Part shown: positions 1 to 64,000 of the stretch, one piece after another
How the letters are laid out: the number at the start of each line of letters is the position of its first letter
How positions within the stretch are numbered: position 1 is the first letter of the stretch
Sequence record: NC_028248.1
Reading direction: 5' to 3' (one strand)
Length of the DNA: 64,000 nucleotides
Source of the DNA: Escherichia phage slur16
Program-made: the position numbers and the translations under genes
The notes under the pieces: model-generated
Databases searched by the model: none
Told to the model about the DNA's origin: nothing
Seen by the model: only the letters and a program-made list of their open reading frames with translations

Positions 1-2615
1 AACAAGTCAGTGGTGGCCTTGTTGGTATTGGCAATCAAGGTGTTGAGGTCAGTTTTTGCGGTAGTTATCTTGCCGTCAAGGGTGGTATAGTTTTTAGATA
101 CCGTCGCGTTTGTCTGACTAATCTTTTGATCCAGAGTTTCAGATGTCCTGTTCAAAAGATCCACAGTGGCCTGGTTAGTGCTCAAGATGCTTGCGTCAAG
201 TTCTGTTCTCTGAGTATTGATCTTACCATCCAGAGTTTTATCTCCGGCTAAATACCCGCTCTCAACTCCCTCTATCTGCTCTACCAGCTCACCTTTGGCG
301 GCAACCAATTTCTCATCTAAAGCCTCTGTCTTTTTGTTCAGAAGATCAGTAGTTGCTTTATTGGTTGTCTCAATCAGGGATGCCAATCTTCCACTTTCAG
401 TGTTCAGATCGTTGGTGAACTTGTTCTGTGCAGCAACAAGTTTCCTATCCAGCGCTGTGATATTGCCATTGACATCCTCAAACTTCTGAGTTGTCTCTGT
501 AACTACCGCACCTATTCTGTCTCCAAGTTGCTGGAATGCCTCATCTACCCTACCATCCATGTACCTGTTAAGTTCTGTGACACGATTTTCAACCTCTTCA
601 ATAGAGGAATCCAAAGTGCTCATCAACTCTTTATAAGTTTCTGTCTTTTTGAATTCAGCATCTATCTGAGGCATCAAATCCTCAATAGAGGTGTAGCAGC
701 GTGCAGCGCATTCTACAAACTGAGAACTACCAAAAGCGTTTGTGGTTCGAATATACCAATAATAAACCTTATCGTTCTGCAGACCTTCAGATGTCCAAGT
801 TGAACCAACACCCATACGGGTGGCGTTTGAAGTAACGGTTGCATCACTGGTGTCGGGCAACCTTGTCATACCGGATGTCCAAAAGTCATACTGGGTGCTA
901 ACACTTGCTAAATCCCTACTATGCGGAATCAAGGTGATAGCAAAGTATCCTTGCTTAACCTCTACAGAAACCGGAGCTTCAGGTGCCTGAATGTTAAACT
1001 CACAATACGCTTCTGGAGATACACCACCTTTATAAGATGTTGCAACAACAGTGGCTGTGTAGGAACCTTTAGTCAGACCTTCAACACGGACAAACTGCTC
1101 AACTGTCTGTGCTGTCCAAACAATCTCTCCGTTCTTTCTTACCTGCACAATATTTTGAGCGTAAGTCCCAACGTTGTCCCAGGCCAAAACACCGTGAGTT
1201 ACTTCCCCAGCTTGGAGAACGGAGTATCTGAAGTTTTGCGGCTGAGCTACACCGGACGGGGATATCGGAATATCTACATCGCCGGAATCCGGAAGTTGCC
1301 CTGTGGCATCATTCCACTCTTTAGCATCTTGACGAAGTTTTACCTTGACACCGCCCTTTTTGGTGAACTCCCATTCAAGAACCCTCATTTCTTGGCCCAC
1401 GATACCAATACTTGGGAGGTCCATTGTAACATAACGGCCAGGCTTAAATTTAAAACCTCGCATATTGCAGGTGACTTCAATAATCCTGCCAGCTCTAGCA
1501 CGTCTTAGGAAGATTGCAGAAACACGCTGAGCTTGATAAGGACTGGTAACAAAGCGATAATCTATATCGATTATCTTTCTTTCTCCATCCTTCTCTATCC
1601 ACTCTGGGACAAACACTGATGGAAAATCTGTTTCAGAATACCCTTTGGTCGGGCTAGTGAATCTGCCAGTTATTGTGTTGGATCTTTTGTCAAATGAGGC
1701 TTCCGGATAGATCTTAACCTCACCACAGACACAGTCCTCACTAAGTGTCATTGTTGCTGGGCCATAGTATGCACCAACCAGCAAACCATACTTACCAGCA
1801 ACATAACTAAGATCTGCACCGCAAGCTTTCAGCATTTCTGCCATAATACTTGCTGGGGCCTCATCCATGTCAAACTCACCGTTAATGGTGTAACGGCGCT
1901 CACTGGTTCCGTCTGCGTTTTTTACCGCCTCGTCGCATATGTTGGCAGCCTCCTTGAAGGACTCCCAGTTGATGGTTTCGTCAGGACATTTAAGGTACGT
2001 TCTTAAATAGTCTAGGATCACCAAGGCAGCGTTATTGGTGTACACCTCTTTACTGATACGAGGATCATAGCATTTTTTACCAATCTTGACGAGTGTAACG
2101 TTTGGCAACCCAAAAGGAAACTTGTTAGGGTCAAACCTGAAGCTGGCACGTAGCCAACTGATCCCTCTACCTATCATGTCAGGTGACCATGATGGGCAGT
2201 GTGTACCCATGAAAGGATCAGATGTTTTTCTGTCGTTATGTAGCTCCCACGATACCAGATCTCCATACGAGGAAATAGGATTACCGTCGATAAGTATATC
2301 TTCTATACCTTCCAGAGGGTGATTGGCAAGAACAATAGCACAATGGAGGGTTCTGTCGCTATCCTGCTCCAAAAACGCAAGCAATCCAGATGTGCGTGTC
2401 TTTCCATACACTACAGAGCAAGGTGCAGCAGAAGATCTGAGAAGCTTTTGTCTATCTTGCTGACTTCTGTAAGATTTGTTGCCCTCAAAAATCTTATCCA
2501 AAGTTCTGGTGGTCACAGTGTTCAGGCTGTCAGCCAGAGCTGCCTTGGATGCGTTCCAGTCATAACTTGAAGATCTTGCAGAAGCAACGATGTTATCAAT
2601 CATTGCAATTGGCAT
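1..2615 (-). CDS. Host-specificity / central tail fiber protein, lambda gpJ-like (partial; N-terminal ~870 aa in window, C-terminus beyond position 1)
   Basis: Minus-strand frame is open from ATG (revcomp of cat at 2613-2615, overlapping the stop of the upstream gene) to the window edge; spot-checked codons at 3-59, 900-959, 1440-1499 and 1983-2039 contain no stops. Not in the ORF track because it has no stop in the window. Translation contains GYFAITLIPH...YDFWTS...YYWYIRTTNAFGSSQFVE, which matches my recollection of the lambda J central region; the C-terminal part has tandem TN(K/Q)AT(T/V)DLLN repeats. Confidence 0.55.
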   Translation of the reverse strand, partial: MPIAMIDNIVASARSSSYDWNASKAALADSLNTVTTRTLDKIFEGNKSYRSQQDRQKLLRSSAAPCSVVYGKTRTSGLLAFLEQDSDRTLHCAIVLANHPLEGIEDILIDGNPISSYGDLVSWELHNDRKTSDPFMGTHCPSWSPDMIGRGISWLRASFRFDPNKFPFGLPNVTLVKIGKKCYDPRISKEVYTNNAALVILDYLRTYLKCPDETINWESFKEAANICDEAVKNADGTSERRYTINGEFDMDEAPASIMAEMLKACGADLSYVAGKYGLLVGAYYGPATMTLSEDCVCGEVKIYPEASFDKRSNTITGRFTSPTKGYSETDFPSVFVPEWIEKDGERKIIDIDYRFVTSPYQAQRVSAIFLRRARAGRIIEVTCNMRGFKFKPGRYVTMDLPSIGIVGQEMRVLEWEFTKKGGVKVKLRQDAKEWNDATGQLPDSGDVDIPISPSGVAQPQNFRYSVLQAGEVTHGVLAWDNVGTYAQNIVQVRKNGEIVWTAQTVEQFVRVEGLTKGSYTATVVATSYKGGVSPEAYCEFNIQAPEAPVSVEVKQGYFAITLIPHSRDLASVSTQYDFWTSGMTRLPDTSDATVTSNATRMGVGSTWTSEGLQNDKVYYWYIRTTNAFGSSQFVECAARCYTSIEDLMPQIDAEFKKTETYKELMSTLDSSIEEVENRVTELNRYMDGRVDEAFQQLGDRIGAVVTETTQKFEDVNGNITALDRKLVAAQNKFTNDLNTESGRLASLIETTNKATTDLLNKKTEALDEKLVAAKGELVEQIEGVESGYLAGDKTLDGKINTQRTELDASILSTNQATVDLLNRTSETLDQKISQTNATVSKNYTTLDGKITTAKTDLNTLIANTNKATTDL

Positions 2616-3052
2616 TAATACCTCCAGACATCAACAACGATAGAATCTTTCATGTCGAACATAAAGACCCCTTTATCACCTTTCGCCCAAATCTGGTTGT
2701 TCCAGAACACACCAGCGGTGAGCCCGTTCAGACCTTCGAAAATAACAATATCGCCACGCTGAACCTGTTTAGGAGTATCCAGTCGAGTCATAAAGAGATC
2801 AAAAATAGTAGGCAGGTGTGTAGTTTTGAAACGAAGCATGCACCATCTTTTGCTTTCCAACTCTGTTTTATACGTTCCTTCGAAGTTGGAAAGAAAATCT
2901 GTTCCGTATTGGGCATCAACACACTTAGCCGCAAAGGTGCAACAATCGTGGAATCCCCATTCAAAAGGTATGGTGGCCTCTTCGTCAAACACTTTCCACA
3001 ATCTTTCTTGCCAATCCACTAAACGAGGGTGTGTGCTCATTAAACCTCCCAA
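2615..3052 (-). CDS. Tail tip-associated protein, hypothetical (Cys/His-containing; possible NlpC/P60-like fold, lambda gpK-like position)
   Basis: 145-aa ORF immediately upstream of the J-like gene with a 1-nt stop/start overlap; FHDCCTF motif. Position and weak motif only. Confidence 0.3.
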   Translation of the reverse strand: MGGLMSTHPRLVDWQERLWKVFDEEATIPFEWGFHDCCTFAAKCVDAQYGTDFLSNFEGTYKTELESKRWCMLRFKTTHLPTIFDLFMTRLDTPKQVQRGDIVIFEGLNGLTAGVFWNNQIWAKGDKGVFMFDMKDSIVVDVWRY

Positions 3053-3606
3053 ATGATCGGGCGGCTCGCCACCTGATCCACATATTTAAAAAATCTGTCA
3101 TTATCGTTTCTTGAGCTGTGGCTTTCCTCCGTGTACCGATAAGGAAAACCTCTTAACCAACTGTTGAAGATGGAAGAGATGGATATGGACAGAGCACTGT
3201 TCTCACCTGTCTGAATAGCCATATCTGTTATAAGGCCGTCAAACAAGCCATTAGTTGTAACAGGCAGACCATTCTCCATAGCGGTAATATACAACGTGGC
3301 ACGACAACCAGAATACTCCGTCTTCAGTAGATCACCAACATACTTAGGATCAAACCCGTTCAATGTTGCTACCACAGATCCGAAGTTGGTGGCATCTTTC
3401 TCAGACACAGCAGTTAATGTTGCTGATCCACCTATCCCTATAAAATGTTGCCCCTCAATTACTACAACACCAGTGCCTGAGCACACCCTGACAGTTCCTG
3501 TCGGTAGCTCCAGCTTTGCAGCAATTAAGATCTCAACACCATCAAGCTCCAGCTTTTCAAGAAATAAATTATCTAATGGCGCTCTGATCATCTTAGAAAT
3601 CCTCAA
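3040..3606 (-). CDS. Hypothetical tail assembly/tail tip protein
   Basis: 188-aa ORF, co-oriented and overlapping its neighbours in the tail tip cluster. Confidence 0.3.
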   Translation of the reverse strand: MRISKMIRAPLDNLFLEKLELDGVEILIAAKLELPTGTVRVCSGTGVVVIEGQHFIGIGGSATLTAVSEKDATNFGSVVATLNGFDPKYVGDLLKTEYSGCRATLYITAMENGLPVTTNGLFDGLITDMAIQTGENSALSISISSIFNSWLRGFPYRYTEESHSSRNDNDRFFKYVDQVASRPIIWEV

Positions 3607-4183
3607 AGAAGTTGATAACTATATTATCACCTTTTTGCATAGCATCGACTTTTTGCTTAATTTTATAAATATCTCTGATATGAAACCTACCCTTCGGGGA
3701 TTGAGTTATTATCTTCATAGTGTCCCCTGCGGCAATAGGTTTTCTAAGTCTTGGAGATATGCTTATAACAGCAGACCCAACACCATCGCTACGCACTGGA
3801 GCTGTTACCACTTTCAATTCATCATTGACAGATATTTTATCCCCAGCTCTAGCTATATCCCTGTTCGGCTCCCAACCAACCGTCTTCAAAAAATCGTCGT
3901 TACCAGTAGGCCCAAGGGCGATTGGCTCATTAGCTGTAACTGAGTGACCGTAAGTTTTAATAAGAAAGATGTTTCCATCTTTATACACCTGATCAACAAA
4001 GCTCTTAAGCTCTAGCAACTGTGACTCGCTGATATTGGAAACCGTCAAAGTGCCTTTCCAGTTAGGTGTGGCATAGGTTACTTTTTGCGTTTTACCTGTA
4101 AACGGACTTTTAAACGTAACAATATCTGCCAGCAGCTCCAATCTAATATCTGGAAGGTATCTAGGCCTTTCCCATAAAAACAT
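3593..4183 (-). CDS. Hypothetical tail protein
   Basis: 196-aa ORF, first gene after the terminator at 4244-4275; no recognizable motif. Confidence 0.3.
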   Translation of the reverse strand: MFLWERPRYLPDIRLELLADIVTFKSPFTGKTQKVTYATPNWKGTLTVSNISESQLLELKSFVDQVYKDGNIFLIKTYGHSVTANEPIALGPTGNDDFLKTVGWEPNRDIARAGDKISVNDELKVVTAPVRSDGVGSAVISISPRLRKPIAAGDTMKIITQSPKGRFHIRDIYKIKQKVDAMQKGDNIVINFFEDF

Positions 4184-4243
4184 TGTGCCTCCAGGTTAAA
4201 CAATCATGATAGCTATTTTACCAGATTTTGAGTTAATACGCAA

Positions 4244-4275
4244 TACAAACAAAAAGCCCCCGCCGAAGCGAGGGC
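4244..4275 (-). terminator. Rho-independent terminator downstream of the long tail fiber gene
   Basis: Minus-strand hairpin GCCCUCGC-UUCG-GCGGGGGC (plus 4256-4275) followed by UUUUUGUUUG. Confidence 0.6.
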
Positions 4276-4282
4276 AGAACAG

Positions 4283-7200
4283 TTACTTCAGTTTCTCTTG
4301 CAATCCAGTAACAACCTCTGTCAATTTTTTAACCTGCTCCTCAAGGGCGGTTATTTTATCGTCCTGTTCCCTGCAAACCTGGACAAGCAAGCCTGTTACA
4401 GCTGCGTAGTCAACGTTATAGAACCTTTCCTCGGTCATCAGAGGAATACCGTCTTGAGTAGGACCTTCTATTTCCTTCCTTTTCACGAAAGATCCTACTG
4501 CCTCTGGCAATGCTTCCATAACCTCTTGAGCAATCACGCCTGCATAAGGCATACCATTCTCTTTCAAGGTGTAGGTATAGCCTTTCATCTTTCTAATTGC
4601 TTCCAGAGCGTTAGGTATGACCTCTATATTATCCTTCAGGTCTCTATCGGAACTTTGGCTAACAGTGGTACATTCTACCGTGCCGTTGACAGCAAAATAT
4701 CTTGATTTAGCCTCATCTGTCTTAGCTCCGCAGTGGAATACCCAGCTGGCGGCTGTTGAGTTATCACTTATCTGAAACTCAAGCACATTCTTCCTATCAG
4801 CGCCATTACCCCAATAGTACAACCTGCCTGTATTAGAAGGCATGTTCGAAGTGTTGGTAACATCAGCACCACCACCTGTGTGTATTGTGAACTCAGGTTC
4901 AAGATTGGACCCTTGAGTTTTTAAAGTGATACCCTTACCGCCAAGCTGCTGCCAATGGCCCCATGTGAAAACACCACCTATCGTTGTTCCATAACGCAGG
5001 AATTTTTCTCCAAGATATGTTGTATATTCCTGTACGCAACTCTCTGGAACGTTGGCATAGTTTCTATAGACAAGGAGAGTACCTGCCTGAGAGCATGGGT
5101 AGTTTCTATCAAGTGCGGCTTGAGCATTGGTCTCCTGATGATAAAAACCCTCTCTATCTCCTTTGTAGTCGTTAAGGTCATTAGTTCCCAACCCTTGACC
5201 ACGGTGCTGAATAACTTTGTTCCACGCTCTGTGGTTTCCCTGCTCTATGGAACGAGTGTACAGCTGGTCTAAACGACCTGCCATCTGGAAAGCGTAGTTT
5301 CCAGAAAAACCAACCGACAACCCTGCTACAACCATGGAACCTTCAGGTCCGTTGACGTTACCAGCCATTATTTTAGAAGGGTTGTTATTCCCGAACTGGT
5401 TGTTCCAGTCTGCACCTGTGTGGCATACAAAACCACCAGGAGCTGAGAAAGTGCCATCTTTGTTGAAGTTGTAGAATCTGTGAGCAGAACCTACAACATC
5501 ACGAACAATAACTTGACCAGCCTCTGGAGTAGATCTGAACTCTGCCTGACCTTTGAGACCAGCACCATTACCGCATTTAGAGGTAAACGTACCGTTAGTC
5601 AGATCCTCTGTCCCATCTGATGCACACTGGAAGCCTGCATTAGAGAATAACGCCTTTCTAGGACTGCCGTAGCACAAATAGTCAAGACCGTCTGCCCATA
5701 GCTCGACTTTTGGCATATTCATTTTGCTCATCACAGCATAGCGTTCAGCAGTGCCTATATAGTGCCACTGTGTGCCGCCACCAGTGTAGAACCCTGAAGT
5801 ACCTTTGAAGTCAACAATAGGTCTGGTATTGGTGTTATTATCTCCAAGAATAGCAAGATTCAAATCTGCTGACTGAAGAGGTGCAACGAACTTAACCCCA
5901 TCCTGATTGTCTGTTACAGCCCCAACCTGGTAATCTTGCTCTCTGGTAAACACTTCGACAACATTTCTACTTGCGTATATGCTGACAGGGAAAGCACGAG
6001 CCTCCACATAGAAAGCAACATACTCTTGTTTACCCCTTGTTGGAGCAATCATCCCAAGAAGTGCTTTTTCATTCTGGTAGAAATTTACTACCCCGTAGAA
6101 AGAGTCTCCCCTGTCCGTCCAGCCGCCAGTTCTATAGTGACACTGCAGGGTGGCACAGTTCATAGGGTCATTTCCAGATGAAGACCTGGTGACTATAGTA
6201 ATATCTGTACCTGTCGAAGGGGCGTAATACGGATCTGTTCTAACGATGATTGGGTAGTATTTCCCATCTTCCATCCCTGCGGTTCTTGGTAGTGTTAAGA
6301 AGTCTTTTACACCTGCTGCTATAGGAACTTTGAACAGATTCTGAGCATCTGCTAAAGTTGTAGCCCCGGTGCCACCTGCGGCTTGAGGTAGAGGTTCCCA
6401 CTTGGCCTTCCGGTTGTTATAAACACCCCATTCCAGAGTGCCGTTACCGGATTCGTCCATCCCACCATCCCAGATAACCATCTTGGCGGCTTTCTTGGAC
6501 CCCCAGAAGCCTCTTTCTGCTCCTGAACTACGAATCCACTCTCCAAGTCCCCAGTTTGTCAGCTGACCAGTAAGATCCCCAACCTGCATGTATTTAGGGC
6601 AGTCTAACACGCCGTCTTCGCGGAAACCTAAATATCTATGGGTTTCAGATCCTTTTGCACCTTTGTGCAGGTGGATTGTCAACCAAGCCTTATTGTCGTT
6701 TCTTACCTCAGAGTAGATCCTATATCCATGCTCAAGGACACCGTCAGCGCTGTATTTGTCCCCGTTAACAATACCTGATGCTGACTTAACATCAGCAGAA
6801 CTTTGAGACAGGTAAAGGTGCCCGAAGGTAGGGGAGTTTCTAGACCCGAGACCGATGTGCGATCTAAAGGTATCATCGTTACGAGGTCTGACCATTGGCT
6901 GCCATGCAGTCCACTGGTTTGTGTTGGCCTGATAGGTTCTCAAATACCAAACATCCACGTTAGAGAATGGATAGTATTCCTGACGACAACCTGTACCGCC
7001 GTTAGCATTGTTCTGCCAAACAATCAAGTGACCAGCACCAGAACCTGCAGGGTAACCATTTGCCTCAGTTGCATAAGCAGTCATCGGCTGGTAGTATACA
7101 CCATCCTGATTACCAGTCAAGTTATTGATATTGAAATTTGGCTCAAGGGCTGCACGTTGCTTATAGAAAGCCCCGATATTGATACGGACTCCAGCGGCAT

Positions 7201-8083
7201 CTCTGGCCCCCGTACCGCCTTGCTCTATAGCAAGAGGTTGCCACGAGGCTGTTTGTTGGTTCCACATGCCCCAACGGCCTGTTGCGTCAAGCTGCAAGTA
7301 CCCTGCCGTGTTTAAATCATCTCCAGCACGGATAACTGTTCTTGTTGGGTTGTTTGCCTCCAGGCGTTTAAATTCATCACGAAGTGCTATTCTTTTTGTT
7401 GTTGCTACACCGTTGGTTACTGCGATGGTATACATGGCTCCGGATGTAGCGCCACGGAAAATACCATCAACAGTTGTAGTATCACGACGAGATACCACAC
7501 CGTTCAGAAATTTTTCACCAGCTGCTACAGAAGGGTAGTTGGTGGTTCTTCCCTCTTCAATAACTGCAGGACCCACAAAGTTATCAAGGTGAATAACATC
7601 ACCTACAGTGTGCACCGTACCAAAATCTACACGCTGTGCAAGTGCTTTAGCATCGTTAGCTGTCTGAACAGTAACATCCATTACATCCTGGACAGACTGC
7701 CCTTCGGCTGTCATGATCATAGATGCGCCAATGGTAGATTCCAGCTCCTCCCTTAGGGACGGGTCAGTATATACCATCCATGCAGCGTCAGTAATCCCAC
7801 CATCGGAGTACGGTGAAGATAGTGCAGGAACAGTGTGTGGAAATTCGCCTTTCCAACGCAGGTAGAGATCTTCCTCTTCGAAATAGGCAAAATCCATTGG
7901 GCCGTTTAACTTACCACCTTCCTTAAAGGAGATTACATGAGAAACAGTCCCATCCACATGGACAACATCGCCAATTTTTACACGACGGGTCAGGTCTGGT
8001 TGTTGAACAACCAGGTAATCATCCTCTGTCACTGCGGTAGTGGCAGGAAGAGATTCAATTCTGACAACTTTAATATCAGCCAT
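4283..8083 (-). CDS. Long tail fiber protein with C-terminal intramolecular chaperone (peptidase S74-like) domain
   Basis: 1266-aa ORF. C-terminus SDRDLKDNIEVIPNALEAIRKMKGYTYTLKENG...ERFYNVDYAAVTGLLVQ plus terminal coiled coil matches the autoproteolytic chaperone domain of endosialidase / T5 L-shaped fiber type. N-terminal ~100 aa are paralogous to the 222-aa protein at 10718-11386. RBS AGGAG precedes the ATG. Confidence 0.75.
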   Translation of the reverse strand: MADIKVVRIESLPATTAVTEDDYLVVQQPDLTRRVKIGDVVHVDGTVSHVISFKEGGKLNGPMDFAYFEEEDLYLRWKGEFPHTVPALSSPYSDGGITDAAWMVYTDPSLREELESTIGASMIMTAEGQSVQDVMDVTVQTANDAKALAQRVDFGTVHTVGDVIHLDNFVGPAVIEEGRTTNYPSVAAGEKFLNGVVSRRDTTTVDGIFRGATSGAMYTIAVTNGVATTKRIALRDEFKRLEANNPTRTVIRAGDDLNTAGYLQLDATGRWGMWNQQTASWQPLAIEQGGTGARDAAGVRINIGAFYKQRAALEPNFNINNLTGNQDGVYYQPMTAYATEANGYPAGSGAGHLIVWQNNANGGTGCRQEYYPFSNVDVWYLRTYQANTNQWTAWQPMVRPRNDDTFRSHIGLGSRNSPTFGHLYLSQSSADVKSASGIVNGDKYSADGVLEHGYRIYSEVRNDNKAWLTIHLHKGAKGSETHRYLGFREDGVLDCPKYMQVGDLTGQLTNWGLGEWIRSSGAERGFWGSKKAAKMVIWDGGMDESGNGTLEWGVYNNRKAKWEPLPQAAGGTGATTLADAQNLFKVPIAAGVKDFLTLPRTAGMEDGKYYPIIVRTDPYYAPSTGTDITIVTRSSSGNDPMNCATLQCHYRTGGWTDRGDSFYGVVNFYQNEKALLGMIAPTRGKQEYVAFYVEARAFPVSIYASRNVVEVFTREQDYQVGAVTDNQDGVKFVAPLQSADLNLAILGDNNTNTRPIVDFKGTSGFYTGGGTQWHYIGTAERYAVMSKMNMPKVELWADGLDYLCYGSPRKALFSNAGFQCASDGTEDLTNGTFTSKCGNGAGLKGQAEFRSTPEAGQVIVRDVVGSAHRFYNFNKDGTFSAPGGFVCHTGADWNNQFGNNNPSKIMAGNVNGPEGSMVVAGLSVGFSGNYAFQMAGRLDQLYTRSIEQGNHRAWNKVIQHRGQGLGTNDLNDYKGDREGFYHQETNAQAALDRNYPCSQAGTLLVYRNYANVPESCVQEYTTYLGEKFLRYGTTIGGVFTWGHWQQLGGKGITLKTQGSNLEPEFTIHTGGGADVTNTSNMPSNTGRLYYWGNGADRKNVLEFQISDNSTAASWVFHCGAKTDEAKSRYFAVNGTVECTTVSQSSDRDLKDNIEVIPNALEAIRKMKGYTYTLKENGMPYAGVIAQEVMEALPEAVGSFVKRKEIEGPTQDGIPLMTEERFYNVDYAAVTGLLVQVCREQDDKITALEEQVKKLTEVVTGLQEKLK

Positions 8084-8118
8084 TCTTTCTCCTGAAAGGG
8101 GGCAAACAGCCCCCTATG

Positions 8119-10716
8119 TTAAAGGTACAATCCACGGTATTGAGCATAAAGGCCCAGACCGCGAAGGATTTCGCCAGAGTGATAGCCCACCGGATCAGAA
8201 ACTGCCCAGCAGCCGTTTAAAACATTATCCCCATTGATGAAGTGGTGCTTTTGCAGTAGCTTCATACAGGCTTCTACAACAATGTCTATTTGAGGTATTG
8301 TCTCTGAATACCCGCACAGACCTAGCCAGCAGCAACCTGCAAGCCATTCACCTACCACCCACATCCTGTCCCCCCTGTCTTGATAAGAATATCCCCCAGA
8401 GGTGTTAAAGTCTGTAGGCAGATTTCCTGAATGAGATGACTGGAATCTGTTGAGGAACCATGCCCATTTCTGGCAGAACAGGAATAATCTTTCATCAACA
8501 GGTTCTTTATGTTTCTTGAGCTCATAGATTGTGCGGCACGCAGCAACAAAAGATCTTGACTGGAGCTTAGAGTTATCTACCATCTCCCACCAACCAGTCA
8601 GCCCTTCATTACCTCTCTGCCATACATAACGCGAGGCAACTGGACCCTCTGTCTTAAATGTATTATTATACCAGACTTGAGCGTCATACAGAAAGCCTAT
8701 TGTATTTGACAATCTATGGCGATCTATGTTTTCTGCACCCATGCAGTATACTGCTGGGTATTGCATGCCAGGGTAGGGCCAATTTGGCTTTTCCTCTAAG
8801 AGATAGTTTTCCTTATCTATCACCTTTCCGGCAGGGAACACACCTGGTGTGTGCCTGTATGCACCTTGCTTGTAGTTTCTGACATAGCAATCACCAACCT
8901 TAGCGGTTGATTCTGTCTTGCTTGCCATCCATACGCTAAACCATATTAGATAAGCATCCCTATCTGCAATATAGAACTGCGGCAGCGTGTTTACGCAGTA
9001 CAGATCAAACAAGCCATTACCTATCTGCCTGTCGCTTAGGCTGAAATCTACAGAGGTGAGCCCCTTAGGATTAGCAAAGAAAGGTTTAATCTCTTCTTCG
9101 GTGTGATGAGGTTGTGTCGGATCTAGTTTGAAATCTCCTAGAGTAAGAGTTTCTGTTATCCATTGTCCATTAGTGGCATATAGATCAGCATACCATAACC
9201 ACCTATCTTTGTCAAGAAATTTGACCCTTACCATCTCATCATCTGATCGATAAGTTACTGAGTTTAAAGAAATCTCTCTCCCAAAATTGAAAGTTACTTT
9301 ACCTCTTGCTATATTACAACGGGTGAAGTTGTCAGAGTGGTTGTAAATGTCGGTATCATACTGCATACTAACACTAGCGCCACCGCTTACGACAATGTTT
9401 TCCTCTTTAGGTAAGAGATACGGATTACCGTCTTTACCAACTACCTCTACGAAATCAGTAACCTTGGCAACTATTTCTGTTACCTCTGCCCCTCCAAAAG
9501 GAACCCCTATCCTGTACTGTTTTTTGTTATTGTTGCCATCATTAAGGATGAAATGTGGCTGGAACAGAACCCCTTCTCCTCCGAAATTCATAACAATTTC
9601 AGCATCTCTGCCTATTTTGTATGTAGTCCCTTTTTGAATTATTTCGCAAGGCTGGCGTGCGTTCATTCTAAAATTGATATACCCGTCACTGTCCCTGCTC
9701 ATGGCAGGAACTGTTCCTGCAACAAGGCAAGTACCATCTGTAAACGGTGCCTTAATCAACGTGGTCTTCCTAAACAGTTTGTCGTAGGCGTTTATATCAC
9801 TGAAATTAAGCAATTTGTTGTAAGACTGTTTAAACGCGGTGTAATACTTTTCCTCACCTGTCAAGGTGTAGAGTTGATAACAAGCGTCACACCACATTTC
9901 TTCCCCGTCCAACTCTGGGGCCTGATTATCTGCAACCACGTTTATAGGATTTACAATTACAGGGGATCCTGCAGGTATCACCGATCCGCCCTGCTCTTGA
10001 GGTAATCTTACACAATAGGTCACCTTGTGGCTGCCTGTAACACCCTTATCTTGTAATTGGATTGTGCCGAACTCTACAGACGTATGACCACTGTCGGCTA
10101 TGCTACCGTTAGCCCAATAGCGGTTACCATCCCATGCTATGTACCACTCAACCCACCAACTTAATCCGGATGTTGTCCAATCTGGGTTAGCATCTGTGCC
10201 ACCGTAAACATCAGAGTCTACAGTGTTTCTTCCTAACACACCGTTATACGCTTGGAATGCCTTGTCAAGGTATTCTCCCCATGTCGGAGATCCAGCTGGG
10301 ATTTTTCCTCTACCGTTGGTAAAAGACACCACCACATCTTTAAACCCACCATGTGATGGAACCCCATCTGTGGATAGGGGGTAGTGGGACAATCTTTGCA
10401 TTTTACTTTCTACTGCATATGCACCCAGAAGATGGCTATTGTAAGCTTCCCAAGCATCTTTTGCCCTACCCAGATAGAAATCGCTTTTCGATGCCCTGTA
10501 TGCTTCAATGTATCCCAGAATCAACACAGCTTGGGACTCATGCATTGCCCAATCATTATTTATCTTATTACCTGCCCACCCTGCAGCTATAAGACCATCA
10601 GGGTTTACTAGCTTATTTTGTGTAGGGGTGTTGGTAATACCTGTGTTGTTATCGAGGCACTTCCTGTGCCCCTCAATCATCTGAAATACGTTATCAATGT
10701 TATGTTGAATACGCAT
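8119..10716 (-). CDS. Large tail-associated protein, putative tailspike / receptor-binding protein (possible carbohydrate-active domain)
   Basis: 865-aa ORF between the two fiber genes; Trp/Tyr/Gly-rich, no anchor domain. Enzymatic function is a guess. Confidence 0.4.
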   Translation of the reverse strand: MRIQHNIDNVFQMIEGHRKCLDNNTGITNTPTQNKLVNPDGLIAAGWAGNKINNDWAMHESQAVLILGYIEAYRASKSDFYLGRAKDAWEAYNSHLLGAYAVESKMQRLSHYPLSTDGVPSHGGFKDVVVSFTNGRGKIPAGSPTWGEYLDKAFQAYNGVLGRNTVDSDVYGGTDANPDWTTSGLSWWVEWYIAWDGNRYWANGSIADSGHTSVEFGTIQLQDKGVTGSHKVTYCVRLPQEQGGSVIPAGSPVIVNPINVVADNQAPELDGEEMWCDACYQLYTLTGEEKYYTAFKQSYNKLLNFSDINAYDKLFRKTTLIKAPFTDGTCLVAGTVPAMSRDSDGYINFRMNARQPCEIIQKGTTYKIGRDAEIVMNFGGEGVLFQPHFILNDGNNNKKQYRIGVPFGGAEVTEIVAKVTDFVEVVGKDGNPYLLPKEENIVVSGGASVSMQYDTDIYNHSDNFTRCNIARGKVTFNFGREISLNSVTYRSDDEMVRVKFLDKDRWLWYADLYATNGQWITETLTLGDFKLDPTQPHHTEEEIKPFFANPKGLTSVDFSLSDRQIGNGLFDLYCVNTLPQFYIADRDAYLIWFSVWMASKTESTAKVGDCYVRNYKQGAYRHTPGVFPAGKVIDKENYLLEEKPNWPYPGMQYPAVYCMGAENIDRHRLSNTIGFLYDAQVWYNNTFKTEGPVASRYVWQRGNEGLTGWWEMVDNSKLQSRSFVAACRTIYELKKHKEPVDERLFLFCQKWAWFLNRFQSSHSGNLPTDFNTSGGYSYQDRGDRMWVVGEWLAGCCWLGLCGYSETIPQIDIVVEACMKLLQKHHFINGDNVLNGCWAVSDPVGYHSGEILRGLGLYAQYRGLYL

Positions 10717-10717
10717 C

Positions 10718-11386
10718 TTAGATAGCTCCTGCGATAATCAGTGCCCCGTACCAAGTTAACCCGTTGTCGTAGGTTTCCAACTTGAAAATATCTGTTGCAC
10801 CAGCTGTAAATGTTAGGATAGGATCTCTTCCGTAGGACCATTTAACATTACCAGGCCAATAGACTTTGTTGCCGCCAGAGGTCTGAGTAATGCATACGGT
10901 TATAGTTCTCGCCACTCCTTCAAGACCTTCTGTTTGATTTTCAAAAGAGATTGTGGTATTTGAAGTTAGTCGAACCTTAAAGGTATCCGCAACTTCAAGA
11001 TCCATATCAAGCTGACCACCGATAGATCCGTAATCAACTATTCTGCCAGAAGAAGTTGCAGCAAGCTCACCAAAAACAGACCAGGCATTTGCAGACACAC
11101 CCCCAGCACCCTCTACAGTGGAGTCTGGGAGGATTATTTTAGGATAATCCCCGTTCCACGTGTAGTAGCGCTTAGTTTCTGGGTCATAAGCAAAGTCCTT
11201 CTTGCTCTTAAGATAACCACCCTCTGTGAAATAGACTATCTTAGTAATGCTAAGATCGTTGACAACATCGTCAATCTTAGCCTTTCTTGTCCCATCAGTC
11301 TGGTTGACAACCAAGAAGTCATCACTCAAGACTGTTTCTGCATCTTCAAGATCTGGAATTGGTATTGTAGGATAAGCTACAGCCAT
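10718..11386 (-). CDS. Short fiber / adaptor protein carrying a tail fiber N-terminal anchor domain
   Basis: 222-aa ORF. DDFLVVNQTDGTRKAKIDDVV...FTEGGYLKSKKDFAY...ANAWSVF aligns with DDYLVVQQPDLTRRVKIGDVV...FKEGGKLNGPMDFAY...DAAWMVY at the N-terminus of the 1266-aa fiber. Confidence 0.5.
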   Translation of the reverse strand: MAVAYPTIPIPDLEDAETVLSDDFLVVNQTDGTRKAKIDDVVNDLSITKIVYFTEGGYLKSKKDFAYDPETKRYYTWNGDYPKIILPDSTVEGAGGVSANAWSVFGELAATSSGRIVDYGSIGGQLDMDLEVADTFKVRLTSNTTISFENQTEGLEGVARTITVCITQTSGGNKVYWPGNVKWSYGRDPILTFTAGATDIFKLETYDNGLTWYGALIIAGAI

Positions 11387-11395
11387 GATTTCTCC

Positions 11396-12112
11396 TTAGT
11401 TAACATCAATAGCACGACCAGACTGGTTGGCAATAGCCTCATCATTGGAGGTAGCAATAACACCAGAGTATTCGCGCTCATCTGGAGCAAGCGTCCAGGT
11501 ATTGCGGTTAATGGTTTGTTCTGCCTCAGTCATCAGCAGATCTTTATCCTGAGTCAACAGAGAGCCTACAGGGATCGGGTTTTCCATCTCAGGGCCAGCA
11601 TACTGGTTCCACCATGTGGCATCTCCTGTTCTAGGCAATCTGAAGTTGATCAGATAGTACAGTTTATTAGCCCACTTAATCCAACCCTCATCATCACAGA
11701 GAGAGGTTGTCCCAGAATCAGGCTGTGGGTAGGTGAACTGATCAAGACCTACGAAAGCCAGCCTTACAATCTCGTTCTCTTTGGTAACAACCTCGAAGAA
11801 CGCTTGGTATGTTCTCGATCTTCGGTCCATGGTAGACTGGAAGTTTATGATGTTTAGCACATCCGGCTCTTGTCTTGCCACTTCCATGATCTTGTTATCA
11901 AGAACAGTCTTCATGACCTTCTTGCTGAGAAAGTCCATATAAGGGAAGCCAAACAGCTCGTCAAAGTACCAGCTCCCCTTCCACGTATTAAACCTCATCC
12001 ACAAGCGCTGGCGCAGACTTACCTGGTTTGAATCTATCAACTCAAGACCTTTGTCTATCGCCAAATCGCCTGTCTGTGGGTCCATCAATATATCACTATA
12101 AAGCGTAGCCAT
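11396..12112 (-). CDS. Baseplate protein, hypothetical
   Basis: 238-aa ORF in the baseplate cluster downstream of the tape measure gene; position only. Confidence 0.3.
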   Translation of the reverse strand: MATLYSDILMDPQTGDLAIDKGLELIDSNQVSLRQRLWMRFNTWKGSWYFDELFGFPYMDFLSKKVMKTVLDNKIMEVARQEPDVLNIINFQSTMDRRSRTYQAFFEVVTKENEIVRLAFVGLDQFTYPQPDSGTTSLCDDEGWIKWANKLYYLINFRLPRTGDATWWNQYAGPEMENPIPVGSLLTQDKDLLMTEAEQTINRNTWTLAPDEREYSGVIATSNDEAIANQSGRAIDVN

Positions 12113-12124
12113 GAAAGCCCTCTA

Positions 12125-12802
12125 TTAGTGCGGTCCACTTGTCTCGCCATCAGGGCAAGAGTGGGTATGACCTTTATATTCTGCATAGAATGAATCCAAA
12201 TCCACGCCAGCAGCAGTTATAATTCTACCAGATGGGTCTATTGTAGCACCATTCATTCTGATATTCCCATCCACAGCAGCTCGCAAATTGGCAGCCCCGT
12301 TAGTGAAAGAAAACTCCCCGCTGCTGTCGCACCGTAATGTCCCACCAGGTGTTTGAAGCTCAAAATCGCCAGAAGGTGTCAGTTTAAAATAAACCCTATC
12401 ATTCCATAACTCTACGTTATCAGGATCGATCTGTAAGGCGTTTGAGTCTGAATGAACAGAGGTGATTGCCCACCCCGGAAACAGGCCGTGAGTTTGTTGA
12501 TCGTCGTTATTGTTTTCATTTCTCTCTGAAAACTGCAATCCTACAACATCTCCAGCCTTAATAGGGAGTGTTAACCTTGCCTTTCCGCTGTTTGCAGACA
12601 TCACCTGAATTGGAACGTCATAGATAAGAGGGTATCTCTCCACATCTCCGTCATCAAACGTAGTTTCAGCTATTGGCTGCACGGCTGCAGAAGGTATACT
12701 GTAGTCTACACTGACAACTCTGGCCCTGATACTGGTGTGGTAGTCCCTCATTATTTTTTCTATAAAAGATCTTACAGCAGCATCTTTCCTATTTATTGCC
12801 AT
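12125..12802 (-). CDS. Baseplate central spike-like protein (gpV-like), hypothetical
   Basis: 225-aa ORF; C-terminal GHTHSCPDG resembles metal-binding spike apex motifs; position in baseplate cluster. Confidence 0.35.
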   Translation of the reverse strand: MAINRKDAAVRSFIEKIMRDYHTSIRARVVSVDYSIPSAAVQPIAETTFDDGDVERYPLIYDVPIQVMSANSGKARLTLPIKAGDVVGLQFSERNENNNDDQQTHGLFPGWAITSVHSDSNALQIDPDNVELWNDRVYFKLTPSGDFELQTPGGTLRCDSSGEFSFTNGAANLRAAVDGNIRMNGATIDPSGRIITAAGVDLDSFYAEYKGHTHSCPDGETSGPH

Positions 12803-13806
12803 TATACCTCCTCAGTTTTGTCAACAACTCCACCCACTGTTTCCCCAAGGCCAAGCTCTGTAGTGTAATCACCACCTTCTATGGTGCCCTTATGATGCAC
12901 CGTGATCACCTTATAGAAGCCTGTATATTGCTTGCTTTTAAGATAAATAGTGGACTCTGGGAGGATAGCTCCGTTAAGGCATGTGGTTACAGTAAGGCCA
13001 ACATCCTCTCTCGGGTTTTTCTTTTTCTTTTTAGATGTCGAACCACCTTTGGCAGCAGCTTTAGCTTTTCGTTTTTTAGCAGGTTCTGGGTTTTTAGGGG
13101 TAGGAGATCCGTGCATCCCAGACTCTGCACTTATTTCAAACACAGAGTCTTTGAACCTTTTTCCAACCTTGGTCCAATACAAAGCCCCATCCTGAACGCT
13201 AAATGTTGAGTTGGTCAGCCTTGCAAACCTGCGGAGGTTCTCTGCAGTGTTTCCAGAGAAAGCCATAGAGTATTGCAAAGTCTGGTTTCCAAAACCAACA
13301 ACCCTACCTTTTGGCAAGTTCATATCCTTCAGTAGGTCATTAAGCACAGAGTTCAGAGGTGTACCTTTCTGATAAGATCTTGTGCTTTGGCACTTAATGA
13401 TGTTCTCAGTGCCATCCCCAAAGATGAACTTAGTTTTTCTGGTCGGACCTTCCCACCTGTCTTCAACAAACTCCACAGTTCCGGAGAATATCAACTGGTT
13501 CTCATTATCATAGCCAGCTTCAAACATAACTGCAAGGGCATCAGCCTGATGCATATCCAGATAGTTAACTGTATCGTCAGACAGGTTGTAAACTGTCACA
13601 TAACCTTTGTTTGGCTCTTTGGTATTGTCCTTTTGTATGTCAAACTCTATATTGGCAGCACCAGTGTCTGAGCTAACTTCATAAACTCCGGAATCACTCT
13701 CCCCTTTCTTTTCAACAGATTTTGGGATATTGGTTTTTGATTTACCGCCATGTTCTACAGGACGACCAAACAATAATCGCCATGTTCTACGTCTGTACTC
13801 TGCCAT
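12802..13806 (-). CDS. Baseplate hub-like protein, hypothetical
   Basis: 334-aa ORF with a Lys-rich low-complexity linker (KKRKAKAAAKGGSTSKKKKK); position only. Confidence 0.3.
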   Translation of the reverse strand: MAEYRRRTWRLLFGRPVEHGGKSKTNIPKSVEKKGESDSGVYEVSSDTGAANIEFDIQKDNTKEPNKGYVTVYNLSDDTVNYLDMHQADALAVMFEAGYDNENQLIFSGTVEFVEDRWEGPTRKTKFIFGDGTENIIKCQSTRSYQKGTPLNSVLNDLLKDMNLPKGRVVGFGNQTLQYSMAFSGNTAENLRRFARLTNSTFSVQDGALYWTKVGKRFKDSVFEISAESGMHGSPTPKNPEPAKKRKAKAAAKGGSTSKKKKKNPREDVGLTVTTCLNGAILPESTIYLKSKQYTGFYKVITVHHKGTIEGGDYTTELGLGETVGGVVDKTEEV

Positions 13807-14186
13807 TATTCTAACCCTTGCTGTTCCTTGTAAAGATCAACCGGGGTGCCGTATACAAGTTGTAGCTCAGATCTCGCCCCAAGGTTATATCTTCCAACCC
13901 TGCCCCAATATTGATCGTCTTTAAACGACAGCGCCATCAATCTACCTTTCGGTAAATCGTCTCTGTAATGCAGTCCGTCTAAAATATCTTGACAAGCTGT
14001 TACTTTTCTGGTTACTAAAGGGCTGTCACCTACCGGACCAAGAGATAACCACCAGGACTCATCCCTCTCATTCCATTGCATACGCATTTCATACGTCTCA
14101 TTGTCTAAAACAACACGCATGGTTTGATCAGGAAAGCCGTCAATGTCCCACACAAAGGTGATTATGCACCAATCTTTAAGTTCCAT
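13806..14186 (-). CDS. Hypothetical baseplate/tail protein
   Basis: 126-aa ORF with start/stop overlap to neighbours. Confidence 0.3.
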   Translation of the reverse strand: MELKDWCIITFVWDIDGFPDQTMRVVLDNETYEMRMQWNERDESWWLSLGPVGDSPLVTRKVTACQDILDGLHYRDDLPKGRLMALSFKDDQYWGRVGRYNLGARSELQLVYGTPVDLYKEQQGLE

Positions 14187-14198
14187 TACACGCTCCCC

Positions 14199-15110
14199 TT
14201 ATTTTCCGTTAACTTTGTTGTAGTTTCCCTGCTCAGATGGGACTATGGTAGAAGGTCTTCCATATTCCTGATAATACCAATCCGCAGCAGATTGAGTAAC
14301 ACCGTTTTCATCCGTCCACATCATAGATTTGTAGGGCTGCCACTCTTCTGCGGCATTTGTTGATGCAGTGTCTGCAAATGCCCCTGTGTCCCTCTTGTTA
14401 CCTACGTTACTGCCATTCTTACAGTCGTTGACAGCACCTTTTTGCTGGGTCTTGCCTACTTTCTTAGGGTTGCTGTATACAGTTGCATTAACAACCTTGT
14501 TCAAGTAGAATGTGCGGAACTCTGTAAGTTCTACATCAAACACCATCGCAGCACCTTCACCAACAGACTTGTTGGCAGAAAGGCTGGTTATGATGTAGTT
14601 CTCAAGGAGTCTCTCCTCGGTAACCAAAGAAACCAACTGGCGCTTATTAATGATCTCAGTCAAAGCCTCCAGTGCAGCGCCTGGTCGCATAGACGCTGCA
14701 GGGTTTTTAGAGTCAGTATTCCTGTCAATGTAGTTTTGCTCATAGATTATATGTGGTGATGTATTTACCCTACCAGTAAAAGAAAATACACCATCTTTAA
14801 TTACAGCGTGGTCTGACAGGGTAGATTTATCTTCCACCGCAAACCCAGTCTTATCAACAGAATGTTTGAAAGAGTAATTCTCAACCTGATCGAAGATGAT
14901 GGCAAGATCGTTAGTAAAGTTTTTACCCTTCATCTCCGTATTGCGACCACCATAGTTAAGACCGCTGACAAACATAGTGTACTTTACATCGCTTTCAGTT
15001 TGCTGTTCTGCCTTTTCAGCCTTTGGAGATTTAACCTCTTGAGGCTTGTACAGGTCTTTTTCATCAACTATATTGCTTGGCATAACCTCTCCAGGACACT
15101 CCGATACCAT
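14199..15110 (-). CDS. Hypothetical tail protein (first gene after the tape measure)
   Basis: 303-aa ORF; the real start may be an internal Met. Confidence 0.3.
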   Translation of the reverse strand: MVSECPGEVMPSNIVDEKDLYKPQEVKSPKAEKAEQQTESDVKYTMFVSGLNYGGRNTEMKGKNFTNDLAIIFDQVENYSFKHSVDKTGFAVEDKSTLSDHAVIKDGVFSFTGRVNTSPHIIYEQNYIDRNTDSKNPAASMRPGAALEALTEIINKRQLVSLVTEERLLENYIITSLSANKSVGEGAAMVFDVELTEFRTFYLNKVVNATVYSNPKKVGKTQQKGAVNDCKNGSNVGNKRDTGAFADTASTNAAEEWQPYKSMMWTDENGVTQSAADWYYQEYGRPSTIVPSEQGNYNKVNGK

Positions 15111-15150
15111 CTAAATATTGTATCATAAAATAGCCGTTTTTACAACACCG

Positions 15151-15176
15151 ATAAAATAAAGGGGGCCGGAGCCCCC
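15151..15176 (-). terminator. Rho-independent terminator downstream of the tape measure gene
   Basis: Minus-strand hairpin GGGGGCUCCGGCCCCC (plus 15161-15176) followed by UUUAUUUUAU. Confidence 0.55.
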
Positions 15177-15189
15177 TATGTGCTGTTTA

Positions 15190-17526
15190 TTACCAAAGAT
15201 CTGTTGACATAAAGTTAATATCTTTGTTATTCTCCCACTCAAGTTTTGCATCAAGTATTTTGCTAAACTCACCCTCATCTATTGAAATCGTGATTTTCCC
15301 ATCACTAATCTCTAAAGGTAGCATTTCCATAGTTCTTAATTGAGAAGCAAAACCAGGGCCACCTGGCAACGGAAGAGTACCGCCCGGTAAGGTGTCCAAA
15401 GGATTAACAAATCCGTTACCTCCCGATATGATATCTTTGCGAATCATATCGCTGATAGTATCCAGCTGCTGATTTCTTTCACTTAGTGGGTTGTAACGGT
15501 CATTAAATAATTCCCCGGCGCTTAGTATTGTACCGATAATACCCAGCTTACCGAGCAGACCAACTTTGCCACCAGGTGTCTTGAGGCCACCTCCCCCTTT
15601 TCCTGCCGGAGCGCCACCACCAGATCCTTCTGTAGTAGCGGCACCTGCTACTCCAGCTGCACCCCTTAGAGAGCTAAGGAATTTAAAGGTTTTTACAAGC
15701 ATAGATGCCATGACAAAACCTTTTGTTAGGGCGTTGACGACCAGCATGATGGCAGCAGCAAACCCTGCCCATTTAGCATAGCTAAAGGTGTCATGGAGCT
15801 CTTCAGAATATTCCTTCGTCTTAGCTGTTATGAACCCCCATTTAATCCCCCATTCAAGGAAAAACATGCGGATCTTGACTATAGTGTTGTTCAGTTCACC
15901 AACTACCCAGTTAAGGCCTCTCACAAACCCGCTAACAAAATCACCAGAGGCATCCCACACAAATTGCAGAGTCTCACCAGTGCGGATTAGTGTATAATAG
16001 AACTCTGTTAGTTCGTCAGACCAACGGGTGAACAGTTTCTGACGAGTCAGTTCGATAAAGGTTTTCAGTCTGTTTTCTGCCAGCACGTTAGACTTCTGCA
16101 TTCTTTCATAACCAGCTGCAGATGCCTCGTTCATGTACTTAGCCACATACTTCATGATCTTGGCTGTTTTAACCTCACCTTTCTTCATCATGTCCATGAA
16201 CTGATCCATGGAGAGTTCAGAAAGACCAAAAGCCTCTTTGGTGGCCTTGATAAAAGGTTCGTATGCACCAGGCAATGCTTCAGCAAGTTGTTGCTTCAGT
16301 TCTTCGGACATTACCTGTCCTTTCCCGAGCATCTGTTGGATTGCCATAATACCGCGCTGGTATTTTACCTCATCGGCACCATAAGCAGCAGCATACTGGG
16401 AGTATGCAGAAAACAGCTCATGCACTTCCTGATTTGTCATCTGGTTTTTGGCGTTTACCGACATCTGGGCGTAACCTTGAAGACCAGATTTGAGATCAAA
16501 ACCAAGACGCATAGCCTCTTGCTGGACAAACGCAACCTCACTGTTGGCTTTGTTTGGATCTCCAGTAACAGCAGTAAGAGCAGCACTTGCCCCCTCCATC
16601 ATGTGACCGGATCTGTTAACCGCAGCAAATCCAGAAAAAGCTGTATACGCAGCTGTTGCATTAATAACAGATCTACGTAAGTCTCTCATGGCATCGCCTA
16701 GTGTAAGCGTTTGGCTGGTGGCGCTTTTAAACCCAGACTGCAGCGCTGACAGGTGGGCGTTAAAGGTTGACTTCTTCATCTCCCCGCGAGCAAACCTGGA
16801 CTCTAACTCTGAGTATCCTGGCAAGCTTCCACGGAATCCGGCCCCATACTTGGCAGAAAGTCTTATCGCGGAGTTGTAGAGGTGGGTTCTCCTTGCCTCA
16901 CGATCCGACATAAGCCTATTATCCATACCAGCTTTACTGTCTCTTCTTAGCTGTCTATGATAACGATTCATAGCGGCTGTCTGAGCTTTCACAAGGTTAG
17001 GGTCGGAAGCCACACCACCCATATTAGGGTTACCGGGGATATATTTGAAAGATTTGGCATTAGCCAAAACTCTTGCCTTAGGTGCCTTATAACCACCGTA
17101 AGACACTGGTGCAGATTTGGCAGCCTTTTTGGCCTCTTTAGCTTGCTGCTGGTAGAACTTACGCATCCTAGCCATTTCTGGATTTTTAGCGGTAAGATTA
17201 CCTACAGCTTGTTTACGTCTCGCATTCTCCCTACGTTCTATTGCAGCCCTTACTGCAGCCTCTTTCTTGGCCTGTGCTACGCTCTCTCTGTGCAGTTTAG
17301 CATTTGCCTGAGATTGCTGTCTGGCAACCCTCTGCATTGTCTGCTGGGTTTTAACAGCTACCGCCTGCCATCTACTCATTGGGTTGGCTGAGTTAAAATC
17401 CTCGCCCAGTTTCCTGAACTCCCTCCCAATACTGCGAATTTTCTCTACAGCTTTTTTGTAGGAGGAGTTCTCTATCTCAAAGCCAATCTTGTTGACTGTT
17501 GTGGCAACTATTTTGTTTGTAGCCAT
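15190..17526 (-). CDS. Tail tape measure protein
   Basis: 778-aa ORF; Ala/Gln/Lys-rich helical N-terminal half, Gly-rich segment (GAAGVAGAATTEGSGGGAPAGKGGGG) and hydrophobic stretch; follows sheath-tube-chaperone genes. Confidence 0.7.
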   Translation of the reverse strand: MATNKIVATTVNKIGFEIENSSYKKAVEKIRSIGREFRKLGEDFNSANPMSRWQAVAVKTQQTMQRVARQQSQANAKLHRESVAQAKKEAAVRAAIERRENARRKQAVGNLTAKNPEMARMRKFYQQQAKEAKKAAKSAPVSYGGYKAPKARVLANAKSFKYIPGNPNMGGVASDPNLVKAQTAAMNRYHRQLRRDSKAGMDNRLMSDREARRTHLYNSAIRLSAKYGAGFRGSLPGYSELESRFARGEMKKSTFNAHLSALQSGFKSATSQTLTLGDAMRDLRRSVINATAAYTAFSGFAAVNRSGHMMEGASAALTAVTGDPNKANSEVAFVQQEAMRLGFDLKSGLQGYAQMSVNAKNQMTNQEVHELFSAYSQYAAAYGADEVKYQRGIMAIQQMLGKGQVMSEELKQQLAEALPGAYEPFIKATKEAFGLSELSMDQFMDMMKKGEVKTAKIMKYVAKYMNEASAAGYERMQKSNVLAENRLKTFIELTRQKLFTRWSDELTEFYYTLIRTGETLQFVWDASGDFVSGFVRGLNWVVGELNNTIVKIRMFFLEWGIKWGFITAKTKEYSEELHDTFSYAKWAGFAAAIMLVVNALTKGFVMASMLVKTFKFLSSLRGAAGVAGAATTEGSGGGAPAGKGGGGLKTPGGKVGLLGKLGIIGTILSAGELFNDRYNPLSERNQQLDTISDMIRKDIISGGNGFVNPLDTLPGGTLPLPGGPGFASQLRTMEMLPLEISDGKITISIDEGEFSKILDAKLEWENNKDINFMSTDLW

Positions 17527-17580
17527 GGTTTCCTCATAATAAAAAGGGCCAGATCCCAGAAAAGGAATCCGGCCCTTAGA

Positions 17581-17829
17581 TTATCCTCTCCTGCGCTTAG
17601 CTTTCGCAGCAGCTGCGGCAGCCTTCTGCTCCCGCTCCATTTCCCTGTTTTGGACGGTATCTAGGAATTCTTCGATATCAAGATACTCACAGAGCTTCAG
17701 GAAATACGCCATATCTGCAAGATTTAGCGATTCAAAATTTTCCCCTTTGAAATTCTTGAGCACCCTGCACCAAAGAAAGTCGAACCAATTGAGTGAACTG
17801 TTCTTGGCTGCCCACTCACTGGCCCTCAC
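17581..17829 (-). CDS. Tail assembly chaperone-like small protein
   Basis: 82-aa ORF with GTG start and its own AAGG RBS, directly upstream of the tape measure gene. Confidence 0.35.
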   Translation of the reverse strand: MRASEWAAKNSSLNWFDFLWCRVLKNFKGENFESLNLADMAYFLKLCEYLDIEEFLDTVQNREMEREQKAAAAAAKAKRRRG

Positions 17830-17840
17830 AACAACCTTGC

Positions 17841-18314
17841 TTATTCCTGCTCTTCCGGAGTCTGATCCAGATTGTTCACCTGCTGAATCATACCCATCTG
17901 CTGTAACATCTCCAGAAGGCTTCCTAAACCGTCTTGTGTGAAAAAACAGCCGTAGTTAACCTCCAGAACCTTACCTGCCAGCTTAATCATCTCCAGCAGA
18001 TGCCCTGCAAACACAACATCCGGGTTAAGCCTATCCACACCATCTACGGTAATATCTTCGAACAAGATTTTAAATAGCTCTTCAATGGAGTTATCATCAA
18101 GTTCTTGGAACAGGTAAGCCAGGGCTGTAGGAAGGACCTCTGCCATATTCTGACCACCTGAGAGAATAGATCCACCGATAGCACCTAGCGGGACAGCCAC
18201 AATCTTACCGATTTTAGGCATGTTTTTCATTGCTTTCATCGGCCCCCAGTGGGTGATCACAAAGTTGTGCCCTGCTAAATCAATCTCTGTTGTAGGTCTA
18301 AAGTTTACAGCCAT
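17841..18314 (-). CDS. Tail assembly chaperone-like protein
   Basis: 157-aa acidic ORF between the tail tube and tape measure genes. Confidence 0.4.
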   Translation of the reverse strand: MAVNFRPTTEIDLAGHNFVITHWGPMKAMKNMPKIGKIVAVPLGAIGGSILSGGQNMAEVLPTALAYLFQELDDNSIEELFKILFEDITVDGVDRLNPDVVFAGHLLEMIKLAGKVLEVNYGCFFTQDGLGSLLEMLQQMGMIQQVNNLDQTPEEQE

Positions 18315-18426
18315 TTTATAGCATCCTTATTAGTCATGTTGTGCACCATATTTGTGTATTTTACCATGATTATGGTGCATTGTCAATTTAACCTTTCAAG
18401 CAATTCAAGAACGTGTGTCAAAACCA

Positions 18427-18458
18427 TAAAAGCAAAAAGCCCCACCCGAAGGTGAGGC
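18427..18458 (-). terminator. Rho-independent terminator downstream of the tail tube gene
   Basis: Minus-strand hairpin GCCUCACC-UUCG-GGUGGGGC (plus 18439-18458) followed by UUUUUGCUUUU. Confidence 0.6.
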
Positions 18459-18476
18459 TTATGCTAAAGTGTGCCC

Positions 18477-18950
18477 TTAGATAATACCTGCAAGACCTGC
18501 GAGGCCAGTAAGAGCACCAGTGATGTTATCACGGTTGAGCCATGCATCCAGAATACCGATATCCCAGTCCAGCTGACCTACTTCGGTTCCGTAAGTCAGG
18601 TCAGGCTGTTTCTGGATCCAACCAATTGTGGAAATACCAGGGCCCTGGCTACCTTCCAGCAGAACCGGGAAGAATACCAGGCCAGTAATCGATGCCTGTT
18701 TCTGCCAGTCAGAAAGGTAAGCGTTCCATACAGAAGTGTTCTGCAAAGATACAGTCATAACACCAGATTGGTTACGAGACAGGGCAGCAGACATTTCGCC
18801 ATCCACACCAACGTGAGGGTAGATGTTGTCTTCGTTTCTTGAAACAACGATCTTGGTGTCAGCAGCGAAGCCAGTGACACGCTGCTGCATCAGATACAGT
18901 TTGACCTTTTTAGGATCATAAGCATAAGGAGTTAAAATTTGAGTTTCCAT
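18477..18950 (-). CDS. Tail tube protein (contractile-tail type)
   Basis: 157-aa ORF directly downstream of the putative sheath gene; size and position typical of myovirus tube proteins. Confidence 0.5.
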   Translation of the reverse strand: METQILTPYAYDPKKVKLYLMQQRVTGFAADTKIVVSRNEDNIYPHVGVDGEMSAALSRNQSGVMTVSLQNTSVWNAYLSDWQKQASITGLVFFPVLLEGSQGPGISTIGWIQKQPDLTYGTEVGQLDWDIGILDAWLNRDNITGALTGLAGLAGII

Positions 18951-18960
18951 CTAGTCTTCC

Positions 18961-20337
18961 TTATTCAGTCATTGCAACAGCATTGGTGGATTTAGAACCA
19001 ACTTTGTCCAGAAGGACGTTGATCCGGATACGAACGAAGTGCAGGGCGTTGTTATACACCAGTTCTACTTTCACACCTTCCAGAACACGAGCAGCCAACT
19101 GATTGGTTGGAATCTCTGCACGTTTAGGAACTGTGATGATCGGGTCGTAGAACACATTGTTGTCTTCGTCAAAACCTGTCAGGATCGCACCATTCTTAAT
19201 GCCAGTGTTGATTGGGTTGTTCATCAGGACAGACTTGATAACCGGAAGATCATCATCAGACATCTTCATGCTTAAACCCATGTTGGAGCGACGATGCATG
19301 TACCCAAACATAGATTCTTCAGATCTGAACTTGATCCAGTGTGCAAAACGAATAGCGTCTGCATACTGACCTGAAGCACACTTACCTTCCCAGAAAGCGC
19401 CAACACCGTTAATCATTCTGTAGAAGTTAACGTGGTTTTCCCAAATAGCCATACGCTGAGTTAAAGTCAGAGACGGTGCAATCACACCTGGCATCTGTTT
19501 TAAGTGCAAGCTGTCGCCGTAGGACGGATCGTTGGATGCCATAGCACCTATGATACCACCCTCCGGGAAGTCCTTATCTGCACGAGGATCGTACATGCCA
19601 ACACTGTCATATTGTGCAGCTTTCAGTTTGGTAGCGATGTTACTATCTTTGCCAGTCACATCTTCTGCAGTAGAGTAGACGTGCAGCTTGTAGTTGGCCT
19701 GAGCCCACTTAGCACATGCTTCAATGTCGGTGTGGTCTTCATGGCACAGGAAGTACCAATTGTCCCGCTCAGCATTGATCTTATCAACTACTGTAGAAGG
19801 TTTTTCAGCATTGGCGATATTTTTAATTGTATAGTTACCAGTATGATAACCTACAGTGCAGTCACCAGTGATGGTGATAACACCGTCTTCAGCCGCTACA
19901 GTGATATCGTCCAAGTTATCATCTGCTTCGATTTTAGTCTTCATGGACTCTGCGATCTGAGTTGCAGCTGTCCCACCAGAGATAGGAACTATCAAAGAGG
20001 TATTGTAGCCACCTTTTGCAATAGTCATTACTACATCGGTATCAGCTGCGGCAGCAATACCTTTAAAATCTACAGTGGTTTTTTCTTTGGCCTGTCTGCC
20101 GATCATAACATATTGTGGAGGGAATACACCACCAAAAGCTTTTGCTGCAAACTCATACGCTGCAGAGCCTTGTGCGAAACCATCTTCCACCATCTGATCC
20201 AGCTCCGCATATACGCGAGCTCGCTCAGTAAAGTTGTTGTGGATAGCGATGAACAGGGGAGTTTCGAAACCTACAGTGTCAATAGGTTGGGTTCCGAGGT
20301 TAACTGTAACATCTACCACTTTATCTAAATATGGCAT
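18961..20337 (-). CDS. Tail sheath protein (putative)
   Basis: 458-aa ORF preceding the tube gene; assignment by size and gene order. A siphovirus-type major tail protein cannot be excluded. Confidence 0.45.
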   Translation of the reverse strand: MPYLDKVVDVTVNLGTQPIDTVGFETPLFIAIHNNFTERARVYAELDQMVEDGFAQGSAAYEFAAKAFGGVFPPQYVMIGRQAKEKTTVDFKGIAAAADTDVVMTIAKGGYNTSLIVPISGGTAATQIAESMKTKIEADDNLDDITVAAEDGVITITGDCTVGYHTGNYTIKNIANAEKPSTVVDKINAERDNWYFLCHEDHTDIEACAKWAQANYKLHVYSTAEDVTGKDSNIATKLKAAQYDSVGMYDPRADKDFPEGGIIGAMASNDPSYGDSLHLKQMPGVIAPSLTLTQRMAIWENHVNFYRMINGVGAFWEGKCASGQYADAIRFAHWIKFRSEESMFGYMHRRSNMGLSMKMSDDDLPVIKSVLMNNPINTGIKNGAILTGFDEDNNVFYDPIITVPKRAEIPTNQLAARVLEGVKVELVYNNALHFVRIRINVLLDKVGSKSTNAVAMTE

Positions 20338-20409
20338 TTGTTTCCTCTTAATATCTGTGCACGGATATCAAACACGCAGTGTAATCATTACACTACACAA
20401 TTATAACGA

Positions 20410-20961
20410 TTACTGACCACTGTCTGTAACCGATTTATCAGAATTGGGTGAAGGGAAGTGTGTGGTTATTTCAGCCTTAATTCCCTGAAGATCCTCAAAA
20501 GCCCCAATGTCTGTCTCAACAAACCTTACGTTAAATGTCAGCATTACCGTGGCTCTATTTTCATACGTCTGCTTATTCAACGGCACTCTTTGAGGTGAGA
20601 TTGTTGAATTGTTAGAGTAGGCAAAGCACGATCCCAGAGGGAAATACTTGTCATAAAACATTGGAAGGTTTATTGCTTGCAATACTCTGCTAAGTGCAGC
20701 ATATGCCCTGCCGCGATAAGCTGTTAACAGATAAGTAACAGTGTAACTGTGGGTGACGTAAGCATTACCTTCCGCATCTTGAAACTCATTATCTTCCCAA
20801 GTGGTGGGATTGATCGCCAGGGTTTGCAAAAGTACAAACTCACCTTCCGGCTTCGGTATGGTAGAGCTTTCTGCCAGAACTACAGTTCTTCCTGTGGCAA
20901 CCTTGACAAGCTTAGCGATGGTTGTTTCAAGATCAGAAAAAACTTTTTCGAAAGCTTCCAT
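20410..20961 (-). CDS. Hypothetical structural protein (neck / tail completion region)
   Basis: 183-aa ORF between head and tail modules. Confidence 0.3.
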   Translation of the reverse strand: MEAFEKVFSDLETTIAKLVKVATGRTVVLAESSTIPKPEGEFVLLQTLAINPTTWEDNEFQDAEGNAYVTHSYTVTYLLTAYRGRAYAALSRVLQAINLPMFYDKYFPLGSCFAYSNNSTISPQRVPLNKQTYENRATVMLTFNVRFVETDIGAFEDLQGIKAEITTHFPSPNSDKSVTDSGQ

Positions 20962-21386
20962 CAGTTTTCTCCTTCAGGCTCTTCTACCACAAAAAATCTA
21001 TATCTTCCACCACCAGACGTGACATAAGCATCACATTTTAAAACGGTAAACCACTTCAGGTCACCACGGATGTCAGGCAGTTGAATTTGATCAGCCATTG
21101 CATATGTTCCTTCGTCTGGACTATACAACTTGGTTGAGGAGTAAACTGTAAAAGCCTCGTACTGTCTGTCACCCTCAGGATTTATCTGGGAGGAGTAATC
21201 TTTAGCTGCCCTTCCTGTCAACGGCTGCACAACACACTCTAAGACATCAAACTCTTCATACTCAAGTTCTAACCCCTCGTTGGCAAAAGGGCCACCAACT
21301 GTTTTGTTATACACTCTGTGGCGACCTTTGAATGTTTTACGAGGTATTAGTCTGTTCTTTCCTATCAGCTTATAACCTGCTGCCAC
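20961..21386 (-). CDS. Hypothetical structural protein (head-tail joining region)
   Basis: 141-aa ORF with 1-nt overlap to neighbour. Confidence 0.3.
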   Translation of the reverse strand: MAAGYKLIGKNRLIPRKTFKGRHRVYNKTVGGPFANEGLELEYEEFDVLECVVQPLTGRAAKDYSSQINPEGDRQYEAFTVYSSTKLYSPDEGTYAMADQIQLPDIRGDLKWFTVLKCDAYVTSGGGRYRFFVVEEPEGEN

Positions 21387-21402
21387 TCAACCCCCCTTAT
21401 TT

Positions 21403-21873
21403 TTACTGTCCGATTTTAAAGGTTGCAGATTCAAGCAGCACATCGTAATGCCGCATAGCCTCGTTGAAGCCTTTCTCTTGTGCCCACTGCTCGCTAACAG
21501 TAGGATTACTAAACTGCCCAGCCTCAATAACAAACTGGATAGCTTTGGCCCCTGTGTCCCCCATCTGCTTAAGAATAGCCTCTGCACTCGATCCCCTAGC
21601 CATAGCTCTCAACAATTTTTCTGTCAAGGTCTGTAGTTGAGTACTATGAAATGCAAAAGCTGTCTCCATGAAATTGCGAACAGGCAGCCCGTTCCAACCG
21701 AAGTTGTGAATGGCTGCCAATGTTGCCATATTTAAGCCTGACGGGTGAGGTTCGTCATAAAAGCCGTAGGTTATTGTTTTACTTTCAAGTCTCACAAGCT
21801 CTTTGTAGAAGCGATCTAAACGCTTTAGGTTGAACCTTGTTTGACATTTAACCTTTAGCATTATATCCCTCAC
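21403..21873 (-). CDS. Hypothetical structural protein
   Basis: 156-aa ORF. Confidence 0.3.
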   Translation of the reverse strand: MRDIMLKVKCQTRFNLKRLDRFYKELVRLESKTITYGFYDEPHPSGLNMATLAAIHNFGWNGLPVRNFMETAFAFHSTQLQTLTEKLLRAMARGSSAEAILKQMGDTGAKAIQFVIEAGQFSNPTVSEQWAQEKGFNEAMRHYDVLLESATFKIGQ

Positions 21874-21914
21874 TAATGTATTTTACCACAAAGATGCATC
21901 AAAAGCAACAATTT

Positions 21915-22592
21915 TTAAAAACTGCGTTTGCGTCTTGGGTGGCGAGGAGGTTGGTTATTTAGACCACTGATAGGTGTAATCCCCTGGACATCGAACGGTC
22001 CGTTGCTGTTTTCATTAAATTTAACCCGAATTCCTTCGTCTACACGAACACCACCAATGATAATCATTCTGCTGTAAGCATCTAACTCAGAATCTACATA
22101 GTCTGGGTGTGCCAGCAGCCAATCAAGAAAATCCTTCCATTGGGCGTAGGAAGATCCACCACGAATCTCTATGGTCTCATCACCTATTTTTTCCAGACGG
22201 GAAGTTATACTTGCATTACCACTGGACACTTCCTGCATCATCAGCCACCGCACAAGTTGCACAAGAACATTGTACTTAAGCAGCGGTAGCTTATCAGGAT
22301 CTGCCGGATAATTTAGTTTCAACTTCTCCATGTCAAGGAATGTTTTAATTACCTCATCAGGGAGAGTTTCCTCATCAACATTGCCAAGCAATAACCTCAT
22401 AATATCAATAAGAGGTTGGTCTGGATCAGGTTCCGGAGGCACAGGATCTTCTTTTGGTGGTTCTTCTGGGGTATCGACTACACCATCATGGTTAGGCGGT
22501 GACGGGATAATCTCTTCATCTTCATACCATGCCATTTGAAAATACCTCGTAAAAATAAAGCCCCATTCCTGATTTGGAAGGGGCCTTAACAA
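21915..22592 (-). CDS. Hypothetical structural protein
   Basis: 225-aa ORF with acidic/Pro-rich N-terminus. Confidence 0.3.
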   Translation of the reverse strand: MLRPLPNQEWGFIFTRYFQMAWYEDEEIIPSPPNHDGVVDTPEEPPKEDPVPPEPDPDQPLIDIMRLLLGNVDEETLPDEVIKTFLDMEKLKLNYPADPDKLPLLKYNVLVQLVRWLMMQEVSSGNASITSRLEKIGDETIEIRGGSSYAQWKDFLDWLLAHPDYVDSELDAYSRMIIIGGVRVDEGIRVKFNENSNGPFDVQGITPISGLNNQPPRHPRRKRSF

Positions 22593-22594
22593 AA

Positions 22595-23422
22595 TTATGC
22601 CAGTGCAGCCTCAAAATCTTTCATCATATTTTGGAAAGTTTTTGCCTTACTTAAGGTAACACCGTACTCTTTAGCGAAGGTTTGGAGTGCATCTTTTGAA
22701 CCACTTTTGTCATCTTCGTTGTTAAGAGCTGCGGCCTGTTTAAGGATTTCATCCTTATTCTCAACGGCTACAAATGAGGAAGAGGATACAGTCACATCTT
22801 GCGGATCTGCTACAGTAACTTCACCGTCACCACCAGGTTCAGTAGGACCTACAGGTGGCTCCGGCTCTGGTTCAGGCGGTGGAGCTATCGTAGAGACCAG
22901 TCCAAGATTTACAACCTGAGAACGTTTCTTAGGCCACTCAATGGTGAAAGTTTGGGTATCTTCTTCATAAACAATGTTGCATTGCTCATCGTTTATGGTC
23001 ACTTTTTTAGGCATCCCTACAGGGTCCCATAGATGGCCCTCTGCCACGGAAACTTGGAAAGCCGCATCTACCTCTTTAAACACTGACGGGGTGAGTGTGA
23101 TATTGACATCCCCGCTTTGCAGTGTTAAAGTGCTTTCATCAAGGTTCTCTGTGAAGAACAGAAGAATAACACCCATACGGATAGTTGAAATACCAGTATC
23201 AATTGGCAGGCCTGTGTGTTTTGCAATCTTCTCGAAGAAGTCTACAATCGTTCTGCACGGATAGTGAACACTGCCAATAACGAATTCTGTTGGTGGCAGC
23301 AGGGCTGATAAACCAACATTGATTTCTGGATTGTATTGTGATAAAAATTGATAAAAACTTAACTGATTGTTGAAAACTCTTAATAGAGGATCATACTCGA
23401 CTGGATATACAGCTCTCTTCAC
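22595..23422 (-). CDS. Hypothetical structural protein
   Basis: 275-aa ORF with a PPPEPEPEPP linker; downstream of the capsid gene and its terminator. Confidence 0.3.
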   Translation of the reverse strand: MKRAVYPVEYDPLLRVFNNQLSFYQFLSQYNPEINVGLSALLPPTEFVIGSVHYPCRTIVDFFEKIAKHTGLPIDTGISTIRMGVILLFFTENLDESTLTLQSGDVNITLTPSVFKEVDAAFQVSVAEGHLWDPVGMPKKVTINDEQCNIVYEEDTQTFTIEWPKKRSQVVNLGLVSTIAPPPEPEPEPPVGPTEPGGDGEVTVADPQDVTVSSSSFVAVENKDEILKQAAALNNEDDKSGSKDALQTFAKEYGVTLSKAKTFQNMMKDFEAALA

Positions 23423-23445
23423 GGGACACTCCTGTTAAACCCTAA

Positions 23446-23478
23446 TAAATAAAAAGGGGAGGGGAGAACCCCCTCCCC
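23446..23478 (-). terminator. Rho-independent terminator downstream of the major capsid gene
   Basis: Minus-strand hairpin GGGGAGGGG-GUUCU-CCCCUCCCC (plus 23456-23478) followed by UUUUUAUUUAUU. Confidence 0.65.
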
Positions 23479-23502
23479 ATATGGGATGAATCACCTTAGT
23501 GA

Positions 23503-24510
23503 TTATTCACTTTTCAGAGTTACTTTAACAACCAGCTCTGGACGGGTGTTAACTGCCAGCATAGAAGTTTCAGATTCAATCTTCTCTTCACGCAGGTATG
23601 CAGAGTGTTTATACCACATGTACAGTTCCTGTGCTGGAGTGTTTGCTTCGTTAACATCGTCTGCCGGAGCAAAGTGCAGCTGGAACATCTGATCAATACC
23701 CATCGGCAGAATGCGAGCTTCTTTCTTAGGAATATTGCCAGAGATATCTTCGATAAAGGTGATACCTTTATGCTCAAACACACGGTATACGCTGTCTTGA
23801 CCGCCAGCACCCAGACGGCGACGCAGAGGTTCCTGAGCAGAGCCGTAATAGGTGTATGCCAGTTCTACCAGCGGGTGATGAGTAACAGCACTGAAGAACT
23901 CCGGTGAGCACAGGGCTACAATGCGATAGCCAGCTGCGTTATCACCAGCTTGCAGTGCGATGTGCAGACGAGCTTCTTCCAGAACCTCCATAGGATCCTG
24001 ATCTGCTTTTGCAGGGTCGATCTCAACAGACTTCTGAGACACACCCCACAGAGTGTAGTAATCATACTGGCAGGTAGCGTCACCAGGTGCATAGGATTTA
24101 CCCAGAATAGCCTGGAACAGCGCTTTCTCACGCAGTGCTTCATGGGAAACACGGATACGGCGAACAACGCGGGTCACTACGTCCTGAACAGTTTTCGGAG
24201 CATCAGGGGTGAAGTAACGACGGAAGTTCTGGACATCTGCAGCAGTGATGCCTTTATCCAGAGGGAAGAACGGGATGTTCAGGTTTTTAACCTGAGCACG
24301 TTCATTACCAACGTAGTTACGCTCACCACCACGACGGCGTGCTGGAATGTCGGTTACAACTTCATCAACACGCTCAATCTGAGCAATTGTTGAGGTGCCG
24401 AGACGAGTTTCGAACAGATCCATACCGGTAATCAGGCGAAATTGACGCGGAACAAGGTCCAGAGTAGCACCTAAATCGACAATGCCAAATTCATCTTTAC
24501 GAGTAATCAT
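23503..24510 (-). CDS. Major capsid protein
   Basis: 335-aa ORF downstream of portal-protease-scaffold-small head protein, followed by a strong terminator. Confidence 0.6.
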   Translation of the reverse strand: MITRKDEFGIVDLGATLDLVPRQFRLITGMDLFETRLGTSTIAQIERVDEVVTDIPARRRGGERNYVGNERAQVKNLNIPFFPLDKGITAADVQNFRRYFTPDAPKTVQDVVTRVVRRIRVSHEALREKALFQAILGKSYAPGDATCQYDYYTLWGVSQKSVEIDPAKADQDPMEVLEEARLHIALQAGDNAAGYRIVALCSPEFFSAVTHHPLVELAYTYYGSAQEPLRRRLGAGGQDSVYRVFEHKGITFIEDISGNIPKKEARILPMGIDQMFQLHFAPADDVNEANTPAQELYMWYKHSAYLREEKIESETSMLAVNTRPELVVKVTLKSE

Positions 24511-24562
24511 TTATTTCTCCAAAGTAAAACTTAAATATTTTTCCCGAACAATTTAGGGCTTA

Positions 24563-24949
24563 TTATTCACCAATAGTCTGGACGTGAACTTTGTTACCTA
24601 AAGCTTCCAACTTATCCAGAATTCTTTGGTCTGCTTTAGCTCCATCTGCACCTAACAGCATGTCTTTTGCAAAGGTGACACCATGGACGGCAACAACCAG
24701 GTTATAGGATTGTCCTACTTCTAACGGTTTTGCAAGATGAACCGTACCAGCATCTTTGACAAGAGCACGGTCAACAAGAACGCCGTACACATCAGAACCG
24801 TCTGCGTTAGCGATGGTCCCGGTTTTTGTTACAACAGTGCCAGCGTGGTGATGCTCTGTCAGTGTTACCTTAATCTCTTTAAAATTGTAGCCAGCATCGC
24901 TAGAATCAACTTTGCCGAGCACGATATCAGAATATTGAGCGGTAATCAT
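24563..24949 (-). CDS. Small head protein (decoration-like), hypothetical
   Basis: 128-aa ORF between scaffold and capsid genes, the position lambda gpD occupies. Confidence 0.35.
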   Translation of the reverse strand: MITAQYSDIVLGKVDSSDAGYNFKEIKVTLTEHHHAGTVVTKTGTIANADGSDVYGVLVDRALVKDAGTVHLAKPLEVGQSYNLVVAVHGVTFAKDMLLGADGAKADQRILDKLEALGNKVHVQTIGE

Positions 24950-24969
24950 TTATTTCCCCCGTTAATGTC

Positions 24970-25947
24970 TTATTTGTTAGATTCTGCACGTGCACGAGCA
25001 AGTGCTTTTGCAACGTTTTCAGCAAGAATTTCTTCTGCGGATTTTGCAATATCATCCACAACAGGTTCGCCATCATTACCATGTTCAGTGGTGGCAAACT
25101 CTTCTTTGGTTTTATGCACCTCTGCTTCCAGCTCTTCAATTTTTGCTTGAGCTTTCTCCAGCATAGCTACGATAGGTTCGTTAGCTTTTTCCAGCATGAA
25201 GTCAACTAGGGTTGCATGATCTTCTTCACCAACAAAGCTTAAAGCTTGAGCCTTAGTCAGCATTTTAGCTTTTTCAACTTCAACCTGGGCCTTGATGATT
25301 TCTTCAGCTTTACTCTGGGTTGCTTTCAGCTCTTCTACTTGCTTCAGCAGATCCAGATACTCTTTAGTTTTGGTTACGTCCACCGGATTCTCCTCGGTAT
25401 TTGCGGATTTTGCAACATCATCCACCTCGGCAGTTTTATCCACCTCAGCAGGTTCCTGTACCGCCTTGATCAGGTTCCCTTCTTTATCGAAGAGATCAGC
25501 GGTTACTTGTTCAAAAATCTGTTGTGTTTTTAACAGGCTGTACTGATCTACCACGCTAAGCTGCTTACCTTCTTTTGCAGCTTTATGAATGGTCACGTTA
25601 TCACAACGCTCTTCCAGCCATGCAATACAAGACTCTGCGTCAGCTTGCGCCCATTCCCAATCAGGATGCTCTTTGGCCCAAGCCTCCTCTTCAATCTCAA
25701 AACCAAGCATGTGTGCAAGTGCTTTAGCATCATCATACCACATATCGAAGAAACGACGCAGGTATTCTTCAAAACTAAGCTCCACAGTAACTTGGCGAAG
25801 TGCCTTAACAATATCGTCTGTTAACTGCTCAGGCTTAAGATCACTCTTCATCAAAAGAGATACAGGTCTGTTGTTAGCGCTATAGCCTTGCGCCTTATGG
25901 CACAGGGCAATCCCCTTCTCTTTAATAGTAATCGTTTTTTCAGACAT
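24970..25947 (-). CDS. Scaffolding protein (putative)
   Basis: 325-aa acidic protein with a long Glu/Lys/Ala-rich coiled-coil C-terminal half, between protease and capsid genes. Confidence 0.45.
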   Translation of the reverse strand: MSEKTITIKEKGIALCHKAQGYSANNRPVSLLMKSDLKPEQLTDDIVKALRQVTVELSFEEYLRRFFDMWYDDAKALAHMLGFEIEEEAWAKEHPDWEWAQADAESCIAWLEERCDNVTIHKAAKEGKQLSVVDQYSLLKTQQIFEQVTADLFDKEGNLIKAVQEPAEVDKTAEVDDVAKSANTEENPVDVTKTKEYLDLLKQVEELKATQSKAEEIIKAQVEVEKAKMLTKAQALSFVGEEDHATLVDFMLEKANEPIVAMLEKAQAKIEELEAEVHKTKEEFATTEHGNDGEPVVDDIAKSAEEILAENVAKALARARAESNK

Positions 25948-26378
25948 TATTCATTGCCCTCTTCTACAACACTGATCCCGAAGTTTACGTTGGTAATTTC
26001 ACCAGTTTCTTCATCAACATTACCTGTTGCCTGAATGCTTAGGCCACCAACAATGCCAGCCTTCTTAGCTTCCCATAATTCAGGATTATTGTATTTAACT
26101 TTAGCAACCCAAGAGCCAGCCTTGATGACCTGCTCAGTGCCAATTACTACAACATCAAACTCTTCTTGAATCCACGTCTTTTCAATAGTGAAAGCATCTG
26201 TAGAGGTCAAGTGAAAAAGGTTTTCAGAAACTAGGCCTGCGGCGTATGCTGCGTCCCAGTTATCTTTAGCCTTTTTGATGGTGTCTTTACTCATCCACTC
26301 ACCGTGAGCATCTTTAGTGTCAGGCTCGTAGATGATTTCGTAGGAAATCATTTCTTCCTGTGGCATCTTATTCCCCAT
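25947..26378 (-). CDS. Prohead protease-like protein (XkdF-like), start trimmed to internal Met
   Basis: Track ORF 25947-26522 overlaps the portal 3' end; the internal ATG at 26378 gives a ~143-aa protein (EPDTKDAHGEWMSKD...) in the protease position of the head module. Confidence 0.4.
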   Translation of the reverse strand: MGNKMPQEEMISYEIIYEPDTKDAHGEWMSKDTIKKAKDNWDAAYAAGLVSENLFHLTSTDAFTIEKTWIQEEFDVVVIGTEQVIKAGSWVAKVKYNNPELWEAKKAGIVGGLSIQATGNVDEETGEITNVNFGISVVEEGNE

Positions 26379-26433
26379 GTGGATTATTTTATCACGCCAA
26401 AGGAGGTTTTGCAACCCCCTGTGTTGATAATTT

Positions 26434-27990
26434 TTAATTTTCCATGTTGGATATGGAATTATCTCTGGTTGATGACATCTTAGAAGTGCCGTTGCCAGTG
26501 GATCCTGCAGCCATTCCATCACCAGCCCTACTAATGTCCTGGCCCAAGAGCTTCATCAGCTCTTCCTGATCCATGTCCTCGTCAAATCTTTCATCAAACC
26601 CGCCTACTTCAAGAATCTTATTAATTACTGCAGGAGTTTTTGGCAAGTAACCTACAGCACCGATCCTCTGGACAAACTTGGAGAAGCTCTCCATATCCAC
26701 TTCTTCAATCAGACCAGGTTTCAGTTTAGGCATATCATCATCTTCAAGGATGATACCATTCAATGCCAGAAGCTGCGGAATAAGATCTTTATTGAAGGCC
26801 TCAGTGATAATATCTATATCACGCTGAACAAAATGACCATGGATAGACTGTTTTGACTCAGACAGAGAGAAGGACCCAACGTTATCGTTACCGAGGTTAA
26901 TAAAGCCAGCACCGAAACGGTCAAGAATCGCCTTCTTACGGGCATCAATCAAATCTTTAGTGGAATACTGCTTACCCATACCGTCAACCCCCTTCAGGGT
27001 CATGGAGTAAAGCTCTTTACCAGACTTATCTCTATCAGACGGAAGTATAAAGAAACTTTGCTCACCACTATGGGCGTTTGCTGCGTCAAGCATAAGGTCT
27101 GCAACCATTCTCCCTTCCATTGAATTCGGGTCAATGCTGGCCTTGTTCAAAATATTGGAAGGAATTTTCAGCTCAAGCACACCACCAAGGTCTTTGGAAC
27201 AGCCAACAACCTCAAGGTTTTCAATCAGAACTTTCTCACGGAAAGATCTGTAGCAACCTATCATCGGTGACACACCTGCAGGGTTAGATTCTGTTCCTGA
27301 CAGGGTCATGAGCATAAGCTTTTTAGCAGGGATGAAAATTTCAGGCTCATTAAAGCCTTTTGAAGGCATTGCAGCAAGAGGTCCAGCCCAGCGTGCATTC
27401 TGAGTGTTTAGAAATGCATTAGGTGATTGATAAATACCTGTCAGTGTTCTACTATTCTTGTCAAAGACAAACGGCTCTGATCTGGACAAACTGGCCTGAG
27501 GTCGGAATGCAATTTTATCAATAAGAAGCATCCCGGCATATTTACCTTCTTTCTCTCTGCGGTATACTTTCTCAAACAGTGAAAAACCATACTCGTTAAA
27601 GGTAGCTGCACTTCTTGCAATATCTCGAAGAGTTTGTTGGTTTGCCAAATTACGCAAAGAATACTCTATAAGCTCGGCAGCTTTCTTAGAGTCTTCACTT
27701 TTAACATTATAAAGGATCTTAAAATCATTAAATGCTTTCGTGATGAAAACATATTTTGTATCTAAGGCAGTAGCAACTGTGGAATCACATTTCATAGTCT
27801 CCACTGTAGCAATCAGCTGAGGCCAACGCAATTCCTCAACCATCATAGATTGCGATTCTGCCATAATTTGGGAAAGTGCGCCAGAACCGATCTCACTCAT
27901 ACGAACATTATGAGTTGGTGCGCCTGCGTTCCCAGATTTATTCACAGTTTTGGCTGTGGCGTTGTGTTTCCTGCGGTTCTTTTTGGACAC
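26434..27990 (-). CDS. Portal protein
   Basis: 518-aa ORF immediately downstream of the terminase large subunit gene and upstream of protease/scaffold/capsid. Confidence 0.6.
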   Translation of the reverse strand: MSKKNRRKHNATAKTVNKSGNAGAPTHNVRMSEIGSGALSQIMAESQSMMVEELRWPQLIATVETMKCDSTVATALDTKYVFITKAFNDFKILYNVKSEDSKKAAELIEYSLRNLANQQTLRDIARSAATFNEYGFSLFEKVYRREKEGKYAGMLLIDKIAFRPQASLSRSEPFVFDKNSRTLTGIYQSPNAFLNTQNARWAGPLAAMPSKGFNEPEIFIPAKKLMLMTLSGTESNPAGVSPMIGCYRSFREKVLIENLEVVGCSKDLGGVLELKIPSNILNKASIDPNSMEGRMVADLMLDAANAHSGEQSFFILPSDRDKSGKELYSMTLKGVDGMGKQYSTKDLIDARKKAILDRFGAGFINLGNDNVGSFSLSESKQSIHGHFVQRDIDIITEAFNKDLIPQLLALNGIILEDDDMPKLKPGLIEEVDMESFSKFVQRIGAVGYLPKTPAVINKILEVGGFDERFDEDMDQEELMKLLGQDISRAGDGMAAGSTGNGTSKMSSTRDNSISNMEN

Positions 27991-28009
27991 AAGCTTTACC
28001 CCTCAAAAC

Positions 28010-28043
28010 AGTATAACAAAATAGCCCTCGTGTTAGAGGGCTA
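28010..28043 (-). terminator. Terminator-like hairpin between terminase and portal genes
   Basis: Minus-strand hairpin UAGCCCUC-UAACAC-GAGGGCUA (plus 28022-28043) followed by UUUUGUUAUACUGUUUUG. Confidence 0.45.
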
Positions 28044-28092
28044 GTATCTCCGATTACTCTATTCTACCACATCTAATTAAGATTGGCAACAC

Positions 28093-29199
28093 TTAGATAA
28101 AACGCTTGAACATAGAAGGTGATGAGATTGATGGAATCACACAAGGAAGTGCTACTTCCTCTTTCTCCAGGAAATTAATAGCAGAAGCTACACAGTCAGC
28201 CCAGTCGTCTTTTCTGTTAAATGTTGATCTTTCCCCGTTGAATTTTTCAAGTTCAGTCAGAAATGCTTCCAGAGTATCAGGATGGAAACTGGATTTTACA
28301 ATCCTCACCATTCCTTGTTGGGCAAGATTGGCAAAAGGTGAGAACCTTGTCAGTTTAGATTTGTTGGAAGGCATTGGGTCTTCTTCAACCCTAAACCCTT
28401 CGGCAAGCAAGGATCTGGAGGAGGTTAAGAACTCACTCTTACCTGCCTGACCGGGGTCCACAGAGAATACGATTATACAATCATCACCATCAAACTGCGC
28501 CTGTTTCCTGATGATCACATCTCGTTCACCAGCCTTTTTACAGAACTTGCCTTCTAGACCTGTGGAATACCTCCCGTCATCCACGTTCTCAGGACAATAA
28601 TCACCGGACAGGTAATAAAAGCCGTCGCTATCTTTACTTACCTTAACACTGGCGGTAAAGTCAGGAAATTTATTACCGGAAGTTCTCTCGGTTCCTGCCT
28701 TATCCCATGCCCTGCAAGATACTGATCCAAGGGGTACTCTATCGGCATCACGAAGGAAAGATCTTTGAAAATAGTTTGCGCCCTCAGGCTTTGCAAACCA
28801 GTTACCATGAAGAAGCTGAGCTTTTTCCAGTTCCGGCAGACCTTCAAGGAAAGCAAGGTATTCTGGGTTGTCTCTTAAGCAAACAGGATTATCGAATATT
28901 GTTGCGCCTATAAACGAGAATGACAACGGTCTTGGCTTGATCTCCACACCAAGTCCGTTAACCGTGGTGTATTTCTCTATCAACTCTTCTTTAGAGTCCC
29001 CCCAGATAAATTCACCGTCGCGTCGGATAAAATATCTTTTCTTACCGCATTTCTCCGGATCTGGATACCCTTCATCGTCCAACCACCACCTAACCAGTTT
29101 GGCAAGCATGTGTTCTGAATCGGGGTTACAGCTGATAACCATTCTTGATGGATACTTTGACTGAGATCGCAGACGAGACATCAGATAGTCTATCTGCTC
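28093..29199 (-). CDS. terL: Terminase large subunit, exon 2 (nuclease domain)
   Basis: Downstream frame open from ~29214; RMVISCNPD motif-III-like segment and C-terminal nuclease-type region (GNWFAKPEG...DDWADCVA). The 5' boundary is approximate and depends on the intron 3' splice site. Confidence 0.75.
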   Translation of the reverse strand, partial: EQIDYLMSRLRSQSKYPSRMVISCNPDSEHMLAKLVRWWLDDEGYPDPEKCGKKRYFIRRDGEFIWGDSKEELIEKYTTVNGLGVEIKPRPLSFSFIGATIFDNPVCLRDNPEYLAFLEGLPELEKAQLLHGNWFAKPEGANYFQRSFLRDADRVPLGSVSCRAWDKAGTERTSGNKFPDFTASVKVSKDSDGFYYLSGDYCPENVDDGRYSTGLEGKFCKKAGERDVIIRKQAQFDGDDCIIVFSVDPGQAGKSEFLTSSRSLLAEGFRVEEDPMPSNKSKLTRFSPFANLAQQGMVRIVKSSFHPDTLEAFLTELEKFNGERSTFNRKDDWADCVASAINFLEKEEVALPCVIPSISSPSMFKRFI

Positions 29200-29533
29200 C
29201 CATTCGAATTGTGTCGTTTATGTTCGGGCAAGGTCGCTAGTCTTGCCCCGCCATTTTCAGGCAGCTGCATGTCTCCATGCAGACCAGACTATATCTTATA
29301 AGCGACAACAACCGCTTATCCTCCCGTTTCGAATCGCTTGATTCTACGTCTTTCGACTAGTCGTTGAACGTTCATCCTCTCGGATGCTTCGCTGCGGATT
29401 ATCTAAATTAACACACTGTTACCATACCTTCGATCTCTCTTCGAAGCCTCTATCATGTTACCATGACAGGTTGGTGGTATTAATAGTAAAGATTTCCCCG
29501 CAATTAGGGAGGTTTTACGAGAGCTACAAATTA
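29200..29533 (-). ncRNA. Group I self-splicing intron (ORF-less) interrupting the terminase large subunit gene
   Basis: Minus-strand RNA contains the canonical group I core elements in order: P AAUUGCGGGGAAA (plus 29503-29516), Q AAUCCGCAGC (29391-29400), R GUUCAACGACUAGUCGAAAG (29350-29371), S AAGAUAUAGUCUGG (29284-29297). Exon 1 ends ...GAU GAG GGU immediately followed by an in-frame UAA; no ORF inside. Splice junctions estimated to within ~15 nt. Confidence 0.8.
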
Positions 29534-29959
29534 ACCCTCATCGAAGCAAACCATGGTGTACTCAAGCCCTTGATGGTTAAGCTTATCTTGTACATACTCC
29601 ATGTGGCAGTATTTTACAACAGCTCCCTTTTTGCTTCTATCCCACTTGCCAGTGTTCGGATCAAACCGTGGAAAAATGAACTTATGATCCTTCTCTCTGA
29701 ACTTTGGCTTAATGTTTTCAGGCAGATCACTATAAATAGCTACCGCTTTAGGCCATAGTCCACCCTCACCTTCCAACTGCGGGGTTGTTCTTCGGAACAT
29801 AACCACAGAGCTGTGGGGGTCATCAATAATTTTAAGTGGCATCAATTGCAAGAGGAACGACTTGCCAGACCCTGCGGCACCGCCGATTACCAAAATATCT
29901 GCATCGTTTTCGAGGATCATCTTCTGCTTTTCAGAACACGGTCCGTAAATCTTAGACAT
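29534..29959 (-). CDS. terL: Terminase large subunit, exon 1 (ATPase domain)
   Basis: Walker A GGAAGSGKS and Walker B MVCFDEG; the frame is closed by a UAA that is the first codon of the intron. Confidence 0.75.
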
Positions 29960-30246
29960 TAACCGCTCTCCTTTGGAAACAGTGTTCTAATATAGTCTTG
30001 CAAAATGATCAATTTAGCTCTATCATTGCTACAAGACAGATTATTATCCCTCATAATGCCAGAATTCACTGCATCTGGCGCACCTTTCTTCAAAGGCATA
30101 GCTTTAGCAGGTGGTTTCATGGCACCTTCCGGGGGTTTAACAATCAACCTTCCTACATCCGGAGGGTCAATCTTGTATTCTCTCTCAACGTTGGTTGCAC
30201 ACCCACATAATAACAAGCACACAATAAACAGTGTAGCAACTCTCAT
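29959..30246 (-). CDS. o-spanin-like outer-membrane lipoprotein (Rz1-like)
   Basis: 95-aa ORF with signal peptide plus lipobox-like LLLCGC, Pro-rich mature part, 4-nt ATGA overlap with the upstream i-spanin-like gene. Confidence 0.5.
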   Translation of the reverse strand: MRVATLFIVCLLLCGCATNVEREYKIDPPDVGRLIVKPPEGAMKPPAKAMPLKKGAPDAVNSGIMRDNNLSCSNDRAKLIILQDYIRTLFPKESG

Positions 30247-30641
30247 CGATCCTCCTGATTGATACTCTCATTATAAATATCTATAAGCTGATCAGGGAGT
30301 GTTGACTTCTTGCCTTCAGGTGACTGGAGGTAGATAATCTGCTTTTCTTTACCTGCCTTCTCAGCCATATTTAATTTATCCTGCAGATCAGAAAGGGATT
30401 TTTCAAGGTTTTTAACCTCCTCTGCGTGGCCCATTTTAATTTTGTCGGCCTGCTTTTGTTGCTGATCAAGGATCCGTTCCCACTTTAACTCTGTTGCTGA
30501 CACACCCTCTTGGTAGGCTTCATTAAGCTTAAAGTTAAACCAATATACGGCTCCAAGATAAGCTGTACCTAGCGCAGCTGCAAAAACTAAACCTTTTATG
30601 ATCCCTCTATACCTACTCAGCCATGTTAAAACTGAAATCAT
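30243..30641 (-). CDS. i-spanin-like protein (Rz-like)
   Basis: 132-aa ORF: N-terminal transmembrane helix (IIKGLVFAAALGTAYLGAVYWF) followed by a charged coiled-coil periplasmic domain. Confidence 0.55.
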   Translation of the reverse strand: MISVLTWLSRYRGIIKGLVFAAALGTAYLGAVYWFNFKLNEAYQEGVSATELKWERILDQQQKQADKIKMGHAEEVKNLEKSLSDLQDKLNMAEKAGKEKQIIYLQSPEGKKSTLPDQLIDIYNESINQEDR

Positions 30642-30649
30642 TTTAAGGC

Positions 30650-30690
30650 TCCAGAAACGAAAAAACCCCGCAGCTATACAGCTAACGGGG
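30650..30690 (-). terminator. Terminator at the 3' end of the tRNA operon
   Basis: Minus-strand hairpin CCCCG-(15-nt loop)-CGGGG (plus 30666-30690) followed by UUUUUUCGUUU. Confidence 0.45.
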
Positions 30691-30746
30691 CGGGTTAAAA
30701 TTGAGTAACCTAAATAGATCGAAACTAACTAAAAGGAGACTAATAC

Positions 30747-31016
30747 TTATCGAGGCACTCGGTGGATGATTCTAACAGTAACTGCATTTTCATTCATCAA
30801 GTATGCATCTACATCTCTGTAAATATAAAACTTCTGCTCACTATCAACAACACAAGCTACCGCCCCTTCAGAGTTGTCTTCAAAAAAGACCACCACTGCA
30901 TCGCAGCTGAGTTCATGATATGACTCTCGAAGATTTACAGCCAGAGGATTGAAATCGTCACGAAAATCTACGGTATGGGTTGGATTTACACGCTCTACAA
31001 TTTTAAGTGTATACAT
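30747..31016 (-). CDS. Hypothetical small protein downstream of the tRNA cluster
   Basis: Track ORF 30747-31106 trimmed to the internal Met (MYTLKIVERV...) because its N-terminal extension overlaps tRNA-Pro. Confidence 0.4.
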   Translation of the reverse strand: MYTLKIVERVNPTHTVDFRDDFNPLAVNLRESYHELSCDAVVVFFEDNSEGAVACVVDSEQKFYIYRDVDAYLMNENAVTVRIIHRVPR

Positions 31017-31062
31017 TTTAAAGGTTCCTTTTGTTTGTATATGTTTAAAGTATAACTGAAAG

Positions 31063-31139
31063 TGGTCTCCACGGAGTGATTCGAACACTCGACCTCCTGA
31101 TCCCAAATCAGGCGCTCTACCAAGCTGAGCTACGCGGAG
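31063..31139 (-). tRNA. tRNA-Pro (anticodon UGG)
   Basis: Folded by hand: acceptor CUCCGCG/CGUGGAG with C1:G72, anticodon stem CCUGA/UCAGG, loop UUUGGGA with G37, T-loop UUCGAAU, encoded CCA. Confidence 0.85.
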
Positions 31140-31150
31140 TATTTATTATT

Positions 31151-31225
31151 TGGTGGCCCTGGGTGGAATTGAACCACCGTCTGGCGATTATGAGTCGCTT
31201 GCTTGAACCTTCCAGCTACAGGGCC
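31151..31225 (-). tRNA. tRNA-Met (anticodon CAU; elongator type, tRNA-Ile2 not excluded)
   Basis: Acceptor GGCCCUG/CAGGGCC, anticodon loop CUCAUAA, T-arm GGUGG-UUCAAUU-CCACC, encoded CCA; G1:C72 argues against initiator. Confidence 0.8.
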
Positions 31226-31226
31226 A

Positions 31227-31302
31227 TGGTGCTGATGGCAGGACTTGAACCTGCAACCTATTGATTACAAATCAATTGCACTACCAATTGTGCTACATCA
31301 GC
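31227..31302 (-). tRNA. tRNA-Thr (anticodon UGU)
   Basis: 76-nt cloverleaf: acceptor GCUGAUG/CAUCAGC, D-stem GCAC/GUGC, anticodon stem AUUGA/UCAAU with loop UUUGUAA, T-arm GCAGG-UUCAAGU-CCUGC, CCA. Confidence 0.85.
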
Positions 31303-31308
31303 AAAAAA

Positions 31309-31407
31309 GGTGCTAGGTGATGGAATCGAACCACCTATGTATTCAACGACTACCTCGTCTATTTTCAGGATTAAAAATCCTCGCCCTTGCCAAAGGGCTT
31401 ACCTAGC
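31309..31407 (-). tRNA. Aberrant tRNA-like element (99 nt; possible tRNA-Lys UUU derivative with ~26 extra nt)
   Basis: Perfect 7-bp acceptor pairing GCUAGGU/ACCUAGC, D-arm GCCC-UUUGGCAA-GGGC, T-arm GGUGG-UUCGAUU-CCAUC, 3' end ...ACC followed by UUUUUU (no encoded CCA). The anticodon position is a palindromic hairpin AGGAUU-UUU-AAUCCU (alternatively a 4-bp stem with UUUUUAA loop, anticodon UUU), and ~30 nt lie between it and the T-arm. Confidence 0.35.
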
Positions 31408-31505
31408 TCAGTATGTTGACCATGTTGCTAGTCGGCGATGACGACTGTAACATTTGATAATCCGGTTCTGCTTCCGGCTTTCGCTTAATTACAAGGTCAA
31501 CAATA

Positions 31506-31596
31506 TGGCTGAGGGTAATGGAATCGAACCATCATCGAGTCATCCTCAACGGGACGGTTTTCAAGACCGCTTGAGCACCATTGCTCCCTACCCTCA
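31506..31596 (-). tRNA. tRNA-Ser (anticodon UGA)
   Basis: Type II tRNA: acceptor UGAGGGU/ACCCUCA, anticodon arm GCGGU-CUUGAAA-ACCGU, long variable arm (UUGAG-GAUGA-CUCGA), T-arm GAUGG-UUCGAUU-CCAUU, CCA. Confidence 0.8.
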
Positions 31597-31710
31597 TTTA
31601 TAAACAATACTGATAATGACACTGATTTTCGAGCAGTTAGTGACTAGTATAAACGACGATAAATATCAATGCCATTATCTGTATGATTTATGCATTTAAA
31701 ACTATAAATT

Positions 31711-31797
31711 TGGTGGGGAGTGGTGGAGTCGAACCACCCGAGTCGTAATGACAATAGATTTACAGTCTACACCGCTACCTCTACGGGATAACTCCCC
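31711..31797 (-). tRNA. tRNA-Tyr (anticodon GUA)
   Basis: Acceptor GGGGAGU/ACUCCCC, anticodon arm GUAGA-CUGUAAA-UCUAU, long variable arm, T-arm GGUGG-UUCGACU-CCACC, CCA. Confidence 0.8.
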
Positions 31798-31801
31798 AAT
31801 T

Positions 31802-31876
31802 TGGCACCCCGTACTGGACTCGAACCAGTGTCAACGGCTTAGAAGGCCGCTGCTTTATCCACTAAGCTAACAGGGC
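31802..31876 (-). tRNA. tRNA-Arg (anticodon UCU)
   Basis: Acceptor GCCCUGU/ACGGGGU (G-U wobbles), D-stem GCUU/AAGC, anticodon arm GCGGC-CUUCUAA-GCCGU, T-arm CUGG-UUCGAGU-CCAG, CCA. Confidence 0.8.
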
Positions 31877-31933
31877 ACTGGGTGGCTTTCTTTTACACCT
31901 TAGCCGCCAGAAAAGGTGGGAGACCATGTTTAC

Positions 31934-31962
31934 AATATTACACTGTTAAGCAAAGTTTGTCA
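31934..31962 (-). promoter_or_regulatory. Sigma70-type promoter driving the tRNA operon
   Basis: Minus strand TTGACA (plus 31957-31962), 17-nt spacer, TAATAT (plus 31934-31939); located ~55 nt upstream of tRNA-Arg. Confidence 0.55.
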
Positions 31963-31972
31963 AGAAAATATT

Positions 31973-32313
31973 TTAGCTATTGCTAACAGGTTGTATTTCT
32001 GTGGTAAATGGCATAAAAGGTGCTGGTTTTTCAGCCTCTTCTACTACCACCTCTTCCTCTTCACCAAACATCTCATCATATTCTTCCTGCATTCGGTCTG
32101 CCTTATCAAGAACATACTCTGCAATGCTTTGACGAATATTTTGTTTGGTTTTCGGGTCCAACATCAGCTCTCTTAGAACTTTGTGAGCTTCTGGAACCAT
32201 CGCTATAAAAGATTCCTTCATATCGAGGATGTTCTTCTCTAGCTGAATGGCGTTGGACTCCTCTTTCAGAGGTCTGCCTCTACGGCGACGCTTTTTAGTT
32301 GTATCCGCCATGT
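31973..32313 (-). CDS. Small basic protein with AT-hook-like motif (KRRRRGRPLK), hypothetical DNA-binding
   Basis: Start set at the Met of MADTTKKRRRRGRP, preceded by GGAGGAAAC RBS; the longer track ORF extends into a GC-rich non-coding island. Confidence 0.4.
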
Positions 32314-32659
32314 TTCCTCCATTATCACGTGATAGGTGGATTTTATCATAGCAAATACTGATTGTCAAGTTCGCCGCAGGGTGGTATTCCCTGCGACTTG
32401 TCCAGCGTCCTGGACCAGCAAGACCCAACAAGTGGGTTTTCCAGCTATACCCATTACCGCGCACAGGCTCGACCTTATTACAGGTTGGCTGGGGTCACAT
32501 CGTCATGTGCTGGCTGCCCCTACCATTTTAAGTGTGGTGCACTATCAAGCCCTCTAAGGGGAACTCAGCTTTCTCCGAACCCTGTTTCAAAGCATCCGGA
32601 GATAAAGCCATCAAATTCATCTTTAAATTGGATATTCATCATGATACACGAAAACAACC

Positions 32660-32902
32660 TCATTGTAAAGCACAAATAAATAAAACATACTTGATTTGTT
32701 TGTTATCGGGCTCAGGGTAGAAGTAGAAGATCTTGCTATCACCGATCTGAACACCACCATCCCAACAGCATAGCCCATAACCCGTATTCATACAAGCTAA
32801 GTCGTTGGCAAAATCTATTGCATCATCCAGTGCACGAAATTCACCTTCATCTTCTAAATAATCCTCATTCATGGAACGAAAAACGAGCTTAACCTTAAAC
32901 AT
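32660..32902 (-). CDS. Hypothetical protein
   Basis: 80-aa ORF, acidic. Confidence 0.3.
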   Translation of the reverse strand: MFKVKLVFRSMNEDYLEDEGEFRALDDAIDFANDLACMNTGYGLCCWDGGVQIGDSKIFYFYPEPDNKQIKYVLFICALQ

Positions 32903-32978
32903 AGCATTACCTGTAGACCTCGTAAGTTAAAATTGTATCACATCATATTGCAGATCTTATCAGGTAACATTATTTTTG

Positions 32979-33188
32979 TCAACAGATTCCGGCCTTATCC
33001 CTCCTGTCTGCGTATTCTTTAATCGCAACCTCATCTGCATTGGTGACTAAATCTTCAAAGTAACTCTCAAGCTCCTCGTCAATGTCAGGAAACCAACTCT
33101 TTTTCCTGTCAGTGTGAATCGCAGACTTGTTGAATTTATTACAGTTCTTTGCTACCGGATTGTTCATTAATCGCCCCTCAGCGTTCAT
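32979..33188 (-). CDS. Hypothetical protein
   Basis: 69-aa ORF. Confidence 0.25.
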   Translation of the reverse strand: MNAEGRLMNNPVAKNCNKFNKSAIHTDRKKSWFPDIDEELESYFEDLVTNADEVAIKEYADRRDKAGIC

Positions 33189-33756
33189 AGTAAATCTTAT
33201 TTAACATTACCTCATCCTTTGCAGAAAGAATACCGAGATATGCATCACCGAACCTACCTGCAACAACCTCTACATGATACATAACTTCGTTAATATCGTC
33301 AAGAGTGATAACTGGATGACCGTACCTCTCTGAGTATTGTCTCAGAGTGCGATGTAGGGAATCATCATCGTAGGCAGACTTTTTAATATCACAAACACGA
33401 CGAATAGCCTTGATGTCGAAAAACCCTGTGCGATACCAACCAAGAAAAAGGTTTCGTACAGTGTCAACACCTACATCAACACCGTCAAGAACCTTATCTA
33501 CAAGATAGCTGTCATCCTTTGGACCTGCTTCCTTAGTTCGAATGTAGTTGCCATCTTTTCCTGGTGACAGCTCCTTCTCATCACCAACCTGAATGCCATC
33601 ATTTGGCGGTGTTAACCACTTATCCGGATGCTTACGATCACGAGCGTTAGAATGATTACGCTGGAAACCTGGCTTCCACTTGAAAGTTTTCTCCATCTGT
33701 TCTTCATTCTGATAACGTTTTGCAATCTTTTCACGGTCATCTTTGCGTGGACTCAT
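33178..33756 (-). CDS. Hypothetical protein
   Basis: 192-aa ORF, charged N-terminus; no recognizable motif. Confidence 0.35.
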   Translation of the reverse strand: MSPRKDDREKIAKRYQNEEQMEKTFKWKPGFQRNHSNARDRKHPDKWLTPPNDGIQVGDEKELSPGKDGNYIRTKEAGPKDDSYLVDKVLDGVDVGVDTVRNLFLGWYRTGFFDIKAIRRVCDIKKSAYDDDSLHRTLRQYSERYGHPVITLDDINEVMYHVEVVAGRFGDAYLGILSAKDEVMLNKIYYER

Positions 33757-34262
33757 AGCTGCCTCCTCTTCAAGTTATAGAAAAACTCACTGTATCGCTT
33801 TGTAACGAGCTTTTCTATCAAACTGGTGCGATTGCCTTACCTGGTATAGTTTATATAGCTGTGGAGCGATTTAGGGGCCTTCTTGTCCGTTTCCACACAT
33901 AAACTTCATCCAAGCTCGCGCGGGAGACTCTCAACCGACTCCTTACGGCGCTGGCAAGCTTTCGTCGGTGGTCCACATCAGTGCTCGGCCTTTGGCCTGC
34001 GCTATCGCTTCGCTCCCACACATGTTAACAGACCTTCATGTATGCACTTCTGTTATTGTGTGCACCAAGGAGGCCCGGCATCTCGCCCCTCGTAGGCGAG
34101 TGCCAATGAAGGGCCGACACTACCTATAGTAAGTAATAAATTTAAAACATGGTACTTAGGATCTAGTATATTCTACATAAGTTAAGTATATGTATTTAGT
34201 ACCATAAGTACTAGATCTTTTATTTTTTTTATTATTTAGTTATTTTAGTTATATTCTTTATG

Positions 34263-34343
34263 TGTCCGTATCACGGACAGTTAGTGTCCGTATTACGGAC
34301 AGATGTGTCCGCGTGACGGACAGTAGTGTCCGTATCACGGACA
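34263..34343. repeat. Four tandem, phased 17-bp palindromic sites (TGTCCG-N5-CGGACA) - operator/iteron array
   Basis: tgtccgtatcacggaca (34263-34279), tgtccgtattacggaca (34285-34301), tgtccgcgtgacggaca (34306-34322), tgtccgtatcacggaca (34327-34343); centre-to-centre spacing 21-22 bp; flanked by an AT-rich tract at 34140-34260. Confidence 0.7.
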
Positions 34344-34418
34344 GTTACTAACCTCTGTTCCAGAGTGAACATAAAACATACGAATCCTTATAGTACAGAT
34401 ATTTAAGTTTTTACTGGT

Positions 34419-34769
34419 CTAACCAGTTGTTGACATTCGAATAACTTCTTCTGGTGGCAAAACTTTGGAAAATGTGCATCTTTTACCTCTCCCTTGTGTG
34501 GATATTTCAACCACTCCTGCACATTCTAAAGTTTTAACGCACGCTGCTGCTTTTGTTTTCTTTATCCCAATATCTGCTGCAATTTTCCTTGTGCTGGGCG
34601 TGAAGCGTGAATTTCCTCCAAGCTTATACCAGTTGTGCAGGTAGCAGTATACGATCTTGTCATATAAGTCAAGAACAACAACCTCACCAGTTGTGTCATT
34701 CAAAACTTTTGACATAGACAGTATTTCAAGGGGGACTTTAAGATATAGCAGCTTATCCCCATCTTTCAT
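34419..34769 (-). CDS. Hypothetical protein, possible HTH DNA-binding protein
   Basis: 116-aa ORF; segment STRKIAADIGIKKTKAAACVKTLECAGVVEI resembles a helix-turn-helix; lies ~75 bp from the palindromic repeat array. Confidence 0.3.
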   Translation of the reverse strand: MKDGDKLLYLKVPLEILSMSKVLNDTTGEVVVLDLYDKIVYCYLHNWYKLGGNSRFTPSTRKIAADIGIKKTKAAACVKTLECAGVVEISTQGRGKRCTFSKVLPPEEVIRMSTTG

Positions 34770-34816
34770 ATCTCCTGATTCTCCTTGTGTGGCAATTTTC
34801 TTTAAAATAGCAGGGA

Positions 34817-35371
34817 TTACTCCACGCTGTCAATAGCAAGACTCATTGCAATACGGTATGCCTCTTCTAATGGTAAGAGTCTCCCCCACACATCCCAACC
34901 GACATCAAACTGCCTGCCAAACAACTGCTGTGTGGTTCCGTGAGCATGACCGAACAGTTGGACCGATCCGTGAGGCTTTCTGTTCCACTTTGCAAACTGG
35001 TAATGGCTCATACAGATCAAATTCTTGTTGTGGCGAAGCTCGTAATAATCTACAACCTCATGACCGAACTCTTTCATAATTCTGACAGTCGTCCTTGTGT
35101 CATGGTTACCACGAACAAGAATAATATGTCCGTTCAACATATTTAGAACATCTGGGAGCAATTTGTTAATATTCTTATCATTAGTGCACGCAATATCTCC
35201 TAAGTGAAACACAGTGTCTGCAGGTGACACAACAGAGTTCCACTTGGTGATGATCCCCGCATTCATACTGTCAAGATTGTGATCATACTGAGATCTGTGT
35301 TTTTGACATGAGTCAAACTCCATGACCCGCTGGTGGAGAAAGTGTGTGTCGCTTGTTACAAAGTATTTCAT
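34817..35371 (-). CDS. Calcineurin-like metallophosphoesterase (putative polynucleotide 2',3'/3' phosphatase)
   Basis: Start trimmed to MKYFVTSDTHF; metallophosphoesterase motifs DTHF, HLGDI, VRGNHD, GHAH. Confidence 0.65.
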   Translation of the reverse strand: MKYFVTSDTHFLHQRVMEFDSCQKHRSQYDHNLDSMNAGIITKWNSVVSPADTVFHLGDIACTNDKNINKLLPDVLNMLNGHIILVRGNHDTRTTVRIMKEFGHEVVDYYELRHNKNLICMSHYQFAKWNRKPHGSVQLFGHAHGTTQQLFGRQFDVGWDVWGRLLPLEEAYRIAMSLAIDSVE

Positions 35372-35378
35372 ACATTCC

Positions 35379-35789
35379 TCATTTAAGTTTAATGCAGTTT
35401 TTAAGCTGGCGTTCCATACGATCCACAACCCTGTCTGGAACATCATGAATGCTTTTACTACCATGGCGGTTTTCAACCACGATTACGGTATAACTATACC
35501 TATGACTGATCGCCATGTCAATATATTCTTGCACATATTTTTCTTTTGTAAATGTATTACTTACCACGATACGGTCGTATCCCATACGCATCATATCTTC
35601 TACGTTATCTTTGCACCATTTTGCTGCAAGTGTTACTTTACTTGCATCCCAGTTGTAATTTCCATCATCGTCGTACCAGAACATGTCGTTCTCAAAATGT
35701 GGATACAGACCTTCTAAAGATAGCGCACTTGCCAGTGTTGATTTGCCAGACCCTGGTAGACCACGCACGATATATAGCATTTTAGACAT
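35379..35789 (-). CDS. P-loop polynucleotide 5'-kinase-like protein (T4 Pnk kinase-domain-like)
   Basis: Start at MSKMLYIVRG preceded by GGAGG RBS; Walker A GLPGSGKST, downstream VVSNTF, resembling the T4 Pnk kinase domain layout. Confidence 0.55.
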   Translation of the reverse strand: MSKMLYIVRGLPGSGKSTLASALSLEGLYPHFENDMFWYDDDGNYNWDASKVTLAAKWCKDNVEDMMRMGYDRIVVSNTFTKEKYVQEYIDMAISHRYSYTVIVVENRHGSKSIHDVPDRVVDRMERQLKNCIKLK

Positions 35790-35889
35790 AGTAATCCTCC
35801 GTTTTAATTTCAACGATAGTATACCTAACTGTTTTGTTAATTTCAAGTGTTGACACTAGGTTATTTGTGTGGCAGGATAGACTGACAAA

Positions 35890-36825
35890 ATGACAAATGA
35901 GGAACGTATGATGAAGTATTTTAATGCAGACGACCTAGTTGACAAAGGTCTTGTAACCAGCAGATATCACCCAGACCTTGGGTTAAAGATCTATAAATAT
36001 GCCAGAAAAGTATTCTACAACAACTTATGGCATTTGTCTCCTCGATTACTGGAGTGCCGAGGCATTGTTGTCGGTAATGAAGGAAATGTTGTGGCATGGC
36101 CCTTTACAAAAGTGTTTAACTTGGGAGAAAACTCCACCAACCTGCCTGACAATAAGCTTGTGACGGCGGTAGAGAAAAAGAACGGATTCCTTGGTGTGGT
36201 GTCATCTCATAAAGGTGAACTATTGTTCTCAACAACCGGGTCTCTTGATTCTCCATATTGTAACCTTGCAAAGGAAACCATCCAGGAGCAATGTGGTAAT
36301 TTAGATCTTATCAAGAAGGTTATGGGCAATGAAAATATGACATTCATGTTTGAAATTTGTCACCCCTCAGATCCGCATATTGTTCAGGAAGATCATGGCG
36401 CATATTTGATAGGTTGCAGATATAATGATTCTGGAATAATGCTACCAGAAGCAGCTTTAGATGGGATTGCCAAATACCTTGGTGCAAAACGTCCTCACAC
36501 TGTGCGTGAAATTCCGTTCAGTTATGCAAAAGAATTAGCTGCAGAAACAAGAGGTGAAGGGTATATGATTCGTAAGCCTTACTACCCTTATGATCTGCAG
36601 CTGAAGATTAAGTCTCCATACTATCTGGCACGGAAGGCCGTAATGAGGGGTAAAGCTTGGAAGATTTGGGATGATGATATCTTTAAACGTGTTGACGAAG
36701 AGTTTTACGGCATGGTAAACTTCATTCGTAACAACTACACAGAGGATGTATGGAACTGCCTCCTGGAGCAGGAACGCCGTGAGATACTCGATTACTATTT
36801 CCACAACGAGAACTATATGCAATGA
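35890..36825 (+). CDS. ATP-dependent RNA ligase-like nucleotidyltransferase (putative Rnl)
   Basis: Ligase motif I KxNG (VEKKNGF), motif III-like FMFEI, motif IV EGYMIRK, motif V LKIKSP; 311 aa without a DNA-ligase OB domain; a separate DNA ligase exists at 39297. Start may be the downstream ATG pair with GAGGA RBS. Confidence 0.5.
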   Translation: MTNEERMMKYFNADDLVDKGLVTSRYHPDLGLKIYKYARKVFYNNLWHLSPRLLECRGIVVGNEGNVVAWPFTKVFNLGENSTNLPDNKLVTAVEKKNGFLGVVSSHKGELLFSTTGSLDSPYCNLAKETIQEQCGNLDLIKKVMGNENMTFMFEICHPSDPHIVQEDHGAYLIGCRYNDSGIMLPEAALDGIAKYLGAKRPHTVREIPFSYAKELAAETRGEGYMIRKPYYPYDLQLKIKSPYYLARKAVMRGKAWKIWDDDIFKRVDEEFYGMVNFIRNNYTEDVWNCLLEQERREILDYYFHNENYMQ

Positions 36826-37172
36826 AGAAGTTGATTGTGTGGCTAGATGACTTGAGAGATCCGTCAAAGTACGGGCTCCAAGACGCTGTTTGGCTAAAGA
36901 ATTCCTCCGAGTTTATAGATTTTATTAACGATAATAGAAAGCTCTACAGACGCGTTTCTGAGTGGCATATGGACAACGACCTTGGAGAGGTATTCGAAGG
37001 GTACGATTGCCTATCTATGTTGGAGGAAAAATTTGTATTTGGTAAGCCTCCTGTAGTTGACAACGTGAAGATTTTCGTGCATACTTCTAACCCATCAGCG
37101 GCTCGTAAATTCATGCTTGCAGCTGACTCGTTTAAAAAGTTTGGAATAGAGATTAAACAAAACATCTACTGA
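36822..37172 (+). CDS. Hypothetical protein
   Basis: 116-aa ORF with 4-nt overlap to the upstream gene. Confidence 0.3.
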   Translation: MKKLIVWLDDLRDPSKYGLQDAVWLKNSSEFIDFINDNRKLYRRVSEWHMDNDLGEVFEGYDCLSMLEEKFVFGKPPVVDNVKIFVHTSNPSAARKFMLAADSFKKFGIEIKQNIY

Positions 37173-37180
37173 GGACACTT

Positions 37181-37942
37181 ATGCGACGACTGATTATTAT
37201 CTCCGGTGCTGGTTTGAGCGCTGAATCTGGTATTCCCACTTTCCGATCTGGTAGCACTGCAATGTGGGAGAATTTCAGCATCGATGAGGTGTGCAACATC
37301 CACACCTTTGCCAAGAACTACTATAAGGTGCATGACTTTTACAATGCACGTCGTGTAGCTTTAGGCAGTGTTGAGCCTAACCTTGCACATCTTCGGATCG
37401 CTGAGTGGTATTCCCGCTGGTCTGGTCGTGTGATCAACCTTACCACCAATGTAGATGATTTGCTGGAGCGTGCTGGTGTAAAACATGAAGATATTTTACA
37501 TGTCCACGGGTATTTGCCAGAAATAGTCTATGAGGACGATGAAGGAAGTGACGTCATTAAGGACATTGGATACTCTGAGGTAGACGCAGGAAAGTATACC
37601 TGGGTTAAGCCTAATGTGGTGTTCTTCGGAGAAGTAGCTCCGAAGTATACAGACATGTATGACCTGTTGACTTCTCTTACGAGCAATGATATGGTTATCC
37701 TTGTAGGGTGCTCCAACACAGTTATCAATTTTAACTGGGAGCTATTCCCTGCCTGCAATAAGGGAACCAAACTACTGATCGTTAATAAATACGACTCACA
37801 GCATCTAGAGGAGAATGGCATTTCACGTAGTGATATTTACCAGTATGAGGATCGTGGCATCCCAGTTTGGTTTAACGGTGCGGTTGATGCCTTCTCTGAT
37901 AAAACATTCATTGAGACTGTAGAAAACTTTATGGAACTTTAA
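37181..37942 (+). CDS. Sir2-family (sirtuin-like) NAD-dependent protein, zinc-less
   Basis: Sirtuin motifs GAGLSAESGIPTFR, TTNVDDLLERAG...HVHG, VVFFGE; no CxxC...CxxC zinc-ribbon insertion. Confidence 0.7.
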   Translation: MRRLIIISGAGLSAESGIPTFRSGSTAMWENFSIDEVCNIHTFAKNYYKVHDFYNARRVALGSVEPNLAHLRIAEWYSRWSGRVINLTTNVDDLLERAGVKHEDILHVHGYLPEIVYEDDEGSDVIKDIGYSEVDAGKYTWVKPNVVFFGEVAPKYTDMYDLLTSLTSNDMVILVGCSNTVINFNWELFPACNKGTKLLIVNKYDSQHLEENGISRSDIYQYEDRGIPVWFNGAVDAFSDKTFIETVENFMEL

Positions 37943-37955
37943 AAGGAGACCTTTA

Positions 37956-38669
37956 ATGCTGAATACTAAACTGATCGACAACCTGGAAAAACTGTCTCAG
38001 CCTGAAAACTACCTTTGGTCTGCCAACTGGGTGGAAAACTGGAACCGTGTGGCAGCTAAAGTGAAAAAATCATACACACCATTCGAATTACAGCTTAGCT
38101 TCATTGAGGAAGAGTTCAATGAGGTTTTGGAAGAGCTGGAGAAAGGTGATGGTGGAGATCACCTGCTAAAAGAGGCCTGCGATCTTCACGTTGTCACAAG
38201 TTATGCCGCTTATCTTGTTAATGATAATCACGAAAAGTGGTCAAACCTGTTTGATAATCCACGAGGTCTTAAGTTCAAGATCGGTGAGTTCTATGATACA
38301 CTGATCGCTGCGAAAAACACATCCAAGCAAAGAGCGTCAGCTTACCGTTTAGCTGAGTTGTCAACAGCTTTGCTGTTCCAGCTTCGCGGCGATGTGTGCG
38401 GGATGATGCGTAAGGTTCTCAAATCGAATGACAGCAAGTTTGCACGGGTCAACCATCTACGGTATTCACACGGTGCCAGTGCAGATATGCCTGCTGAACA
38501 ACTCATAGAGTTGGAGATTAAAGATCTTGAGCGACGCTTTGATGGTCGATATGAAGGTTTTGTTGCTAAGGAAGAATTCTACAACGGTAATAAAGTTATC
38601 ATATTCCTTGACAGTAAAGGTAAGATCATGAAGCCTTCGAGCTTCAAGGATGTAGCAGAGTATATTTAA
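37956..38669 (+). CDS. MazG-like all-alpha NTP pyrophosphohydrolase (putative)
   Basis: EEEFNEVLEELEKGDGGDHLLKEACD fits the EExxE...E..D metal-binding pattern; weak. Confidence 0.35.
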   Translation: MLNTKLIDNLEKLSQPENYLWSANWVENWNRVAAKVKKSYTPFELQLSFIEEEFNEVLEELEKGDGGDHLLKEACDLHVVTSYAAYLVNDNHEKWSNLFDNPRGLKFKIGEFYDTLIAAKNTSKQRASAYRLAELSTALLFQLRGDVCGMMRKVLKSNDSKFARVNHLRYSHGASADMPAEQLIELEIKDLERRFDGRYEGFVAKEEFYNGNKVIIFLDSKGKIMKPSSFKDVAEYI

Positions 38670-38677
38670 CAACATGG

Positions 38678-38700
38678 CCGGGATTACCCGGCTTTACTTG
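38678..38700 (+). terminator. Rho-independent terminator
   Basis: Hairpin GCCGGG-AUUA-CCCGGC followed by UUUACUUGUU, directly after the stop at 38669. Confidence 0.5.
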
Positions 38701-38702
38701 TT

Positions 38703-39041
38703 GTGGAAAGTATGCAAGTGAGGCAGATAGTTATGTACAAGCACTCTAGAGATCTTGAAAACGATGCTGTGTTTGGGGATCAGATGAAAGAGTTGGTTAA
38801 ACTTATAGGCAGGATAGAGGATAAGTTTGACACTAAGATCTACATCGACAGCAAAGTATTCAACCACAAAATATGGACAAATCTGTGTGTTGGACTACAT
38901 GGAGATAAAGATGTGGTAAATTTAGTTGTAATTAAGTTCATAGTGTGGCAGAATAAAACTATAAATTATTACGATCCACACCTGCTTGTTTACCCAATAA
39001 AAGATCTATTAGATAAGGAGGACTGCAATGCCGTTATTTAA
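38703..39041 (+). CDS. Hypothetical protein
   Basis: 112-aa ORF; start uncertain (GTG or internal ATG). Confidence 0.3.
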   Translation: MESMQVRQIVMYKHSRDLENDAVFGDQMKELVKLIGRIEDKFDTKIYIDSKVFNHKIWTNLCVGLHGDKDVVNLVVIKFIVWQNKTINYYDPHLLVYPIKDLLDKEDCNAVI

Positions 39042-39297
39042 TCTTGCTAAACCTGTAGAAGCACACCAGTTTGACGGAAGCTCTTCATCAGTATCTGATC
39101 TGCAACGGTGGATTGATACAGGTGTGTTTACATCGTCACCTGTTCGGACCAGAGATCTTCGTCGCATGTGTGAGCTTGTAGAGCCGTTTGGTAACCTAGT
39201 CTTGTACCAGGGTGATTGGCTTGTTGATTTTATGGGGGACTGGTTGGTAATGAGTAAAGAAGAGATGTTTAAAATTTTTAAGGAAGAGGCCGAGTAA
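39028..39297 (+). CDS. Hypothetical protein
   Basis: 89-aa ORF. Confidence 0.3.
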   Translation: MPLFNLAKPVEAHQFDGSSSSVSDLQRWIDTGVFTSSPVRTRDLRRMCELVEPFGNLVLYQGDWLVDFMGDWLVMSKEEMFKIFKEEAE

Positions 39298-40580
39298 TGC
39301 ATCAAATCAAAACAACACTGTACGCACTGAACAAAGATGGCAGCTACCAACAGTGGAAAGTATTCACGGATGGTGATAAGGTTATCGTAGAGTTTGGCAA
39401 GCTTGATGGTAAACTGCAATACAAAGAGACGATCTGCACACCTAAGAACGTGGGTCGCGCCAATGAAACTACAGCTGAGCAACAGGCCGAGCTGGAAGCG
39501 ATCAGTAAGTGGGAAAAACAGGTCCGACTCGGGTACGTGGAGAGTATGGAAGATTGTGAGCAAGGTGTTGATCTTTTACCCATGTTGGTGCATGACTACC
39601 TGAAGCGTGGCAAGGCACTTAAATTACCTTGCTGGATCTTGCGTAAGTTAGATGGCCTTCGTCTACTTGTTGTTTTCCAGAATGGTGAGCCTAAATTTAT
39701 TTCCCGTGGTAATAAGTCCTACCCTATTCAAGGAAAGCTTCTGGAGCAACTTCGCTCTTTCCACCTAACCACCGGGATTAAACAGCTCGACGGAGAGCTC
39801 TATATTCATGGTCTACCTCTGCAGAAAATAGTGTCTCTTGCTAAACGGTGGCGCACACAGGAAGAAATTCAGGCCGAGATCGATAAAGACTACAAGGCAG
39901 ATAAAAAACGCCGTCAGGCTGCGATTAAAGCAGGTTTAGCAACATACAAAAACTTCAACAAGGTGGACATTCCTGTTGATGTTGAGCCTGTTCGTGATGA
40001 TTTGCGTTACGGAGGGTACTGCAGCTACGACTTAGAGTATCATATTTTCGATATTCCTAGCGATAAGGTGTGGTGGGATCCTGAAACAGAGTCTGGTCGC
40101 TGTAAGGATCTTATGGAGGCAAACGGTGCTATTACTTCTTTGATGCTTGATCATATTAAGGTTGTTGATGCAGAGCTTGCATATACGGTTGATCGGTGCG
40201 AAGAGTCTGTTGGTATATTTATGTCTGAAGGATATGAAGGTACCATTATGCGTAACTTCTGTGGTAAATATGAGTATGGTCAGCGAACATCTGAAGCATT
40301 GAAATGGAAAAAGTTCAACGACGCAGAGGTGAAAGTTATTGACGTTGAGAAAGATAAGAATGATGAAGGTGTTCTTATCTGTGTTGACAAGGAAGGTGTT
40401 GTTGTTAAAATGAAGATGAAAGGCACGCACGAGGAGCGTAGCTATGACAGGATGCAGGAAATGATCGGCAAGTTTGTCACCTTCAAATATCAAGCAAGGA
40501 CAGAAGACAACAACTACCAATTCCCTGTCGGTATCTGCGTCCGAAATGTTAACCCAGATACTTGGGAGGTTCTGGAATGA
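39297..40580 (+). CDS. ATP-dependent DNA ligase
   Basis: Motif I KLDGLR (adenylation lysine), motif IV EGTIMR, motif V ALKWKKF; 427 aa. Confidence 0.75.
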   Translation: MHQIKTTLYALNKDGSYQQWKVFTDGDKVIVEFGKLDGKLQYKETICTPKNVGRANETTAEQQAELEAISKWEKQVRLGYVESMEDCEQGVDLLPMLVHDYLKRGKALKLPCWILRKLDGLRLLVVFQNGEPKFISRGNKSYPIQGKLLEQLRSFHLTTGIKQLDGELYIHGLPLQKIVSLAKRWRTQEEIQAEIDKDYKADKKRRQAAIKAGLATYKNFNKVDIPVDVEPVRDDLRYGGYCSYDLEYHIFDIPSDKVWWDPETESGRCKDLMEANGAITSLMLDHIKVVDAELAYTVDRCEESVGIFMSEGYEGTIMRNFCGKYEYGQRTSEALKWKKFNDAEVKVIDVEKDKNDEGVLICVDKEGVVVKMKMKGTHEERSYDRMQEMIGKFVTFKYQARTEDNNYQFPVGICVRNVNPDTWEVLE

Positions 40581-40704
40581 TGTAGGATGGTTTAGTAGGT
40601 AACGGTAGCCAATTGAATGATGGTTTTTCAATTGGCACCTACATAACCACACTATGCAGTGTTGTTGATCGGGTTAGTTATGAGCAAACTGGAGAGTATG
40701 AAAA

Positions 40705-41175
40705 ATGAAACTTGATAAAAATGTTCAACGAAAAGCTTTCTTGGATATGATCGCATATTCGGAAGGAACAGATAATGGTAGACAACCTACCAAGGATCGG
40801 GGGTACGATGTCATAGTCGGCGGCAAGCTGTTCAGCGATTACAGCAAGCATCCAGGTGTTTACGTTAAGCTAAATGCTAAACTTACCTCCTCCGCTGCTG
40901 GTCGTTACCAGGTTTTGGAGAAGTTTGCTAAACACTACATGAAACAGTTAGGATTACCAGATTTTGGCCCTGCCAGTCAGGACAAGATTGCGTTGCAACT
41001 GATCCGTGAGTGCAAGGCTCTCGCCGACATTGACGAAGGGCGTATCCACGAAGCTATCCGCAAATGCCGTTCCCGCTGGGCTTCGTTACCCGGCGCTGGA
41101 TATGGTCAGCATGAACAGAAGATCGAGAAGTTGATCGAGGTGTTTAAAAAGGCAGGCGGCATTGTCCTGGATTGA
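40705..41175 (+). CDS. Endolysin, lambda R-like lytic transglycosylase
   Basis: Near-collinear similarity to phage lambda R as I recall it: QRKAFLDM(I/L)A(Y/W)SEGTDNGRQ, GYDVIVGG, AGRYQ, WASLPGAGYGQ(H/F)E, F(K)(K/E)AGG. Confidence 0.85.
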   Translation: MKLDKNVQRKAFLDMIAYSEGTDNGRQPTKDRGYDVIVGGKLFSDYSKHPGVYVKLNAKLTSSAAGRYQVLEKFAKHYMKQLGLPDFGPASQDKIALQLIRECKALADIDEGRIHEAIRKCRSRWASLPGAGYGQHEQKIEKLIEVFKKAGGIVLD

Positions 41176-41223
41176 TCATTGACATAACCACACGGACGTG
41201 GTATTGTTACCTCATAAAATGTT

Positions 41224-41445
41224 ATGGAGTGTTTAACCATGAAAGATTTTCTGTTGGCAATTTTGTTCATGGCAGCATGTCTGGCCTGTGGTGTCGTGTT
41301 TGCAGGTGAAACAGCGTATCTTGTCGATGTGTATCGGGACAATGGTAAACGTATTTGCCTTTATGAGACAAGCCAAGGTGAGCTCTACGAGCTTGTGAAA
41401 CAAGGTGAGGCAGGTTCCTGCCCTCGCACCCATTTCTTTGAATAA
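41224..41445 (+). CDS. Small secreted/membrane protein (possible lysis accessory), hypothetical
   Basis: 73-aa ORF with hydrophobic N-terminus FLLAILFMAACLACGVVFAG, directly after the endolysin gene. Confidence 0.3.
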   Translation: MECLTMKDFLLAILFMAACLACGVVFAGETAYLVDVYRDNGKRICLYETSQGELYELVKQGEAGSCPRTHFFE

Positions 41446-41454
41446 GGGGGATAC

Positions 41455-41919
41455 GTGGAAGACGGACGTTTAATGAGGTCTGAACGCAGGCTTATTGTGC
41501 AACTGATCCCAGAAACAGCTTGGTATAATAACCTCCGAAACGCTGTGAAGAAGAGTGAGTGGGATAAGATCCGTAAGAAGTGCTACAGAGAGGCAAACTA
41601 CACTTGCGAGGTGTGCGGCGGTAAAGGCAGCAAACATCCAGTGGAGTGTCATGAACTTTACACTTTCGAAGAGGGAGTGATCCGGCTTGTCGGACTGATA
41701 GCGTTGTGCCCAGATTGTCACACATCGGTACATCCTGGATTAGCAAATATCCGTGGAAAGTATGCTCAGGCAGTTAATCAGTTGGCTAAGGTGAATAAGA
41801 TCACCAGAGGTATGGCAGAGGCGTATTACCGAGACTGCTTTGCAGAGTGGCGCGAGCTTAGTAAAGTTCCAGAATGGAAGACTGACTTTTCGTGGATAGA
41901 GGGTTACCTTGATGGCTAA
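41455..41919 (+). CDS. Zinc-binding protein, possible HNH-like nuclease
   Basis: CEVCGG...HPVECHE...CPDCHTSVH Cys/His arrangement; weak. Confidence 0.3.
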   Translation: MEDGRLMRSERRLIVQLIPETAWYNNLRNAVKKSEWDKIRKKCYREANYTCEVCGGKGSKHPVECHELYTFEEGVIRLVGLIALCPDCHTSVHPGLANIRGKYAQAVNQLAKVNKITRGMAEAYYRDCFAEWRELSKVPEWKTDFSWIEGYLDG

Positions 41920-42202
41920 GAGATCTGTAAAAGAGAAATTCGATAAGACAGCTTTTGTATTCGATACACCTCTGGACGATATCATCAGGGGTATGCAAGC
42001 CTTGTATCGGAAGGCTGAATCTGAGCAGTTGTCTGAATCAGAACTTTACTGGCTTGGTTGGTGGGAGTTAAACCTGCCTAAAGCTGAAAGCTCTTGTCTG
42101 AGAACTGTTAAAACGTGCGCCCAAGAAAACGCTGCACTTGGAATCTACCACAAAAGGAAAAGATCAACAAAAAGCTCTCCAAGAAAGACTAAAAAGTCTT
42201 GA
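41909..42202 (+). CDS. Hypothetical protein
   Basis: 97-aa ORF, basic C-terminus. Confidence 0.3.
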   Translation: MMAKRSVKEKFDKTAFVFDTPLDDIIRGMQALYRKAESEQLSESELYWLGWWELNLPKAESSCLRTVKTCAQENAALGIYHKRKRSTKSSPRKTKKS

Positions 42203-42228
42203 CAAAAGTGTTATTAATCTGATATTAT
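42199..42228 (+). promoter_or_regulatory. Sigma70-type promoter
   Basis: TTGACA (42199-42204), 18-nt spacer, TATTAT (42223-42228), ~35 nt upstream of the gene starting at 42262. Confidence 0.45.
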
Positions 42229-42261
42229 CGGTCAGATATCTATAAACTAGGAGAACTAGGT

Positions 42262-42570
42262 ATGCTTAAAATTTTTATTGTTGAAGATAAAGATATTGTC
42301 CAGTTGTATGCAAACGAGAATCATAAAGGTATGATTCTGAAGAAGGCAAGCAACCTTCATGAAAACACAATTCAACCTGGCGATGTAATTAAGATCTGTG
42401 GTTATATGATACCAGACTCCTTGATGAAAATAACCCACCACTGGGGGTCTAATCCGTTCCTTTTTGAAAAGTATTGGGATGTTGAGTCACTTATTGCAGA
42501 GAGTGATGATGCATTCCATTACAGCATCCAACCATCTTGCAGAATAACTAACAGGAGGGTCTTTGAGTAG
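42262..42570 (+). CDS. Hypothetical protein
   Basis: 102-aa ORF with AGGAG RBS. Confidence 0.35.
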   Translation: MLKIFIVEDKDIVQLYANENHKGMILKKASNLHENTIQPGDVIKICGYMIPDSLMKITHHWGSNPFLFEKYWDVESLIAESDDAFHYSIQPSCRITNRRVFE

Positions 42571-43702
42571 AGAATATCCACTTATTGAGTCCATAGATTG
42601 TCTGGCTGATCTTCTTGAACCTGACGCTATAGTTTATTATGACTTCGATCAGGTTGCATATCAAGCTGCAGCAAGTTGTGAAAAAAGGACAATTGAGGTA
42701 ACACACAAAGCCTCCGGACGTAAGAAGATGTTTAAAACACGAACAGAGTTCTGGGGGCGGCAGAAGAACACCGTTGGTGGTTGGCTAAAAGCTGAGAATA
42801 CCAACCGTGAAGCCGCATGTAAAAAGTCTGGTAAGGAGTTTATTCCGTGGACACGTGAAGATTTTGATGTCTTGGATATCCAAACACCTGACCCTGTAGA
42901 GAACTGCTTGCACACAATAAAATGTAAGGCAAATGCAGTTCTTAACTATCTTGGTATTCCGGAAGAGCGATGTGTCGGGGTGTTGGGAGGCACAGGTAAC
43001 TTCAGACTAGATCTTCCAATGCCGGAAAGATACAAAGCCAACCGTAACAATACTCTTCGACCACTGCTGCTTGGAGATGCAAGACAGTATCTCCAAAAGC
43101 AGTATAATGCTCAAGTGATCAACGGTATCGAGGCTGATGACTGGTTAGCTATCCAGCAATTTGAAGGTTGGAACCACTACCAAAAAACAGGTAAGTTCAA
43201 CAAGTTTATTATCTCTATTGATAAGGACCAAAGAACACTACCGGGGCTTGTGTTCGATCCCATGCGAAACGATAAGGGAGATTTTGTAAGGGAAACCCCT
43301 ATGCTGATCGATAACGGTATGGGGAACATCTTCATGAAGCCTAATGGAGAGGTTGGTGGTTACGGAATGCTGTTCTTCGGATACCAAATGCTGTGTGGTG
43401 ACTCTGCTGACAACATCAAGCCGTATCAAGGACTTATCGGTAAGGGTAAGTTCGGAGATGCCTCAGCATTCTACCTACTGTCTCAGTGCAGCACTCCAAA
43501 GGAGATGTGGGTGGCTATTATTGATCAGTACAAGAAGTGGTTCCCGAAAGGTGTTGTTAAGTATACTGACTTCAATGGTATTGATCGTAGAATCTCCGTA
43601 GGTCAATGGATGAGTATAATTTTTGACTGTTTGTATATGAAGCGAACATTCAATGATCAAACAAAACTTGTTAACGTTCTTAGAAATGTTGGAGCAATTT
43701 GA
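42563..43702 (+). CDS. 5'-3' exonuclease / flap endonuclease (FEN, T5 D15 / T4 RNase H family)
   Basis: Motifs GIEADD, ISIDKD and LCGDSADNIKPYQGLIGKGKFG, characteristic of the 5'-nuclease family. Confidence 0.6.
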   Translation: MSREYPLIESIDCLADLLEPDAIVYYDFDQVAYQAAASCEKRTIEVTHKASGRKKMFKTRTEFWGRQKNTVGGWLKAENTNREAACKKSGKEFIPWTREDFDVLDIQTPDPVENCLHTIKCKANAVLNYLGIPEERCVGVLGGTGNFRLDLPMPERYKANRNNTLRPLLLGDARQYLQKQYNAQVINGIEADDWLAIQQFEGWNHYQKTGKFNKFIISIDKDQRTLPGLVFDPMRNDKGDFVRETPMLIDNGMGNIFMKPNGEVGGYGMLFFGYQMLCGDSADNIKPYQGLIGKGKFGDASAFYLLSQCSTPKEMWVAIIDQYKKWFPKGVVKYTDFNGIDRRISVGQWMSIIFDCLYMKRTFNDQTKLVNVLRNVGAI

Positions 43703-44034
43703 TGACTAAAAATTCTGTAGATAACGCAATTATGGAAGCTGTTTTTGAGGATGATCACACAACAGGGACACTTAAAACAAAAAATACATTCGTTGTTGCC
43801 ACAGGTATGTGGCGGTTGTATGAAGATGACACCATTTCATACATCCTGTACACGGATGATTACGCAGATGACCGTGTATGGTCTGCTGTTTTAAAAGAGG
43901 ATTGTGAGCTGATTGAGGGCGAGCGGTTATGCATGTTCACCAGTGTGGAAACAGATGTTAAGCTTTGCTCTCTCGTATTGTTCAAAGATAAGGCTTATGC
44001 TCCTGATGAAGGAGAGGAGGATGAGGAAGCATGA
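43699..44034 (+). CDS. Hypothetical protein
   Basis: 111-aa acidic ORF. Confidence 0.3.
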   Translation: MMTKNSVDNAIMEAVFEDDHTTGTLKTKNTFVVATGMWRLYEDDTISYILYTDDYADDRVWSAVLKEDCELIEGERLCMFTSVETDVKLCSLVLFKDKAYAPDEGEEDEEA

Positions 44035-44660
44035 GAGAGCGTCTATTATCCATAGACCAGTCGTTGACACACACAGCTTGCGTTGTATGGGACGATGGAA
44101 AGCCTGTTCATAAGGTTGTGTTACGAACTCAAAGCTCATCTGCAAAAGAGAAGAAACCAGGGACGGTTTCTTTTGCAACAGCTGCTGAGCGTATTGACTG
44201 GATCTGCAAACAGGTCAGATATTATATCCACACGCACGGCGTTGACACTGTAGTTATGGAAGGGCTTTCCTTTGGATCACGCGGGGATGCCACACGTGAA
44301 CTGGCTGGGTTGTTTTACGGTCTTGAAGTTATGCTTTGGGATGCCTTAGCTGATTGTGAAAATGACGGCCTGTTTAAGGTCCACACAGTGACACCAACAA
44401 CTGCCAAAAAGTTTGCTCGTGGTCATCTTCCTGAGGAACTTGCTTTCGAGGAGAAGAAAAAGCTTGACAAAAAGACAGGTAAAGAGCATACTGTGAAGAA
44501 ACCTGTTACGATGGATAAAAAGTTGATGGTTAAGGCCTGCGAAGTATCTGAACCTGGGTTCCTAGATGGGATCAATTTGGTACAAGGTAAGGCCGATCTC
44601 GCAGATGCTTATTGGATAGGCAGGGCGCATCTGGAGGGATTATCGCAAAGCGTAAAATAA
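44031..44660 (+). CDS. RuvC-like Holliday junction resolvase (putative)
   Basis: N-terminal SIDQSL..ACVVWDDG and VVMEGLSFG arrangement resembles RuvC-fold resolvases; weak. Confidence 0.35.
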   Translation: MRERLLSIDQSLTHTACVVWDDGKPVHKVVLRTQSSSAKEKKPGTVSFATAAERIDWICKQVRYYIHTHGVDTVVMEGLSFGSRGDATRELAGLFYGLEVMLWDALADCENDGLFKVHTVTPTTAKKFARGHLPEELAFEEKKKLDKKTGKEHTVKKPVTMDKKLMVKACEVSEPGFLDGINLVQGKADLADAYWIGRAHLEGLSQSVK

Positions 44661-45217
44661 GAAAGAAAGCTGTCAAAGCCCCCGTTCATAACGGGTGGTT
44701 AAAAGATTCTAAGGACATAGCCAACTTTCGAAAAGAATTGTCAGAGGAGCAGGATGGTCTTGATCCTATCTTGTGCGAGCCACTTCGTAAGCCTTGTTTG
44801 GATCATGACCATCTGACTGGTCGTTGCAGGGGTGTTTTGTCCCAATGCACTAATACCTTTGAGGGGTATGTGCTTAAATACTGGATGAAATACTGTAACG
44901 AGTATACAGATTGCAGTTTATCAGAGGCGTTGCGCCGGATGGCTGACTATTTGGAGAAAGACTACAGCGACTTCCCGCTCCACAAAAACTACAGAGATGA
45001 TATGACAAAGTTCTTGAGGAGATGCTCTAAAGCTACGATCATTGCACGAGCAGAATCAGATCTCAATCTTGTCATTAATCCGGAGTGCACCAAGCATGAG
45101 GCTATTGAGTTCTACATGCAGGAGTTTATAAAGAAAACTGAGGAGAGAGATTTCTATGGGGATGAAAAAGGTATTCAATCCTTGCGATTCAGTTCTGATC
45201 AGGATGAAATACCGTAA
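44612..45217 (+). CDS. Endonuclease VII-like / HNH-fold nuclease
   Basis: CLDHDHLTGRCRGVLSQCTN matches the T4 endonuclease VII-type DHDH..G..RG.L..CN motif; TTG start overlaps the upstream gene. Confidence 0.55.
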   Translation: MDRQGASGGIIAKRKIRKKAVKAPVHNGWLKDSKDIANFRKELSEEQDGLDPILCEPLRKPCLDHDHLTGRCRGVLSQCTNTFEGYVLKYWMKYCNEYTDCSLSEALRRMADYLEKDYSDFPLHKNYRDDMTKFLRRCSKATIIARAESDLNLVINPECTKHEAIEFYMQEFIKKTEERDFYGDEKGIQSLRFSSDQDEIP

Positions 45218-45377
45218 CTGGAAAGGTGTTGTTGCAGATCGCTGCGTTACTGAGCCTAATTTATGGTTTGGCTCTACAGAGTATCATAAAGAAGAGCAGT
45301 GGTTGATGCGTGCCTTCGATGTAGACAAGGGCGAATATCGTGACTTCGCTTTAAAAGACATTCTTCAGTTTTACTAA
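45156..45377 (+). CDS. Hypothetical protein
   Basis: 73-aa ORF. Confidence 0.25.
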   Translation: MGMKKVFNPCDSVLIRMKYRNWKGVVADRCVTEPNLWFGSTEYHKEEQWLMRAFDVDKGEYRDFALKDILQFY

Positions 45378-45389
45378 GGAATCTTAACG

Positions 45390-46373
45390 ATGATGACAAA
45401 GTTAACTCTTGAGCAAATTTTAACACTAAAGCAACAGGGATACACTAATAGACAAATTGCTCGTGAATTTTTAGGCCGTGAGTCACGTGAGAGCTGGATC
45501 CGACTACAGCTTAAACGTGCACAAGAGAATATGTCAGAGATTGTAGGAGAAGCAACGGAGCGCTTCCTTGAAGAGCACAAAGGTGCTAAAGTTTGGGTGT
45601 ATGATACAGAGACATCTCCAACAAACGGCTGGTTCTTTGGGCACTATAAGACCAACATTCAAACCTGCGGTATTGAAATTATGCCCTACATGCTAACTTT
45701 CGCAGGTAAGTGGTTAGACAGTCCTAGTGTGGTTGACTGCGCTCTTCCTGATTACAAAATGTGGGATGAGGATATTCACAATGATCTCGAATTGATTCAG
45801 GATTTGTGGTATTATCTGGATAAATGTGATGTCGCAGTAGCCCACAATTCAGGTTTTGACTGTGGGTGGGCCAACCAACGATTTGCATTTCACGGATTGC
45901 CTCCAACAAGCCCCTACAAAGAGGTTGACACCCTTAAAATGATCAAGAAGGCATTCCGTTTGAATGCAAACACTTTGGAGTATGCATGCAAATACTTCCA
46001 ACTTGCCCGACAGAAACTGATTGACCACACATTTGAAATGTGGATCAAGTGTGTTCACGGTGATCTTGAGGCGTTTAAACAGATGCGGGAGTACAATGTT
46101 GGCGATATCCTATCTCTGGAAGGCCTGTATTTGCTGGCTCGCCCGTTTGCTAAGCAGCACCCCAACATGTCATTGTACTACCAGGATGAGGAGCCAAAAG
46201 TTCGTTGCCCACGCTGTGGTGGAGAACACCTTCACGAGGAAGAAGCTTTGGCGTATACTCAACTGAGTGCATTTAAAACATACCGCTGCGAAGGTTGTGG
46301 ATCTGTTGTTCGTGACCGTAACAACATCCGCACCAGAGAAGAAATGAAAAATACCCTGATTCAGATAATCTAA
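45390..46373 (+). CDS. DnaQ-like (DEDD) 3'-5' exonuclease with N-terminal HTH and C-terminal zinc ribbon
   Basis: HTH-like LKQQGYTNRQIAREF; Exo I VYDTETS, Exo II HNSGFD, Exo III YNVGDI; C-terminal CPRCGG...CEGCG. Confidence 0.55.
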   Translation: MMTKLTLEQILTLKQQGYTNRQIAREFLGRESRESWIRLQLKRAQENMSEIVGEATERFLEEHKGAKVWVYDTETSPTNGWFFGHYKTNIQTCGIEIMPYMLTFAGKWLDSPSVVDCALPDYKMWDEDIHNDLELIQDLWYYLDKCDVAVAHNSGFDCGWANQRFAFHGLPPTSPYKEVDTLKMIKKAFRLNANTLEYACKYFQLARQKLIDHTFEMWIKCVHGDLEAFKQMREYNVGDILSLEGLYLLARPFAKQHPNMSLYYQDEEPKVRCPRCGGEHLHEEEALAYTQLSAFKTYRCEGCGSVVRDRNNIRTREEMKNTLIQII

Positions 46374-46381
46374 CAATTATA

Positions 46382-46409
46382 GGGAGGCTTGCGCCTCCCT
46401 TTTCCTTTT
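46382..46409 (+). terminator. Rho-independent terminator
   Basis: Hairpin GGGAGGC-UUGC-GCCUCCC followed by UUUUCCUUUU, directly after the stop at 46373. Confidence 0.6.
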
Positions 46410-46418
46410 GGAGGCACT

Positions 46419-47237
46419 TTGAGCAAGAAAGAGTCCAACGACAAATACTACACAAACCCTGAGTATGCAGAATATCTTGTTGGTAAAGTAAAAGATAAGT
46501 ATGGGAATTGTGCATACGTTGAGCCTTCTGCTGGAAGGGGTTCTTTTTCAAAACTATTTTCAGAGATACTGTCGTACGATTTAGTACCAGATCCTGAATT
46601 TGAAGGACCAACACCGTGCATTCAGGCAAACTTCTTGGAGGTGCATCCCAAGGCAGATGTCTTCATAGGTAACCCACCATTTGGCAAGAATTCATCCTTA
46701 GCTTGCAAATTCTTTAACCATTGTGCATCATTGCTAGAGCTTGGAGGGGCTATAGCCTTCATCTTGCCACGGACATTTGAAAAAATATTTTTTGCAAACA
46801 AACTGGACATGTCGATGCACCTTGTCTACAGCGAAAGGTGCCCTAAGAATTCGTTTTTACTTAATGGCAAACCTTATGACGTGCCATGTGTTTTCCAAAT
46901 TTGGGAGAAAAAGGCGTGCAATAGGGATCCTGTAGAGATTGGAGAGAATAAGTTATTTTCTTTTAGCACACCAGATGACTACGACTTCTGTGTAAGACGT
47001 GTTGGGTATAATGCTGGAAAAGTATTGGGGGATGATGACCCAAAATCTGAAGAATCAACATATTTCATAAAATCTTTAGTTAACGGTGTTGACAGAGTGT
47101 TTGCTGAATGCTATTCTTCTTTTCAAGAAGAAGCAGGTAAGACTGCTGGAATGAAGAGTATAGGTAAGAAAGAACTACAATACATTTTGGAGACCAGGTA
47201 TGATCAAAAGCATAGACTTGACCAAAGAACTTACTGA
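46419..47237 (+). CDS. N6-adenine DNA methyltransferase (NPPF motif)
   Basis: YYTNP, motif I-like VEPSAGRGSF, motif IV FIGNPPFG. Track start 46389 lies inside the terminator hairpin; in-frame TTG at 46419 follows a GGAGG RBS, so the start is uncertain. Confidence 0.6.
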   Translation: MSKKESNDKYYTNPEYAEYLVGKVKDKYGNCAYVEPSAGRGSFSKLFSEILSYDLVPDPEFEGPTPCIQANFLEVHPKADVFIGNPPFGKNSSLACKFFNHCASLLELGGAIAFILPRTFEKIFFANKLDMSMHLVYSERCPKNSFLLNGKPYDVPCVFQIWEKKACNRDPVEIGENKLFSFSTPDDYDFCVRRVGYNAGKVLGDDDPKSEESTYFIKSLVNGVDRVFAECYSSFQEEAGKTAGMKSIGKKELQYILETRYDQKHRLDQRTY

Positions 47238-47658
47238 TGCAAAAGCTTTTGGTGAGACAGCGGTACAAAGAGGACAGGCGATGGGACTGGCACTACCTTT
47301 TGTCTTAAAAGAGCACTTTACAGATTTTCAACTTATCAAAGGTGATAAGGGAATGCTTATCCTGGAGCATAAGTTGAGTAAGAAACGCTATAAAGTCGTT
47401 TTTAATTCTAAAGCTCCAACAAAACTGGGATTCAGAACTTACAATCTTAACCCATCCTACACTAAGGGTGTTGGAAGGGTAGAACAACAGCATTTCAGTG
47501 CCAGAGCTTCTTTAGCCCCTTTGATGCTAAATTTCTCAGGGGTGGCTTTAGGATACCTTGATAAGAAAAGGGTTCTTCATGTTCGTTTCACAGACTTTGT
47601 AACGCTTTTAGCTAACAACGAGGTTGATGAGAAGGGACGTGTAAAAACAAACTTCTAA
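47200..47658 (+). CDS. Hypothetical protein
   Basis: 152-aa ORF. Confidence 0.3.
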   Translation: MIKSIDLTKELTDAKAFGETAVQRGQAMGLALPFVLKEHFTDFQLIKGDKGMLILEHKLSKKRYKVVFNSKAPTKLGFRTYNLNPSYTKGVGRVEQQHFSARASLAPLMLNFSGVALGYLDKKRVLHVRFTDFVTLLANNEVDEKGRVKTNF

Positions 47659-47673
47659 TAACGCATAGTATGA

Positions 47674-47877
47674 TTGGAGACCGAAATGACACTAGAGTTA
47701 ACAATTCCAGACAGCTTTTCAGAAAACTTTATCCCAGAAATGATGAGTAAGATGCGATCATTGCTTGATCAGATTGAGGAGGCTGTTTGGGAAGACGATG
47801 CTGTAGTGGCTAACGAGCTGGTAGATAAGTGTAAAAGTATTATTGATGCAGTTGAAGAATACCACGGAGGTTTTTAA
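47674..47877 (+). CDS. Hypothetical acidic protein
   Basis: 67-aa ORF. Confidence 0.3.
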   Translation: METEMTLELTIPDSFSENFIPEMMSKMRSLLDQIEEAVWEDDAVVANELVDKCKSIIDAVEEYHGGF

Positions 47878-48491
47878 TGGATATTATTGTTCTTAACGCC
47901 CCACCCAGCAGTGGTAAGGATCACATTGCAGATCTCTTGTTGGAAGCTATTCCTAACTCACACCACCGTGAGGTTAAGGAAATGCTCTTCAGTGTGGCAA
48001 TTAAGGCAGCTGGTGTAACTCCTCAACTCTGGAATGCACTTTATGACCGCCACTACAAAGAAGAGCCTTGCCCTTTCTTAATGATAGACGGCAAGCATGT
48101 TTCTCCGCGAGAATGGATGATCCATTGTAGTGAAAATCTGATTAAACCTATCTTTGGTGAAGATGCTTTCGGTAAAGCCGCAGTCGCATCTTTGAAGAAA
48201 GATTTCCCTGAAGGTAAAGGGGTTATTGTTTACTCCGATGGGGGATTCAAAGAGGAGCTGGCATGCCTTAGCGAGTACGCATACAGCACAGGTGGAGATC
48301 TGTTGTTGTTCCGTATTCACCGTGTAGGATATGACTGGGGAAATGATTCCAGAACCTATCTAAGTCTGGAAAAGAACGGAATAAAAGGGGTTGAGTTTGA
48401 TGTTGTAAACCCTGAAGGCGCACCTTGGGAGTGTGCATCGGAGATTGTGTGCAAGTATATTGATGCTAAAGAGGCCCAAGAAGAATGTTAA
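47877..48491 (+). CDS. P-loop nucleotide kinase-like protein (possible dNMP kinase)
   Basis: P-loop-like LNAPPSSGKD near the N-terminus; weak. Confidence 0.3.
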   Translation: MDIIVLNAPPSSGKDHIADLLLEAIPNSHHREVKEMLFSVAIKAAGVTPQLWNALYDRHYKEEPCPFLMIDGKHVSPREWMIHCSENLIKPIFGEDAFGKAAVASLKKDFPEGKGVIVYSDGGFKEELACLSEYAYSTGGDLLLFRIHRVGYDWGNDSRTYLSLEKNGIKGVEFDVVNPEGAPWECASEIVCKYIDAKEAQEEC

Positions 48492-49078
48492 TCGGAATTG
48501 ATGTAGATCTGACACTGGTAGATTCAGGAACAGCATGGTGGGAGTGGTTGGAGCGTTTGTATGGTCCAGCCAGTAAGACAGTAGCTAAACCTTCTAATGG
48601 GCTAATGTATTACGATCTGTCAAAGTATTGGCCTGATCGTCCCAAAGAAAACATCATAGGACCTTTTGATTTCTGGAGTGATCCGTTCCTCTACGACTTC
48701 CTTAAGCCTGAAGAGGGGGCTATTGAGGTTATGAAAGATTTGGTGGCTCGTGGTCACAAGCTTGCATTTATCTCGGTATGCAAGAAAGGTCACCTTGCAT
48801 CTAAATCAAGGTTCTTAAAGCGTTGGACCAGTGATTTTATGGATCTGGACGATCACACCCAGGGCCACGGCTTCTACGCCACACATTTCAAAGGGAATGT
48901 GGCTGTAGATGTTATAATTGACGACAGGCATGAATACCTGAACCAATTCGCTTCACGACCTGAAGTTATTAAAATCCTAAAAGATACACCTTATGAGCAA
49001 TTCGAGGAGTTAAAGGTCAGTGTTGACTATACCGCTAATAGCTGGTATAAAATAGGAAAATTTTTAGAAGGTATTTGA
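48485..49078 (+). CDS. HAD-superfamily hydrolase, 5'-deoxynucleotidase-like
   Basis: HAD motif I GIDVDLTL (DxDxT) at the N-terminus and a downstream DD motif (VIIDDRHEY). Confidence 0.45.
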   Translation: MLIGIDVDLTLVDSGTAWWEWLERLYGPASKTVAKPSNGLMYYDLSKYWPDRPKENIIGPFDFWSDPFLYDFLKPEEGAIEVMKDLVARGHKLAFISVCKKGHLASKSRFLKRWTSDFMDLDDHTQGHGFYATHFKGNVAVDVIIDDRHEYLNQFASRPEVIKILKDTPYEQFEELKVSVDYTANSWYKIGKFLEGI

Positions 49079-49079
49079 A

Positions 49080-49280
49080 ATGGGCAGATGTTCTAAAGGT
49101 GGCGATCCTGTAGTCAGATACGGTGACTGGCTAGAGGTGTATGATCTAGGAGGTAAGCTAGTGTATGCCTCTAGGATCACCCAAGATATGTGCTCTGACA
49201 TGTTCAACAGATACCTTGCATTTAAGGCCAACATAAACCCAGACGAAATTTCCAAAATTAAAACAAGGAGAGCTAAATAA
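49080..49280 (+). CDS. Hypothetical protein
   Basis: 66-aa ORF. Confidence 0.3.
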   Translation: MGRCSKGGDPVVRYGDWLEVYDLGGKLVYASRITQDMCSDMFNRYLAFKANINPDEISKIKTRRAK

Positions 49281-50263
49281 TGCTAAAACTGTGCACTGCA
49301 AAGATTATTGCTGACAGCATTTCCGAGAAAGGTAAGCGTATCACCACTTTTGAACTAGAGTATCCTCGAATTATTCACTCAGAGCTTATGACGCACCGAG
49401 TGTTCAGCCGAAACGCCATGTCTTCCCGTGCAGTACCTGTCGGCAAGATGCTGCAACAGATTGTGGAGAATCCGGCAATGCCAGTTCGCTTCGGTGTAAA
49501 TAAGCGAGGAATGGAAGATGGTGGGGAACACGATCAAAAGATCCGTGTAGAGTACACTGACATGGAGCTAACTCCTGAAGAGTTTTGGAAAGAAGCTGCA
49601 AAAAACGCCGCTTGGCATGCAGAGAAGTTCGCCCTTGCTGGTTACCATAAGCAAGTATGTAACCGCTTAGTGGAGCCGTTCCAGCGCATGAAAACAGTTG
49701 TAACAAGCACCGAGTGGAATAATTTTTTCCACCTCCGTTGCTGGCACGATGCGGATCCTACGATTCAGATGTTAGCTAATTGTATGTGGGAGGCTCTTGA
49801 GAATAGCACTCCTGAAATCCTTAAACCGGGTCAATGGCACACCCCATATGTAGAGCACGTTTATTTGGACGGAGAGTTTAACTACGCTGTACGTGACACA
49901 GAAGGAAAGCTCTGCATTCTCGATACTAAAGAAGCTCTGTCTATCAGTGCTAGTTGCTGTGCACAAGTATCTTATCGAAATATTGACAGCACGTTTGAAA
50001 AGGCAGATAGTGTGGCTAAAAAATTGATTGGTGGGGATCGTATTCATGCAAGCCCTTACGAGCACCAGGCAACACCTATGGATCACGATAACGCAATGGA
50101 ACGTTTAAACTACTACCTGTCTTCATGTGAAATCACACAAGACATCAGTACTTGGCAGGAAGGTGTAACCCATCAAGACCGTGATGGTAAATTCTGGTCT
50201 GCCAACTTTTGTGGGTGGGTTCAGCACAGACAACTGCTTAATAACCACTTCGTGAAAGGTTAA
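49280..50263 (+). CDS. thyX: Flavin-dependent thymidylate synthase (ThyX-like)
   Basis: ELMTHRVFSRNAMSSRAVP approximates the ThyX signature (R)HR-x7-S; context among nucleotide metabolism genes. Confidence 0.5.
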   Translation: MLKLCTAKIIADSISEKGKRITTFELEYPRIIHSELMTHRVFSRNAMSSRAVPVGKMLQQIVENPAMPVRFGVNKRGMEDGGEHDQKIRVEYTDMELTPEEFWKEAAKNAAWHAEKFALAGYHKQVCNRLVEPFQRMKTVVTSTEWNNFFHLRCWHDADPTIQMLANCMWEALENSTPEILKPGQWHTPYVEHVYLDGEFNYAVRDTEGKLCILDTKEALSISASCCAQVSYRNIDSTFEKADSVAKKLIGGDRIHASPYEHQATPMDHDNAMERLNYYLSSCEITQDISTWQEGVTHQDRDGKFWSANFCGWVQHRQLLNNHFVKG

Positions 50264-50292
50264 TCCTATCACAGCGATAGGTAACTTTTGTG

Positions 50293-50321
50293 TTGACTAA
50301 TAGTATTAGATAATCTATAAT
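50293..50321 (+). promoter_or_regulatory. Sigma70-type promoter
   Basis: TTGACT (50293-50298), 17-nt spacer, TATAAT (50316-50321); preceded by a hairpin CCUAUC-ACAGC-GAUAGG after thyX. Confidence 0.5.
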
Positions 50322-50349
50322 AATGGCTCACTTTGTTGGTGAGCCAGAA

Positions 50350-50823
50350 ATGGAGACAGATATGAGTAATGTTATGATTCCTAAAAAGACATTTATTTCA
50401 GTTACTTTAGATTTTCTATCTACCGTCCCTGGGTTTAACGTTCGCACACGAAACGGTCTCCGAGCTGCACTCTTTGCCGTAGGGTTTGATTTAAAAAGTA
50501 TTGATGTTCTTCGTGGAAAAAACGTTCGATGCAAAAATAAGCCAACACATTATCGAAAGGCAGATGTATTTGCTGGTGTCATGCGTGCAGACTTTAGATA
50601 CCCACAAATGTATAACGGTGTAGATATTTTAGATGTAGATAAAGCACCTGGTGAGGCAATGCTTGTTCAAGATCTCCCGTATGATATCCCTGTAGAGGAT
50701 CGTGTTAATGTAAGAAAGTATACAAAACAATCTGAAAAGGCTGAAGATATTCATATTGTTGATGAACCTTTCAATTTTGAAGATCTGCATCGCCTGGAAA
50801 AATTATTCGGTATTGAAAGCTAA
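50350..50823 (+). CDS. Hypothetical protein
   Basis: Track ORF 50323-50823 trimmed to the internal ATG at 50350 because the -10 element ends at 50321. Confidence 0.35.
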   Translation: METDMSNVMIPKKTFISVTLDFLSTVPGFNVRTRNGLRAALFAVGFDLKSIDVLRGKNVRCKNKPTHYRKADVFAGVMRADFRYPQMYNGVDILDVDKAPGEAMLVQDLPYDIPVEDRVNVRKYTKQSEKAEDIHIVDEPFNFEDLHRLEKLFGIES

Positions 50824-50833
50824 GGTGGTGAAG

Positions 50834-51064
50834 ATGAGTCATAACTCCAAGTGGAAGGATCTTGGTTTTGCAAGTCGGGCAGAGTATGTTGGTTGGCTTT
50901 GGTTCAATGGCCTGACAAACGATATTAAAATGTATGATGATGTCTATTATGACGAGTATACAGGTAAAATTATAAATATCTCTGTAGAAGAGGATACTTT
51001 TATCCAGCAAGATACTGATACCTGTCTTGATAAATACGTTAGTGAAGTGGAGGAAGCAAATTGA
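50834..51064 (+). CDS. Hypothetical protein
   Basis: Start at ATG 50834 preceded by AAGGTGGTGAAG RBS; the track ORF 50756 start overlaps the upstream gene. Confidence 0.35.
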   Translation: MSHNSKWKDLGFASRAEYVGWLWFNGLTNDIKMYDDVYYDEYTGKIINISVEEDTFIQQDTDTCLDKYVSEVEEAN

Positions 51065-53376
51065 TCACCAAGGTAATTAAAAGCAACGGATGTGAAGTGG
51101 CATTCGATCCAGAACGTTTAAATAAGGCAGCTATTTTCGGTGACGATGGTAACGGCAATTGGTCACATATTGCACTGGATGCCTACAAGCGGTTGTATGA
51201 TGGATGTACAACCAAAGAAGTTAACCAAGCTATTATAGACTCTTGTGTTAGCCGTAAAGACGAAGCACATTCCCGTATGGCTGGTCGTGTTCTCATTGGT
51301 CAGATCTATAAAGAGGCTTTTGGAGGGTTTACAAAGATCCCTTCCTTACCATTATTTTACAATGACATGGTTGAGAAAGGTTATTGGGAGGATATGGGTT
51401 ATAGCTTTACCGAGCTAAACACTTTAGACGCTGTTATTGACCACAGTAAAGATCTCGGTTATGGCTATGCAGTCCTTAAACAGTTTCGCGACAAATACGG
51501 GATCAAGGATACTCTTAAAGACACCTTGTTTGAATCTCCCCAGATGATGTTTATGGGGATAGCAATGGCTGTCATGAAGAATATGCCGAAAGAACGTCGT
51601 ATCAACGATGTTGTAAAATTATACACTTATCTGTCCGACTTAAAGATCAATGCCCCAACACCGTACTTAAACGGGCTGCGCACAGGTAAGACAGGGTATG
51701 CATCTTGTTGTGTAATAAAAGCTGACGATACAGCAAAATCTATTGGTGTGGCACGTGAAGTTGCGTACACAATGACGGTTAACCAGGCAGGTATCGGCTA
51801 CTATTTATCCTCAAGATCTGCAGGCGATGGTGTTCGTGGTAACACTATTAAACATATGGGTAAGATTCCATATTATCGAGGTATTGATGCTGGGGTTAAG
51901 GAGAACAGACAACAATCACGTGGCGGTTCTGCAACAGTATCATTCCTTGCACTGGATCCGCAGATTGATGAGCTAATCCGTTTGAGAAACCCTATGACTG
52001 TTGCTTCAAAAAGAATCAACACCATGGACTACTCTATAGGTATTAACAGGTCGTTTATCAACCGTGTGGCTAAGAATTTAGATTGGATGCTTGTTTCTTA
52101 TAAGCACGCGCCTCAACTGCATGAGGGTATCTTCACCATGTCTATGGAGGAGTTTGATGCAGAGGTTGATCGTATCGCTAAAGATGACAGTATTCCTAAA
52201 ACATGGATCCGAGCTAGAGATCTTGCTGTTGAACTGCTCACGCAGCGTACTGAGGTTGGAAGGCTGTTCGTATACTGGACAGACGAGATGAATAGACATA
52301 CACCTTTTAAAGATGTGATCTATTCAAGTAACCTGTGTGCAGAAATAGCCCTCCCGACAAAAGGCTATTCAGATATGCGTAATATCTTCAAGCACGATGT
52401 TGATGATGGCGAAGTTGCATTGTGCTTCCTGTCATCCCTTGTAGCTGGAAGGGTTACCCCAGAGGAGTATGAGGATGTTGCATATTACACTGTGCTTATG
52501 ATTGACAATGTTATGGAAATCATGACATATCCGTATGAAAATATGGAGAGCACTGTTAAAAAACGCAGATCCATCGGAGTTGGCCTTACCAATGTTGCAC
52601 ATTTTATTGCCAGCCACAAGGTTACTTACGGATCTCCTGAAAGTAAACAGCTTGTTCACGATCTTGCAGAACTTCACAGCTACAGTTTGCATAAGGCAAG
52701 TTTACGATTGGCAAAAGAGCGTGGTGTCTGTGAGTGGATGCATAAAACAAAATACCCGGAGGGTTGGTTACCAATCGACACCTATAACAAAGAGGTCGAT
52801 AGCGTGGTGAAAGATCCTTCTCTTAAACAGGATTGGGAAGGGTTACGTAAAGAAATCATTGAAAATGGTGGGCTACGTAATAGCGTTCTTGAAGCATATA
52901 TGCCTAATGAAAGCTCTTCGCTGGCAACAAACACCACTAACGGGGTTTATCCTGTCCGTGAGCACATTATCTTTAAAAAGTCGCCACAAGGGCAGGTGCT
53001 GTTTATCGTTCCTGACTATGATGAGTTGAAAGAGTATTACACTTCGGCTTGGGACGTTGATACTAACGACATGATCGATATGTATGCTGTGATTCAAAAA
53101 TTCACAGGTCAGGCAATCAGCGCGGATTTATACATAGACTACACCAAGTTGAAAGATGGTAAAATTTCAATGAAGGAGCAGCTAGGGTACCTTATCCGTG
53201 CCACTAAATTCGGGATGAAGACATGGTATTATTTAAACTCTAGGGTTGGTGCTGGTGACTCCTTGGCAGAGGAACTTCATGCCAAGAAACAGGCTGAAGA
53301 TGAAACCAGAAAGAACTACCCTTTGATTGCAGATAGTTCAGTTGAAGATCCGTATTGCGAAAGCTGTGCACTATAA
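51061..53376 (+). CDS. nrdA: Ribonucleoside-diphosphate reductase alpha subunit (class Ia)
   Basis: 771 aa; N-terminal ATP-cone, active-site SSNLCAEIALPT, C-terminal CESCAL; TTG start with GAGGAAG RBS. Confidence 0.9.
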   Translation: MITKVIKSNGCEVAFDPERLNKAAIFGDDGNGNWSHIALDAYKRLYDGCTTKEVNQAIIDSCVSRKDEAHSRMAGRVLIGQIYKEAFGGFTKIPSLPLFYNDMVEKGYWEDMGYSFTELNTLDAVIDHSKDLGYGYAVLKQFRDKYGIKDTLKDTLFESPQMMFMGIAMAVMKNMPKERRINDVVKLYTYLSDLKINAPTPYLNGLRTGKTGYASCCVIKADDTAKSIGVAREVAYTMTVNQAGIGYYLSSRSAGDGVRGNTIKHMGKIPYYRGIDAGVKENRQQSRGGSATVSFLALDPQIDELIRLRNPMTVASKRINTMDYSIGINRSFINRVAKNLDWMLVSYKHAPQLHEGIFTMSMEEFDAEVDRIAKDDSIPKTWIRARDLAVELLTQRTEVGRLFVYWTDEMNRHTPFKDVIYSSNLCAEIALPTKGYSDMRNIFKHDVDDGEVALCFLSSLVAGRVTPEEYEDVAYYTVLMIDNVMEIMTYPYENMESTVKKRRSIGVGLTNVAHFIASHKVTYGSPESKQLVHDLAELHSYSLHKASLRLAKERGVCEWMHKTKYPEGWLPIDTYNKEVDSVVKDPSLKQDWEGLRKEIIENGGLRNSVLEAYMPNESSSLATNTTNGVYPVREHIIFKKSPQGQVLFIVPDYDELKEYYTSAWDVDTNDMIDMYAVIQKFTGQAISADLYIDYTKLKDGKISMKEQLGYLIRATKFGMKTWYYLNSRVGAGDSLAEELHAKKQAEDETRKNYPLIADSSVEDPYCESCAL

Positions 53377-53383
53377 TTTTAAA

Positions 53384-53403
53384 GGGGCTTCGGCCCCATT
53401 TTA
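53384..53403 (+). terminator. Hairpin between nrdA and nrdB (weak terminator/attenuator)
   Basis: GGGGC-UUCG-GCCCC followed by AUUUUA. Confidence 0.35.
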
Positions 53404-53414
53404 GAGGTAGAATA

Positions 53415-54503
53415 ATGGCTGTATTTAATGCTGAGAACACCGCTCATAAAACTGGTGACTATCCGCTGTTTCTGGGACAGCAAATGGGTATGTACGACTC
53501 TATCAACAAAAAATATCCACAACTGTTCGAACTGTACAAAAAACAAAAAGAACAAGACTGGGCAGAGGATGAAGTGGATTTGTCGCAATCTATTTCAGAT
53601 TTTGTAACATGCTCCAAGTCAACTTATGATGTGATGGTGCAGACCTTGATGTGGCAATGGGAGGCTGATAGCGTTGCGGCAAGATCGATCATCTGCCTCT
53701 TTTCACCATTCATCACTAATAGTGAGCTTTTCACTCTATTGATGAAACAGTCAGAGATTGAAGTTCTTCACGCACTAACTTACTCAGAGATTGTTAGACA
53801 ATGCCTCCCCAATGCCCGTGAGATTATAGAAGAGATTCAGGAAAACCAAAACGTTCTGAGCAGATCTGGCGTTATTGTCAAATACATGCAAGAGCTTGAG
53901 GTTATTGGTGCAAAATACCGACTGGATCCTTCTAGTGTTGAAGAGGATATTGTGCGGAAATGCATTCTTAGAGCGCTTTTTGCACTTTTAGCCCTGGAAA
54001 GTATTGAGTTTATTGCAAGTTTTGCATGCACTTTCGCAGTAGCTGAACAGGGTATTTTTGTTCAGGTGGCGCAGCTTGTTCAAAAAATCATGCTTGACGA
54101 AATGCTACATTCGAAAGGTGATTTTGCCATCATTGATATCCTGCTTAATGATCCGGCATGGGAGAAAAGCTTCCTTGAGATAAAAGGGGAGTTAAAAGAG
54201 ATTCTTGATGAAGTACGAACCAAAGAGTACGGTTGGAGTGACTATATTTTCAGCGAAGGAAGAGCGATTATAGGTCTTAACTCACCGTTGCTTAAAGAAT
54301 GGGTTGACTATAACTGCTCACCGATTTATGATTACTACGGCATCGACAAAGACTTTGTGCCGCCAACAAAGGACCCTCTACCGTTTATGCAGGTGTGGAT
54401 GAAACCTTCATTGCAACAGACGGCGAACCAAGAAATGTCGAACACTGACTACCGCGTCAACACAACTGTTAATGACGCTGAAGAAGAAATTTGGGAGTTT
54501 TAA
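53415..54503 (+). CDS. nrdB: Ribonucleoside-diphosphate reductase beta subunit (class Ia)
   Basis: Start at ATG 53415 after AGAGGTAG RBS (the track start 53355 overlaps nrdA); ferritin-like helical protein with acidic C-terminal tail ...DAEEEIWEF; directly downstream of nrdA. Confidence 0.8.
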   Translation: MAVFNAENTAHKTGDYPLFLGQQMGMYDSINKKYPQLFELYKKQKEQDWAEDEVDLSQSISDFVTCSKSTYDVMVQTLMWQWEADSVAARSIICLFSPFITNSELFTLLMKQSEIEVLHALTYSEIVRQCLPNAREIIEEIQENQNVLSRSGVIVKYMQELEVIGAKYRLDPSSVEEDIVRKCILRALFALLALESIEFIASFACTFAVAEQGIFVQVAQLVQKIMLDEMLHSKGDFAIIDILLNDPAWEKSFLEIKGELKEILDEVRTKEYGWSDYIFSEGRAIIGLNSPLLKEWVDYNCSPIYDYYGIDKDFVPPTKDPLPFMQVWMKPSLQQTANQEMSNTDYRVNTTVNDAEEEIWEF

Positions 54504-54506
54504 TAC

Positions 54507-54785
54507 ATGAGCTGTGAAAAATCTTTTTTCTTTATTATTTACGGTAAAGATAACTGCCCACATTGTGTAAGAGCAAAAGAATTTGCAGTCAGTAAAGGTC
54601 TGCCTTTTGTATATAAGACACTTGGCGAGGGTTACACAAAAGAAGAGCTTATTGAGAAGTGCAGTCCAATCGTACCCAGAACGTTGCCGCAGATCTTCTT
54701 AGAAAGCAATCTTGAAAGTGTCCATATAGGCGGTGCCGACGATTTCATCTCTTTTGTTAAGAATGGTTTTGGAGAGAAAAAGTGA
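54507..54785 (+). CDS. Glutaredoxin-like protein (NrdH/Grx)
   Basis: 92 aa with CPHC redox motif (YGKDNCPHCVRAKEF), between nrdB and nrdD. Confidence 0.6.
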   Translation: MSCEKSFFFIIYGKDNCPHCVRAKEFAVSKGLPFVYKTLGEGYTKEELIEKCSPIVPRTLPQIFLESNLESVHIGGADDFISFVKNGFGEKK

Positions 54786-55642
54786 AAGTTGTAAAACGGG
54801 ACGGTAGAGAAGAGGTCTATAACGGAATTAAGGTGATCAAGGCGGCAGAGTCCGCCTTACTTGAGTCTGGACATACTGAAGAAGAAGCTTACCGGATCGC
54901 CTGTGCGGTTAATGAAGTTGTTGCTAACAATCTACCAACCGATCAGTGCACGATCTCTGTAAAAAATATCCATATCCTTGTTGAAGATGCTCTTATGGAT
55001 ATGGGTTTAAAATGTGCAGCCAGAGAATACATCCAGTATAGGCAGACAAGAGATAATAACAGAGAGGCAGGTGGAAAACTGCTTGCAGATATTAGTGGCT
55101 TCTTGGATCGCACTTGTGATGAATTTACAAAAGAAAACGCAAATAAGCCTACCAATCATGTACACACTCATCGTGACCTGCTTGCAGGCATCCTTAGCAA
55201 ACACCTTGCATCAACACAGATCCTGCCAGACCGTGTCTCAGAAGAGCACAATAAAGGCTTCATCCATGTGCATGATCTTGACTACTTGATCAGTCCGTTA
55301 ACAAACTGTTGTTTGGTAAATTATCCAGATATGTTGGAAAACGGATTCAACATTGGCAACGCCCATGTCAGTAAGCCGAAGTCAATAGGGGTTGCAACAA
55401 CAATCCTTAGCCAAATCTCTAGTGCGGTAGCTAGTGCTCAATATGGTGGTCAGACTATGAGCCATATTGATCATTATCTGGCACAGTATGCTGAAGCAAC
55501 CTATGAGAAGAACCTTAAATTTTGCCAGGAACATTGGTTGCCGGATGCTGAAACTGTTGCAATGCAAATGACAGATAAAGACGTATTTGACAGCATGCAG
55601 ACTTTGCTCTATCAAATCAATACGTTAACTTCTGTCAACGGT
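54782..55642 (+). CDS. nrdD: Anaerobic ribonucleoside-triphosphate reductase, exon 1
   Basis: GTG start with RBS; N-terminal ATP-cone-like region; frame closed by UAA immediately after ...AAC GGU, the same arrangement as the terminase intron junction. Confidence 0.75.
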
Positions 55643-56430
55643 TAACAAACTGGCCGTTGTAAAACTCTCCTAACCTCATAAGAGGGGTCGGTAAATCCGG
55701 CTAACGGGGAACGCTAAGGCGAAAGCTATGCCAATCCCGTGACTAGTTCTTACAGGAGTTGGAACGGTTGTAACGACTAACGAAAGGCAGAGATGCTTGA
55801 CAAACATTTCTGAACCAAGTAGTGTAGGGGTTAGTTGAAATACTAACTTCGAAATGGAGAGGCTCTATGAAAAAGATCATTCTTAATGGTGAAGAATCAA
55901 ACTATGTGATTGATGAAGTTGGAAACGTATACGGAAAACGTGGAATGCTGCACCCAATATTGTGGGGAGGTTATGGAAAAGGTAATAAGCATGTTAAACG
56001 CCGTTATATGTACTCTTTCAACCACAAAGGTAAAAAGATTCGAATCCAAACCTCAAGGGTTGTTGCCTTGTATTGTTTGCCAGATGTCCCAGAAGACCCT
56101 GAAAACTGGGAAGTGAATCATAAAGATGGCAATACATTGAATGATCATCCGTCTAACCTAGAGTGGGTTTTGCCGGAAGATAATAAGAGACATGCTTTCC
56201 GAACAGGACTTTGTCCAGGTAAGTGCTATAGGAAAGTGCAGGCATACAAAGGGAAAATCTTGGTGGGTGAATATCCTTCACTCTACGCCTGTGCAAAAGC
56301 CTTAAATTTGAACGTAGGTAACGTTCACAGGGCTATCGAAGGAAATGCCGAAGGTAAGCATCTCACAATAAAGGGTTATTATCTTATTGAAGTAGAGTAA
56401 GAGATAGTCTGGCCCTGTGGAAACACAGGG
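55643..56430 (+). ncRNA. Group I intron interrupting nrdD, carrying an HNH homing endonuclease ORF
   Basis: P/Q-like pair UAACGGGGAACG / AAUCCCGUG (55692-55740), R element GUAACGACUAACGAAAGG (55776-55793) and S element GAGAUAGUCUGG (56401-56412) flank the HNH ORF; nrdD frame resumes after the intron. The 3' boundary is estimated. Confidence 0.7.
55867..56400 (+). CDS. HNH homing endonuclease (intron-encoded)
   Basis: 177 aa; HNH motif EVNHKDGNTLNDHPSNLEWVLPEDNKRH; C-terminal helical DNA-binding-like segment; preceded by GGAGAGG RBS. Confidence 0.75.
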   Translation: MKKIILNGEESNYVIDEVGNVYGKRGMLHPILWGGYGKGNKHVKRRYMYSFNHKGKKIRIQTSRVVALYCLPDVPEDPENWEVNHKDGNTLNDHPSNLEWVLPEDNKRHAFRTGLCPGKCYRKVQAYKGKILVGEYPSLYACAKALNLNVGNVHRAIEGNAEGKHLTIKGYYLIEVE

Positions 56431-57702
56431 AGGAGACAGCAGACTCCATTCATCACATTGAGTTTAGGACTGGATACCTCGGTCTTTGGTAGAATGATTA
56501 CCAAAAACTACCTGAAAGTCCACAAAATGGGTCTTGGTGAAGAACGTATCACACCTGTGTTCCCTAAAGTGCTGTTCTTCCTGGAAGAGGGTGTCAACAT
56601 GAACCCTGGGGATCCTAACTATGATTTGAAACGATTAGCTCTGGAATGCTGTGCAGAACGTATCTATCCTGACTTCGTATCTGTACCACTAAATAGAAAA
56701 GTGACAGGCTCGACAGATGGCAAAGTAACTAGCATGGGTTGCAGGAGTTTTCTTAGCAAATACAATGACTTGGAAACAGGCGAGGAGAAATACCTTGGCA
56801 GATTTAACTTAGGCGTTGTTAGCCTTAACCTGCCAATGATTGCGGCAAAAGCCAAGACGGAAGGTGTTGATTTCTTTGCAGTTCTTGACGAATACTTGGA
56901 TCTTGCATACGAGGCTCACCTTGTAAGGGTTAATCGTCTAAAAGGAACAAAGGCAGGGCAGAACCCCATCATGTGGTGTGAAGGCGCTCTTGCTCGCCTG
57001 GATCCTGAAGAGAGTATTGATAAACTCTTCTATGACGGGTACGCTTCCATCAGTATTGGGTATATCGGTGTGTATGAAACCTGTCAGATTTTGGGCAGAG
57101 AGGGTGACAAGGCTTTAGCTCTTGGAATCCTTCAGCACATGAGAGATGCTTGTGAGCGATACAAGAAGGAAAGTAGACTAGCATTTAGCTTGTACGGCAC
57201 TCCTTCTGAGAGTCTATGCTATAAAGCTGCAACCTGTCTGGATCGTGAATATCCGGAAGTGTTGAAGCACGAGCATGAATATCTCACCAACAGTTTCCAT
57301 CAGCCAGTATGGATAAATAGCTCTCCTTTTGATAAGTGGGAGTATGAGGAAGGTTTTGCTATAATCTCCTCTGGTGGCAACATCGGATACGTAGAAACAC
57401 CTAACCTGAAAAACAACCTGGATGCTTTAGAGGCTCTTGTTGACTTCGGGTATAAACACATTATGTATTTTGGTATTAACCAACCTGTGGATAAATGTCT
57501 CAAGTGTGGTTTCTCTGGTGAGTTCAGTGCAACAGCTAAAGGCTTTGTATGCCCAGAGTGTGGAAACCATGAAGAGGGAACGATCAGTGTAATTCGACGT
57601 GTGTCTGGATACCTTTCCAGTCCTAACTCCCGTCCTTACAATAAAGGTAAGCAAGCGGAAGTTATCGAGCGAGTTAAGCACTACGGAAGTTGTGGTTGCT
57701 GA
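56431..57702 (+). CDS. nrdD: Anaerobic ribonucleoside-triphosphate reductase, exon 2
   Basis: Contains SMGCRS active-site cysteine motif, glycyl-radical motif RRVSGYL near the C-terminus and Zn-site CPECGNHEE; 5' boundary approximate. Confidence 0.75.
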   Translation, partial: RRQQTPFITLSLGLDTSVFGRMITKNYLKVHKMGLGEERITPVFPKVLFFLEEGVNMNPGDPNYDLKRLALECCAERIYPDFVSVPLNRKVTGSTDGKVTSMGCRSFLSKYNDLETGEEKYLGRFNLGVVSLNLPMIAAKAKTEGVDFFAVLDEYLDLAYEAHLVRVNRLKGTKAGQNPIMWCEGALARLDPEESIDKLFYDGYASISIGYIGVYETCQILGREGDKALALGILQHMRDACERYKKESRLAFSLYGTPSESLCYKAATCLDREYPEVLKHEHEYLTNSFHQPVWINSSPFDKWEYEEGFAIISSGGNIGYVETPNLKNNLDALEALVDFGYKHIMYFGINQPVDKCLKCGFSGEFSATAKGFVCPECGNHEEGTISVIRRVSGYLSSPNSRPYNKGKQAEVIERVKHYGSCGC

Positions 57703-57765
57703 TTCTTGACAAAAGCCACAAGGATGTGGCATATTATTGACACACAGTGAGCTAGGAGGTGCAGT

Positions 57766-57882
57766 ATGTCATCAGGTATTTATAAAATTTGCAAGTGCGG
57801 CTGTAGTTGTAATCTTCGTTGGTGCAAGGCACTAGACGATTTTATTTGGCATTGCCCTAAATGTGATGCGGAGTATCTATGA
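57766..57882 (+). CDS. Tiny Cys-rich protein (38 aa), hypothetical zinc-ribbon
   Basis: Not in the track (<60 aa). AGGAGGT RBS 7 nt upstream of ATG; MSSGIYKICKCGCSCNLRWCKALDDFIWHCPKCDAEYL; ATGA overlap with the nrdG start. Confidence 0.3.
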   Translation: MSSGIYKICKCGCSCNLRWCKALDDFIWHCPKCDAEYL

Positions 57883-58352
57883 ACATTGCTGGATACACAG
57901 AAATATCTTACACCGAAGGACCAGGTATTAGAACTGCCTTGTGGGTATCTGGGTGCCCACACGCTTGCCCTGGTTGCTTTAATCAGGCATTTTGGTCAAA
58001 AGATAAGGGGAGGAAGTTCACTGAAGAAGACTTGCAAAAAATCTTGTCAGATTTAGATAACCCGTCTGTGTGCGGTATCTCTCTACTGGGTGGAGAACCC
58101 TTAGCATACTATAATGAGCCAGATATTATTAGCCTGATGGAGAAAATTAAGGAAAAATTTGGTGACAAGAAAACTATTCTTGTATATACTGGGTTCACAT
58201 TTGACCATATCTCTAGTGATGTTCTTAAACTGGCTGATATCATCATTGACGGTAAGTATGTAAAAGATTTACCAACCAAGAAACCGTTCCGAGGCAGTGA
58301 TAACCAAAGAATGTTTAAAAAAGTATCAGGCGGTTGGGTTCAGGTAGACTAG
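57879..58352 (+). CDS. nrdG: Anaerobic ribonucleotide reductase activating enzyme (radical SAM)
   Basis: 157 aa; radical-SAM cluster motif GCPHACPGCFN near the N-terminus; follows nrdD. Confidence 0.8.
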   Translation: MNIAGYTEISYTEGPGIRTALWVSGCPHACPGCFNQAFWSKDKGRKFTEEDLQKILSDLDNPSVCGISLLGGEPLAYYNEPDIISLMEKIKEKFGDKKTILVYTGFTFDHISSDVLKLADIIIDGKYVKDLPTKKPFRGSDNQRMFKKVSGGWVQVD

Positions 58353-58355
58353 TTG

Positions 58356-58385
58356 TTGACAAAGCTTTGTTGAGTTGGTTATAAT
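58356..58385 (+). promoter_or_regulatory. Sigma70-type promoter
   Basis: TTGACA (58356-58361), 18-nt spacer, TATAAT (58380-58385). Confidence 0.5.
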
Positions 58386-58414
58386 TGCCGTAATGAAAGC
58401 AGAGGAGGTGCCAA

Positions 58415-58528
58415 ATGGCTAAAAAAGCCTTGAAGAAGGCGTACAAGAAAGAGATTGCGCTTGAGCTTAAGAAAAAACACAAGCGTGAAAAGAAACATCA
58501 TGAAGATGAAGAGGGGGTGCAACAGTGA
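58415..58528 (+). CDS. Small highly basic protein (37 aa), hypothetical
   Basis: Not in the track. GAGGAGGTG RBS then ATG; MAKKALKKAYKKEIALELKKKHKREKKHHEDEEGVQQ; GTGA overlap with the next ORF. Confidence 0.25.
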   Translation: MAKKALKKAYKKEIALELKKKHKREKKHHEDEEGVQQ

Positions 58529-58875
58529 CACAAGAACGTATCGATTTGGCTAATAAGTTTGTAGATCTCATTTTGCCACGGTTAGTTACTCAACATGCAG
58601 ATGCTATTTCTACTAATCTTGATGGCTTACGCCTAATGCTGAATCGCACAGATGACCCTCGTATTCGGGCTGATTTAGAAGCCTCTGCCAACAAACTGGA
58701 AAAGTTCTTGCAAGTAGACACGCAAGAAGCCTTGCACAAGATTATGGTGGAAGGTTTCTCTAAAGAATTTACCATTAAAGAGCTTAAGGAGCTGATCCAC
58801 CAAGAAGAGATGAATATCCGAGTTCAGGCTGTTGCAAGCAGCATGGAAGCGGCTATTGAAAAACTGTTGCAGTAA
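58525..58875 (+). CDS. Hypothetical protein
   Basis: 116-aa ORF, GTG start. Confidence 0.3.
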   Translation: MTQERIDLANKFVDLILPRLVTQHADAISTNLDGLRLMLNRTDDPRIRADLEASANKLEKFLQVDTQEALHKIMVEGFSKEFTIKELKELIHQEEMNIRVQAVASSMEAAIEKLLQ

Positions 58876-58913
58876 AAGTACTTGGCACATCTCAATCTGA
58901 AAGGAGTCCCAAC

Positions 58914-59702
58914 ATGGGTCGAGCTAAAGAAACAAAACGCATGCGTGATGAAGCTAGAGAGGCTCGCAAATCTGATCGCCTGCGTAAGGCTGCTGAGAAA
59001 TTTGCTGACGAAAGAGAGCACACCGCTCCAGCTCTCCGACCAATGAATAAGAAGCAGCAAAAGTATCTTGATTATCTAGGGTCACGTAAGATTATTATTG
59101 TAAACGGTGTGTTTGGATCCGGTAAGACATTCATGGCATCTGCATATGCAGGTGATCTTCTGCGTAAGAACGAGATTGATAAGATTATTGTTGCACGTCC
59201 TTACGTTCAGACAGGAAAGACTTCAGGATTTAAACCTGGAAATGCAATGCAGAAACTGTGGCCCTATCTTCGAAGCATGATGGACACGATTTGTCGTCGT
59301 GTTGGCAAAGGTGCTTTTGCCGCAATGCTGGGAGACGGTCAGAACAGCCGTATCGAGATTTGTGAAGTTGAAAGCATTCGTGGTCGTAGTTTCGATGAGC
59401 GATGCTTTGTCCTGATTGACGAGGCACAGCAAACTAACCCTGAAGAAATGTTGTCAATTATCACAAGGATCTCTGATCAAGCCACCCTTGTAATTATGGG
59501 TGATAATAGCCAACGTGACATCCCTGGTAAATCTGGCCTTGCATGGGTGACGGATTTCTTTACTCGTCATCCAGATCCTGAGGTTGGAATGATCAGCTTT
59601 GATAGTCCAGACGATGTCGTTCGTTCTGGGTTGGGTCGTCAGATCGCACTCAATCTTATTGAGGATCGTGCAAATCATATTTGGACCCCTGTTTCCGAGT
59701 AA
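58914..59702 (+). CDS. phoH: PhoH-like ATPase
   Basis: 262 aa; Walker A GVFGSGKTF and downstream PhoH-type motifs (VLIDEAQ, IMGDNSQRD). Confidence 0.8.
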   Translation: MGRAKETKRMRDEAREARKSDRLRKAAEKFADEREHTAPALRPMNKKQQKYLDYLGSRKIIIVNGVFGSGKTFMASAYAGDLLRKNEIDKIIVARPYVQTGKTSGFKPGNAMQKLWPYLRSMMDTICRRVGKGAFAAMLGDGQNSRIEICEVESIRGRSFDERCFVLIDEAQQTNPEEMLSIITRISDQATLVIMGDNSQRDIPGKSGLAWVTDFFTRHPDPEVGMISFDSPDDVVRSGLGRQIALNLIEDRANHIWTPVSE

Positions 59703-59746
59703 TACAGAAGGGTGGTTATTCCACCCTTAAATATCTAAAACAGTTG

Positions 59747-59775
59747 TTGACAAATAGGTAAGCTTTAGATATTAT
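59747..59775 (+). promoter_or_regulatory. Sigma70-type promoter
   Basis: TTGACA (59747-59752), 17-nt spacer, TATTAT (59770-59775); upstream hairpin GGGUGG-UUAUU-CCACCC after phoH. Confidence 0.5.
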
Positions 59776-59803
59776 TATCGGACAAAACAGAGAGAAGGAC
59801 AGT

Positions 59804-60115
59804 ATGGCTACAATACAAGAGAAACTGAATAAAATATACTGCCTGTTTGTCTATAACGGCGAGACAATTTTGGCAAATAAGGGATCCAAGAATGTGTGGA
59901 CCAAGGACAGCGGTGGTAATATAATTAACTTAGCGTTGCTACGTGAGCGCCGACACAGATTCTTTATCGAGTCTCGAATTATTGAAAGCAGCACTTGCTA
60001 CAGAACAGGCGATAAAGTAATTGTTGACAATGATACGTGGTATGTGGTAGACTGGCAATCATTGAGCTGTGATGCTTCTGACAATCGTAAGTATTCCATA
60101 GTGATTGCTAAATAA
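59804..60115 (+). CDS. Hypothetical protein
   Basis: 103-aa ORF with AGAGAAGGA RBS. Confidence 0.35.
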   Translation: MATIQEKLNKIYCLFVYNGETILANKGSKNVWTKDSGGNIINLALLRERRHRFFIESRIIESSTCYRTGDKVIVDNDTWYVVDWQSLSCDASDNRKYSIVIAK

Positions 60116-60175
60116 AGGTAAATGTGAATCAGGTTTAAATAAATAGCTTTCAACTTCCAATATTAAGGATTTCTC

Positions 60176-61225
60176 ATGAATTTAACACCTCGCAGAACCA
60201 TGGTACACGGCATGAAAGAAAAACAGAACGGTTTCGAACCTATGAGTAATAAAATGTTTGGTATGCCGGGCGGTATCATGGAAACATACAGCTACCCAAC
60301 ACCTGTTGTTGACCACGTTCTTTATATCGACGATTTGGAAGACTTACAAGATCATATGTCTCGTCTGCAGACGATCCGTATGGCTCAGCCGGAAGAAAGC
60401 ATTCGGGTGATCATCAATAGCCCTGGGGGTTGCGTGCACATTGCAATGGCTTATCTGCAGGCATTCCGAGAGTCTCAGGCAAGCGTTGTTGCACATGCTG
60501 AAGGGATGTGCTGCTCTGCTGGAACAATCTTATGGCTTGGTTGTAAAGAACGTACTGTGGCTCCGGACACAGAGTTTATGTTCCACTACTATCAAGGTGG
60601 CACTTATGGTAACGGTGTGAACATGAATACTCAGGTCAGCTACTGGAAAAAACGTTTTGAACGCCTGATCGAAAAATACTACGGTGGGGTGCTGACAGAA
60701 GATGAGATCGCATCCATCACAGCTGGTGGCGAAGTGTGGTTGGACGGAGAAGAGCTGGCAGCACGCACTGGAGCTATTATTCTGGATGAAGGCAACATAC
60801 AACGCATCCAGAACGGACAAAAACCGAAAAAGCTTCTGGCAAAAGGTGATGAAGAAGGCGTGTTAGGTGAAGCAGGTCTTCCGGAGATTCACCAGTGCAC
60901 ATCTTTAGATGAGTTAGTTCATGCTGTTGAATCTGCAAAAGCGGGTGGTTCGAAAGGTGATGTTCACACTGTGTTCCTGAATCTGCAGATGGAAAGTGGC
61001 GAGACCGTCAGAATTGCCCTGAGTGAGATTACTTCAGAAGATCTGCAGAGATTCTCTGTCGTTGAACTTCAGGATATTCTGTCTCAATTGAAGACTACTC
61101 TGAACGGCGGTGAAGAGGTTAAGGTGAAAGATAAGACTCGCAAGCGTCTGGTGGACAATATTATTAAAACAGCAAAAGAGCTCAATGAAAAAATCCTGGG
61201 TGCAGGAATTGTCGAAGAAGCTTAA
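60176..61225 (+). CDS. ClpP-family serine protease-like protein
   Basis: 349 aa; ClpP signatures INSPGG and active-site-like GMCCSAGT, plus a C-terminal ~120-aa extension. Confidence 0.55.
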   Translation: MNLTPRRTMVHGMKEKQNGFEPMSNKMFGMPGGIMETYSYPTPVVDHVLYIDDLEDLQDHMSRLQTIRMAQPEESIRVIINSPGGCVHIAMAYLQAFRESQASVVAHAEGMCCSAGTILWLGCKERTVAPDTEFMFHYYQGGTYGNGVNMNTQVSYWKKRFERLIEKYYGGVLTEDEIASITAGGEVWLDGEELAARTGAIILDEGNIQRIQNGQKPKKLLAKGDEEGVLGEAGLPEIHQCTSLDELVHAVESAKAGGSKGDVHTVFLNLQMESGETVRIALSEITSEDLQRFSVVELQDILSQLKTTLNGGEEVKVKDKTRKRLVDNIIKTAKELNEKILGAGIVEEA

Positions 61226-61236
61226 ACATTAATTCT

Positions 61237-61262
61237 AAAGCCCTCTTCGGAGGGCTTTTATG
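61237..61262 (+). terminator. Rho-independent terminator
   Basis: Hairpin AAAGCCCUC-UUCG-GAGGGCUUU followed by UUUUA. Confidence 0.55.
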
Positions 61263-61276
61263 ATCTGGAGATTTGC

Positions 61277-61810
61277 ATGACTTGTGCTAGAAAACCTGAT
61301 GAACAACGTAACGCCTACGATGAGTATGTGACACCGGAGTGGTGTGCAGAAGGGCTGTATGACCTTATTCCGTTCCCAGAAGACTGGACCTACTTAGAGC
61401 CTTGCAGGAATAGTGCCTCAGGTGTGTTCTACTCCCGTATGCCGTTAGGATCTGCATGGGGAGAAATACAAGAAGGTGTTGACTATCTGAATACAGAATA
61501 CAACCATGTTGACTGTATTATCACCAACCCACCATACAGCCTGGCTCGTGAGTTTGTAGACAAGGCGTTGAAAGATGCTGACGTAGTTATTATGCTTTTG
61601 CGTCTTAATTTTCTGGAAAGCAAAGCCAGATTTGAATGGTGGCTTGATAATGCACCTACTACTGTGATCACAATATCTAAGCGTCCATCATTTCAATCAA
61701 ACGGCAGAACTGACGGGCAAGCATATGCATATTTTGTGTGGGATAAGAAAAACCGTTTAGACTTGCCGCCGTTTATGTGGTTGGCACCCCCAGAGGTAGA
61801 CCTGAAATGA
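61277..61810 (+). CDS. Small DNA methyltransferase (NPPY motif; N6-adenine or N4-cytosine)
   Basis: 177 aa; catalytic motif IV CIITNPPYS. Confidence 0.55.
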   Translation: MTCARKPDEQRNAYDEYVTPEWCAEGLYDLIPFPEDWTYLEPCRNSASGVFYSRMPLGSAWGEIQEGVDYLNTEYNHVDCIITNPPYSLAREFVDKALKDADVVIMLLRLNFLESKARFEWWLDNAPTTVITISKRPSFQSNGRTDGQAYAYFVWDKKNRLDLPPFMWLAPPEVDLK

Positions 61811-62091
61811 AAATGAGTGCTAAGGACAAATTACACCAGCTAGCGCTAAAACGCCCTGTAACGCTCCCTGACGAGCTTAACTCCATTTATGATGCGATTG
61901 TAGGGGAGATACAAAATAAAGCGTTAGCAGGCTTTCTGGGGTGCGGATTTTCGATAAATCTACCCTCGCATCTCTCAGATTACTTCCCGCACATTGTTGG
62001 AGATTTAAGGGCAGGAGGTCTGCAGGTAGATGTTGTTGGCATCTCCCCAGAGAAAAATAATACGGTTGCCTACTTGACAGTAACCTGGTAG
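61777..62091 (+). CDS. Hypothetical protein
   Basis: 104-aa ORF; start uncertain. Confidence 0.3.
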   Translation: MVGTPRGRPEMKMSAKDKLHQLALKRPVTLPDELNSIYDAIVGEIQNKALAGFLGCGFSINLPSHLSDYFPHIVGDLRAGGLQVDVVGISPEKNNTVAYLTVTW

Positions 62092-62367
62092 TTGTGTATT
62101 GTTGTTTTCAACAAGAGGGGGTCATTTATGTACAAGTCATTTTCAATCTACTCAAGACAGGCGAAACACTACACAGAGATCCTGATCACTCAGAAAAAAT
62201 CTGTGGAAGGTGAGTGGGAATATCACCATAAAATGTTGCGTCCAGACTGGGTTTTTGATAGACTTATTGCTATGATCCCTCTCGGAGAAGTATACCCTCT
62301 GACAGCCCATCGCGATGCTTGGGATTTAATTGATTACATAGATTCATTTAAGGAGCCTAGATTATGA
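62092..62367 (+). CDS. Hypothetical protein
   Basis: 91-aa ORF. Confidence 0.3.
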   Translation: MCIVVFNKRGSFMYKSFSIYSRQAKHYTEILITQKKSVEGEWEYHHKMLRPDWVFDRLIAMIPLGEVYPLTAHRDAWDLIDYIDSFKEPRL

Positions 62368-62762
62368 AGATTGAGATTACTAAAGAAGGTAAGAAAGTGT
62401 CCGGCAACTATGCAACAGTAATTCGGGATTTAATGTTTGAAGCCACCAAGATCGGTACATCTAAAGTTGGTCAAACTGTTAGTGTGAAAAGTAATATCTC
62501 CACAGGAGAGAAGGTATTCATTGTGGTCAAAGGGCAGGATCCCGTGGAAGGAACAGTGGGCCGAGGTGGCTACCTGTGCATTTCTGAAGAGCCGCGTATG
62601 TTAGTGGCTGACGCTACTATGGGTGGGAAACGTGTGTGCGAGGCGGATGAGGTAATGATTATCCAACCTGTTGATCCAGATGACCCAGCAACTTGGGTGG
62701 TAGGAAATGAAATCTTCTCTTTAGAAGAGTTATCCTTCCCAGCACCGCGCTCTGTTCAGTAA
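62364..62762 (+). CDS. Hypothetical protein
   Basis: 132-aa ORF with 4-nt overlap to the upstream gene. Confidence 0.3.
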   Translation: MKIEITKEGKKVSGNYATVIRDLMFEATKIGTSKVGQTVSVKSNISTGEKVFIVVKGQDPVEGTVGRGGYLCISEEPRMLVADATMGGKRVCEADEVMIIQPVDPDDPATWVVGNEIFSLEELSFPAPRSVQ

Positions 62763-62799
62763 TAATTTATCTTACCAGGGACGGTAGGTAGGAGGTAGC

Positions 62800-63033
62800 A
62801 TGAAAGTTAAATTTCTTACAGATTTAGGGTACCCTTCCTTGGTTGACTGTGTTGGTAAAATTGTGGAAGCAAAACGGCTATCTGCAAACGAGAATGTTGT
62901 CCTGGTTAAAGGGAAGGATTTACTAGCTGCAGGTGCAGAGTCTGGCAGGATCTCTCCTGATTATATGTATTACCTATCTTTAAGTAATCTGCCAGAGCGA
63001 GGCGGTAAAGGCCTTGAAGTTGTGGAGGAGTGA
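62800..63033 (+). CDS. Hypothetical protein
   Basis: 77-aa ORF with GGAGG RBS. Confidence 0.3.
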   Translation: MKVKFLTDLGYPSLVDCVGKIVEAKRLSANENVVLVKGKDLLAAGAESGRISPDYMYYLSLSNLPERGGKGLEVVEE

Positions 63034-63563
63034 CAGGTATGCTTCTGATTAACTGGGAAGACCTCTATGGGGACAAAGACCCTGTTGCGTTTGTTGATCG
63101 TAGGTGGAGATACACTGAAGAACAACTGGCGGCAAAAAATTTAACTGCAAAACGCAGAAAGATCATCCAGTGCAAGTACAAATACGCACAGTTTGCTGCA
63201 AAAGTGTCTCCACAAATCGAGAGCTTTGTGCTTAAATTGTATGACGAGTACCTCAAATTCAAATTGGATTTTGTGCAGGTGTACCGTGCACAGGTACGAC
63301 CAGATACCAACATATGTAGATGGAAGGTTGTTTGTGAAGGTAAAGATTTGCCGCTCAGCTTGACAATTGAGTGGCGTTATGGGTATCATGAGTGTGGTCT
63401 GTATGATATTTGGGATGTCATTGTAGATCCTGCTAAGCATCTGAACACAGAGGAGCTGGAATATATCAATAAGGTTATTCTCGATATGTTTTTCAGCTAC
63501 ACACATGAAAACTCTGAGAAAGAACGGGATAATTTTCTTGACACCCTCAGCGACCATTTGTAG
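63030..63563 (+). CDS. Hypothetical protein
   Basis: 177-aa ORF. Confidence 0.3.
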   Translation: MTGMLLINWEDLYGDKDPVAFVDRRWRYTEEQLAAKNLTAKRRKIIQCKYKYAQFAAKVSPQIESFVLKLYDEYLKFKLDFVQVYRAQVRPDTNICRWKVVCEGKDLPLSLTIEWRYGYHECGLYDIWDVIVDPAKHLNTEELEYINKVILDMFFSYTHENSEKERDNFLDTLSDHL

Positions 63564-63593
63564 TATACAATTTAACCTACAAAGGGAGGACCA

Positions 63594-63821
63594 ATGAGTA
63601 TAAATGTTGTGCTAATAGGTTACCTGGTAATGTCCGTTATAACAGCGGTATTCTTGACAGGTGTATGCATCGTGTCCAGACGAAGGGTGAAGTTTGATGA
63701 TTTTATCACCATCATCACTGCTGCACCTTTTTGGCCTGTTGTTATCTTCATCGTAATAATGTGCCTAGTTGATTACTACAAGAATATCAGGAAGGAGAGT
63801 AGGGATGGAGACCGCACCTAA
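63594..63821 (+). CDS. Small membrane protein with two predicted transmembrane helices (holin-like topology), hypothetical
   Basis: 75 aa; hydrophobic segments VVLIGYLVMSVITAVFLTGVCIV and IITAAPFWPVVIFIVIMCLV; GGAGG RBS. Confidence 0.3.
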   Translation: MSINVVLIGYLVMSVITAVFLTGVCIVSRRRVKFDDFITIITAAPFWPVVIFIVIMCLVDYYKNIRKESRDGDRT

Positions 63822-64000
63822 AACTATCTATACTGTTCTTAAAGAGATTGCGTTCTACGCAGATCTTAGCCAGGCACCTTTATGGGAAAAGAGCATGTAT
63901 TTAAAATGGTGCGTTAATTTAGGGAGACCTTCCAGTGTTTCAAGCCATGTTTATTGAGATGCTATCTGGGATATTGTTACTGGTAGCCATCTTAGGTGGT

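Follow-up and report, generated by a model that had tools for sequence, protein, structure and literature searches.

Among described RNAs, the HDV-like ribozymes offer a topological parallel to the element analysed here; their strands follow the order P1-P2-P3-P1'-P4-P2', and their catalytic cytosine is the first nucleotide of J4/2 (PMC10879173). Like the HDV-like and theta ribozymes, the element forms a nested double pseudoknot, is phage-borne, lies in some copies directly 3' of tRNAs, measures ~60-100 nt and has a peripheral hairpin domain that varies. It departs from them in lacking a conserved C at the start of J4/2, in having only an optional equivalent of P3/L3, and in carrying, as its equivalent of P4, a three-way junction with ~20 invariant nucleotides; the sequences of HDV-like ribozymes, by contrast, are variable. 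A second resemblance is to rnaC and rnaD of T4 (species 1 and 2), which are likewise phage-encoded, non-coding, without a known function, adjacent to tRNA genes or transcribed together with them, and presumably processed from longer transcripts; the family lacks, however, the tRNA-like T arm that ends rnaC, and homology was rejected when the covariance model R1 (see below), run with filters off, gave no match over AF158101 70908-71171.

Riboswitch aptamers, which can be arranged in tandem as in the glycine riboswitch, share with the element a compact junction that has invariant nucleotides and a pseudoknot, a 5'-UTR location (in T4-like phages) and tandem copies. In contrast to riboswitches, the family has no consistent class of downstream gene, no recognisable expression platform and no known ligand, and it also occurs after tRNAs and at operon ends. 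Finally, Fremin et al. (2023; PMC10690425) report 8,495 viral csRNA candidates predicted automatically from IMG/VR, and the element resembles them in being an uncharacterised candidate for a conserved structured RNA in phage intergenic DNA, found by covariation. No vs.8- or rV5-associated motif is mentioned in their main text, and a literature search, beyond whose reach their csRNA catalogue lay, found no account of the motif.

The island and its surroundings

The locus lies in the window, by which is meant the whole stretch of 64,000 nt that was analysed (Escherichia phage slur16, NC_028248.1). It occupies the transcribed minus strand of an rV5/slur12-type Vequintavirus, between ORF75 and P74, the promoter of ORF74, and a cluster of seven tRNAs (31063-31876, ARAGORN) follows ~450 nt downstream. 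The preliminary description had seen in 32314-32660 a GC-rich island of ~350 bp without a credible ORF. As regards composition, this is true of the inner 196 nt (32369-32564), whose GC content of 55.6% falls in the top 0.2% of segments of that length, but the enrichment is modest over the full interval (47.3% against a window mean of 43.6%, merely the top 12% for its size). As regards coding, no minus-strand ORF of >=30 aa covers 32465-32527 and stops interrupt each of the three minus frames in 32369-32564, but the edges are occupied: the 3' 55 nt consist of P74 and the ORF74 leader, and the 5' 95 nt carry an ORF of 32 codons. Long ORFs across the island are limited to two antisense ones on the plus strand (73 and 105 aa) and to an extension of ORF74 at its 5' end that starts with GTG. 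The minus-strand hairpins listed at the time were all recovered, namely CGCAGGG/CCCUGCG (32375-32395), GUCCAG/CUGGAC (within 32397-32422) and GGGG/CCCC (32517-32520 with 32491-32494).

The structured RNA proper extends over 32375-32561 of the minus strand (~187 nt), the strand to which all features described below belong. Upstream of it, a promoter-like site, TTTACA-17-TATCAT (32641-32669; 10/12 in a consensus scan), overlaps the end of ORF75 and is unannotated in the rV5 record; it is a possible start of a transcript through the island, for which there are no transcript data. Next comes the 32-codon mini-ORF (MRLFSCIMMNIQFKDEFDGFISGCFETGFGES, 32565-32663), the start of which overlaps the ORF75 stop (ATGA). 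It is annotated in slur12, JohannBauhin and YP-6 and not in rV5, its sister-clade counterpart has only 8 codons (MKDEFDGF, alignment A1), it has no Pfam match, and its coding status is uncertain. Downstream lies P74, a sigma-70 promoter, TTGACA-17-TAAAAT with a TG (32340-32368), that is annotated in rV5 and matches the consensus at 11/12 positions; it falls inside the interval first delimited as the island but outside the RNA. A search for terminator-like sites (hairpin plus U-run) on the minus strand of 31800-34400 found none.

A phage-wide RNA family

Comparative evidence shows that the island encodes, on its minus strand, a structured non-coding RNA whose core (the central 80 nt, 32441-32520) is the vequintavirus copy of a phage-wide family of ~90 nt. 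With the 45-nt centre as query, blastn returned ~786 non-vequintavirus phage records at 82-96% identity, in addition to 117 full-length vequintavirus records. The family is present in ~900 phage genomes; further copies, in viral contigs and in contigs from metagenomes, come from pattern scans with fixed bases. Its carriers comprise T4-like and rV5-like phages, a Vibrio phage, jumbo and uncultured phages, phages of 46-70 kb and a 360-kb contig. Model R1, a covariance model built from 14 T4-like copies only and without any vequintavirus sequence, retrieves 40 copies across 38 loci; it scores 61 bits on T4 (AF158101, 64841-64938), and its sole credible match in the 64-kb window is 32429-32521 of the minus strand (43.9 bits, E=9.4e-8; next match E=0.45).

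A covariance-model scan, one of the checks that the preliminary description had proposed, therefore gave a divided answer, in that the element matches R1 but no known Rfam family. With Rfam 15, cmscan reported nothing over the element at the gathering score or at E<=10 in the window and nine other loci, and gathering-score and permissive scans of the window and 17 other loci yielded only tRNAs, a group I intron and noise. Neither ARAGORN nor RF00005 called a tRNA or tmRNA at 32369-32564, and blastn of the element against 5,426 complete E. coli genomes found no match, on which ground mimicry of a host sequence was rejected. A scan of genome contigs with a loose 14-base pattern returned 120 loci, essentially all of them chance matches. 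The family is not in Rfam and is unannotated in the ~900 sequenced phages.

Fold of the core and its flanking hairpins

In the family fold, a strand enclosed by helix P1 makes an H-type pseudoknot with the 3' tail, and a three-way junction is built from P4, a hexaloop hairpin (ACCU-GURNNA-AGGU) and P5, a hairpin of 2-3 bp, with the joining strands C-N-A and GGUAA. The core in the window starts with the 5' strand of P1, GGGG (32517-32520), which pairs with CCCC (32491-32494). Within the P1 loop lies the 5' pseudoknot strand CCAGC (32509-32513), complementary to the strand GCUGG at the end of the core (32441-32445); equivalents of the two covary in other lineages, and they satisfy the family rule that the 3' strand stands 2-12 nt after GGUAAUGG. 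Despite indels just 5' of it, that strand is kept as CUGG in all vequintavirus variants (alignment A4). The P1 loop also holds P2, CACAU-GACG-AUGUG (32496-32509), a variable and optional hairpin that reads CUACG-GACG-CGUAG in the sister clade and elsewhere has other sequences or is missing.

All elements of the three-way junction were found at 32451-32488. P4 pairs CCA (32486-32488) with UGG (32451-32453) and encloses the nearly invariant hexaloop hairpin ACCU-GUAAUA-AGGU (32472-32485), the junction strand CGA (32469-32471), the short P5 hairpin GC-CUGUGC-GC 3' of it (32459-32468), and GGUAA (32454-32458), which is identical in 40/40 aligned copies, partly because the search patterns forced it. 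Across the family the hexaloop follows G(U/C)RNNA, with GUAAUA commonest and GUGAUA, GUAACA, GUAAAA, GUAGCA and GCAAAA as variants. The same GUAAUA hexaloop occurs in helix 44 of 23S rRNA (the GTPase-associated centre); the surrounding helices and the junction differ, however, and the loop varies within the family, and a relationship to 23S rRNA was dropped, the loop alone being shared. An alternative in which ACC pairs with the GGU of GGUAA instead of forming the hexaloop hairpin is disfavoured, since two Kanagawavirus phages have, in the second of their tandem copies, G-C in place of the outer A-U pair of that hairpin; as a switch it is not excluded.

In vequintaviruses the core is flanked on both sides by clade-specific hairpins. 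The extension begins with CCCC-UUAG-AGGG (32550-32561), invariant in 10 vequintavirus sequences and starting, in the sister clade, ~10 nt past a consensus promoter, TTGACA-17-TATACT (A1, A4); directly after it come CUUGAUAGUGC (32539-32549) and the hairpin ACCA-CACUUAAAA-UGGU (32522-32538), which is conserved and shows no variation that would be informative. On the 3' side, CCCA-CUUGU-UGGG followed by (U)CUUG (32424-32436) resembles the 5' accessory module and has the sister-clade equivalent CCC-AUAGA-GGG-CUUG. The hairpin CUUG..GUCCAG-GACG-CUGGAC..AAG (32397-32422) varies with compensation (A4): GUCCAG/CUGGAC has become GCUCAG/CUGAGC through two compensatory changes at one locus (L326), U-G wobbles occur in L008 and YP-6, and JohannBauhin has one mismatch. 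The last hairpin, CGCAGGG-AAUACCA-CCCUGCG (32375-32395), has no U-tract behind it, is not terminator-like and is missing in the sister clade (A1, A4).

Covariation and its limits

Folding of the single sequence is a weak guide: the minus strand reaches z=-2.35 (2/100 shuffles as good), which is marginal against chance, and the plus strand z=-1.29. The strong evidence for an RNA is comparative. Compensatory changes, for which the preliminary description had suggested comparing related phage genomes, were seen in P1, P4, P5 and the pseudoknot, so that the helices keep pairing across many phage lineages. In the 14-sequence MAFFT alignment A2, 90.3% of cells are paired (83.5+-0.9 in shuffles) and 20 cells carry double changes, against 6.3 in shuffles and <=4 in slid controls; in A3, with 40 copies, 97% of cells are paired and double-change cells number 100 (25.5+-4.3). 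Because A3 was fitted to the model, its pair counts lean toward the structure; RNAalifold independently gives P1, the hexaloop hairpin and P5.

Among individual helices, each of the five P1 pairs shows 4-5 pair types over the 40 copies (permutation test, 0/2000). The innermost pair of P4, which is A-U, U-G, U-A or C-G by lineage and a non-standard C-A in 1/40 copies, is 100% paired in A2 and 97% in A3, and the second pair of P5 (C-G, U-A, G-C or A-U) is formed in 100% of the 40 copies. Of the three central pseudoknot pairs, all 100% paired in A2, two have three pair types each and the third is invariant, and at least 12 lineages have complementary strands of differing sequence in the corresponding place; the family-wide permutation test of the pseudoknot is modest (118/5000 permutations as good). 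The apparent invariance of CCUGU...AAGGUC...GGUAA was itself largely forced by scans that fixed those bases.

Two rival explanations are met at this point. A chance spacer that happens to be GC-rich and to form hairpins, or else a mere terminator or insulator, could claim the weak single-sequence z for itself, but conservation and covariation across families already contradict such a spacer, and a terminator would call for a hairpin with a U-run behind it, which is absent; we regard either as practically negligible. Could the element instead act as DNA, as a recombination or homing site, a packaging signal or an origin? The near-identical 45-nt stretches in unrelated phages might reflect horizontal spread of a DNA site, and terminase-related genes lie downstream in some lineages (vs.8, with its weak match, and L096). 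However, the helices are compensated with G-U pairs, which are confined to the minus (RNA) strand and would amount to A-C mismatches on the opposite strand or in a DNA cruciform, and the element is always co-oriented with flanking genes and tRNAs, which makes a DNA site very improbable.

Copies upstream of vs.8 in T4-like phages

In T4-like phages, the element lies 45-110 nt before the start codon of vs.8 in all loci examined, and the upstream gene varies (denV, ip4, ipIII or ip7). The T4 copy (AF158101, 64841-64938) is overlapped by the annotation of vs.8, which begins at 64912, so that the T4 reference record reads the element as the first 24 codons of the gene. This annotation, together with the open antisense frames in the window, is what a protein-coding reading can rely on, be it of the antisense ORFs of 105 and 73 aa, of the GTG extension of ORF74 (163 aa) or of the long form of vs.8. 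Frame analysis already contradicts it. Among T4-like phages the same conserved nucleotides, read relative to the gene downstream, occur in each of the three frames, and the short vs.8 start is preceded by in-frame stops in 20/24 distinct sequences; indels inside P5 and P2 are not multiples of 3, a third-position pattern of variation is absent, all minus frames of the inner island are interrupted, and the neighbouring genes are all on the minus strand. A protein-like pattern of conservation, which the preliminary description had named among what would refute it, is not seen, and coding is hardly tenable. Its proposal of a structured RNA or regulatory leader rather than a protein gains the support of the comparative data; transcription itself has not been shown, and the choice between a stand-alone RNA and a leader remains open. 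A leader peptide, M-C/R-Q/H-G-M-A, was also considered in T4-like phages and rejected, the start codon being lost in several lineages in which the hairpin GCC..GGC is kept.

Is the element, then, a cis-regulatory leader or riboswitch, whose junction would bind a metabolite or signal and thereby switch vs.8 in T4-like phages and ORF74 with the tRNA operon in vequintaviruses? Its constant place directly upstream of vs.8, behind varying genes, would suit such a role, as would a conserved hairpin, GCCA-NGGAA-UGGC, between the element and the vs.8 start, before the ribosome-binding site of the gene, although no demonstrable switch was found there. The ~25 near-invariant junction nucleotides with a pseudoknot are typical of aptamers, and tandem copies occur in Kanagawavirus phages and L311. 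On the other hand, neither a terminator nor a clear platform sequestering the Shine-Dalgarno sequence was found, and in the window the strong promoter P74 separates the element from ORF74. The contexts in other lineages count further against a riboswitch.

Genomic contexts in other lineages

Outside the T4-like phages the element keeps company with very different neighbours. One copy begins 8 nt past tRNA-Gly (L388) and another 24 nt past tRNA-Glu (L269), six contigs have copies 200-360 nt upstream of tRNA-Arg/Met, and in L126 and the Vibrio phage the copy comes last in its transcription unit and faces convergent genes. In the sister clade the element has its own TTGACA-17-TATACT promoter, and copies of the L040 and L269 types have their 5' and 3' ends brought together by a closing helix. 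No shared downstream gene emerged when the neighbours were scanned with PHROG and Pfam, only unrelated or unknown families. Terminase-related genes, present in 3-4 lineages, are the only, and weak, common thread downstream: vs.8 has a weak match to large terminases, and L096 carries a small terminase gene ~800 nt downstream of the element. With a consistent gene class (vs.8) in T4-like phages alone, and with copies directly after tRNAs and at operon ends, the riboswitch becomes doubtful.

The same independence from particular genes, including the two copies shortly past tRNA 3' ends, would be expected of a new self-cleaving ribozyme class whose targets are polycistronic transcripts, either early ones or those of tRNA clusters, and which is functionally comparable to the HDV-like theta ribozymes. 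The strand order of the element (P1a, PKa, hairpin, P1b, junction domain, PKb) matches the nested double pseudoknot of HDV-like ribozymes, its size and core conservation are typical of small ribozymes, and tandem copies exist. However, where the first nucleotide of J4/2 would be the required catalytic C, most copies, including that of the window, have G and the others C, U or A; the P3/L3-equivalent hairpin is missing in the L040, L043, L269, L263 and L311 types; no Rfam ribozyme model is matched at E<=5-10; and a cleavage site cannot be inferred from sequence. We consider cleavage of this kind quite doubtful, and membership in the HDV-like class itself was rejected, the topology fitting while the catalytic C, the P3 hairpin and the Rfam HDV models (E<=10) fail.

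A proposed self-contained module and its possible functions

Given that gene contexts vary between tRNA clusters, operon ends and tandem arrangements, a self-contained non-coding RNA module is favoured over a gene-specific riboswitch. To this explanation as a whole we would give roughly an even chance; its function has not been shown, and without transcript data the ends of the RNA are undetermined. The RNA would be made within early or tRNA-operon transcripts, which in the window may arise by read-through from ORF75 or start at the promoter-like site 32669-32641, and it would probably be released by trimming, in the manner of the small stable RNAs from phage tRNA clusters. The invariant junction might then bind a partner conserved across hosts, whether a protein (of host or phage), another RNA or a small molecule, although no such partner has been identified; the RNA is not thought to regulate one particular downstream gene. 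Against such a module it must be said that no terminator stands behind the element and that the leader-like position in T4-like phages and the tandem copies also fit a riboswitch.

RNAs conserved in this way usually turn out to be ribozymes or riboswitches, or else to dock onto core machinery of the host. It is conceivable, if only tentatively, that the family represents a new catalytic or sensing class, either a ribozyme with HDV-like topology and a different active site that processes early or tRNA transcripts, or an aptamer for a host-derived signal, employed by numerous unrelated virulent phages, among them T4.

What is the significance of these findings for phage biology? An RNA of ~90 nt, with a nested pseudoknot and ~25 near-invariant nucleotides, is common to T4-like, rV5-like, Vibrio, jumbo and uncultured phages, and model R1 can be used to annotate it in phage genomes, where the start of vs.8 in T4-like records needs correction. 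The RNA sits, with its function not shown, in T4, one of the best-studied phages, and because T4 and rV5-type phages are easy to manipulate, that function is directly testable. The product of vs.8 has been reported to be terminase-like and toxic with the defence sensor EcAvs2 (bioRxiv 10.64898/2026.04.30.721860); if the RNA controlled vs.8 expression in any way, this would bear on the interplay between phage and host defence.

The element and its surroundings in slur16

The window derives from a Vequintavirus. Its interval 31900-33000 is shared at 100% identity with phages slur12 and rV5_ev147, and at 95% or more with 117 records. All genes at the locus lie on the minus strand, with ORF75 (32660-32902) on the 5' side of the island, ORF74 (31973-32311) on its 3' side and, after ORF74, a cluster of seven tRNA genes (31063-31876). 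The preliminary description had taken the whole of 32314-32660, about 350 bp, to be GC-rich and without a credible ORF. However, this interval includes a sigma-70 promoter annotated in the rV5 record, P74 (TTGACA-17-TAAAAT, 32340-32368(-)), and a 32-codon mini-ORF annotated in some records only (32565-32663(-)); the unexplained part is therefore approximately 32369-32564. In these inner 196 nt, stop codons close all three minus frames and the GC content is 55.6% (window mean 43.6%; top 0.2% of windows), whereas the whole interval reaches only 47.3%. The three minus-strand hairpins originally named are all present. Folded on its own, the sequence is modestly more stable than its shuffles on the minus strand (z=-2.35), but not on the plus strand (z=-1.29). 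The mini-ORF overlaps the ORF75 stop codon through ATGA, and the nucleotides that spell its KDEFDGF stretch are conserved in a second vequintavirus-like clade, the sister clade (locus L095:455-481), where the ORF has only 8 codons, MKDEFDGF; it may equally encode a small peptide or belong to a regulatory sequence.

Vequintaviruses carry clade-specific modules on both sides of an 80-nt core (32441-32520(-)). The 5' module (32522-32561(-)) consists of CCCC-UUAG-AGGG, CUUGAUAGUGC and a hairpin ACCA/UGGU, and the 3' module (32375-32436(-)) of CCCA-CUUGU-UGGG, CUUG and the hairpins GUCCAG-GACG-CUGGAC and CGCAGGG/CCCUGCG. The stem GUCCAG/CUGGAC carries two compensatory changes in phage locus L326 and, in two further phages, U-G wobbles (alignment A4 of vequintavirus variants). 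The GACG loop is common to two vequintavirus-specific hairpins (loops 32501-32504 and 32408-32411) and their covarying sister-clade counterparts. ORF74 (PHROG 3330, function unknown) opens with an arginine-rich stretch, KKRRRRGRP, resembling an AT-hook or an arginine-rich RNA-binding motif, and a pairing of its product with the GACG-loop RNA hairpins is conceivable, albeit untested.

How is the RNA transcribed? In the sister clade (alignment A1), a consensus promoter, TTGACA-17-TATACT, lies ~10 nt before the 5' module, and from its position, in the absence of transcript data, the RNA is inferred to head its own transcript. The equivalent window sequence is not promoter-like, so transcription there would come from ORF75 read-through or from a promoter-like site at 32669-32641; no terminator-like site was found after the element in the window.

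Distribution of the family

A sensitive blastn search of 50,697 phage records with 32360-32600(-) matched 117 vequintaviruses and about 786 other records, the latter being T4-like phages of Escherichia, Shigella, Klebsiella, Yersinia, Citrobacter and Kosakonia together with Vibrio phages, in which the match (82-96% identity) is limited to a 45-nt centre (CCAGCCAACCTGTAATAAGGTCGAGCC....GCGGTAATGGGTA). Further lineages came from filtering pattern matches in viral contigs and metagenomes, namely the sister clade (loci L012, L016 and L095), 46-70 kb phage contigs (L040, L043, L066, L116 and others), a 360-kb contig (L269) and other lineages (L096, L126, L263, L311, L317, L327, L341, L377, L383, L386 and L388). 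These scans fixed CCTGT, AAGGT(C) and GGTAA, making the invariance of those bases partly a matter of construction; the blastn-derived members are free of this constraint. No match was found by blastn in 5,426 complete E. coli genomes, and a bacterial-genome scan with an overly loose pattern returned essentially only chance matches. Over the searched regions, eighteen records labelled 'Campylobacter phage', among them C9, which is marked UNVERIFIED, share 92-99% identity with E. coli vequintaviruses, and their host label looks doubtful.

In the T4-like loci examined the match always occupies the short gap before vs.8, whatever the upstream gene. In T4 (AF158101) the element spans 64841-64938, directly after the denV stop codon (equivalent locus L022:2342-2439(-)), and the record annotates a 219-aa vs.8 from 64912 whose first 24 codons are the element. 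Among 24 distinct T4-like sequences this long frame is closed in 20. Counted from the likely true start of vs.8, moreover, the conserved nucleotides turn up in each of the three frames; the element is therefore not coding, and the coding-like conservation that would have refuted a structured RNA was not seen. The real start in T4 is probably an ATG ~110 nt downstream (MRTFLT...). Between element and start, AUGGA...AUG(Y)GCCA-NGGAA-UGGCC is conserved (e.g. T4-like loci L003:1546-1600 and L017:445-500), with the hairpin GCC(A)/(U)GGC retained even where the apparent short upstream ORF has lost its initiation codon; it may serve as an expression platform or form an additional domain. Two tandem copies precede vs.8 in Kanagawavirus phages (L019:344-596, L104, L123), and an unrelated 44.6-kb contig, L311, also has two (804-893 and from about 921).

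A covarying pseudoknotted fold

The architecture is consistent across the compared lineages. P1, a helix of 4-7 bp, differs in sequence in nearly every one of them (GGGG/CCCC in the window, GGGAA/UUCCC in T4, elsewhere GGGAG/CUCCC, GGAAC/GUUCC, GUACC/GGUAC, AAAGC/GCUUU, AAGGC/GCCUU, UGAGUG/CACUCA, UUGCGU/ACGCAA and others). Inside it lie an optional hairpin, P2, and a short strand complementary to the tail 2-12 nt after GGUAAUGG, forming a pseudoknot (window CCAGC/GCUGG; other lineages GAGG/CCUC, GAGGG/CCCUU, GGGAG/CUCCC, ACCAA/UUGGU, UCGA/UCGA, GAAG/CUUC, CGGA/UCCG, CGGU/GCCG, CCGA/UCGG, ACAC/GUGU, ACCA/UGGU). P4 follows P1, its innermost pair being A-U, U-G, U-A or C-G and non-standard (C-A) in one of 40 copies, and closes a three-way junction composed of the hexaloop hairpin ACCU-GURNNA-AGGU, a strand C-N-A, the 2-3 bp hairpin P5 (GC/GC, GUC/GAC, GG/CC, GCC/GGC, GA/UC, GU/AC) and the strand GGUAA, invariant partly because the scans forced it. 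The hexaloop hairpin is itself variable at one pair. In two Kanagawavirus phages, the second tandem copy has G-C in place of the outer A-U pair of this hairpin, which favours the hairpin over an alternative ACC-GGU pairing. Six lineages (L040, L043, L066, L116, L260, L269) have extra conserved flanking strands, GAAAGCAAAAA 5' and GUUAGUAG 3' of the core, and an outer helix closes the whole RNA (GUUGUGAC/GUCACAAC in L040, AAUGU/GCAUU in L269).

The search for compensatory changes in related phages advocated in the preliminary description did find such changes. Alignment A2, made with MAFFT and free of gaps, comprises 14 copies of the Jiaodavirus/Gaprivervirus type. Scored over the whole fold, pseudoknot included, it has 90.3% of its cells paired (shuffles 83.5+-0.9) and 20 double-change cells (shuffles 6.3+-1.7), a number reached in 0 of 500 shuffles; sliding the partners by 1-3 columns left at most 4. 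The three central pairs of the pseudoknot form in every copy, two of them with three pair types each. R1, a covariance model derived solely from these 14 sequences, matches the window at 32429-32521(-) (43.9 bits, E=9.4e-8), with no second credible match over the 64 kb, and collects 40 copies in 38 loci. In the resulting alignment, which is model-fitted, 97% of cells pair, double-change cells number 100 (25.5+-4.3 in shuffles), every P1 pair shows 4-5 pair types, and RNAalifold independently predicts P1, the hexaloop hairpin and P5. When partners were exchanged between lineages, the permutations gave 0/2000 for P1 and 118/5000 for the pseudoknot; family-wide evidence for the latter is thus moderate, that within the subfamily strong. 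Protein-coding, DNA-level and chance readings are contradicted by frame analysis, strand-specific G-U pairs and covariation, and that the element is a conserved, structured, non-coding RNA, as initially suspected, we regard as very probable.

A new family, and what it might do

The proposed covariance-model scan thus succeeded with R1 but not with Rfam, which in the window recognizes only tRNAs and one group I intron and leaves the island unmatched even at E<=10. The intron (29265-29543(-), 84.3 bits) interrupts the large terminase gene, a three-piece join in the rV5 annotation; sister-clade locus L012 has one too (81.4 bits). An unannotated (in rV5) 99-nt tRNA-like gene at 31309-31407(-) (Rfam tRNA model 35.5 bits; ARAGORN identity undetermined, 4-base 'anticodon' atcc) could be an unusual tRNA or a tRNA with an insertion. 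A second GC-rich island (33760-34140(-)), with up to 58.7% GC the highest in the window, is possibly another clade-specific structured RNA: it is 90-100% identical in 117 vequintaviruses only (fold z=-2.1), matches neither Rfam nor R1, and is annotated as a doubtful 56-aa 'ORF78' in rV5 and left unannotated in most other records.

The element belongs to no Rfam 15 family, is neither tRNA nor tmRNA, is not homologous to T4 rnaC/rnaD, and lacks some defining features of HDV-like ribozymes; no description of the motif was found in the literature searched, which does not extend to the 8,495 viral structured RNAs that PMC10690425 catalogues from automatic prediction. It is therefore classed as a new family among structured phage non-coding RNAs; that it constitutes a new catalytic or sensing class is less likely than not, but a genuine possibility. 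Could it be a self-cleaving ribozyme? Its strand order is that of the nested double pseudoknot of HDV-like ribozymes, its context independence is typical of small ribozymes, and phage theta ribozymes adjoin tRNAs (PMC10879173), all of which makes the idea attractive. However, the position of the catalytic cytosine varies, the hairpin equivalent to P3 can be missing and none of the Rfam ribozyme models matches, so that, without cleavage data, we consider this quite improbable.

In the window, co-oriented tRNA genes follow the element at a distance of about 450 nt; they are also close to it in L012/L095, and 200-360 nt downstream in contigs L040, L260, L367, L116, L066 and L387; in L388 the copy starts 8 nt after tRNA-Gly, and in L269 24 nt after tRNA-Glu, inside a tRNA cluster. 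In L126 and a Vibrio phage, the copy is the last feature of its transcription unit, facing convergent genes. Otherwise, the ORFs that follow the element are unrelated or lack a known function. Packaging-related genes follow within 0.1-0.8 kb in a few lineages (small and large terminase in L096:2067-3763, a GNPNGRP-motif protein in L327:1185-1517(-), the terminase-ATPase-like vs.8 in T4-likes), which may be coincidence. A riboswitch-type leader would account for the arrangement in T4-likes and for the tandem copies; the remaining contexts do not fit it, and it seems unlikely. Gene-independent contexts, embedding in tRNA clusters, an own promoter in one clade and a closing helix in others point to a self-contained RNA module, to which we give an even chance, its mechanism being inference: co-transcribed with early or tRNA operons, the RNA would present its invariant junction to a conserved partner.

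Follow-up and report, generated by a model that had tools for sequence, protein, structure and literature searches.

What role is played by four phased palindromes that stand next to the most AT-rich DNA of a large lytic coliphage? The question was raised by a first-pass annotation of a 64,000-nucleotide stretch of Escherichia phage slur16 (NC_028248.1), here called the window, to which all positions refer unless another record is named. In that annotation the array was offered either as an operator array or as a replication origin. In the analysis described here the origin is favoured, because the relatives of the neighbouring protein are of the RepA_N type, the AT-rich tract is extreme for the genome, the palindromic site is unique in the genome, and the same layout is found in Rep-like genes elsewhere. 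Judged from its sequence, the locus is the first concrete candidate origin for the rV5-like phages (Vequintavirus), for which no origin has been defined so far, the skew analysis in the rV5 genome paper having failed in this respect. The candidate is compact, comprising about 350 bp and one small gene. Both E. coli O157 biocontrol and therapy cocktails make wide use of these phages, and a defined origin would aid the construction of phage-dependent replicons as well as the engineering of the phages themselves.

Anatomy of the array and its surroundings

The palindrome TGTCCG-N5-CGGACA is present in four exact copies (34263–34279, 34285–34301, 34306–34322 and 34327–34343), with start-to-start distances of 22, 21 and 21 bp, just as the first-pass annotation had described them. 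Since they are spaced two turns apart, the four palindromes lie on one face of the helix. No other exact copy occurs in the window, where six matches with up to two mismatches were counted against 1.18 expected, a number reached in none of 100 shuffled sequences. Genome-wide statements are based on slur12 (LN881735.1, 136,898 bp), the window being the exact reverse complement of its positions 13771–77770. The search for the palindrome elsewhere in the genome, which the annotation had proposed as a check, was run on the complete sequence and left the array copies unique, no further one being found at zero or one mismatch; the half-sites were likewise not enriched outside the array in these 136.9 kb. 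Moreover, the array is the top-scoring tandem repeat of the whole genome (Tandem Repeats Finder, TRF), and it is non-coding, with all reading frames closed. The features of the locus are collected in Table 1.

Table 1. Positions of the features of the candidate origin in the window, with the strand and the basis of each assignment
Feature	Position	Strand	Basis or remark
Conserved GC-rich (55–62%) non-coding block	33850–34125		Composition; phage of 43% GC
GC-rich imperfect palindrome (hairpin), far border of the AT-rich tract	34072–34115		DNA folding, conservation
AT-rich tract, candidate DNA-unwinding element	34126–34262		GC content, repeats, conservation
Four 17-bp palindromes in 21–22-bp units, candidate iterons	34263–34343		Pattern and repeat finding
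75-bp spacer, winged-helix stop codon to array	34344–34418		Least conserved piece of the locus
116-aa winged-helix gene (rV5 ORF79 equivalent)	34419–34769	-	ORF list, profile and fold matches
Sigma-70-like promoter of the winged-helix gene	34804–34833	-	TTGACA-18-TATTTT, TG extension, 10/12 matches

The GC content falls to 0.20–0.24 over about 34120–34262 (80-bp windows), and for window sizes of 60–140 bp the tract is the lowest-GC segment of the genome (0.13–0.19 against 0.20–0.26 for the next lowest). The AT-rich tract that had been noticed beside the array, at 34140–34260, is thereby confirmed and is the most AT-rich segment of the genome. It contains a 9-bp tandem repeat with 4.1 copies of ATAACTAAA (34218–34252, TRF), and an inverted repeat GATCTAGTA/TACTAGATC with two GATC sites at 34160–34168 and 34209–34217. 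On its far side, the hairpin folds as DNA with −15.5 kcal/mol (z −3.2) and is nearly invariant in 14 genomes. The surrounding GC-rich block holds a direct repeat, CG(T/C)T(T/C)CCACACAT, at 33888 and 34011, lacks a long open frame and, with a z of only −1.8 to −1.9, does not fold significantly better than shuffled sequences; it may belong to the origin as a GC-rich flank or be an element of its own. Small hypothetical ORFs have been annotated within it in some records. Nothing credible was returned by Rfam between 33700 and 34450, at either gathering or relaxed thresholds. DnaA boxes (TTWTNCACA) are absent from the locus, with seven in the window against 8.3 expected, and the lack of such boxes near the iterons rules against a DnaA-dependent iteron plasmid origin of the RK2/P1 type.

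Along the direction of transcription the order is promoter, winged-helix gene, 75-bp spacer, four palindromes, AT-rich tract, GC-rich hairpin and block, and finally a 192-aa ORF. The promoter corresponds to a site annotated in the rV5 record as the sigma-70 promoter P76; transcription from it heads towards the array and the AT-rich tract, and no terminator-like site was found between the winged-helix gene and the array. The possibility that the 192-aa ORF, or the non-coding DNA, represents a split or decayed Rep C-terminal domain was considered and rejected, no similarity being found. The point of gene divergence at 35846/35890, which is 1.5 kb from the array, is the global minimum of the cumulative GC skew (genome position 41940). 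Because it coincides with a switch in transcription direction, this minimum is not independent evidence; the same skew change was reported in the rV5 genome paper, where it matched the change in transcription direction and the origin was left undefined.

Other features of the genome were recorded in passing. A 2.5-kb stretch of slur12 outside the window (1770–4318) carries no annotated genes and probably corresponds to the box labelled 'non-coding' in the rV5 paper; four short tandem-repeat arrays lie in it at 2609–3210, together with several windows that come next in AT-richness within the genome, and this repeat-rich zone could serve in regulation or as another origin. At 29265–29543 on the minus strand, between two slur12 'Terminase-like' coding sequences, there is a group I intron (Rfam RF00028, 84.3 bits), by which the gene for the large terminase subunit appears to be split. 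In a cluster of seven tRNA genes there is an odd tRNA-like gene of 99 nt (31309–31407, minus strand), to which ARAGORN assigns a four-base anticodon (atcc), which reaches only 35.5 bits against the Rfam tRNA model, and which is given as tRNA-Lys in another record. Also, nrdD, coding for the anaerobic ribonucleotide reductase (about 54780–57700; slur12 20069–22989), is annotated as two coding sequences with a 534-bp ORF between them, which suggests an interruption by a mobile element (an intron or a homing endonuclease).

The 116-residue protein and its relatives

The small possible helix-turn-helix protein that had been pointed out about 75 bp from the array is indeed encoded there, by an ORF of 116 codons whose product gives winged-helix matches. 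Its stop codon lies before the array, which is thus downstream of the gene and not upstream. In Pfam the protein matches HTH_36 with 25.1 bits (cut-off 25) and DUF6945 with 27.1 bits, just under the cut-off of 28 (E 4.5e-6, profile positions 3–78 of 83), while no match to RepA_N (PF06970) or Phage_rep_O was obtained. In PHROGs it belongs to phrog_12838, 'replication initiation protein', and shows weak matches to three other families of replication initiators, phrog_270 among them. Its sole sequence relative in the PDB is 4RO3 (phmmer, E 1.8e-6, residues 12–90 against 10–92), the N-terminal domain of PLE RepA, an initiator of the RepA_N type from Vibrio cholerae; 4RO3 itself falls into DUF6945 with 80.7 bits.

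The predicted structure points in the same direction. A confident AlphaFold2 model (pLDDT 83.6) needed an alignment that included distant homologues, the single-sequence model reaching a pLDDT of only 37. When the confident model was compared with the PDB by Foldseek, the top seven matches all belonged to 4RO3 (the best, TM 0.68), 4PQL, 5KBJ and 4PT7, with 4PTA lower in the list, and all of these outranked regulators of the MarR, CodY and ArsR types. The title of entry 5KBJ is 'Rep-DNA complex', and 4PT7, 4PTA and 5KBJ are structures of staphylococcal plasmid RepA (PMC7145576). The protein therefore tests, in its modelled form, as a winged-helix fold of the RepA_N/DnaD N-terminal type. As judged from sequence profiles and this predicted fold, it is probably an origin-binding N-terminal domain of the RepA_N/DUF6945 type that stands alone, and not a generic repressor.

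The chain stops after the winged helix: the C-terminal domain that recruits the replisome is absent, no remnant of it was found downstream, and there is no nuclease domain. By tblastn and by a word-based protein search, the protein was found only in Vequintavirus, and HMMER, run against 1.84 billion representative sequences, gave only 12 matches at E < 1e-3. The nearest among its longer homologues (P0011, P0012 and, in locus L079, a DUF6945 protein of 156 aa) carry about 40–100 extra residues and end in an acidic tip (...DPDAPF, ...CDEAPF or ...DPDCPF) which is missing from the 116-aa protein. This tip resembles the C-terminal tail of SSB. In L079 (2522–3687) the 156-aa protein, with the DPDCPF tip, is followed by the 228-aa P0013, in which a GIY-YIG domain is fused to a domain similar to the RepA N-terminal one, an architecture like that of Odn with the domain order reversed.

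Conservation and similar arrays elsewhere

The 3-kb stretch around the array is 90–99% identical to about 117 Vequintavirus (rV5-like) records, and the 660-bp spacer is 94% conserved among 14 aligned Vequintavirus spacers. In comparison with the most divergent lineage, identity amounts to 96.3% for the array and 94.8% for the AT-rich tract, against 85.8% for the winged-helix gene, 88–93% for the neighbouring genes, 89.9% for the GC-rich block and 80% for the 75-bp spacer. Since the array and the AT-rich tract are better kept than the flanking genes, these values argue for selection on the DNA itself. Four copies of the palindrome are present in most Vequintavirus genomes, three in JES2013 and V18, and two in navn, and this range of two to four copies among viable phages counts against an origin. 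In most of these genomes one arm of repeat 2 reads CGGGCA. The module does not occur in Seunavirus and Mydovirus, sister genera which differ in gene order and in which no comparable array was found; it therefore cannot have served as the origin in the ancestor of the subfamily. Neither a transcriptome of a Vequintavirus nor data on gene essentiality in EdH4 turned up in literature and data searches.

Some of the records retrieved deserve a comment of their own. CP057073.1 (137,565 bp, E. coli from cattle faeces) was deposited as a non-mobilizable plasmid; it matches the array region at 99%, has the size of a Vequintavirus genome and is probably a phage genome assembled from a culture. Similarly, 18 records of 'Campylobacter phage' (MG0656xx), with Campylobacter jejuni given as the host, are 94–98% identical to E. 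coli Vequintavirus at the locus, and their host labels are doubtful. Two contigs from Logan end inside the array or within about 12 bp of it, and MG065672.1 starts at its edge; these ends probably arose during assembly, through the repeat or through heterogeneity in copy number.

A scan for two adjacent palindromes of this pattern gave 17 IMG/VR contigs of unrelated phages with 49–70% GC. They represent six lineages with two to seven palindrome copies at 20–25-bp spacing, and in all six the array falls within an ORF or at its end, immediately behind the segment for a winged helix, and is translated as a repetitive linker. In four of these six lineages the protein matches PHROG families termed 'replication initiation protein' or 'replication initiation O-like', phrog_270 being included. 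The same layout was met at three prophage-like loci, in genomes of Treponema, Kiritimatiellae and Parachlamydiaceae. At most of the array loci there is a local AT-rich dip beyond the array, away from the winged helix (e.g. a GC content of 0.23 in a locus of 0.66), and the polarity from winged helix to iterons to AT-rich dip is common to these loci and the window. In addition, a relative in a cyanophage, which bears the annotation 'replication initiation protein', follows the same plan with different repeats.

One further locus, P0016, was reached only through protein similarity to the 116-aa protein (HMMER, E 7.8e-4, 1.84 billion sequences). Directly after its winged helix it carries three copies of TGTCCCC-N5-GGGGACA, spaced by 22–24 bp, and these are followed by an A-rich stretch. 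No obvious arrays were seen in the closer homologues P0011, P0015 and P0013, which lie on short contigs. The link to the array-bearing Rep-like proteins is weak at the protein level, with an hhalign probability of 88.7% over 42 columns and no significant match by pairwise BLASTP.

The palindrome as such was also encountered in other settings. At eight loci in metagenome-assembled genomes of Burkholderiales, two TGTCCG-N5-CGGACA copies at 20-bp spacing start at the stop codon of a gene for a sigma-54-dependent activator with a Fis-type HTH end, often with a third palindrome about 76 bp away; these look like enhancer sites unrelated to replication. Furthermore, many matches in Myxococcota have no obvious winged-helix neighbour. 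Because it occurs both at these loci and at the Burkholderiales activators, the palindrome alone is not diagnostic of an origin. No matching array was found in 5,426 complete E. coli genomes, and a full-text search of the literature returned no relevant account of TGTCCG/CGGACA iterons.

Competing explanations and comparison with known systems

Taking these observations together, we consider it probable, with appreciable room for doubt, that the locus is an iteron-type replication origin of the rV5-like phages, bound by an initiator reduced to its N-terminal domain. Besides the relatives of the protein, the conservation and the layout shared with other loci, the points counted for this are the phased and unique palindromes together with the genome's most AT-rich segment and the GC-rich hairpin beyond it, a sigma-70 promoter, read as early, which drives the winged-helix gene towards the array, and the proximity to the GC-skew minimum, even though skew follows transcription direction. 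As in origins of the lambda type, phased palindromic iterons are followed by an AT-rich region, whereas the array stands after the stop codon and not inside the coding sequence of an O-family initiator. As in origins of the RepA_N type, semi-palindromic direct repeats are found beside the gene, here as four 21–22-bp units with 6-bp inverted arms.

While the parts of the locus are read directly from the DNA, a mechanism can be proposed by analogy with known origins. The early-expressed 116-aa winged-helix protein would bind the four palindromes as dimers, and the bent nucleoprotein complex so formed would destabilise the adjacent AT-rich tract, the opening of which would be helped by transcription from the gene's own promoter. 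The phage replisome, with a gp4-like helicase-primase, a family A polymerase and possibly an SF1B helicase similar to RecD/PIF1, could then enter the opened DNA. Since the protein is a DNA-binding N-terminal domain alone, recruitment of the replisome would be either indirect, by remodelling of the DNA, or mediated by another factor. In large lytic phages, replication often starts from several origins or depends on recombination.

A more far-reaching proposal, which we put forward as a rather unlikely one, is that the rV5-like phages start their replication with a minimal initiator, a DNA-binding domain of the RepA_N type devoid of any recruiting part, or else hold a captured cassette of N-terminal domain plus ori from a widely mobile family. 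In the first case, opening and replisome entry would take place purely by DNA remodelling at four iterons beside an AT-rich tract, which is the mechanism proposed for PLE RepA. In the second, a TGTCC-type iteron would have been reused across phyla (Treponema, Kiritimatiellae, Chlamydiae, and the phages of actinobacteria and proteobacteria) despite almost no protein similarity being left.

The strongest of the competing explanations, to which we grant a small but real chance, is that the 116-aa protein is a transcription factor which binds cooperatively to the four sites, as an operator or roadblock array, and has no part in replication. It could stop or modulate read-through from the early genes (a kinase, a phosphoesterase and the winged-helix gene) into the tRNA and late region, or control a promoter beside the array. 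In fact, the protein is annotated as a putative transcriptional regulator in several GenBank records, its fold is shared by regulators of the MarR and CodY types, and the array separates the early, promoter-driven block from what remains of the 81-27 transcription unit, no intrinsic terminator lying between the two. A weak promoter-like match on the plus strand of the spacer (34366–34394), only 23 bp from the array, is nearer to the consensus in the divergent lineage, and the pairing of the palindrome with sigma-54 activator genes in Burkholderiales also fits a regulatory role. Nevertheless, consensus scans, which are weak evidence either way, gave no promoter-like site overlapping the array and no sigma-70-like match in the AT-rich tract, and the late-promoter motif of rV5, TGGTAAAATA, is absent from the tract, though enriched in the late region. 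Moreover, a regulator would here have one site per genome, situated downstream of its own gene; its nearest relatives in sequence and fold are replication initiators and not repressors, those regulators standing lower in the fold list; and the genome-extreme AT-rich tract beside the array would be left unexplained.

It is less probable still that the locus, captured from a plasmid, a satellite or another phage as a cassette of N-terminal domain and ori, does not work as the origin of the phage and is either a relic in decay or a device turned to conflict, i.e. a DNA-binding-only mimic of RepA that blocks a competitor with the same iterons, or a decoy site. The restriction of the module to one genus, with its absence from the sister genera, and the missing C-terminal domain are in keeping with capture, as is the locally GC-rich block beside the tract, which hints at foreign DNA. 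Transfer of such cassettes as whole units is known, e.g. in pPR9 (PMC5703833), ICP1 Odn provides a precedent for use against the PLE satellite (PMC8263062), and the distant homologue P0013 combines a GIY-YIG domain with a RepA-N-terminal-like one. Decay is, however, argued against by the array and AT-rich tract being the best conserved parts across all 117 records and the divergent metagenomic lineages, and by the lack of C-terminal remnants, the downstream 192-aa ORF being unrelated to Rep C-terminal domains. As for a role in conflict, the protein has no nuclease domain, and the absence of the array from the complete E. coli genomes leaves no known target element.

Finally, a function other than initiation on duplex DNA, with the units acting as four RNA hairpins in the 3' UTR of the winged-helix gene or as a packaging or partition site, is very improbable: each unit can form a GC-rich stem of 6 bp with a 5-nt loop, the CGGGCA arm retains a G-U pair on the plus strand, and the array coincides with or adjoins the ends of one GenBank record and of two short metagenomic contigs, but this arm breaks the pair on the transcribed minus strand, there is no U-tract, other phages have the same arrays within the coding sequence of Rep-like genes, and most record ends are elsewhere, contig breaks at repeats being a common assembly effect.

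On the origin reading, a large lytic coliphage is connected with the RepA_N/PLE RepA lineage of initiators, seldom met in Gram-negative systems. An N-terminal domain acting alone as initiator would be a simple system in which to study how proteins of the RepA_N type open DNA for a T7-like replisome, a question that PLE raises as well. Among the known origins, that of phage lambda has four palindromic iterons, bound by dimers of the winged-helix N-terminal domain of O, an AT-rich region and a palindrome, with transcription reading in. The succession of iterons, AT-rich region and palindrome, and the transcription reading in, are alike in the locus described here. The lambda ori is inside the O gene, the C-terminal domain of O recruits P-DnaB, and no loader similar to P was seen in the slur12 phage.

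With the RepA_N plasmid replicons, pSK41 and pTZ2162, the phage shares the order in which the coding sequence of the N-terminal domain is followed by the iterons. In pSK41, the 120-residue N-terminal domain of Rep binds four Rep boxes and bends the DNA; the boxes are central within rep, the linker encoded by the ori is dispensable, and the C-terminal domain binds the DnaG primase (PMC5703833). While the pSK41 boxes are inside the rep gene and code for a linker, the phage array is 75 bp past the stop codon and is accompanied by no C-terminal domain.

The closest relative of the 116-aa protein, in both sequence and fold, is the N-terminal domain of PLE RepA from Vibrio cholerae (4RO3). PLE RepA binds the iterons of its ori in EMSA, and these are required for PLE replication (PMC7145576). 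It has a C-terminal domain as well, whereas the phage protein corresponds to the N-terminal domain alone. In the PLE ori there are three iterons, each about 30 bp long, whose 13-bp arms flank a poly-A tract (PMC7145576, PMC8263062), compared with the four 21–22-bp units of the phage, in which 6-bp arms enclose a mixed centre and not poly-A. The PLE replicon relies on the replisome of a large lytic myovirus with an SF1B helicase (PMC7145576), and slur12 encodes a RecD-like helicase; the PLE element, however, resides in a satellite, and that of slur12 in the lytic phage itself. A homologue of the RepA N-terminal domain with iteron specificity is likewise encoded by a lytic myovirus in the case of ICP1 Odn, the origin-directed nuclease which this phage turns against the PLE satellite (PMC8263062). 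Besides that domain, Odn has a T5orf172 nuclease domain, and it is aimed at the origin of the satellite, while the slur12 protein has no nuclease domain and the matching repeats are in the genome of the phage itself. Iteron origins of the RepA_N and lambda styles are already known, and what would be new in the rV5-like phages is an initiator with the N-terminal domain alone and iterons placed just outside its gene.

What the first reader, a model, noticed from the sequence alone, without database searches (positions are those of the whole stretch)
33860..34135. Second GC-rich non-coding island upstream of the palindrome array
About 270 bp of GC-rich sequence (for example ggcgctggcaagctttcgtcggtggtcc and ggaggcccggcatctcgcccctcgtaggcgag) with no co-oriented ORF; the only ORF (33883-34095, plus strand) is low-complexity and runs against local gene orientation. 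It could be a small RNA, a horizontally acquired fragment, or part of the origin/regulatory region.
Basis: seen in the sequence. Interest (0 to 1): 0.45.

Follow-up and report, generated by a model that had tools for sequence, protein, structure and literature searches.

The report
Structured non-coding cassette beside phage origin
The GC-rich stretch is a real, non-coding, base-pairing-constrained element of rV5-like coliphages that sits just after an origin-like repeat array, and parts of it recur in the same position in a family of 13-14 kb E. coli plasmids carrying rV5-like tail genes, which hints at an undescribed link between a virulent phage and plasmid-borne satellites.

Summary
The window is a Vequintavirus (rV5-like; 100% identical to phage slur12 over the region queried). 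The island (about 34130-33830, read on the minus strand) reaches 55-59% GC against 43.6% background.

It is not protein-coding. No family matches any ORF. Substitutions in the one co-oriented ORF (rV5 'ORF78') show no codon-phase bias. The plus-strand ORFs are broken by indels in relatives.

It matches no Rfam family but is under selection for base pairing. Two helices carry five fully compensatory pair changes and one terminal mismatch between phages and distant copies.

The distant copies are informative. A divergent rV5-like lineage keeps the island although the neighbouring initiator-like gene, repeats and AT-rich tract are replaced. A family of 13-14 kb E. coli plasmids (major capsid, tape measure and baseplate/neck genes closest to rV5-like phages) carries a homologous hairpin array punctuated by TGTGTGG(G) motifs, between its iterons and its rep operon. 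Five of 26 plasmid versions share the phage-type helix.

My best reading is a strand-specific cis element of the replication-origin module, the constant partner of exchangeable initiator/iteron sets. Whether it acts as RNA or as unwound single-stranded DNA is unresolved. Function is inferred, not shown.

The parts
34072..34115 (-). Hairpin A: GGCCC/GGGCC outer stem, GGCA/UGCC and CUCGCC(U)/(G)GGCGAG inner stems with a bulged A. Its 5' flank is GTGTC (GGGTC in the divergent lineage).
   Evidence: Invariant in the Vequintavirus copies aligned. All 16 pairs are paired in 11 distinct sequences. Two pairs (G-C to U-A) change on both sides in plasmid NZ_CP020521. Homology with the divergent phage lineage and with that plasmid begins here.
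34023..34071 (-). Variable linker, including an 18-nt indel (34059-34042) that is missing in rV5, Pr121LW, A147 and MaxTheCat.
   Evidence: Alignments. The stem predicted here in the window sequence (UAACAGA/UCUGUUA) is deleted in those phages, so it is not conserved.
34013..34022 (-). TGTGTGGGAG motif. It is the first of the TGTGTGG(G) punctuation motifs and can pair with CTCCCGCGCG (33926-33917) through three G-U pairs.
   Evidence: Motif positions. Pairing is predicted by RNAalifold and by minimum-free-energy folding. No covariation supports this helix.
33979..34012 (-). Small hairpins (GCGAAGC, GCGAUAGCGC, GGCC-AAA-GGCC). In the plasmids this segment is replaced by other hairpin modules.
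33970..33978 (-). Conserved ATGTGGACC, predicted single-stranded. AATGTGGAG...GGACC is kept even in plasmids that lack stem B.
33934..33969 (-). Stem B (ACCGAC/GUCGGU, 33969-33964 with 33939-33934) enclosing a near-invariant 24-nt loop, GAAAGCUUGCCAGCGCCGKAAGGA. The apical CC-GNRA-GG is GUAA or GGAA (33946-33943).
   Evidence: Three of six pairs change on both sides between phages and five plasmids, and G-U intermediates are seen. 99.4% of cells are paired, 0 of 500 shuffles reach the observed score, and slid controls give 14-54% paired. The covariance model scores 94-104 bits on full copies.
33917..33933 (-). UGAGAGU followed by CUCCCGCGCG. GAGTCTCCCGCGCG is shared with many plasmid versions.
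33830..33916 (-). More variable 3' domain, with the second TGTGTGG (33899-33893), CCCCTAAAT (33877-33869) and TAAGGCAA. These motifs recur in the plasmids and in the divergent lineage.
34136..34259 (-). Context: AT-rich tract (21-31% GC) with two GATC sites and inverted repeats. It is the most conserved part of the locus.
   Evidence: Nucleotide diversity is 0.018 here. It is 0.075 in the island and 0.08-0.11 at third codon positions of the flanking genes. Composition.
34263..34343 (.). Context: four 17-bp palindromes, TGTCCGTnnnACGGACA, at 21-22 bp spacing. They could be iterons or operators.
   Evidence: 4 matches against 0.06 expected.
34419..34769 (-). Context: a 116-aa winged-helix protein. 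It could be an initiator-like DNA-binding protein or a repressor.
   Evidence: PHROG 12838 'replication initiation protein' (E = 3e-80) and Pfam HTH_36 / DUF6945. Weak matches to both CodY repressors and RepA N-terminal domains in the PDB.
33178..33756 (-). Context: a 192-aa protein of unknown function that is co-inherited with the island in the divergent phage lineage. The conserved leader hairpin at 33818-33777 precedes it.
   Evidence: PHROG 12226, function unknown. Conserved with the island in L024 and L255. A 51%-identical homologue in an unrelated phage contig has no such element.

Best explanation
The island is the phage version of a modular, strand-specific hairpin-array cassette that accompanies iteron-type replication-origin modules in rV5-like phages and in a family of 13-14 kb E. 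coli plasmids with rV5-like tail genes.

On the minus strand the order is: initiator-like winged-helix gene, four palindromic repeats, a highly conserved AT-rich tract, then the cassette. The cassette consists of hairpin A, a variable linker, a multi-hairpin core with stem B, TGTGTGG(G) and CCCGCGCG motifs, and a 3' domain.

I infer that it works in cis and in single-stranded form. Once the repeats and AT-rich tract are opened, or transcribed through from the early promoter upstream of the 116-aa gene, the minus-strand nucleic acid folds into these hairpins. The folded element then serves as the constant part of the origin, where priming or replisome loading starts. The initiator and repeat sets are exchangeable.

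What is shown: it is non-coding, it is conserved, it has compensatory base-pair changes, it has cassette-like boundaries, and it has the same position and orientation relative to unrelated repeat arrays in the three kinds of context examined.

What is inferred: that the repeats and AT-rich tract are an origin, that the element acts there, and which nucleic acid is active. My split is about 50% RNA and 35% single-stranded DNA.
For: Non-coding:
- No Pfam or PHROG family matches any ORF in the island.
- Variable sites in ORF78 fall 16/22/17 across the three codon phases. The flanking genes show 3- to 8-fold more diversity at third codon positions.
- 1-nt indels in MaxTheCat and ECML-10 break both plus-strand ORFs.

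Conserved:
- It is present in all 117 Vequintavirus records at 89-100% identity.

Structure:
- Stem B has three pairs changed on both sides plus G-U intermediates, with 99.4% of cells paired and 0 of 500 shuffles reaching the score.
- Hairpin A has two pairs changed on both sides and is 100% paired.
- The apical tetraloop varies GUAA/GGAA, so it stays GNRA.

Cassette behaviour:
- In L024 and L255 the initiator gene (143 aa), the repeats and the AT-rich tract are all different, yet homology resumes exactly at hairpin A.

Origin association:
- In the plasmids the homologous array lies between at least four different iteron types and the rep operon, in the same orientation.
- The plasmid Rep proteins and the phage 116-aa protein both hit Pfam HTH_36.
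- The cumulative GC-skew minimum lies at about 35-36 kb.

Transcription:
- There is no strong sigma-70 promoter between the two genes. rV5 early promoters carry a perfect TTGACA, so the island would be transcribed by read-through.
Against: - No origin has been mapped in any rV5-like phage. The rV5 paper ties the skew shifts to changes in transcription direction.
- The palindromes and the 116-aa protein could equally be an operator/repressor pair.
- The recombination boundary in the divergent lineage falls between the AT-rich tract and the cassette. The two are therefore separable, which fits an independent RNA gene or leader as well as an origin part.
- Stem B and hairpin A are absent from 21 of the 26 plasmid versions examined. 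The best-supported helices are therefore not universal in the wider family.
- Folding energy of the 121-nt core is ordinary (z = -0.6).
- The long GU-rich closing helix has no covariation support.
- No DnaA boxes occur nearby.
Confidence: 0.4

Rival explanations
1. It is a stand-alone or processed structured RNA, or a long structured intercistronic leader, that acts as RNA. It might regulate the downstream 192-aa gene, titrate a protein through its repeated UGUGUGG(G) motifs in the way CsrB does, or mediate helper-satellite cross-talk in the way P4 CI RNA and P1 C4 RNA do through repeated complementary sites.
For: - It is co-oriented with transcription in every context, and in the phage it would be transcribed by read-through from the promoter upstream of the 116-aa gene.
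- The GNRA loop is maintained through a T/G polymorphism, and there are G-U intermediates in stem B and a bulged-A helix.
- UGUGUGGG can pair with CCCGCGCG (via G-U pairs) or with CCCACA, which allows alternative structures.
- It is co-inherited with the 192-aa gene in the divergent lineage.
- A related group of phages is known to carry a functional non-coding RNA, the pseudo-ToxI of phage TE (PMC3475682, found).
- It is GC-rich like the tRNA genes of the same genome.
Against: - No Rfam match, including the C4/CI family, even at E = 10.
- No promoter or terminator of its own.
- In the plasmids, strong sigma-70 promoters for the downstream operon lie after the element, so it is not that operon's leader.
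- Stems are almost purely Watson-Crick and 3-nt loops are enriched (13 against 3.1 expected). This is more typical of DNA hairpins than of RNA.
- A 51%-identical homologue of the 192-aa protein occurs without the element.
Confidence: 0.3
2. It is the packaging recognition (pac) site of the headful-packaging rV5-like phages, copied by the plasmids so that the helper terminase packages them.
For: - The genomes are circularly permuted, which implies headful packaging.
- The plasmids encode a capsid protein and tail parts, but no terminase or portal was recognised among the proteins searched.
- Apart from a 36-nt stretch in the tape-measure gene, the island is the only nucleotide-level similarity found between the plasmids and any phage record.
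Against: - Compensatory changes that preserve hairpins are not expected for a double-stranded terminase-binding site.
- Most plasmids of the family lack the phage-type blocks.
- The island is far from the structural and terminase genes, whereas pac sites usually lie in or near the small-terminase gene (established knowledge).
- Small unknown or helix-turn-helix proteins on the plasmids could be their own small terminase.
Confidence: 0.07
3. It encodes a small protein: rV5 ORF78 (56 aa, 34021-33851, minus strand) or one of the plus-strand ORFs.
For: The ORF78 frame is open in all 18 close relatives examined, and an ORF in the same frame is open in L024 and in plasmid L018. Several GenBank records annotate it.
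Against: - Variable sites fall 16/22/17 over the codon phases, so nearly every change is non-synonymous.
- The start is GTG with no ribosome-binding site, and starts and stops differ between lineages.
- No family matches.
- The compensatory changes in stem B alter the peptide.
- The plus-strand ORFs are broken by 1-nt indels.
Confidence: 0.03
4. It is a neutral relic of horizontally acquired DNA with no present function.
For: Overall diversity in the island (0.075) is close to that of third codon positions, and it tolerates an 18-nt deletion.
Against: Diversity is concentrated in the linker and the 3' domain, while hairpin A and stem B are almost invariant. Every change in those stems except one terminal mismatch is compensatory or keeps the pair. 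The element is retained across module swaps and in plasmids.
Confidence: 0.05

Closest known systems
Single-strand initiation signals next to iteron origins (ssiA/ssiB of RSF1010 oriV; G4-type and phiX174-type priming signals of plasmids; the G-site of plasmid R1)
   Same: These are non-coding, orientation-dependent hairpin elements placed beside iterons and an AT-rich region. They act on one unwound strand. They form a constant part that can be combined with different initiator/iteron sets. This comparison rests on established knowledge and on the layout seen.
   Different: The element is much longer (about 300 nt, against 40-140 nt) and consists of several modules punctuated by TGTGTGG(G). 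No sequence similarity to those signals was tested or is known. No priming has been shown. Some features (a GNRA loop, a possible helix rich in G-U pairs) look more like RNA.
ColE1 RNA II and the T4 oriF/oriG R-loop primers (origin transcripts that become primers)
   Same: In both cases a structured transcript made through or next to an origin is needed in cis for initiation. The island would be transcribed through the origin-like region.
   Different: ColE1 has no initiator or iterons and has a dedicated promoter and an antisense RNA I. None of these was found here. In T4 the unwinding element lies downstream of the promoter, whereas here the AT-rich tract comes before the structured part.
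P4 CI RNA and P1/P7 C4 RNA (immunity RNAs of a satellite and of phage-plasmids)
   Same: Both are non-coding RNAs of a satellite or phage-plasmid that work through short complementary sequences repeated along the same transcript. Here UGUGUGGG could pair with CCCACA or CCCGCGCG.
   Different: There is no match to the Rfam C4 family, no tRNA-like fold, and the complementary motifs are only 6-8 nt. A copy in a virulent helper phage has no counterpart in P2.
Pseudo-ToxI of the rV5-related phage TE (PMC3475682)
   Same: It is a non-coding RNA locus in a phage of the same wider group, which shows that such phages carry functional RNAs.
   Different: ToxI-type antitoxins are tandem, nearly identical 34-36-nt repeats next to a toxin gene. 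The island's only internal direct repeat is a 13-nt pair, and no toxin gene is nearby.

Membership tests
Any Rfam 15 family (including C4/CI RNA, ribozymes, riboswitches, tmRNA, RNase P, SRP, 6S, ToxI) | Covariance-model score at or above the family's gathering threshold | tested here: not met
   The whole window at gathering thresholds gives only the group I intron and the tRNAs. The region 33700-34450 at E up to 10 gives only weak matches; the best is rli43 at 21.9 bits against a gathering score of 100, and it mostly covers the AT-rich tract. Plasmid L018 gives no match at E up to 0.1.
Protein-coding gene (rV5 ORF78 or the plus-strand ORFs) | An excess of substitutions at third codon positions and an intact frame across relatives | tested here: not met
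   Variable sites by codon phase are 16/22/17. The plus-strand ORFs carry 1-nt indels in two phages. No Pfam or PHROG match.
Structured nucleic-acid element (generic) | Base pairs maintained by changes on both sides in independent sequences | tested here: met
   Stem B has 3 pairs and hairpin A has 2 pairs changed on both sides. 99-100% of cells are paired, against 14-54% in slid controls. Caveat: all five double changes separate only two lineages (phages versus plasmids), so they represent few independent events.
Single-strand initiation (priming) signal of an origin | Hairpins on one strand, adjacent to iterons and an AT-rich region, in a fixed orientation | tested here: met
   The order and orientation relative to unrelated repeat arrays are the same in the rV5 type, the L024/L255 type and the plasmids.
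Single-strand initiation (priming) signal of an origin | Primer synthesis by primase or RNA polymerase on the single-stranded element, and a requirement for replication | not testable with these tools
   This needs in vitro priming assays and origin or minimal-replicon mapping.
ColE1-type primer RNA | A dedicated promoter upstream, an antisense regulator RNA and no initiator protein | tested here: not met
   No sigma-70-like promoter of the phage's early type occurs between the genes, and an initiator-like protein and repeats are present.
Type III toxin-antitoxin RNA (ToxI-like or pseudo-ToxI) | Tandem near-identical repeats of about 34-45 nt next to a toxin gene | tested here: not met
   The only direct repeat inside the island is a 13-nt pair 123 nt apart. 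The neighbouring genes are a winged-helix protein and a protein of unknown function.
Phage pac site | The position of the first terminase cut, and binding of the small terminase | not testable with these tools
   The only available information is that the genomes are circularly permuted.

The most novel reading that the evidence does not exclude
The 13-14 kb E. coli plasmids are plasmid-borne satellites of virulent rV5-like myoviruses. The hairpin-array cassette they share in part with the phage is the cis element through which they plug into the helper's replication or packaging machinery. The phage island would then be one half of a previously unseen helper-satellite interface, and possibly a new class of origin-associated structured RNA or single-stranded DNA signal.
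Probability: 0.25. Interest if true: 0.8.

Novelty: new variant of a known kind. Interest (0 to 1): 0.6.

Why it matters
rV5-like phages are widely isolated and are used against E. coli O157, yet their origin of replication and their non-coding functions are unknown. This element gives a concrete, mutable candidate for the constant part of that origin, or for a phage non-coding RNA.

The element also led to a sizeable family of small plasmids that encode a capsid protein and rV5-like tail parts. A 2025 review I read cites only one phage satellite shown to be a plasmid, a satellite of an inovirus. If these plasmids are satellites of a virulent coliphage, the shared cassette offers a direct handle on how they exploit the helper.

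Tried and rejected
- Rfam searches at gathering and permissive thresholds on the window, the island and a plasmid found no family.
- Flanking-protein searches in IMG/VR found nothing for the 116-aa protein. tblastn of both flanking proteins against phage records found only Vequintavirus.
- Collection scans gave little. The 14-mer GTGTCGGCCCTTCA in IMG/VR gave only chance hits. The 18-mer in 185,579 species genomes gave 95 stretches, and none of those held and re-checked by blastn carried the element. The gapped pattern in metagenomes gave only rV5-like contigs.
- The covariance model of the stem B block found no further copy in the window. It also found none in 10-kb regions of Seunavirus, Mydovirus and Phapecoctavirus phages chosen by the phosphoesterase gene, where synteny differs.
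- The long-range helix closing the whole 300 nt in the single-sequence fold is rejected, because the TTGG-to-TAGA and GG-to-AG changes are not compensatory.
- The hairpin in the linker is rejected because it is deleted in several phages.
- The closing helix UGUGUGGGAG/CUCCCGCGCG is thermodynamically possible in most copies, but plasmid variants give no clean covariation.
- A hammerhead-like CUGAUG...GAAA resemblance is rejected, because most phages have CUAAUG and Rfam gives no hit.
- The idea that the TGTGTGG motifs are DnaA boxes is rejected: there is no TGTGNAWAA site near the region.
- UUCG tetraloops in the plasmid modules turned out to be CCC-UUC-GGG triloops, and they occur in the inverted form CCC-GAA-GGG in other plasmids.
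- A functional link to the 192-aa protein is weakened by a homologue that lacks the element.
- Literature searches found no description of the element, of the origin, or of the plasmids as satellites.

Full report
**Identity of the window.** The region 33760-34400 is 100% identical to Escherichia phage slur12 and 90-100% identical to 117 Vequintavirus (rV5-like) records. The island alone (33840-34140) matches the same 117 records at 89-100%. It matches nothing else among 50,697 phage records apart from three short matches with E-values of 1 or more.

**Observation.** The island is real.
- 150-nt windows with at least 54% GC run from 33847 to 34137 and peak at 58.7%. The window mean is 43.6% and the sd is 4.2%.
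- Local genes run on the minus strand up to about 35.85 kb.
- On the minus strand the order is as follows:
  - a 116-aa winged-helix protein (34769-34419; PHROG 'replication initiation protein', Pfam HTH_36);
  - four 17-bp palindromes, TGTCCGTnnnACGGACA, at 21-22 bp spacing (34343-34263);
  - an AT-rich tract (34259-34136, down to 21% GC);
  - the GC-rich island (about 34130-33830);
  - a conserved leader hairpin;
  - a 192-aa protein of unknown function (33756-33178).
ORF 33851-34021 (minus strand, 56 aa) is rV5 'ORF 78'.

**Not coding.**
- None of the three ORFs in the island matches Pfam or PHROGs.
- Across 19 aligned phage sequences, variable columns in ORF78 fall 16/22/17 on codon positions 1/2/3. 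In the flanking genes, third positions carry 3- to 8-fold more diversity than first and second positions.
- Both plus-strand ORFs are hit by 1-nt indels in MaxTheCat and ECML-10.

**Conservation pattern.** In 16 diverse relatives the AT-rich tract is the most conserved part of the locus (diversity 0.018). The island as a whole is at 0.075. That diversity is concentrated in a linker (34071-34023, including an 18-nt indel) and in the 3' domain. Hairpin A and the stem B block are almost invariant.

**Distant copies.**
1. *A divergent rV5-like lineage* (IMG/VR and JGI contig of 137 kb = L024/L244; Logan contig L255).
   - It keeps the island and the 192-aa gene at about 83% identity.
   - It has a different upstream protein (143 aa), different repeats (ATACATATTTGCATCAGAT type) and a different AT-rich tract.
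   - Homology resumes exactly at hairpin A.
2. *Small circular E. coli plasmids of 13-14 kb.* blastn against complete E. coli genomes and against PLSDB finds roughly 85%-identical blocks in these plasmids. One 39.6-kb record holds three copies.
   - The plasmids encode a major capsid protein, a tape measure protein, a baseplate-like protein, a neck protein, helix-turn-helix proteins and an O-like Rep protein. No terminase or portal was recognised among the proteins searched.
   - Their tail proteins are closest to Vequintavirus (about 50% amino-acid identity), then to other Vequintavirinae.
   - Apart from 36 nt in the tape-measure gene, the island blocks are the only nucleotide similarity found between the plasmids and any phage record.
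   - The family is sizeable. A 49-aa ORF next to the element is indexed in more than 100 blocks of the collection, nearly all with contigs of 10-20 kb.

**Structure.**
- *Stem B* (window 33969-33964 with 33939-33934) reads ACCGAC/GUCGGU in phages and GCUGCC/GGCAGC in five plasmids. Three of six pairs change on both sides. G-U intermediates occur in Aya and in the divergent lineage, and there is one terminal mismatch. 99.4% of cells are paired, 0 of 500 shuffles reach the score, and slid controls give 14-54% paired.
- *Hairpin A* (34115-34072) has 16 pairs, all paired in 11 distinct sequences, with two G-C to U-A double changes in plasmid NZ_CP020521.
- The 24-nt loop of stem B is near-invariant (three of its 24 positions vary), and its apical tetraloop alternates GUAA/GGAA, so it stays GNRA.
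- Caveats:
  - The double changes separate only two lineages.
  - Folding energy of the core is ordinary (z = -0.6 minus strand, +0.6 plus strand). The full 301 nt gives z = -2.4 (minus) and -1.75 (plus).
  - The GU-rich closing helix UGUGUGGGAG/CUCCCGCGCG is predicted but not supported by covariation.
- No Rfam family matches.

**The wider family.**
- A sixth complete plasmid (CP134895) and 20 further plasmid loci lack stem B and hairpin A altogether.
- They keep an array with the following parts:
  - two to four TGTGTGG(G) motifs, mostly 51-58 nt apart, each followed by short Watson-Crick hairpins;
  - AATGTGGAG...GGACC;
  - GAGTCTCCCGCGCG or a variant of it;
  - CCYCTAAAT in about half of the loci.
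- In every plasmid the array lies between the iterons and the strong sigma-70 promoters of the rep operon, in the same orientation. There are at least four iteron types, each paired with a different Rep.
- The phage island is therefore the phage version of a modular array. Five of the 26 plasmid versions carry the phage-type modules.
- Hairpins with at least 5 Watson-Crick pairs and a 3-nt loop are enriched (13 against 3.1 expected), and G-U pairs are rare in local stems.
- These features, and the occurrence of one mini-palindrome in both orientations (CCC-UUC-GGG and CCC-GAA-GGG), look more like DNA hairpins. The bulged hairpin A and the GNRA-capped stem B look more like RNA. I could not settle which nucleic acid is active.

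**Mechanism.** The one constant neighbour of the cassette in the three kinds of context is an array of initiator-type repeats, and the orientation is always the same. The downstream genes differ.
- This is the layout of origins that combine specific iterons with a constant single-strand initiation signal, for example RSF1010 oriV with ssiA/ssiB and the G-site of plasmid R1 (established knowledge).
- The phage encodes its own T7-like primase-helicase (rV5 paper).
- No early-type promoter lies between the two genes. The island should therefore also be transcribed by read-through from the promoter upstream of the 116-aa gene. This leaves a primer, R-loop or regulatory RNA role open.
- I commit to a strand-specific cis element of the origin module, at confidence 0.4. 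The main rival is a trans- or cis-acting regulatory RNA (0.3). The pac-site, small-protein and relic readings are unlikely.
- Against the origin reading:
  - the origin is unmapped;
  - the 116-aa protein resembles repressors as much as RepA;
  - the module boundary separates the AT-rich tract from the cassette;
  - no DnaA boxes are nearby.

**Known or new.** I found no description of the element, of an rV5 origin, or of these plasmids as satellites in the searchable literature. A 2025 review cites only one phage satellite shown to be a plasmid, a satellite of an inovirus (PMC12282955). I class the island as a new variant of a known kind: an origin-associated structured element or phage non-coding RNA. 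The function is unresolved.

Noticed in passing
L018 (NZ_CP020521.1), L017, L248-L250, L256-L276: A family of 13-14 kb circular E. coli plasmids encodes a major capsid protein, a tape measure protein, baseplate-like and neck proteins closest to rV5-like phages (about 50% amino-acid identity), and an O-like Rep with variable iterons. No terminase or portal was recognised. A marker ORF is indexed in more than 100 blocks of the collection, nearly all with contigs of 10-20 kb. They look like plasmid-borne satellites of rV5-like phages and appear to be undescribed.
   Followed up: partly
It is about 346 bp of apparently non-coding DNA between two small genes near the tRNA cluster, at 58.7% GC. Its fold z-score is -2.3 and it has no Rfam match. 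Conservation and covariation were not examined.
   Followed up: partly
window 33893-36842: Eight of the window's 19 TGTGTGG motifs lie within 3.1 kb, on both strands, around the island and the divergent-transcription point (5 of 20,000 random placements reach this). Two share the longer context CTCC(C)TTGTGTGG. The meaning is unknown.
   Followed up: partly
window 34136-34259: The AT-rich tract is more conserved (diversity 0.018) than the flanking coding sequence. It contains two GATC sites and inverted repeats (CTAGTACTTAtGGTAC type). It is probably the functional heart of the locus, as an unwinding element, a promoter, or both.
   Followed up: partly
window 29265-29543, minus strand: A group I intron (Rfam RF00028, 84 bits).
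   Followed up: no
window 31063-31876, minus strand: A cluster of seven tRNA genes. One is 99 nt long and ARAGORN reads it with a 4-base anticodon (31309-31407). Relatives annotate it variously as tRNA-Lys or 'OTHER', so it may contain an intron.
   Followed up: no
CP057073.1 (PLSDB): A 137.6-kb record deposited as an E. coli plasmid (pooled cattle faecal samples). It matches the island at 99% identity over its full length, and its size is that of an rV5-like genome, so it may be a phage genome carried in or co-assembled with the host. Only the island was compared.
   Followed up: no
MG0656xx records (e.g. L004, L011): Eighteen 'UNVERIFIED Campylobacter phage' records fall within Vequintavirus (90-99% identical to this E. 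coli phage over the regions compared). This is probably a host mislabel or contamination.
   Followed up: no
L249 1655-1683 and 1746-1768, plus strand: In the plasmids, two terminator-like hairpins with T-runs on the opposite strand lie between the hairpin array and the iterons. They may stop antisense transcription from entering the origin.
   Followed up: no
window 33777-33818, minus strand: A 12-bp hairpin (AUAGAAAAGCUC...GAGUUUUUCUAU) lies just upstream of the ribosome-binding site of the 192-aa gene. It is conserved even in the divergent lineage and may be a translational or processing signal.
   Followed up: no
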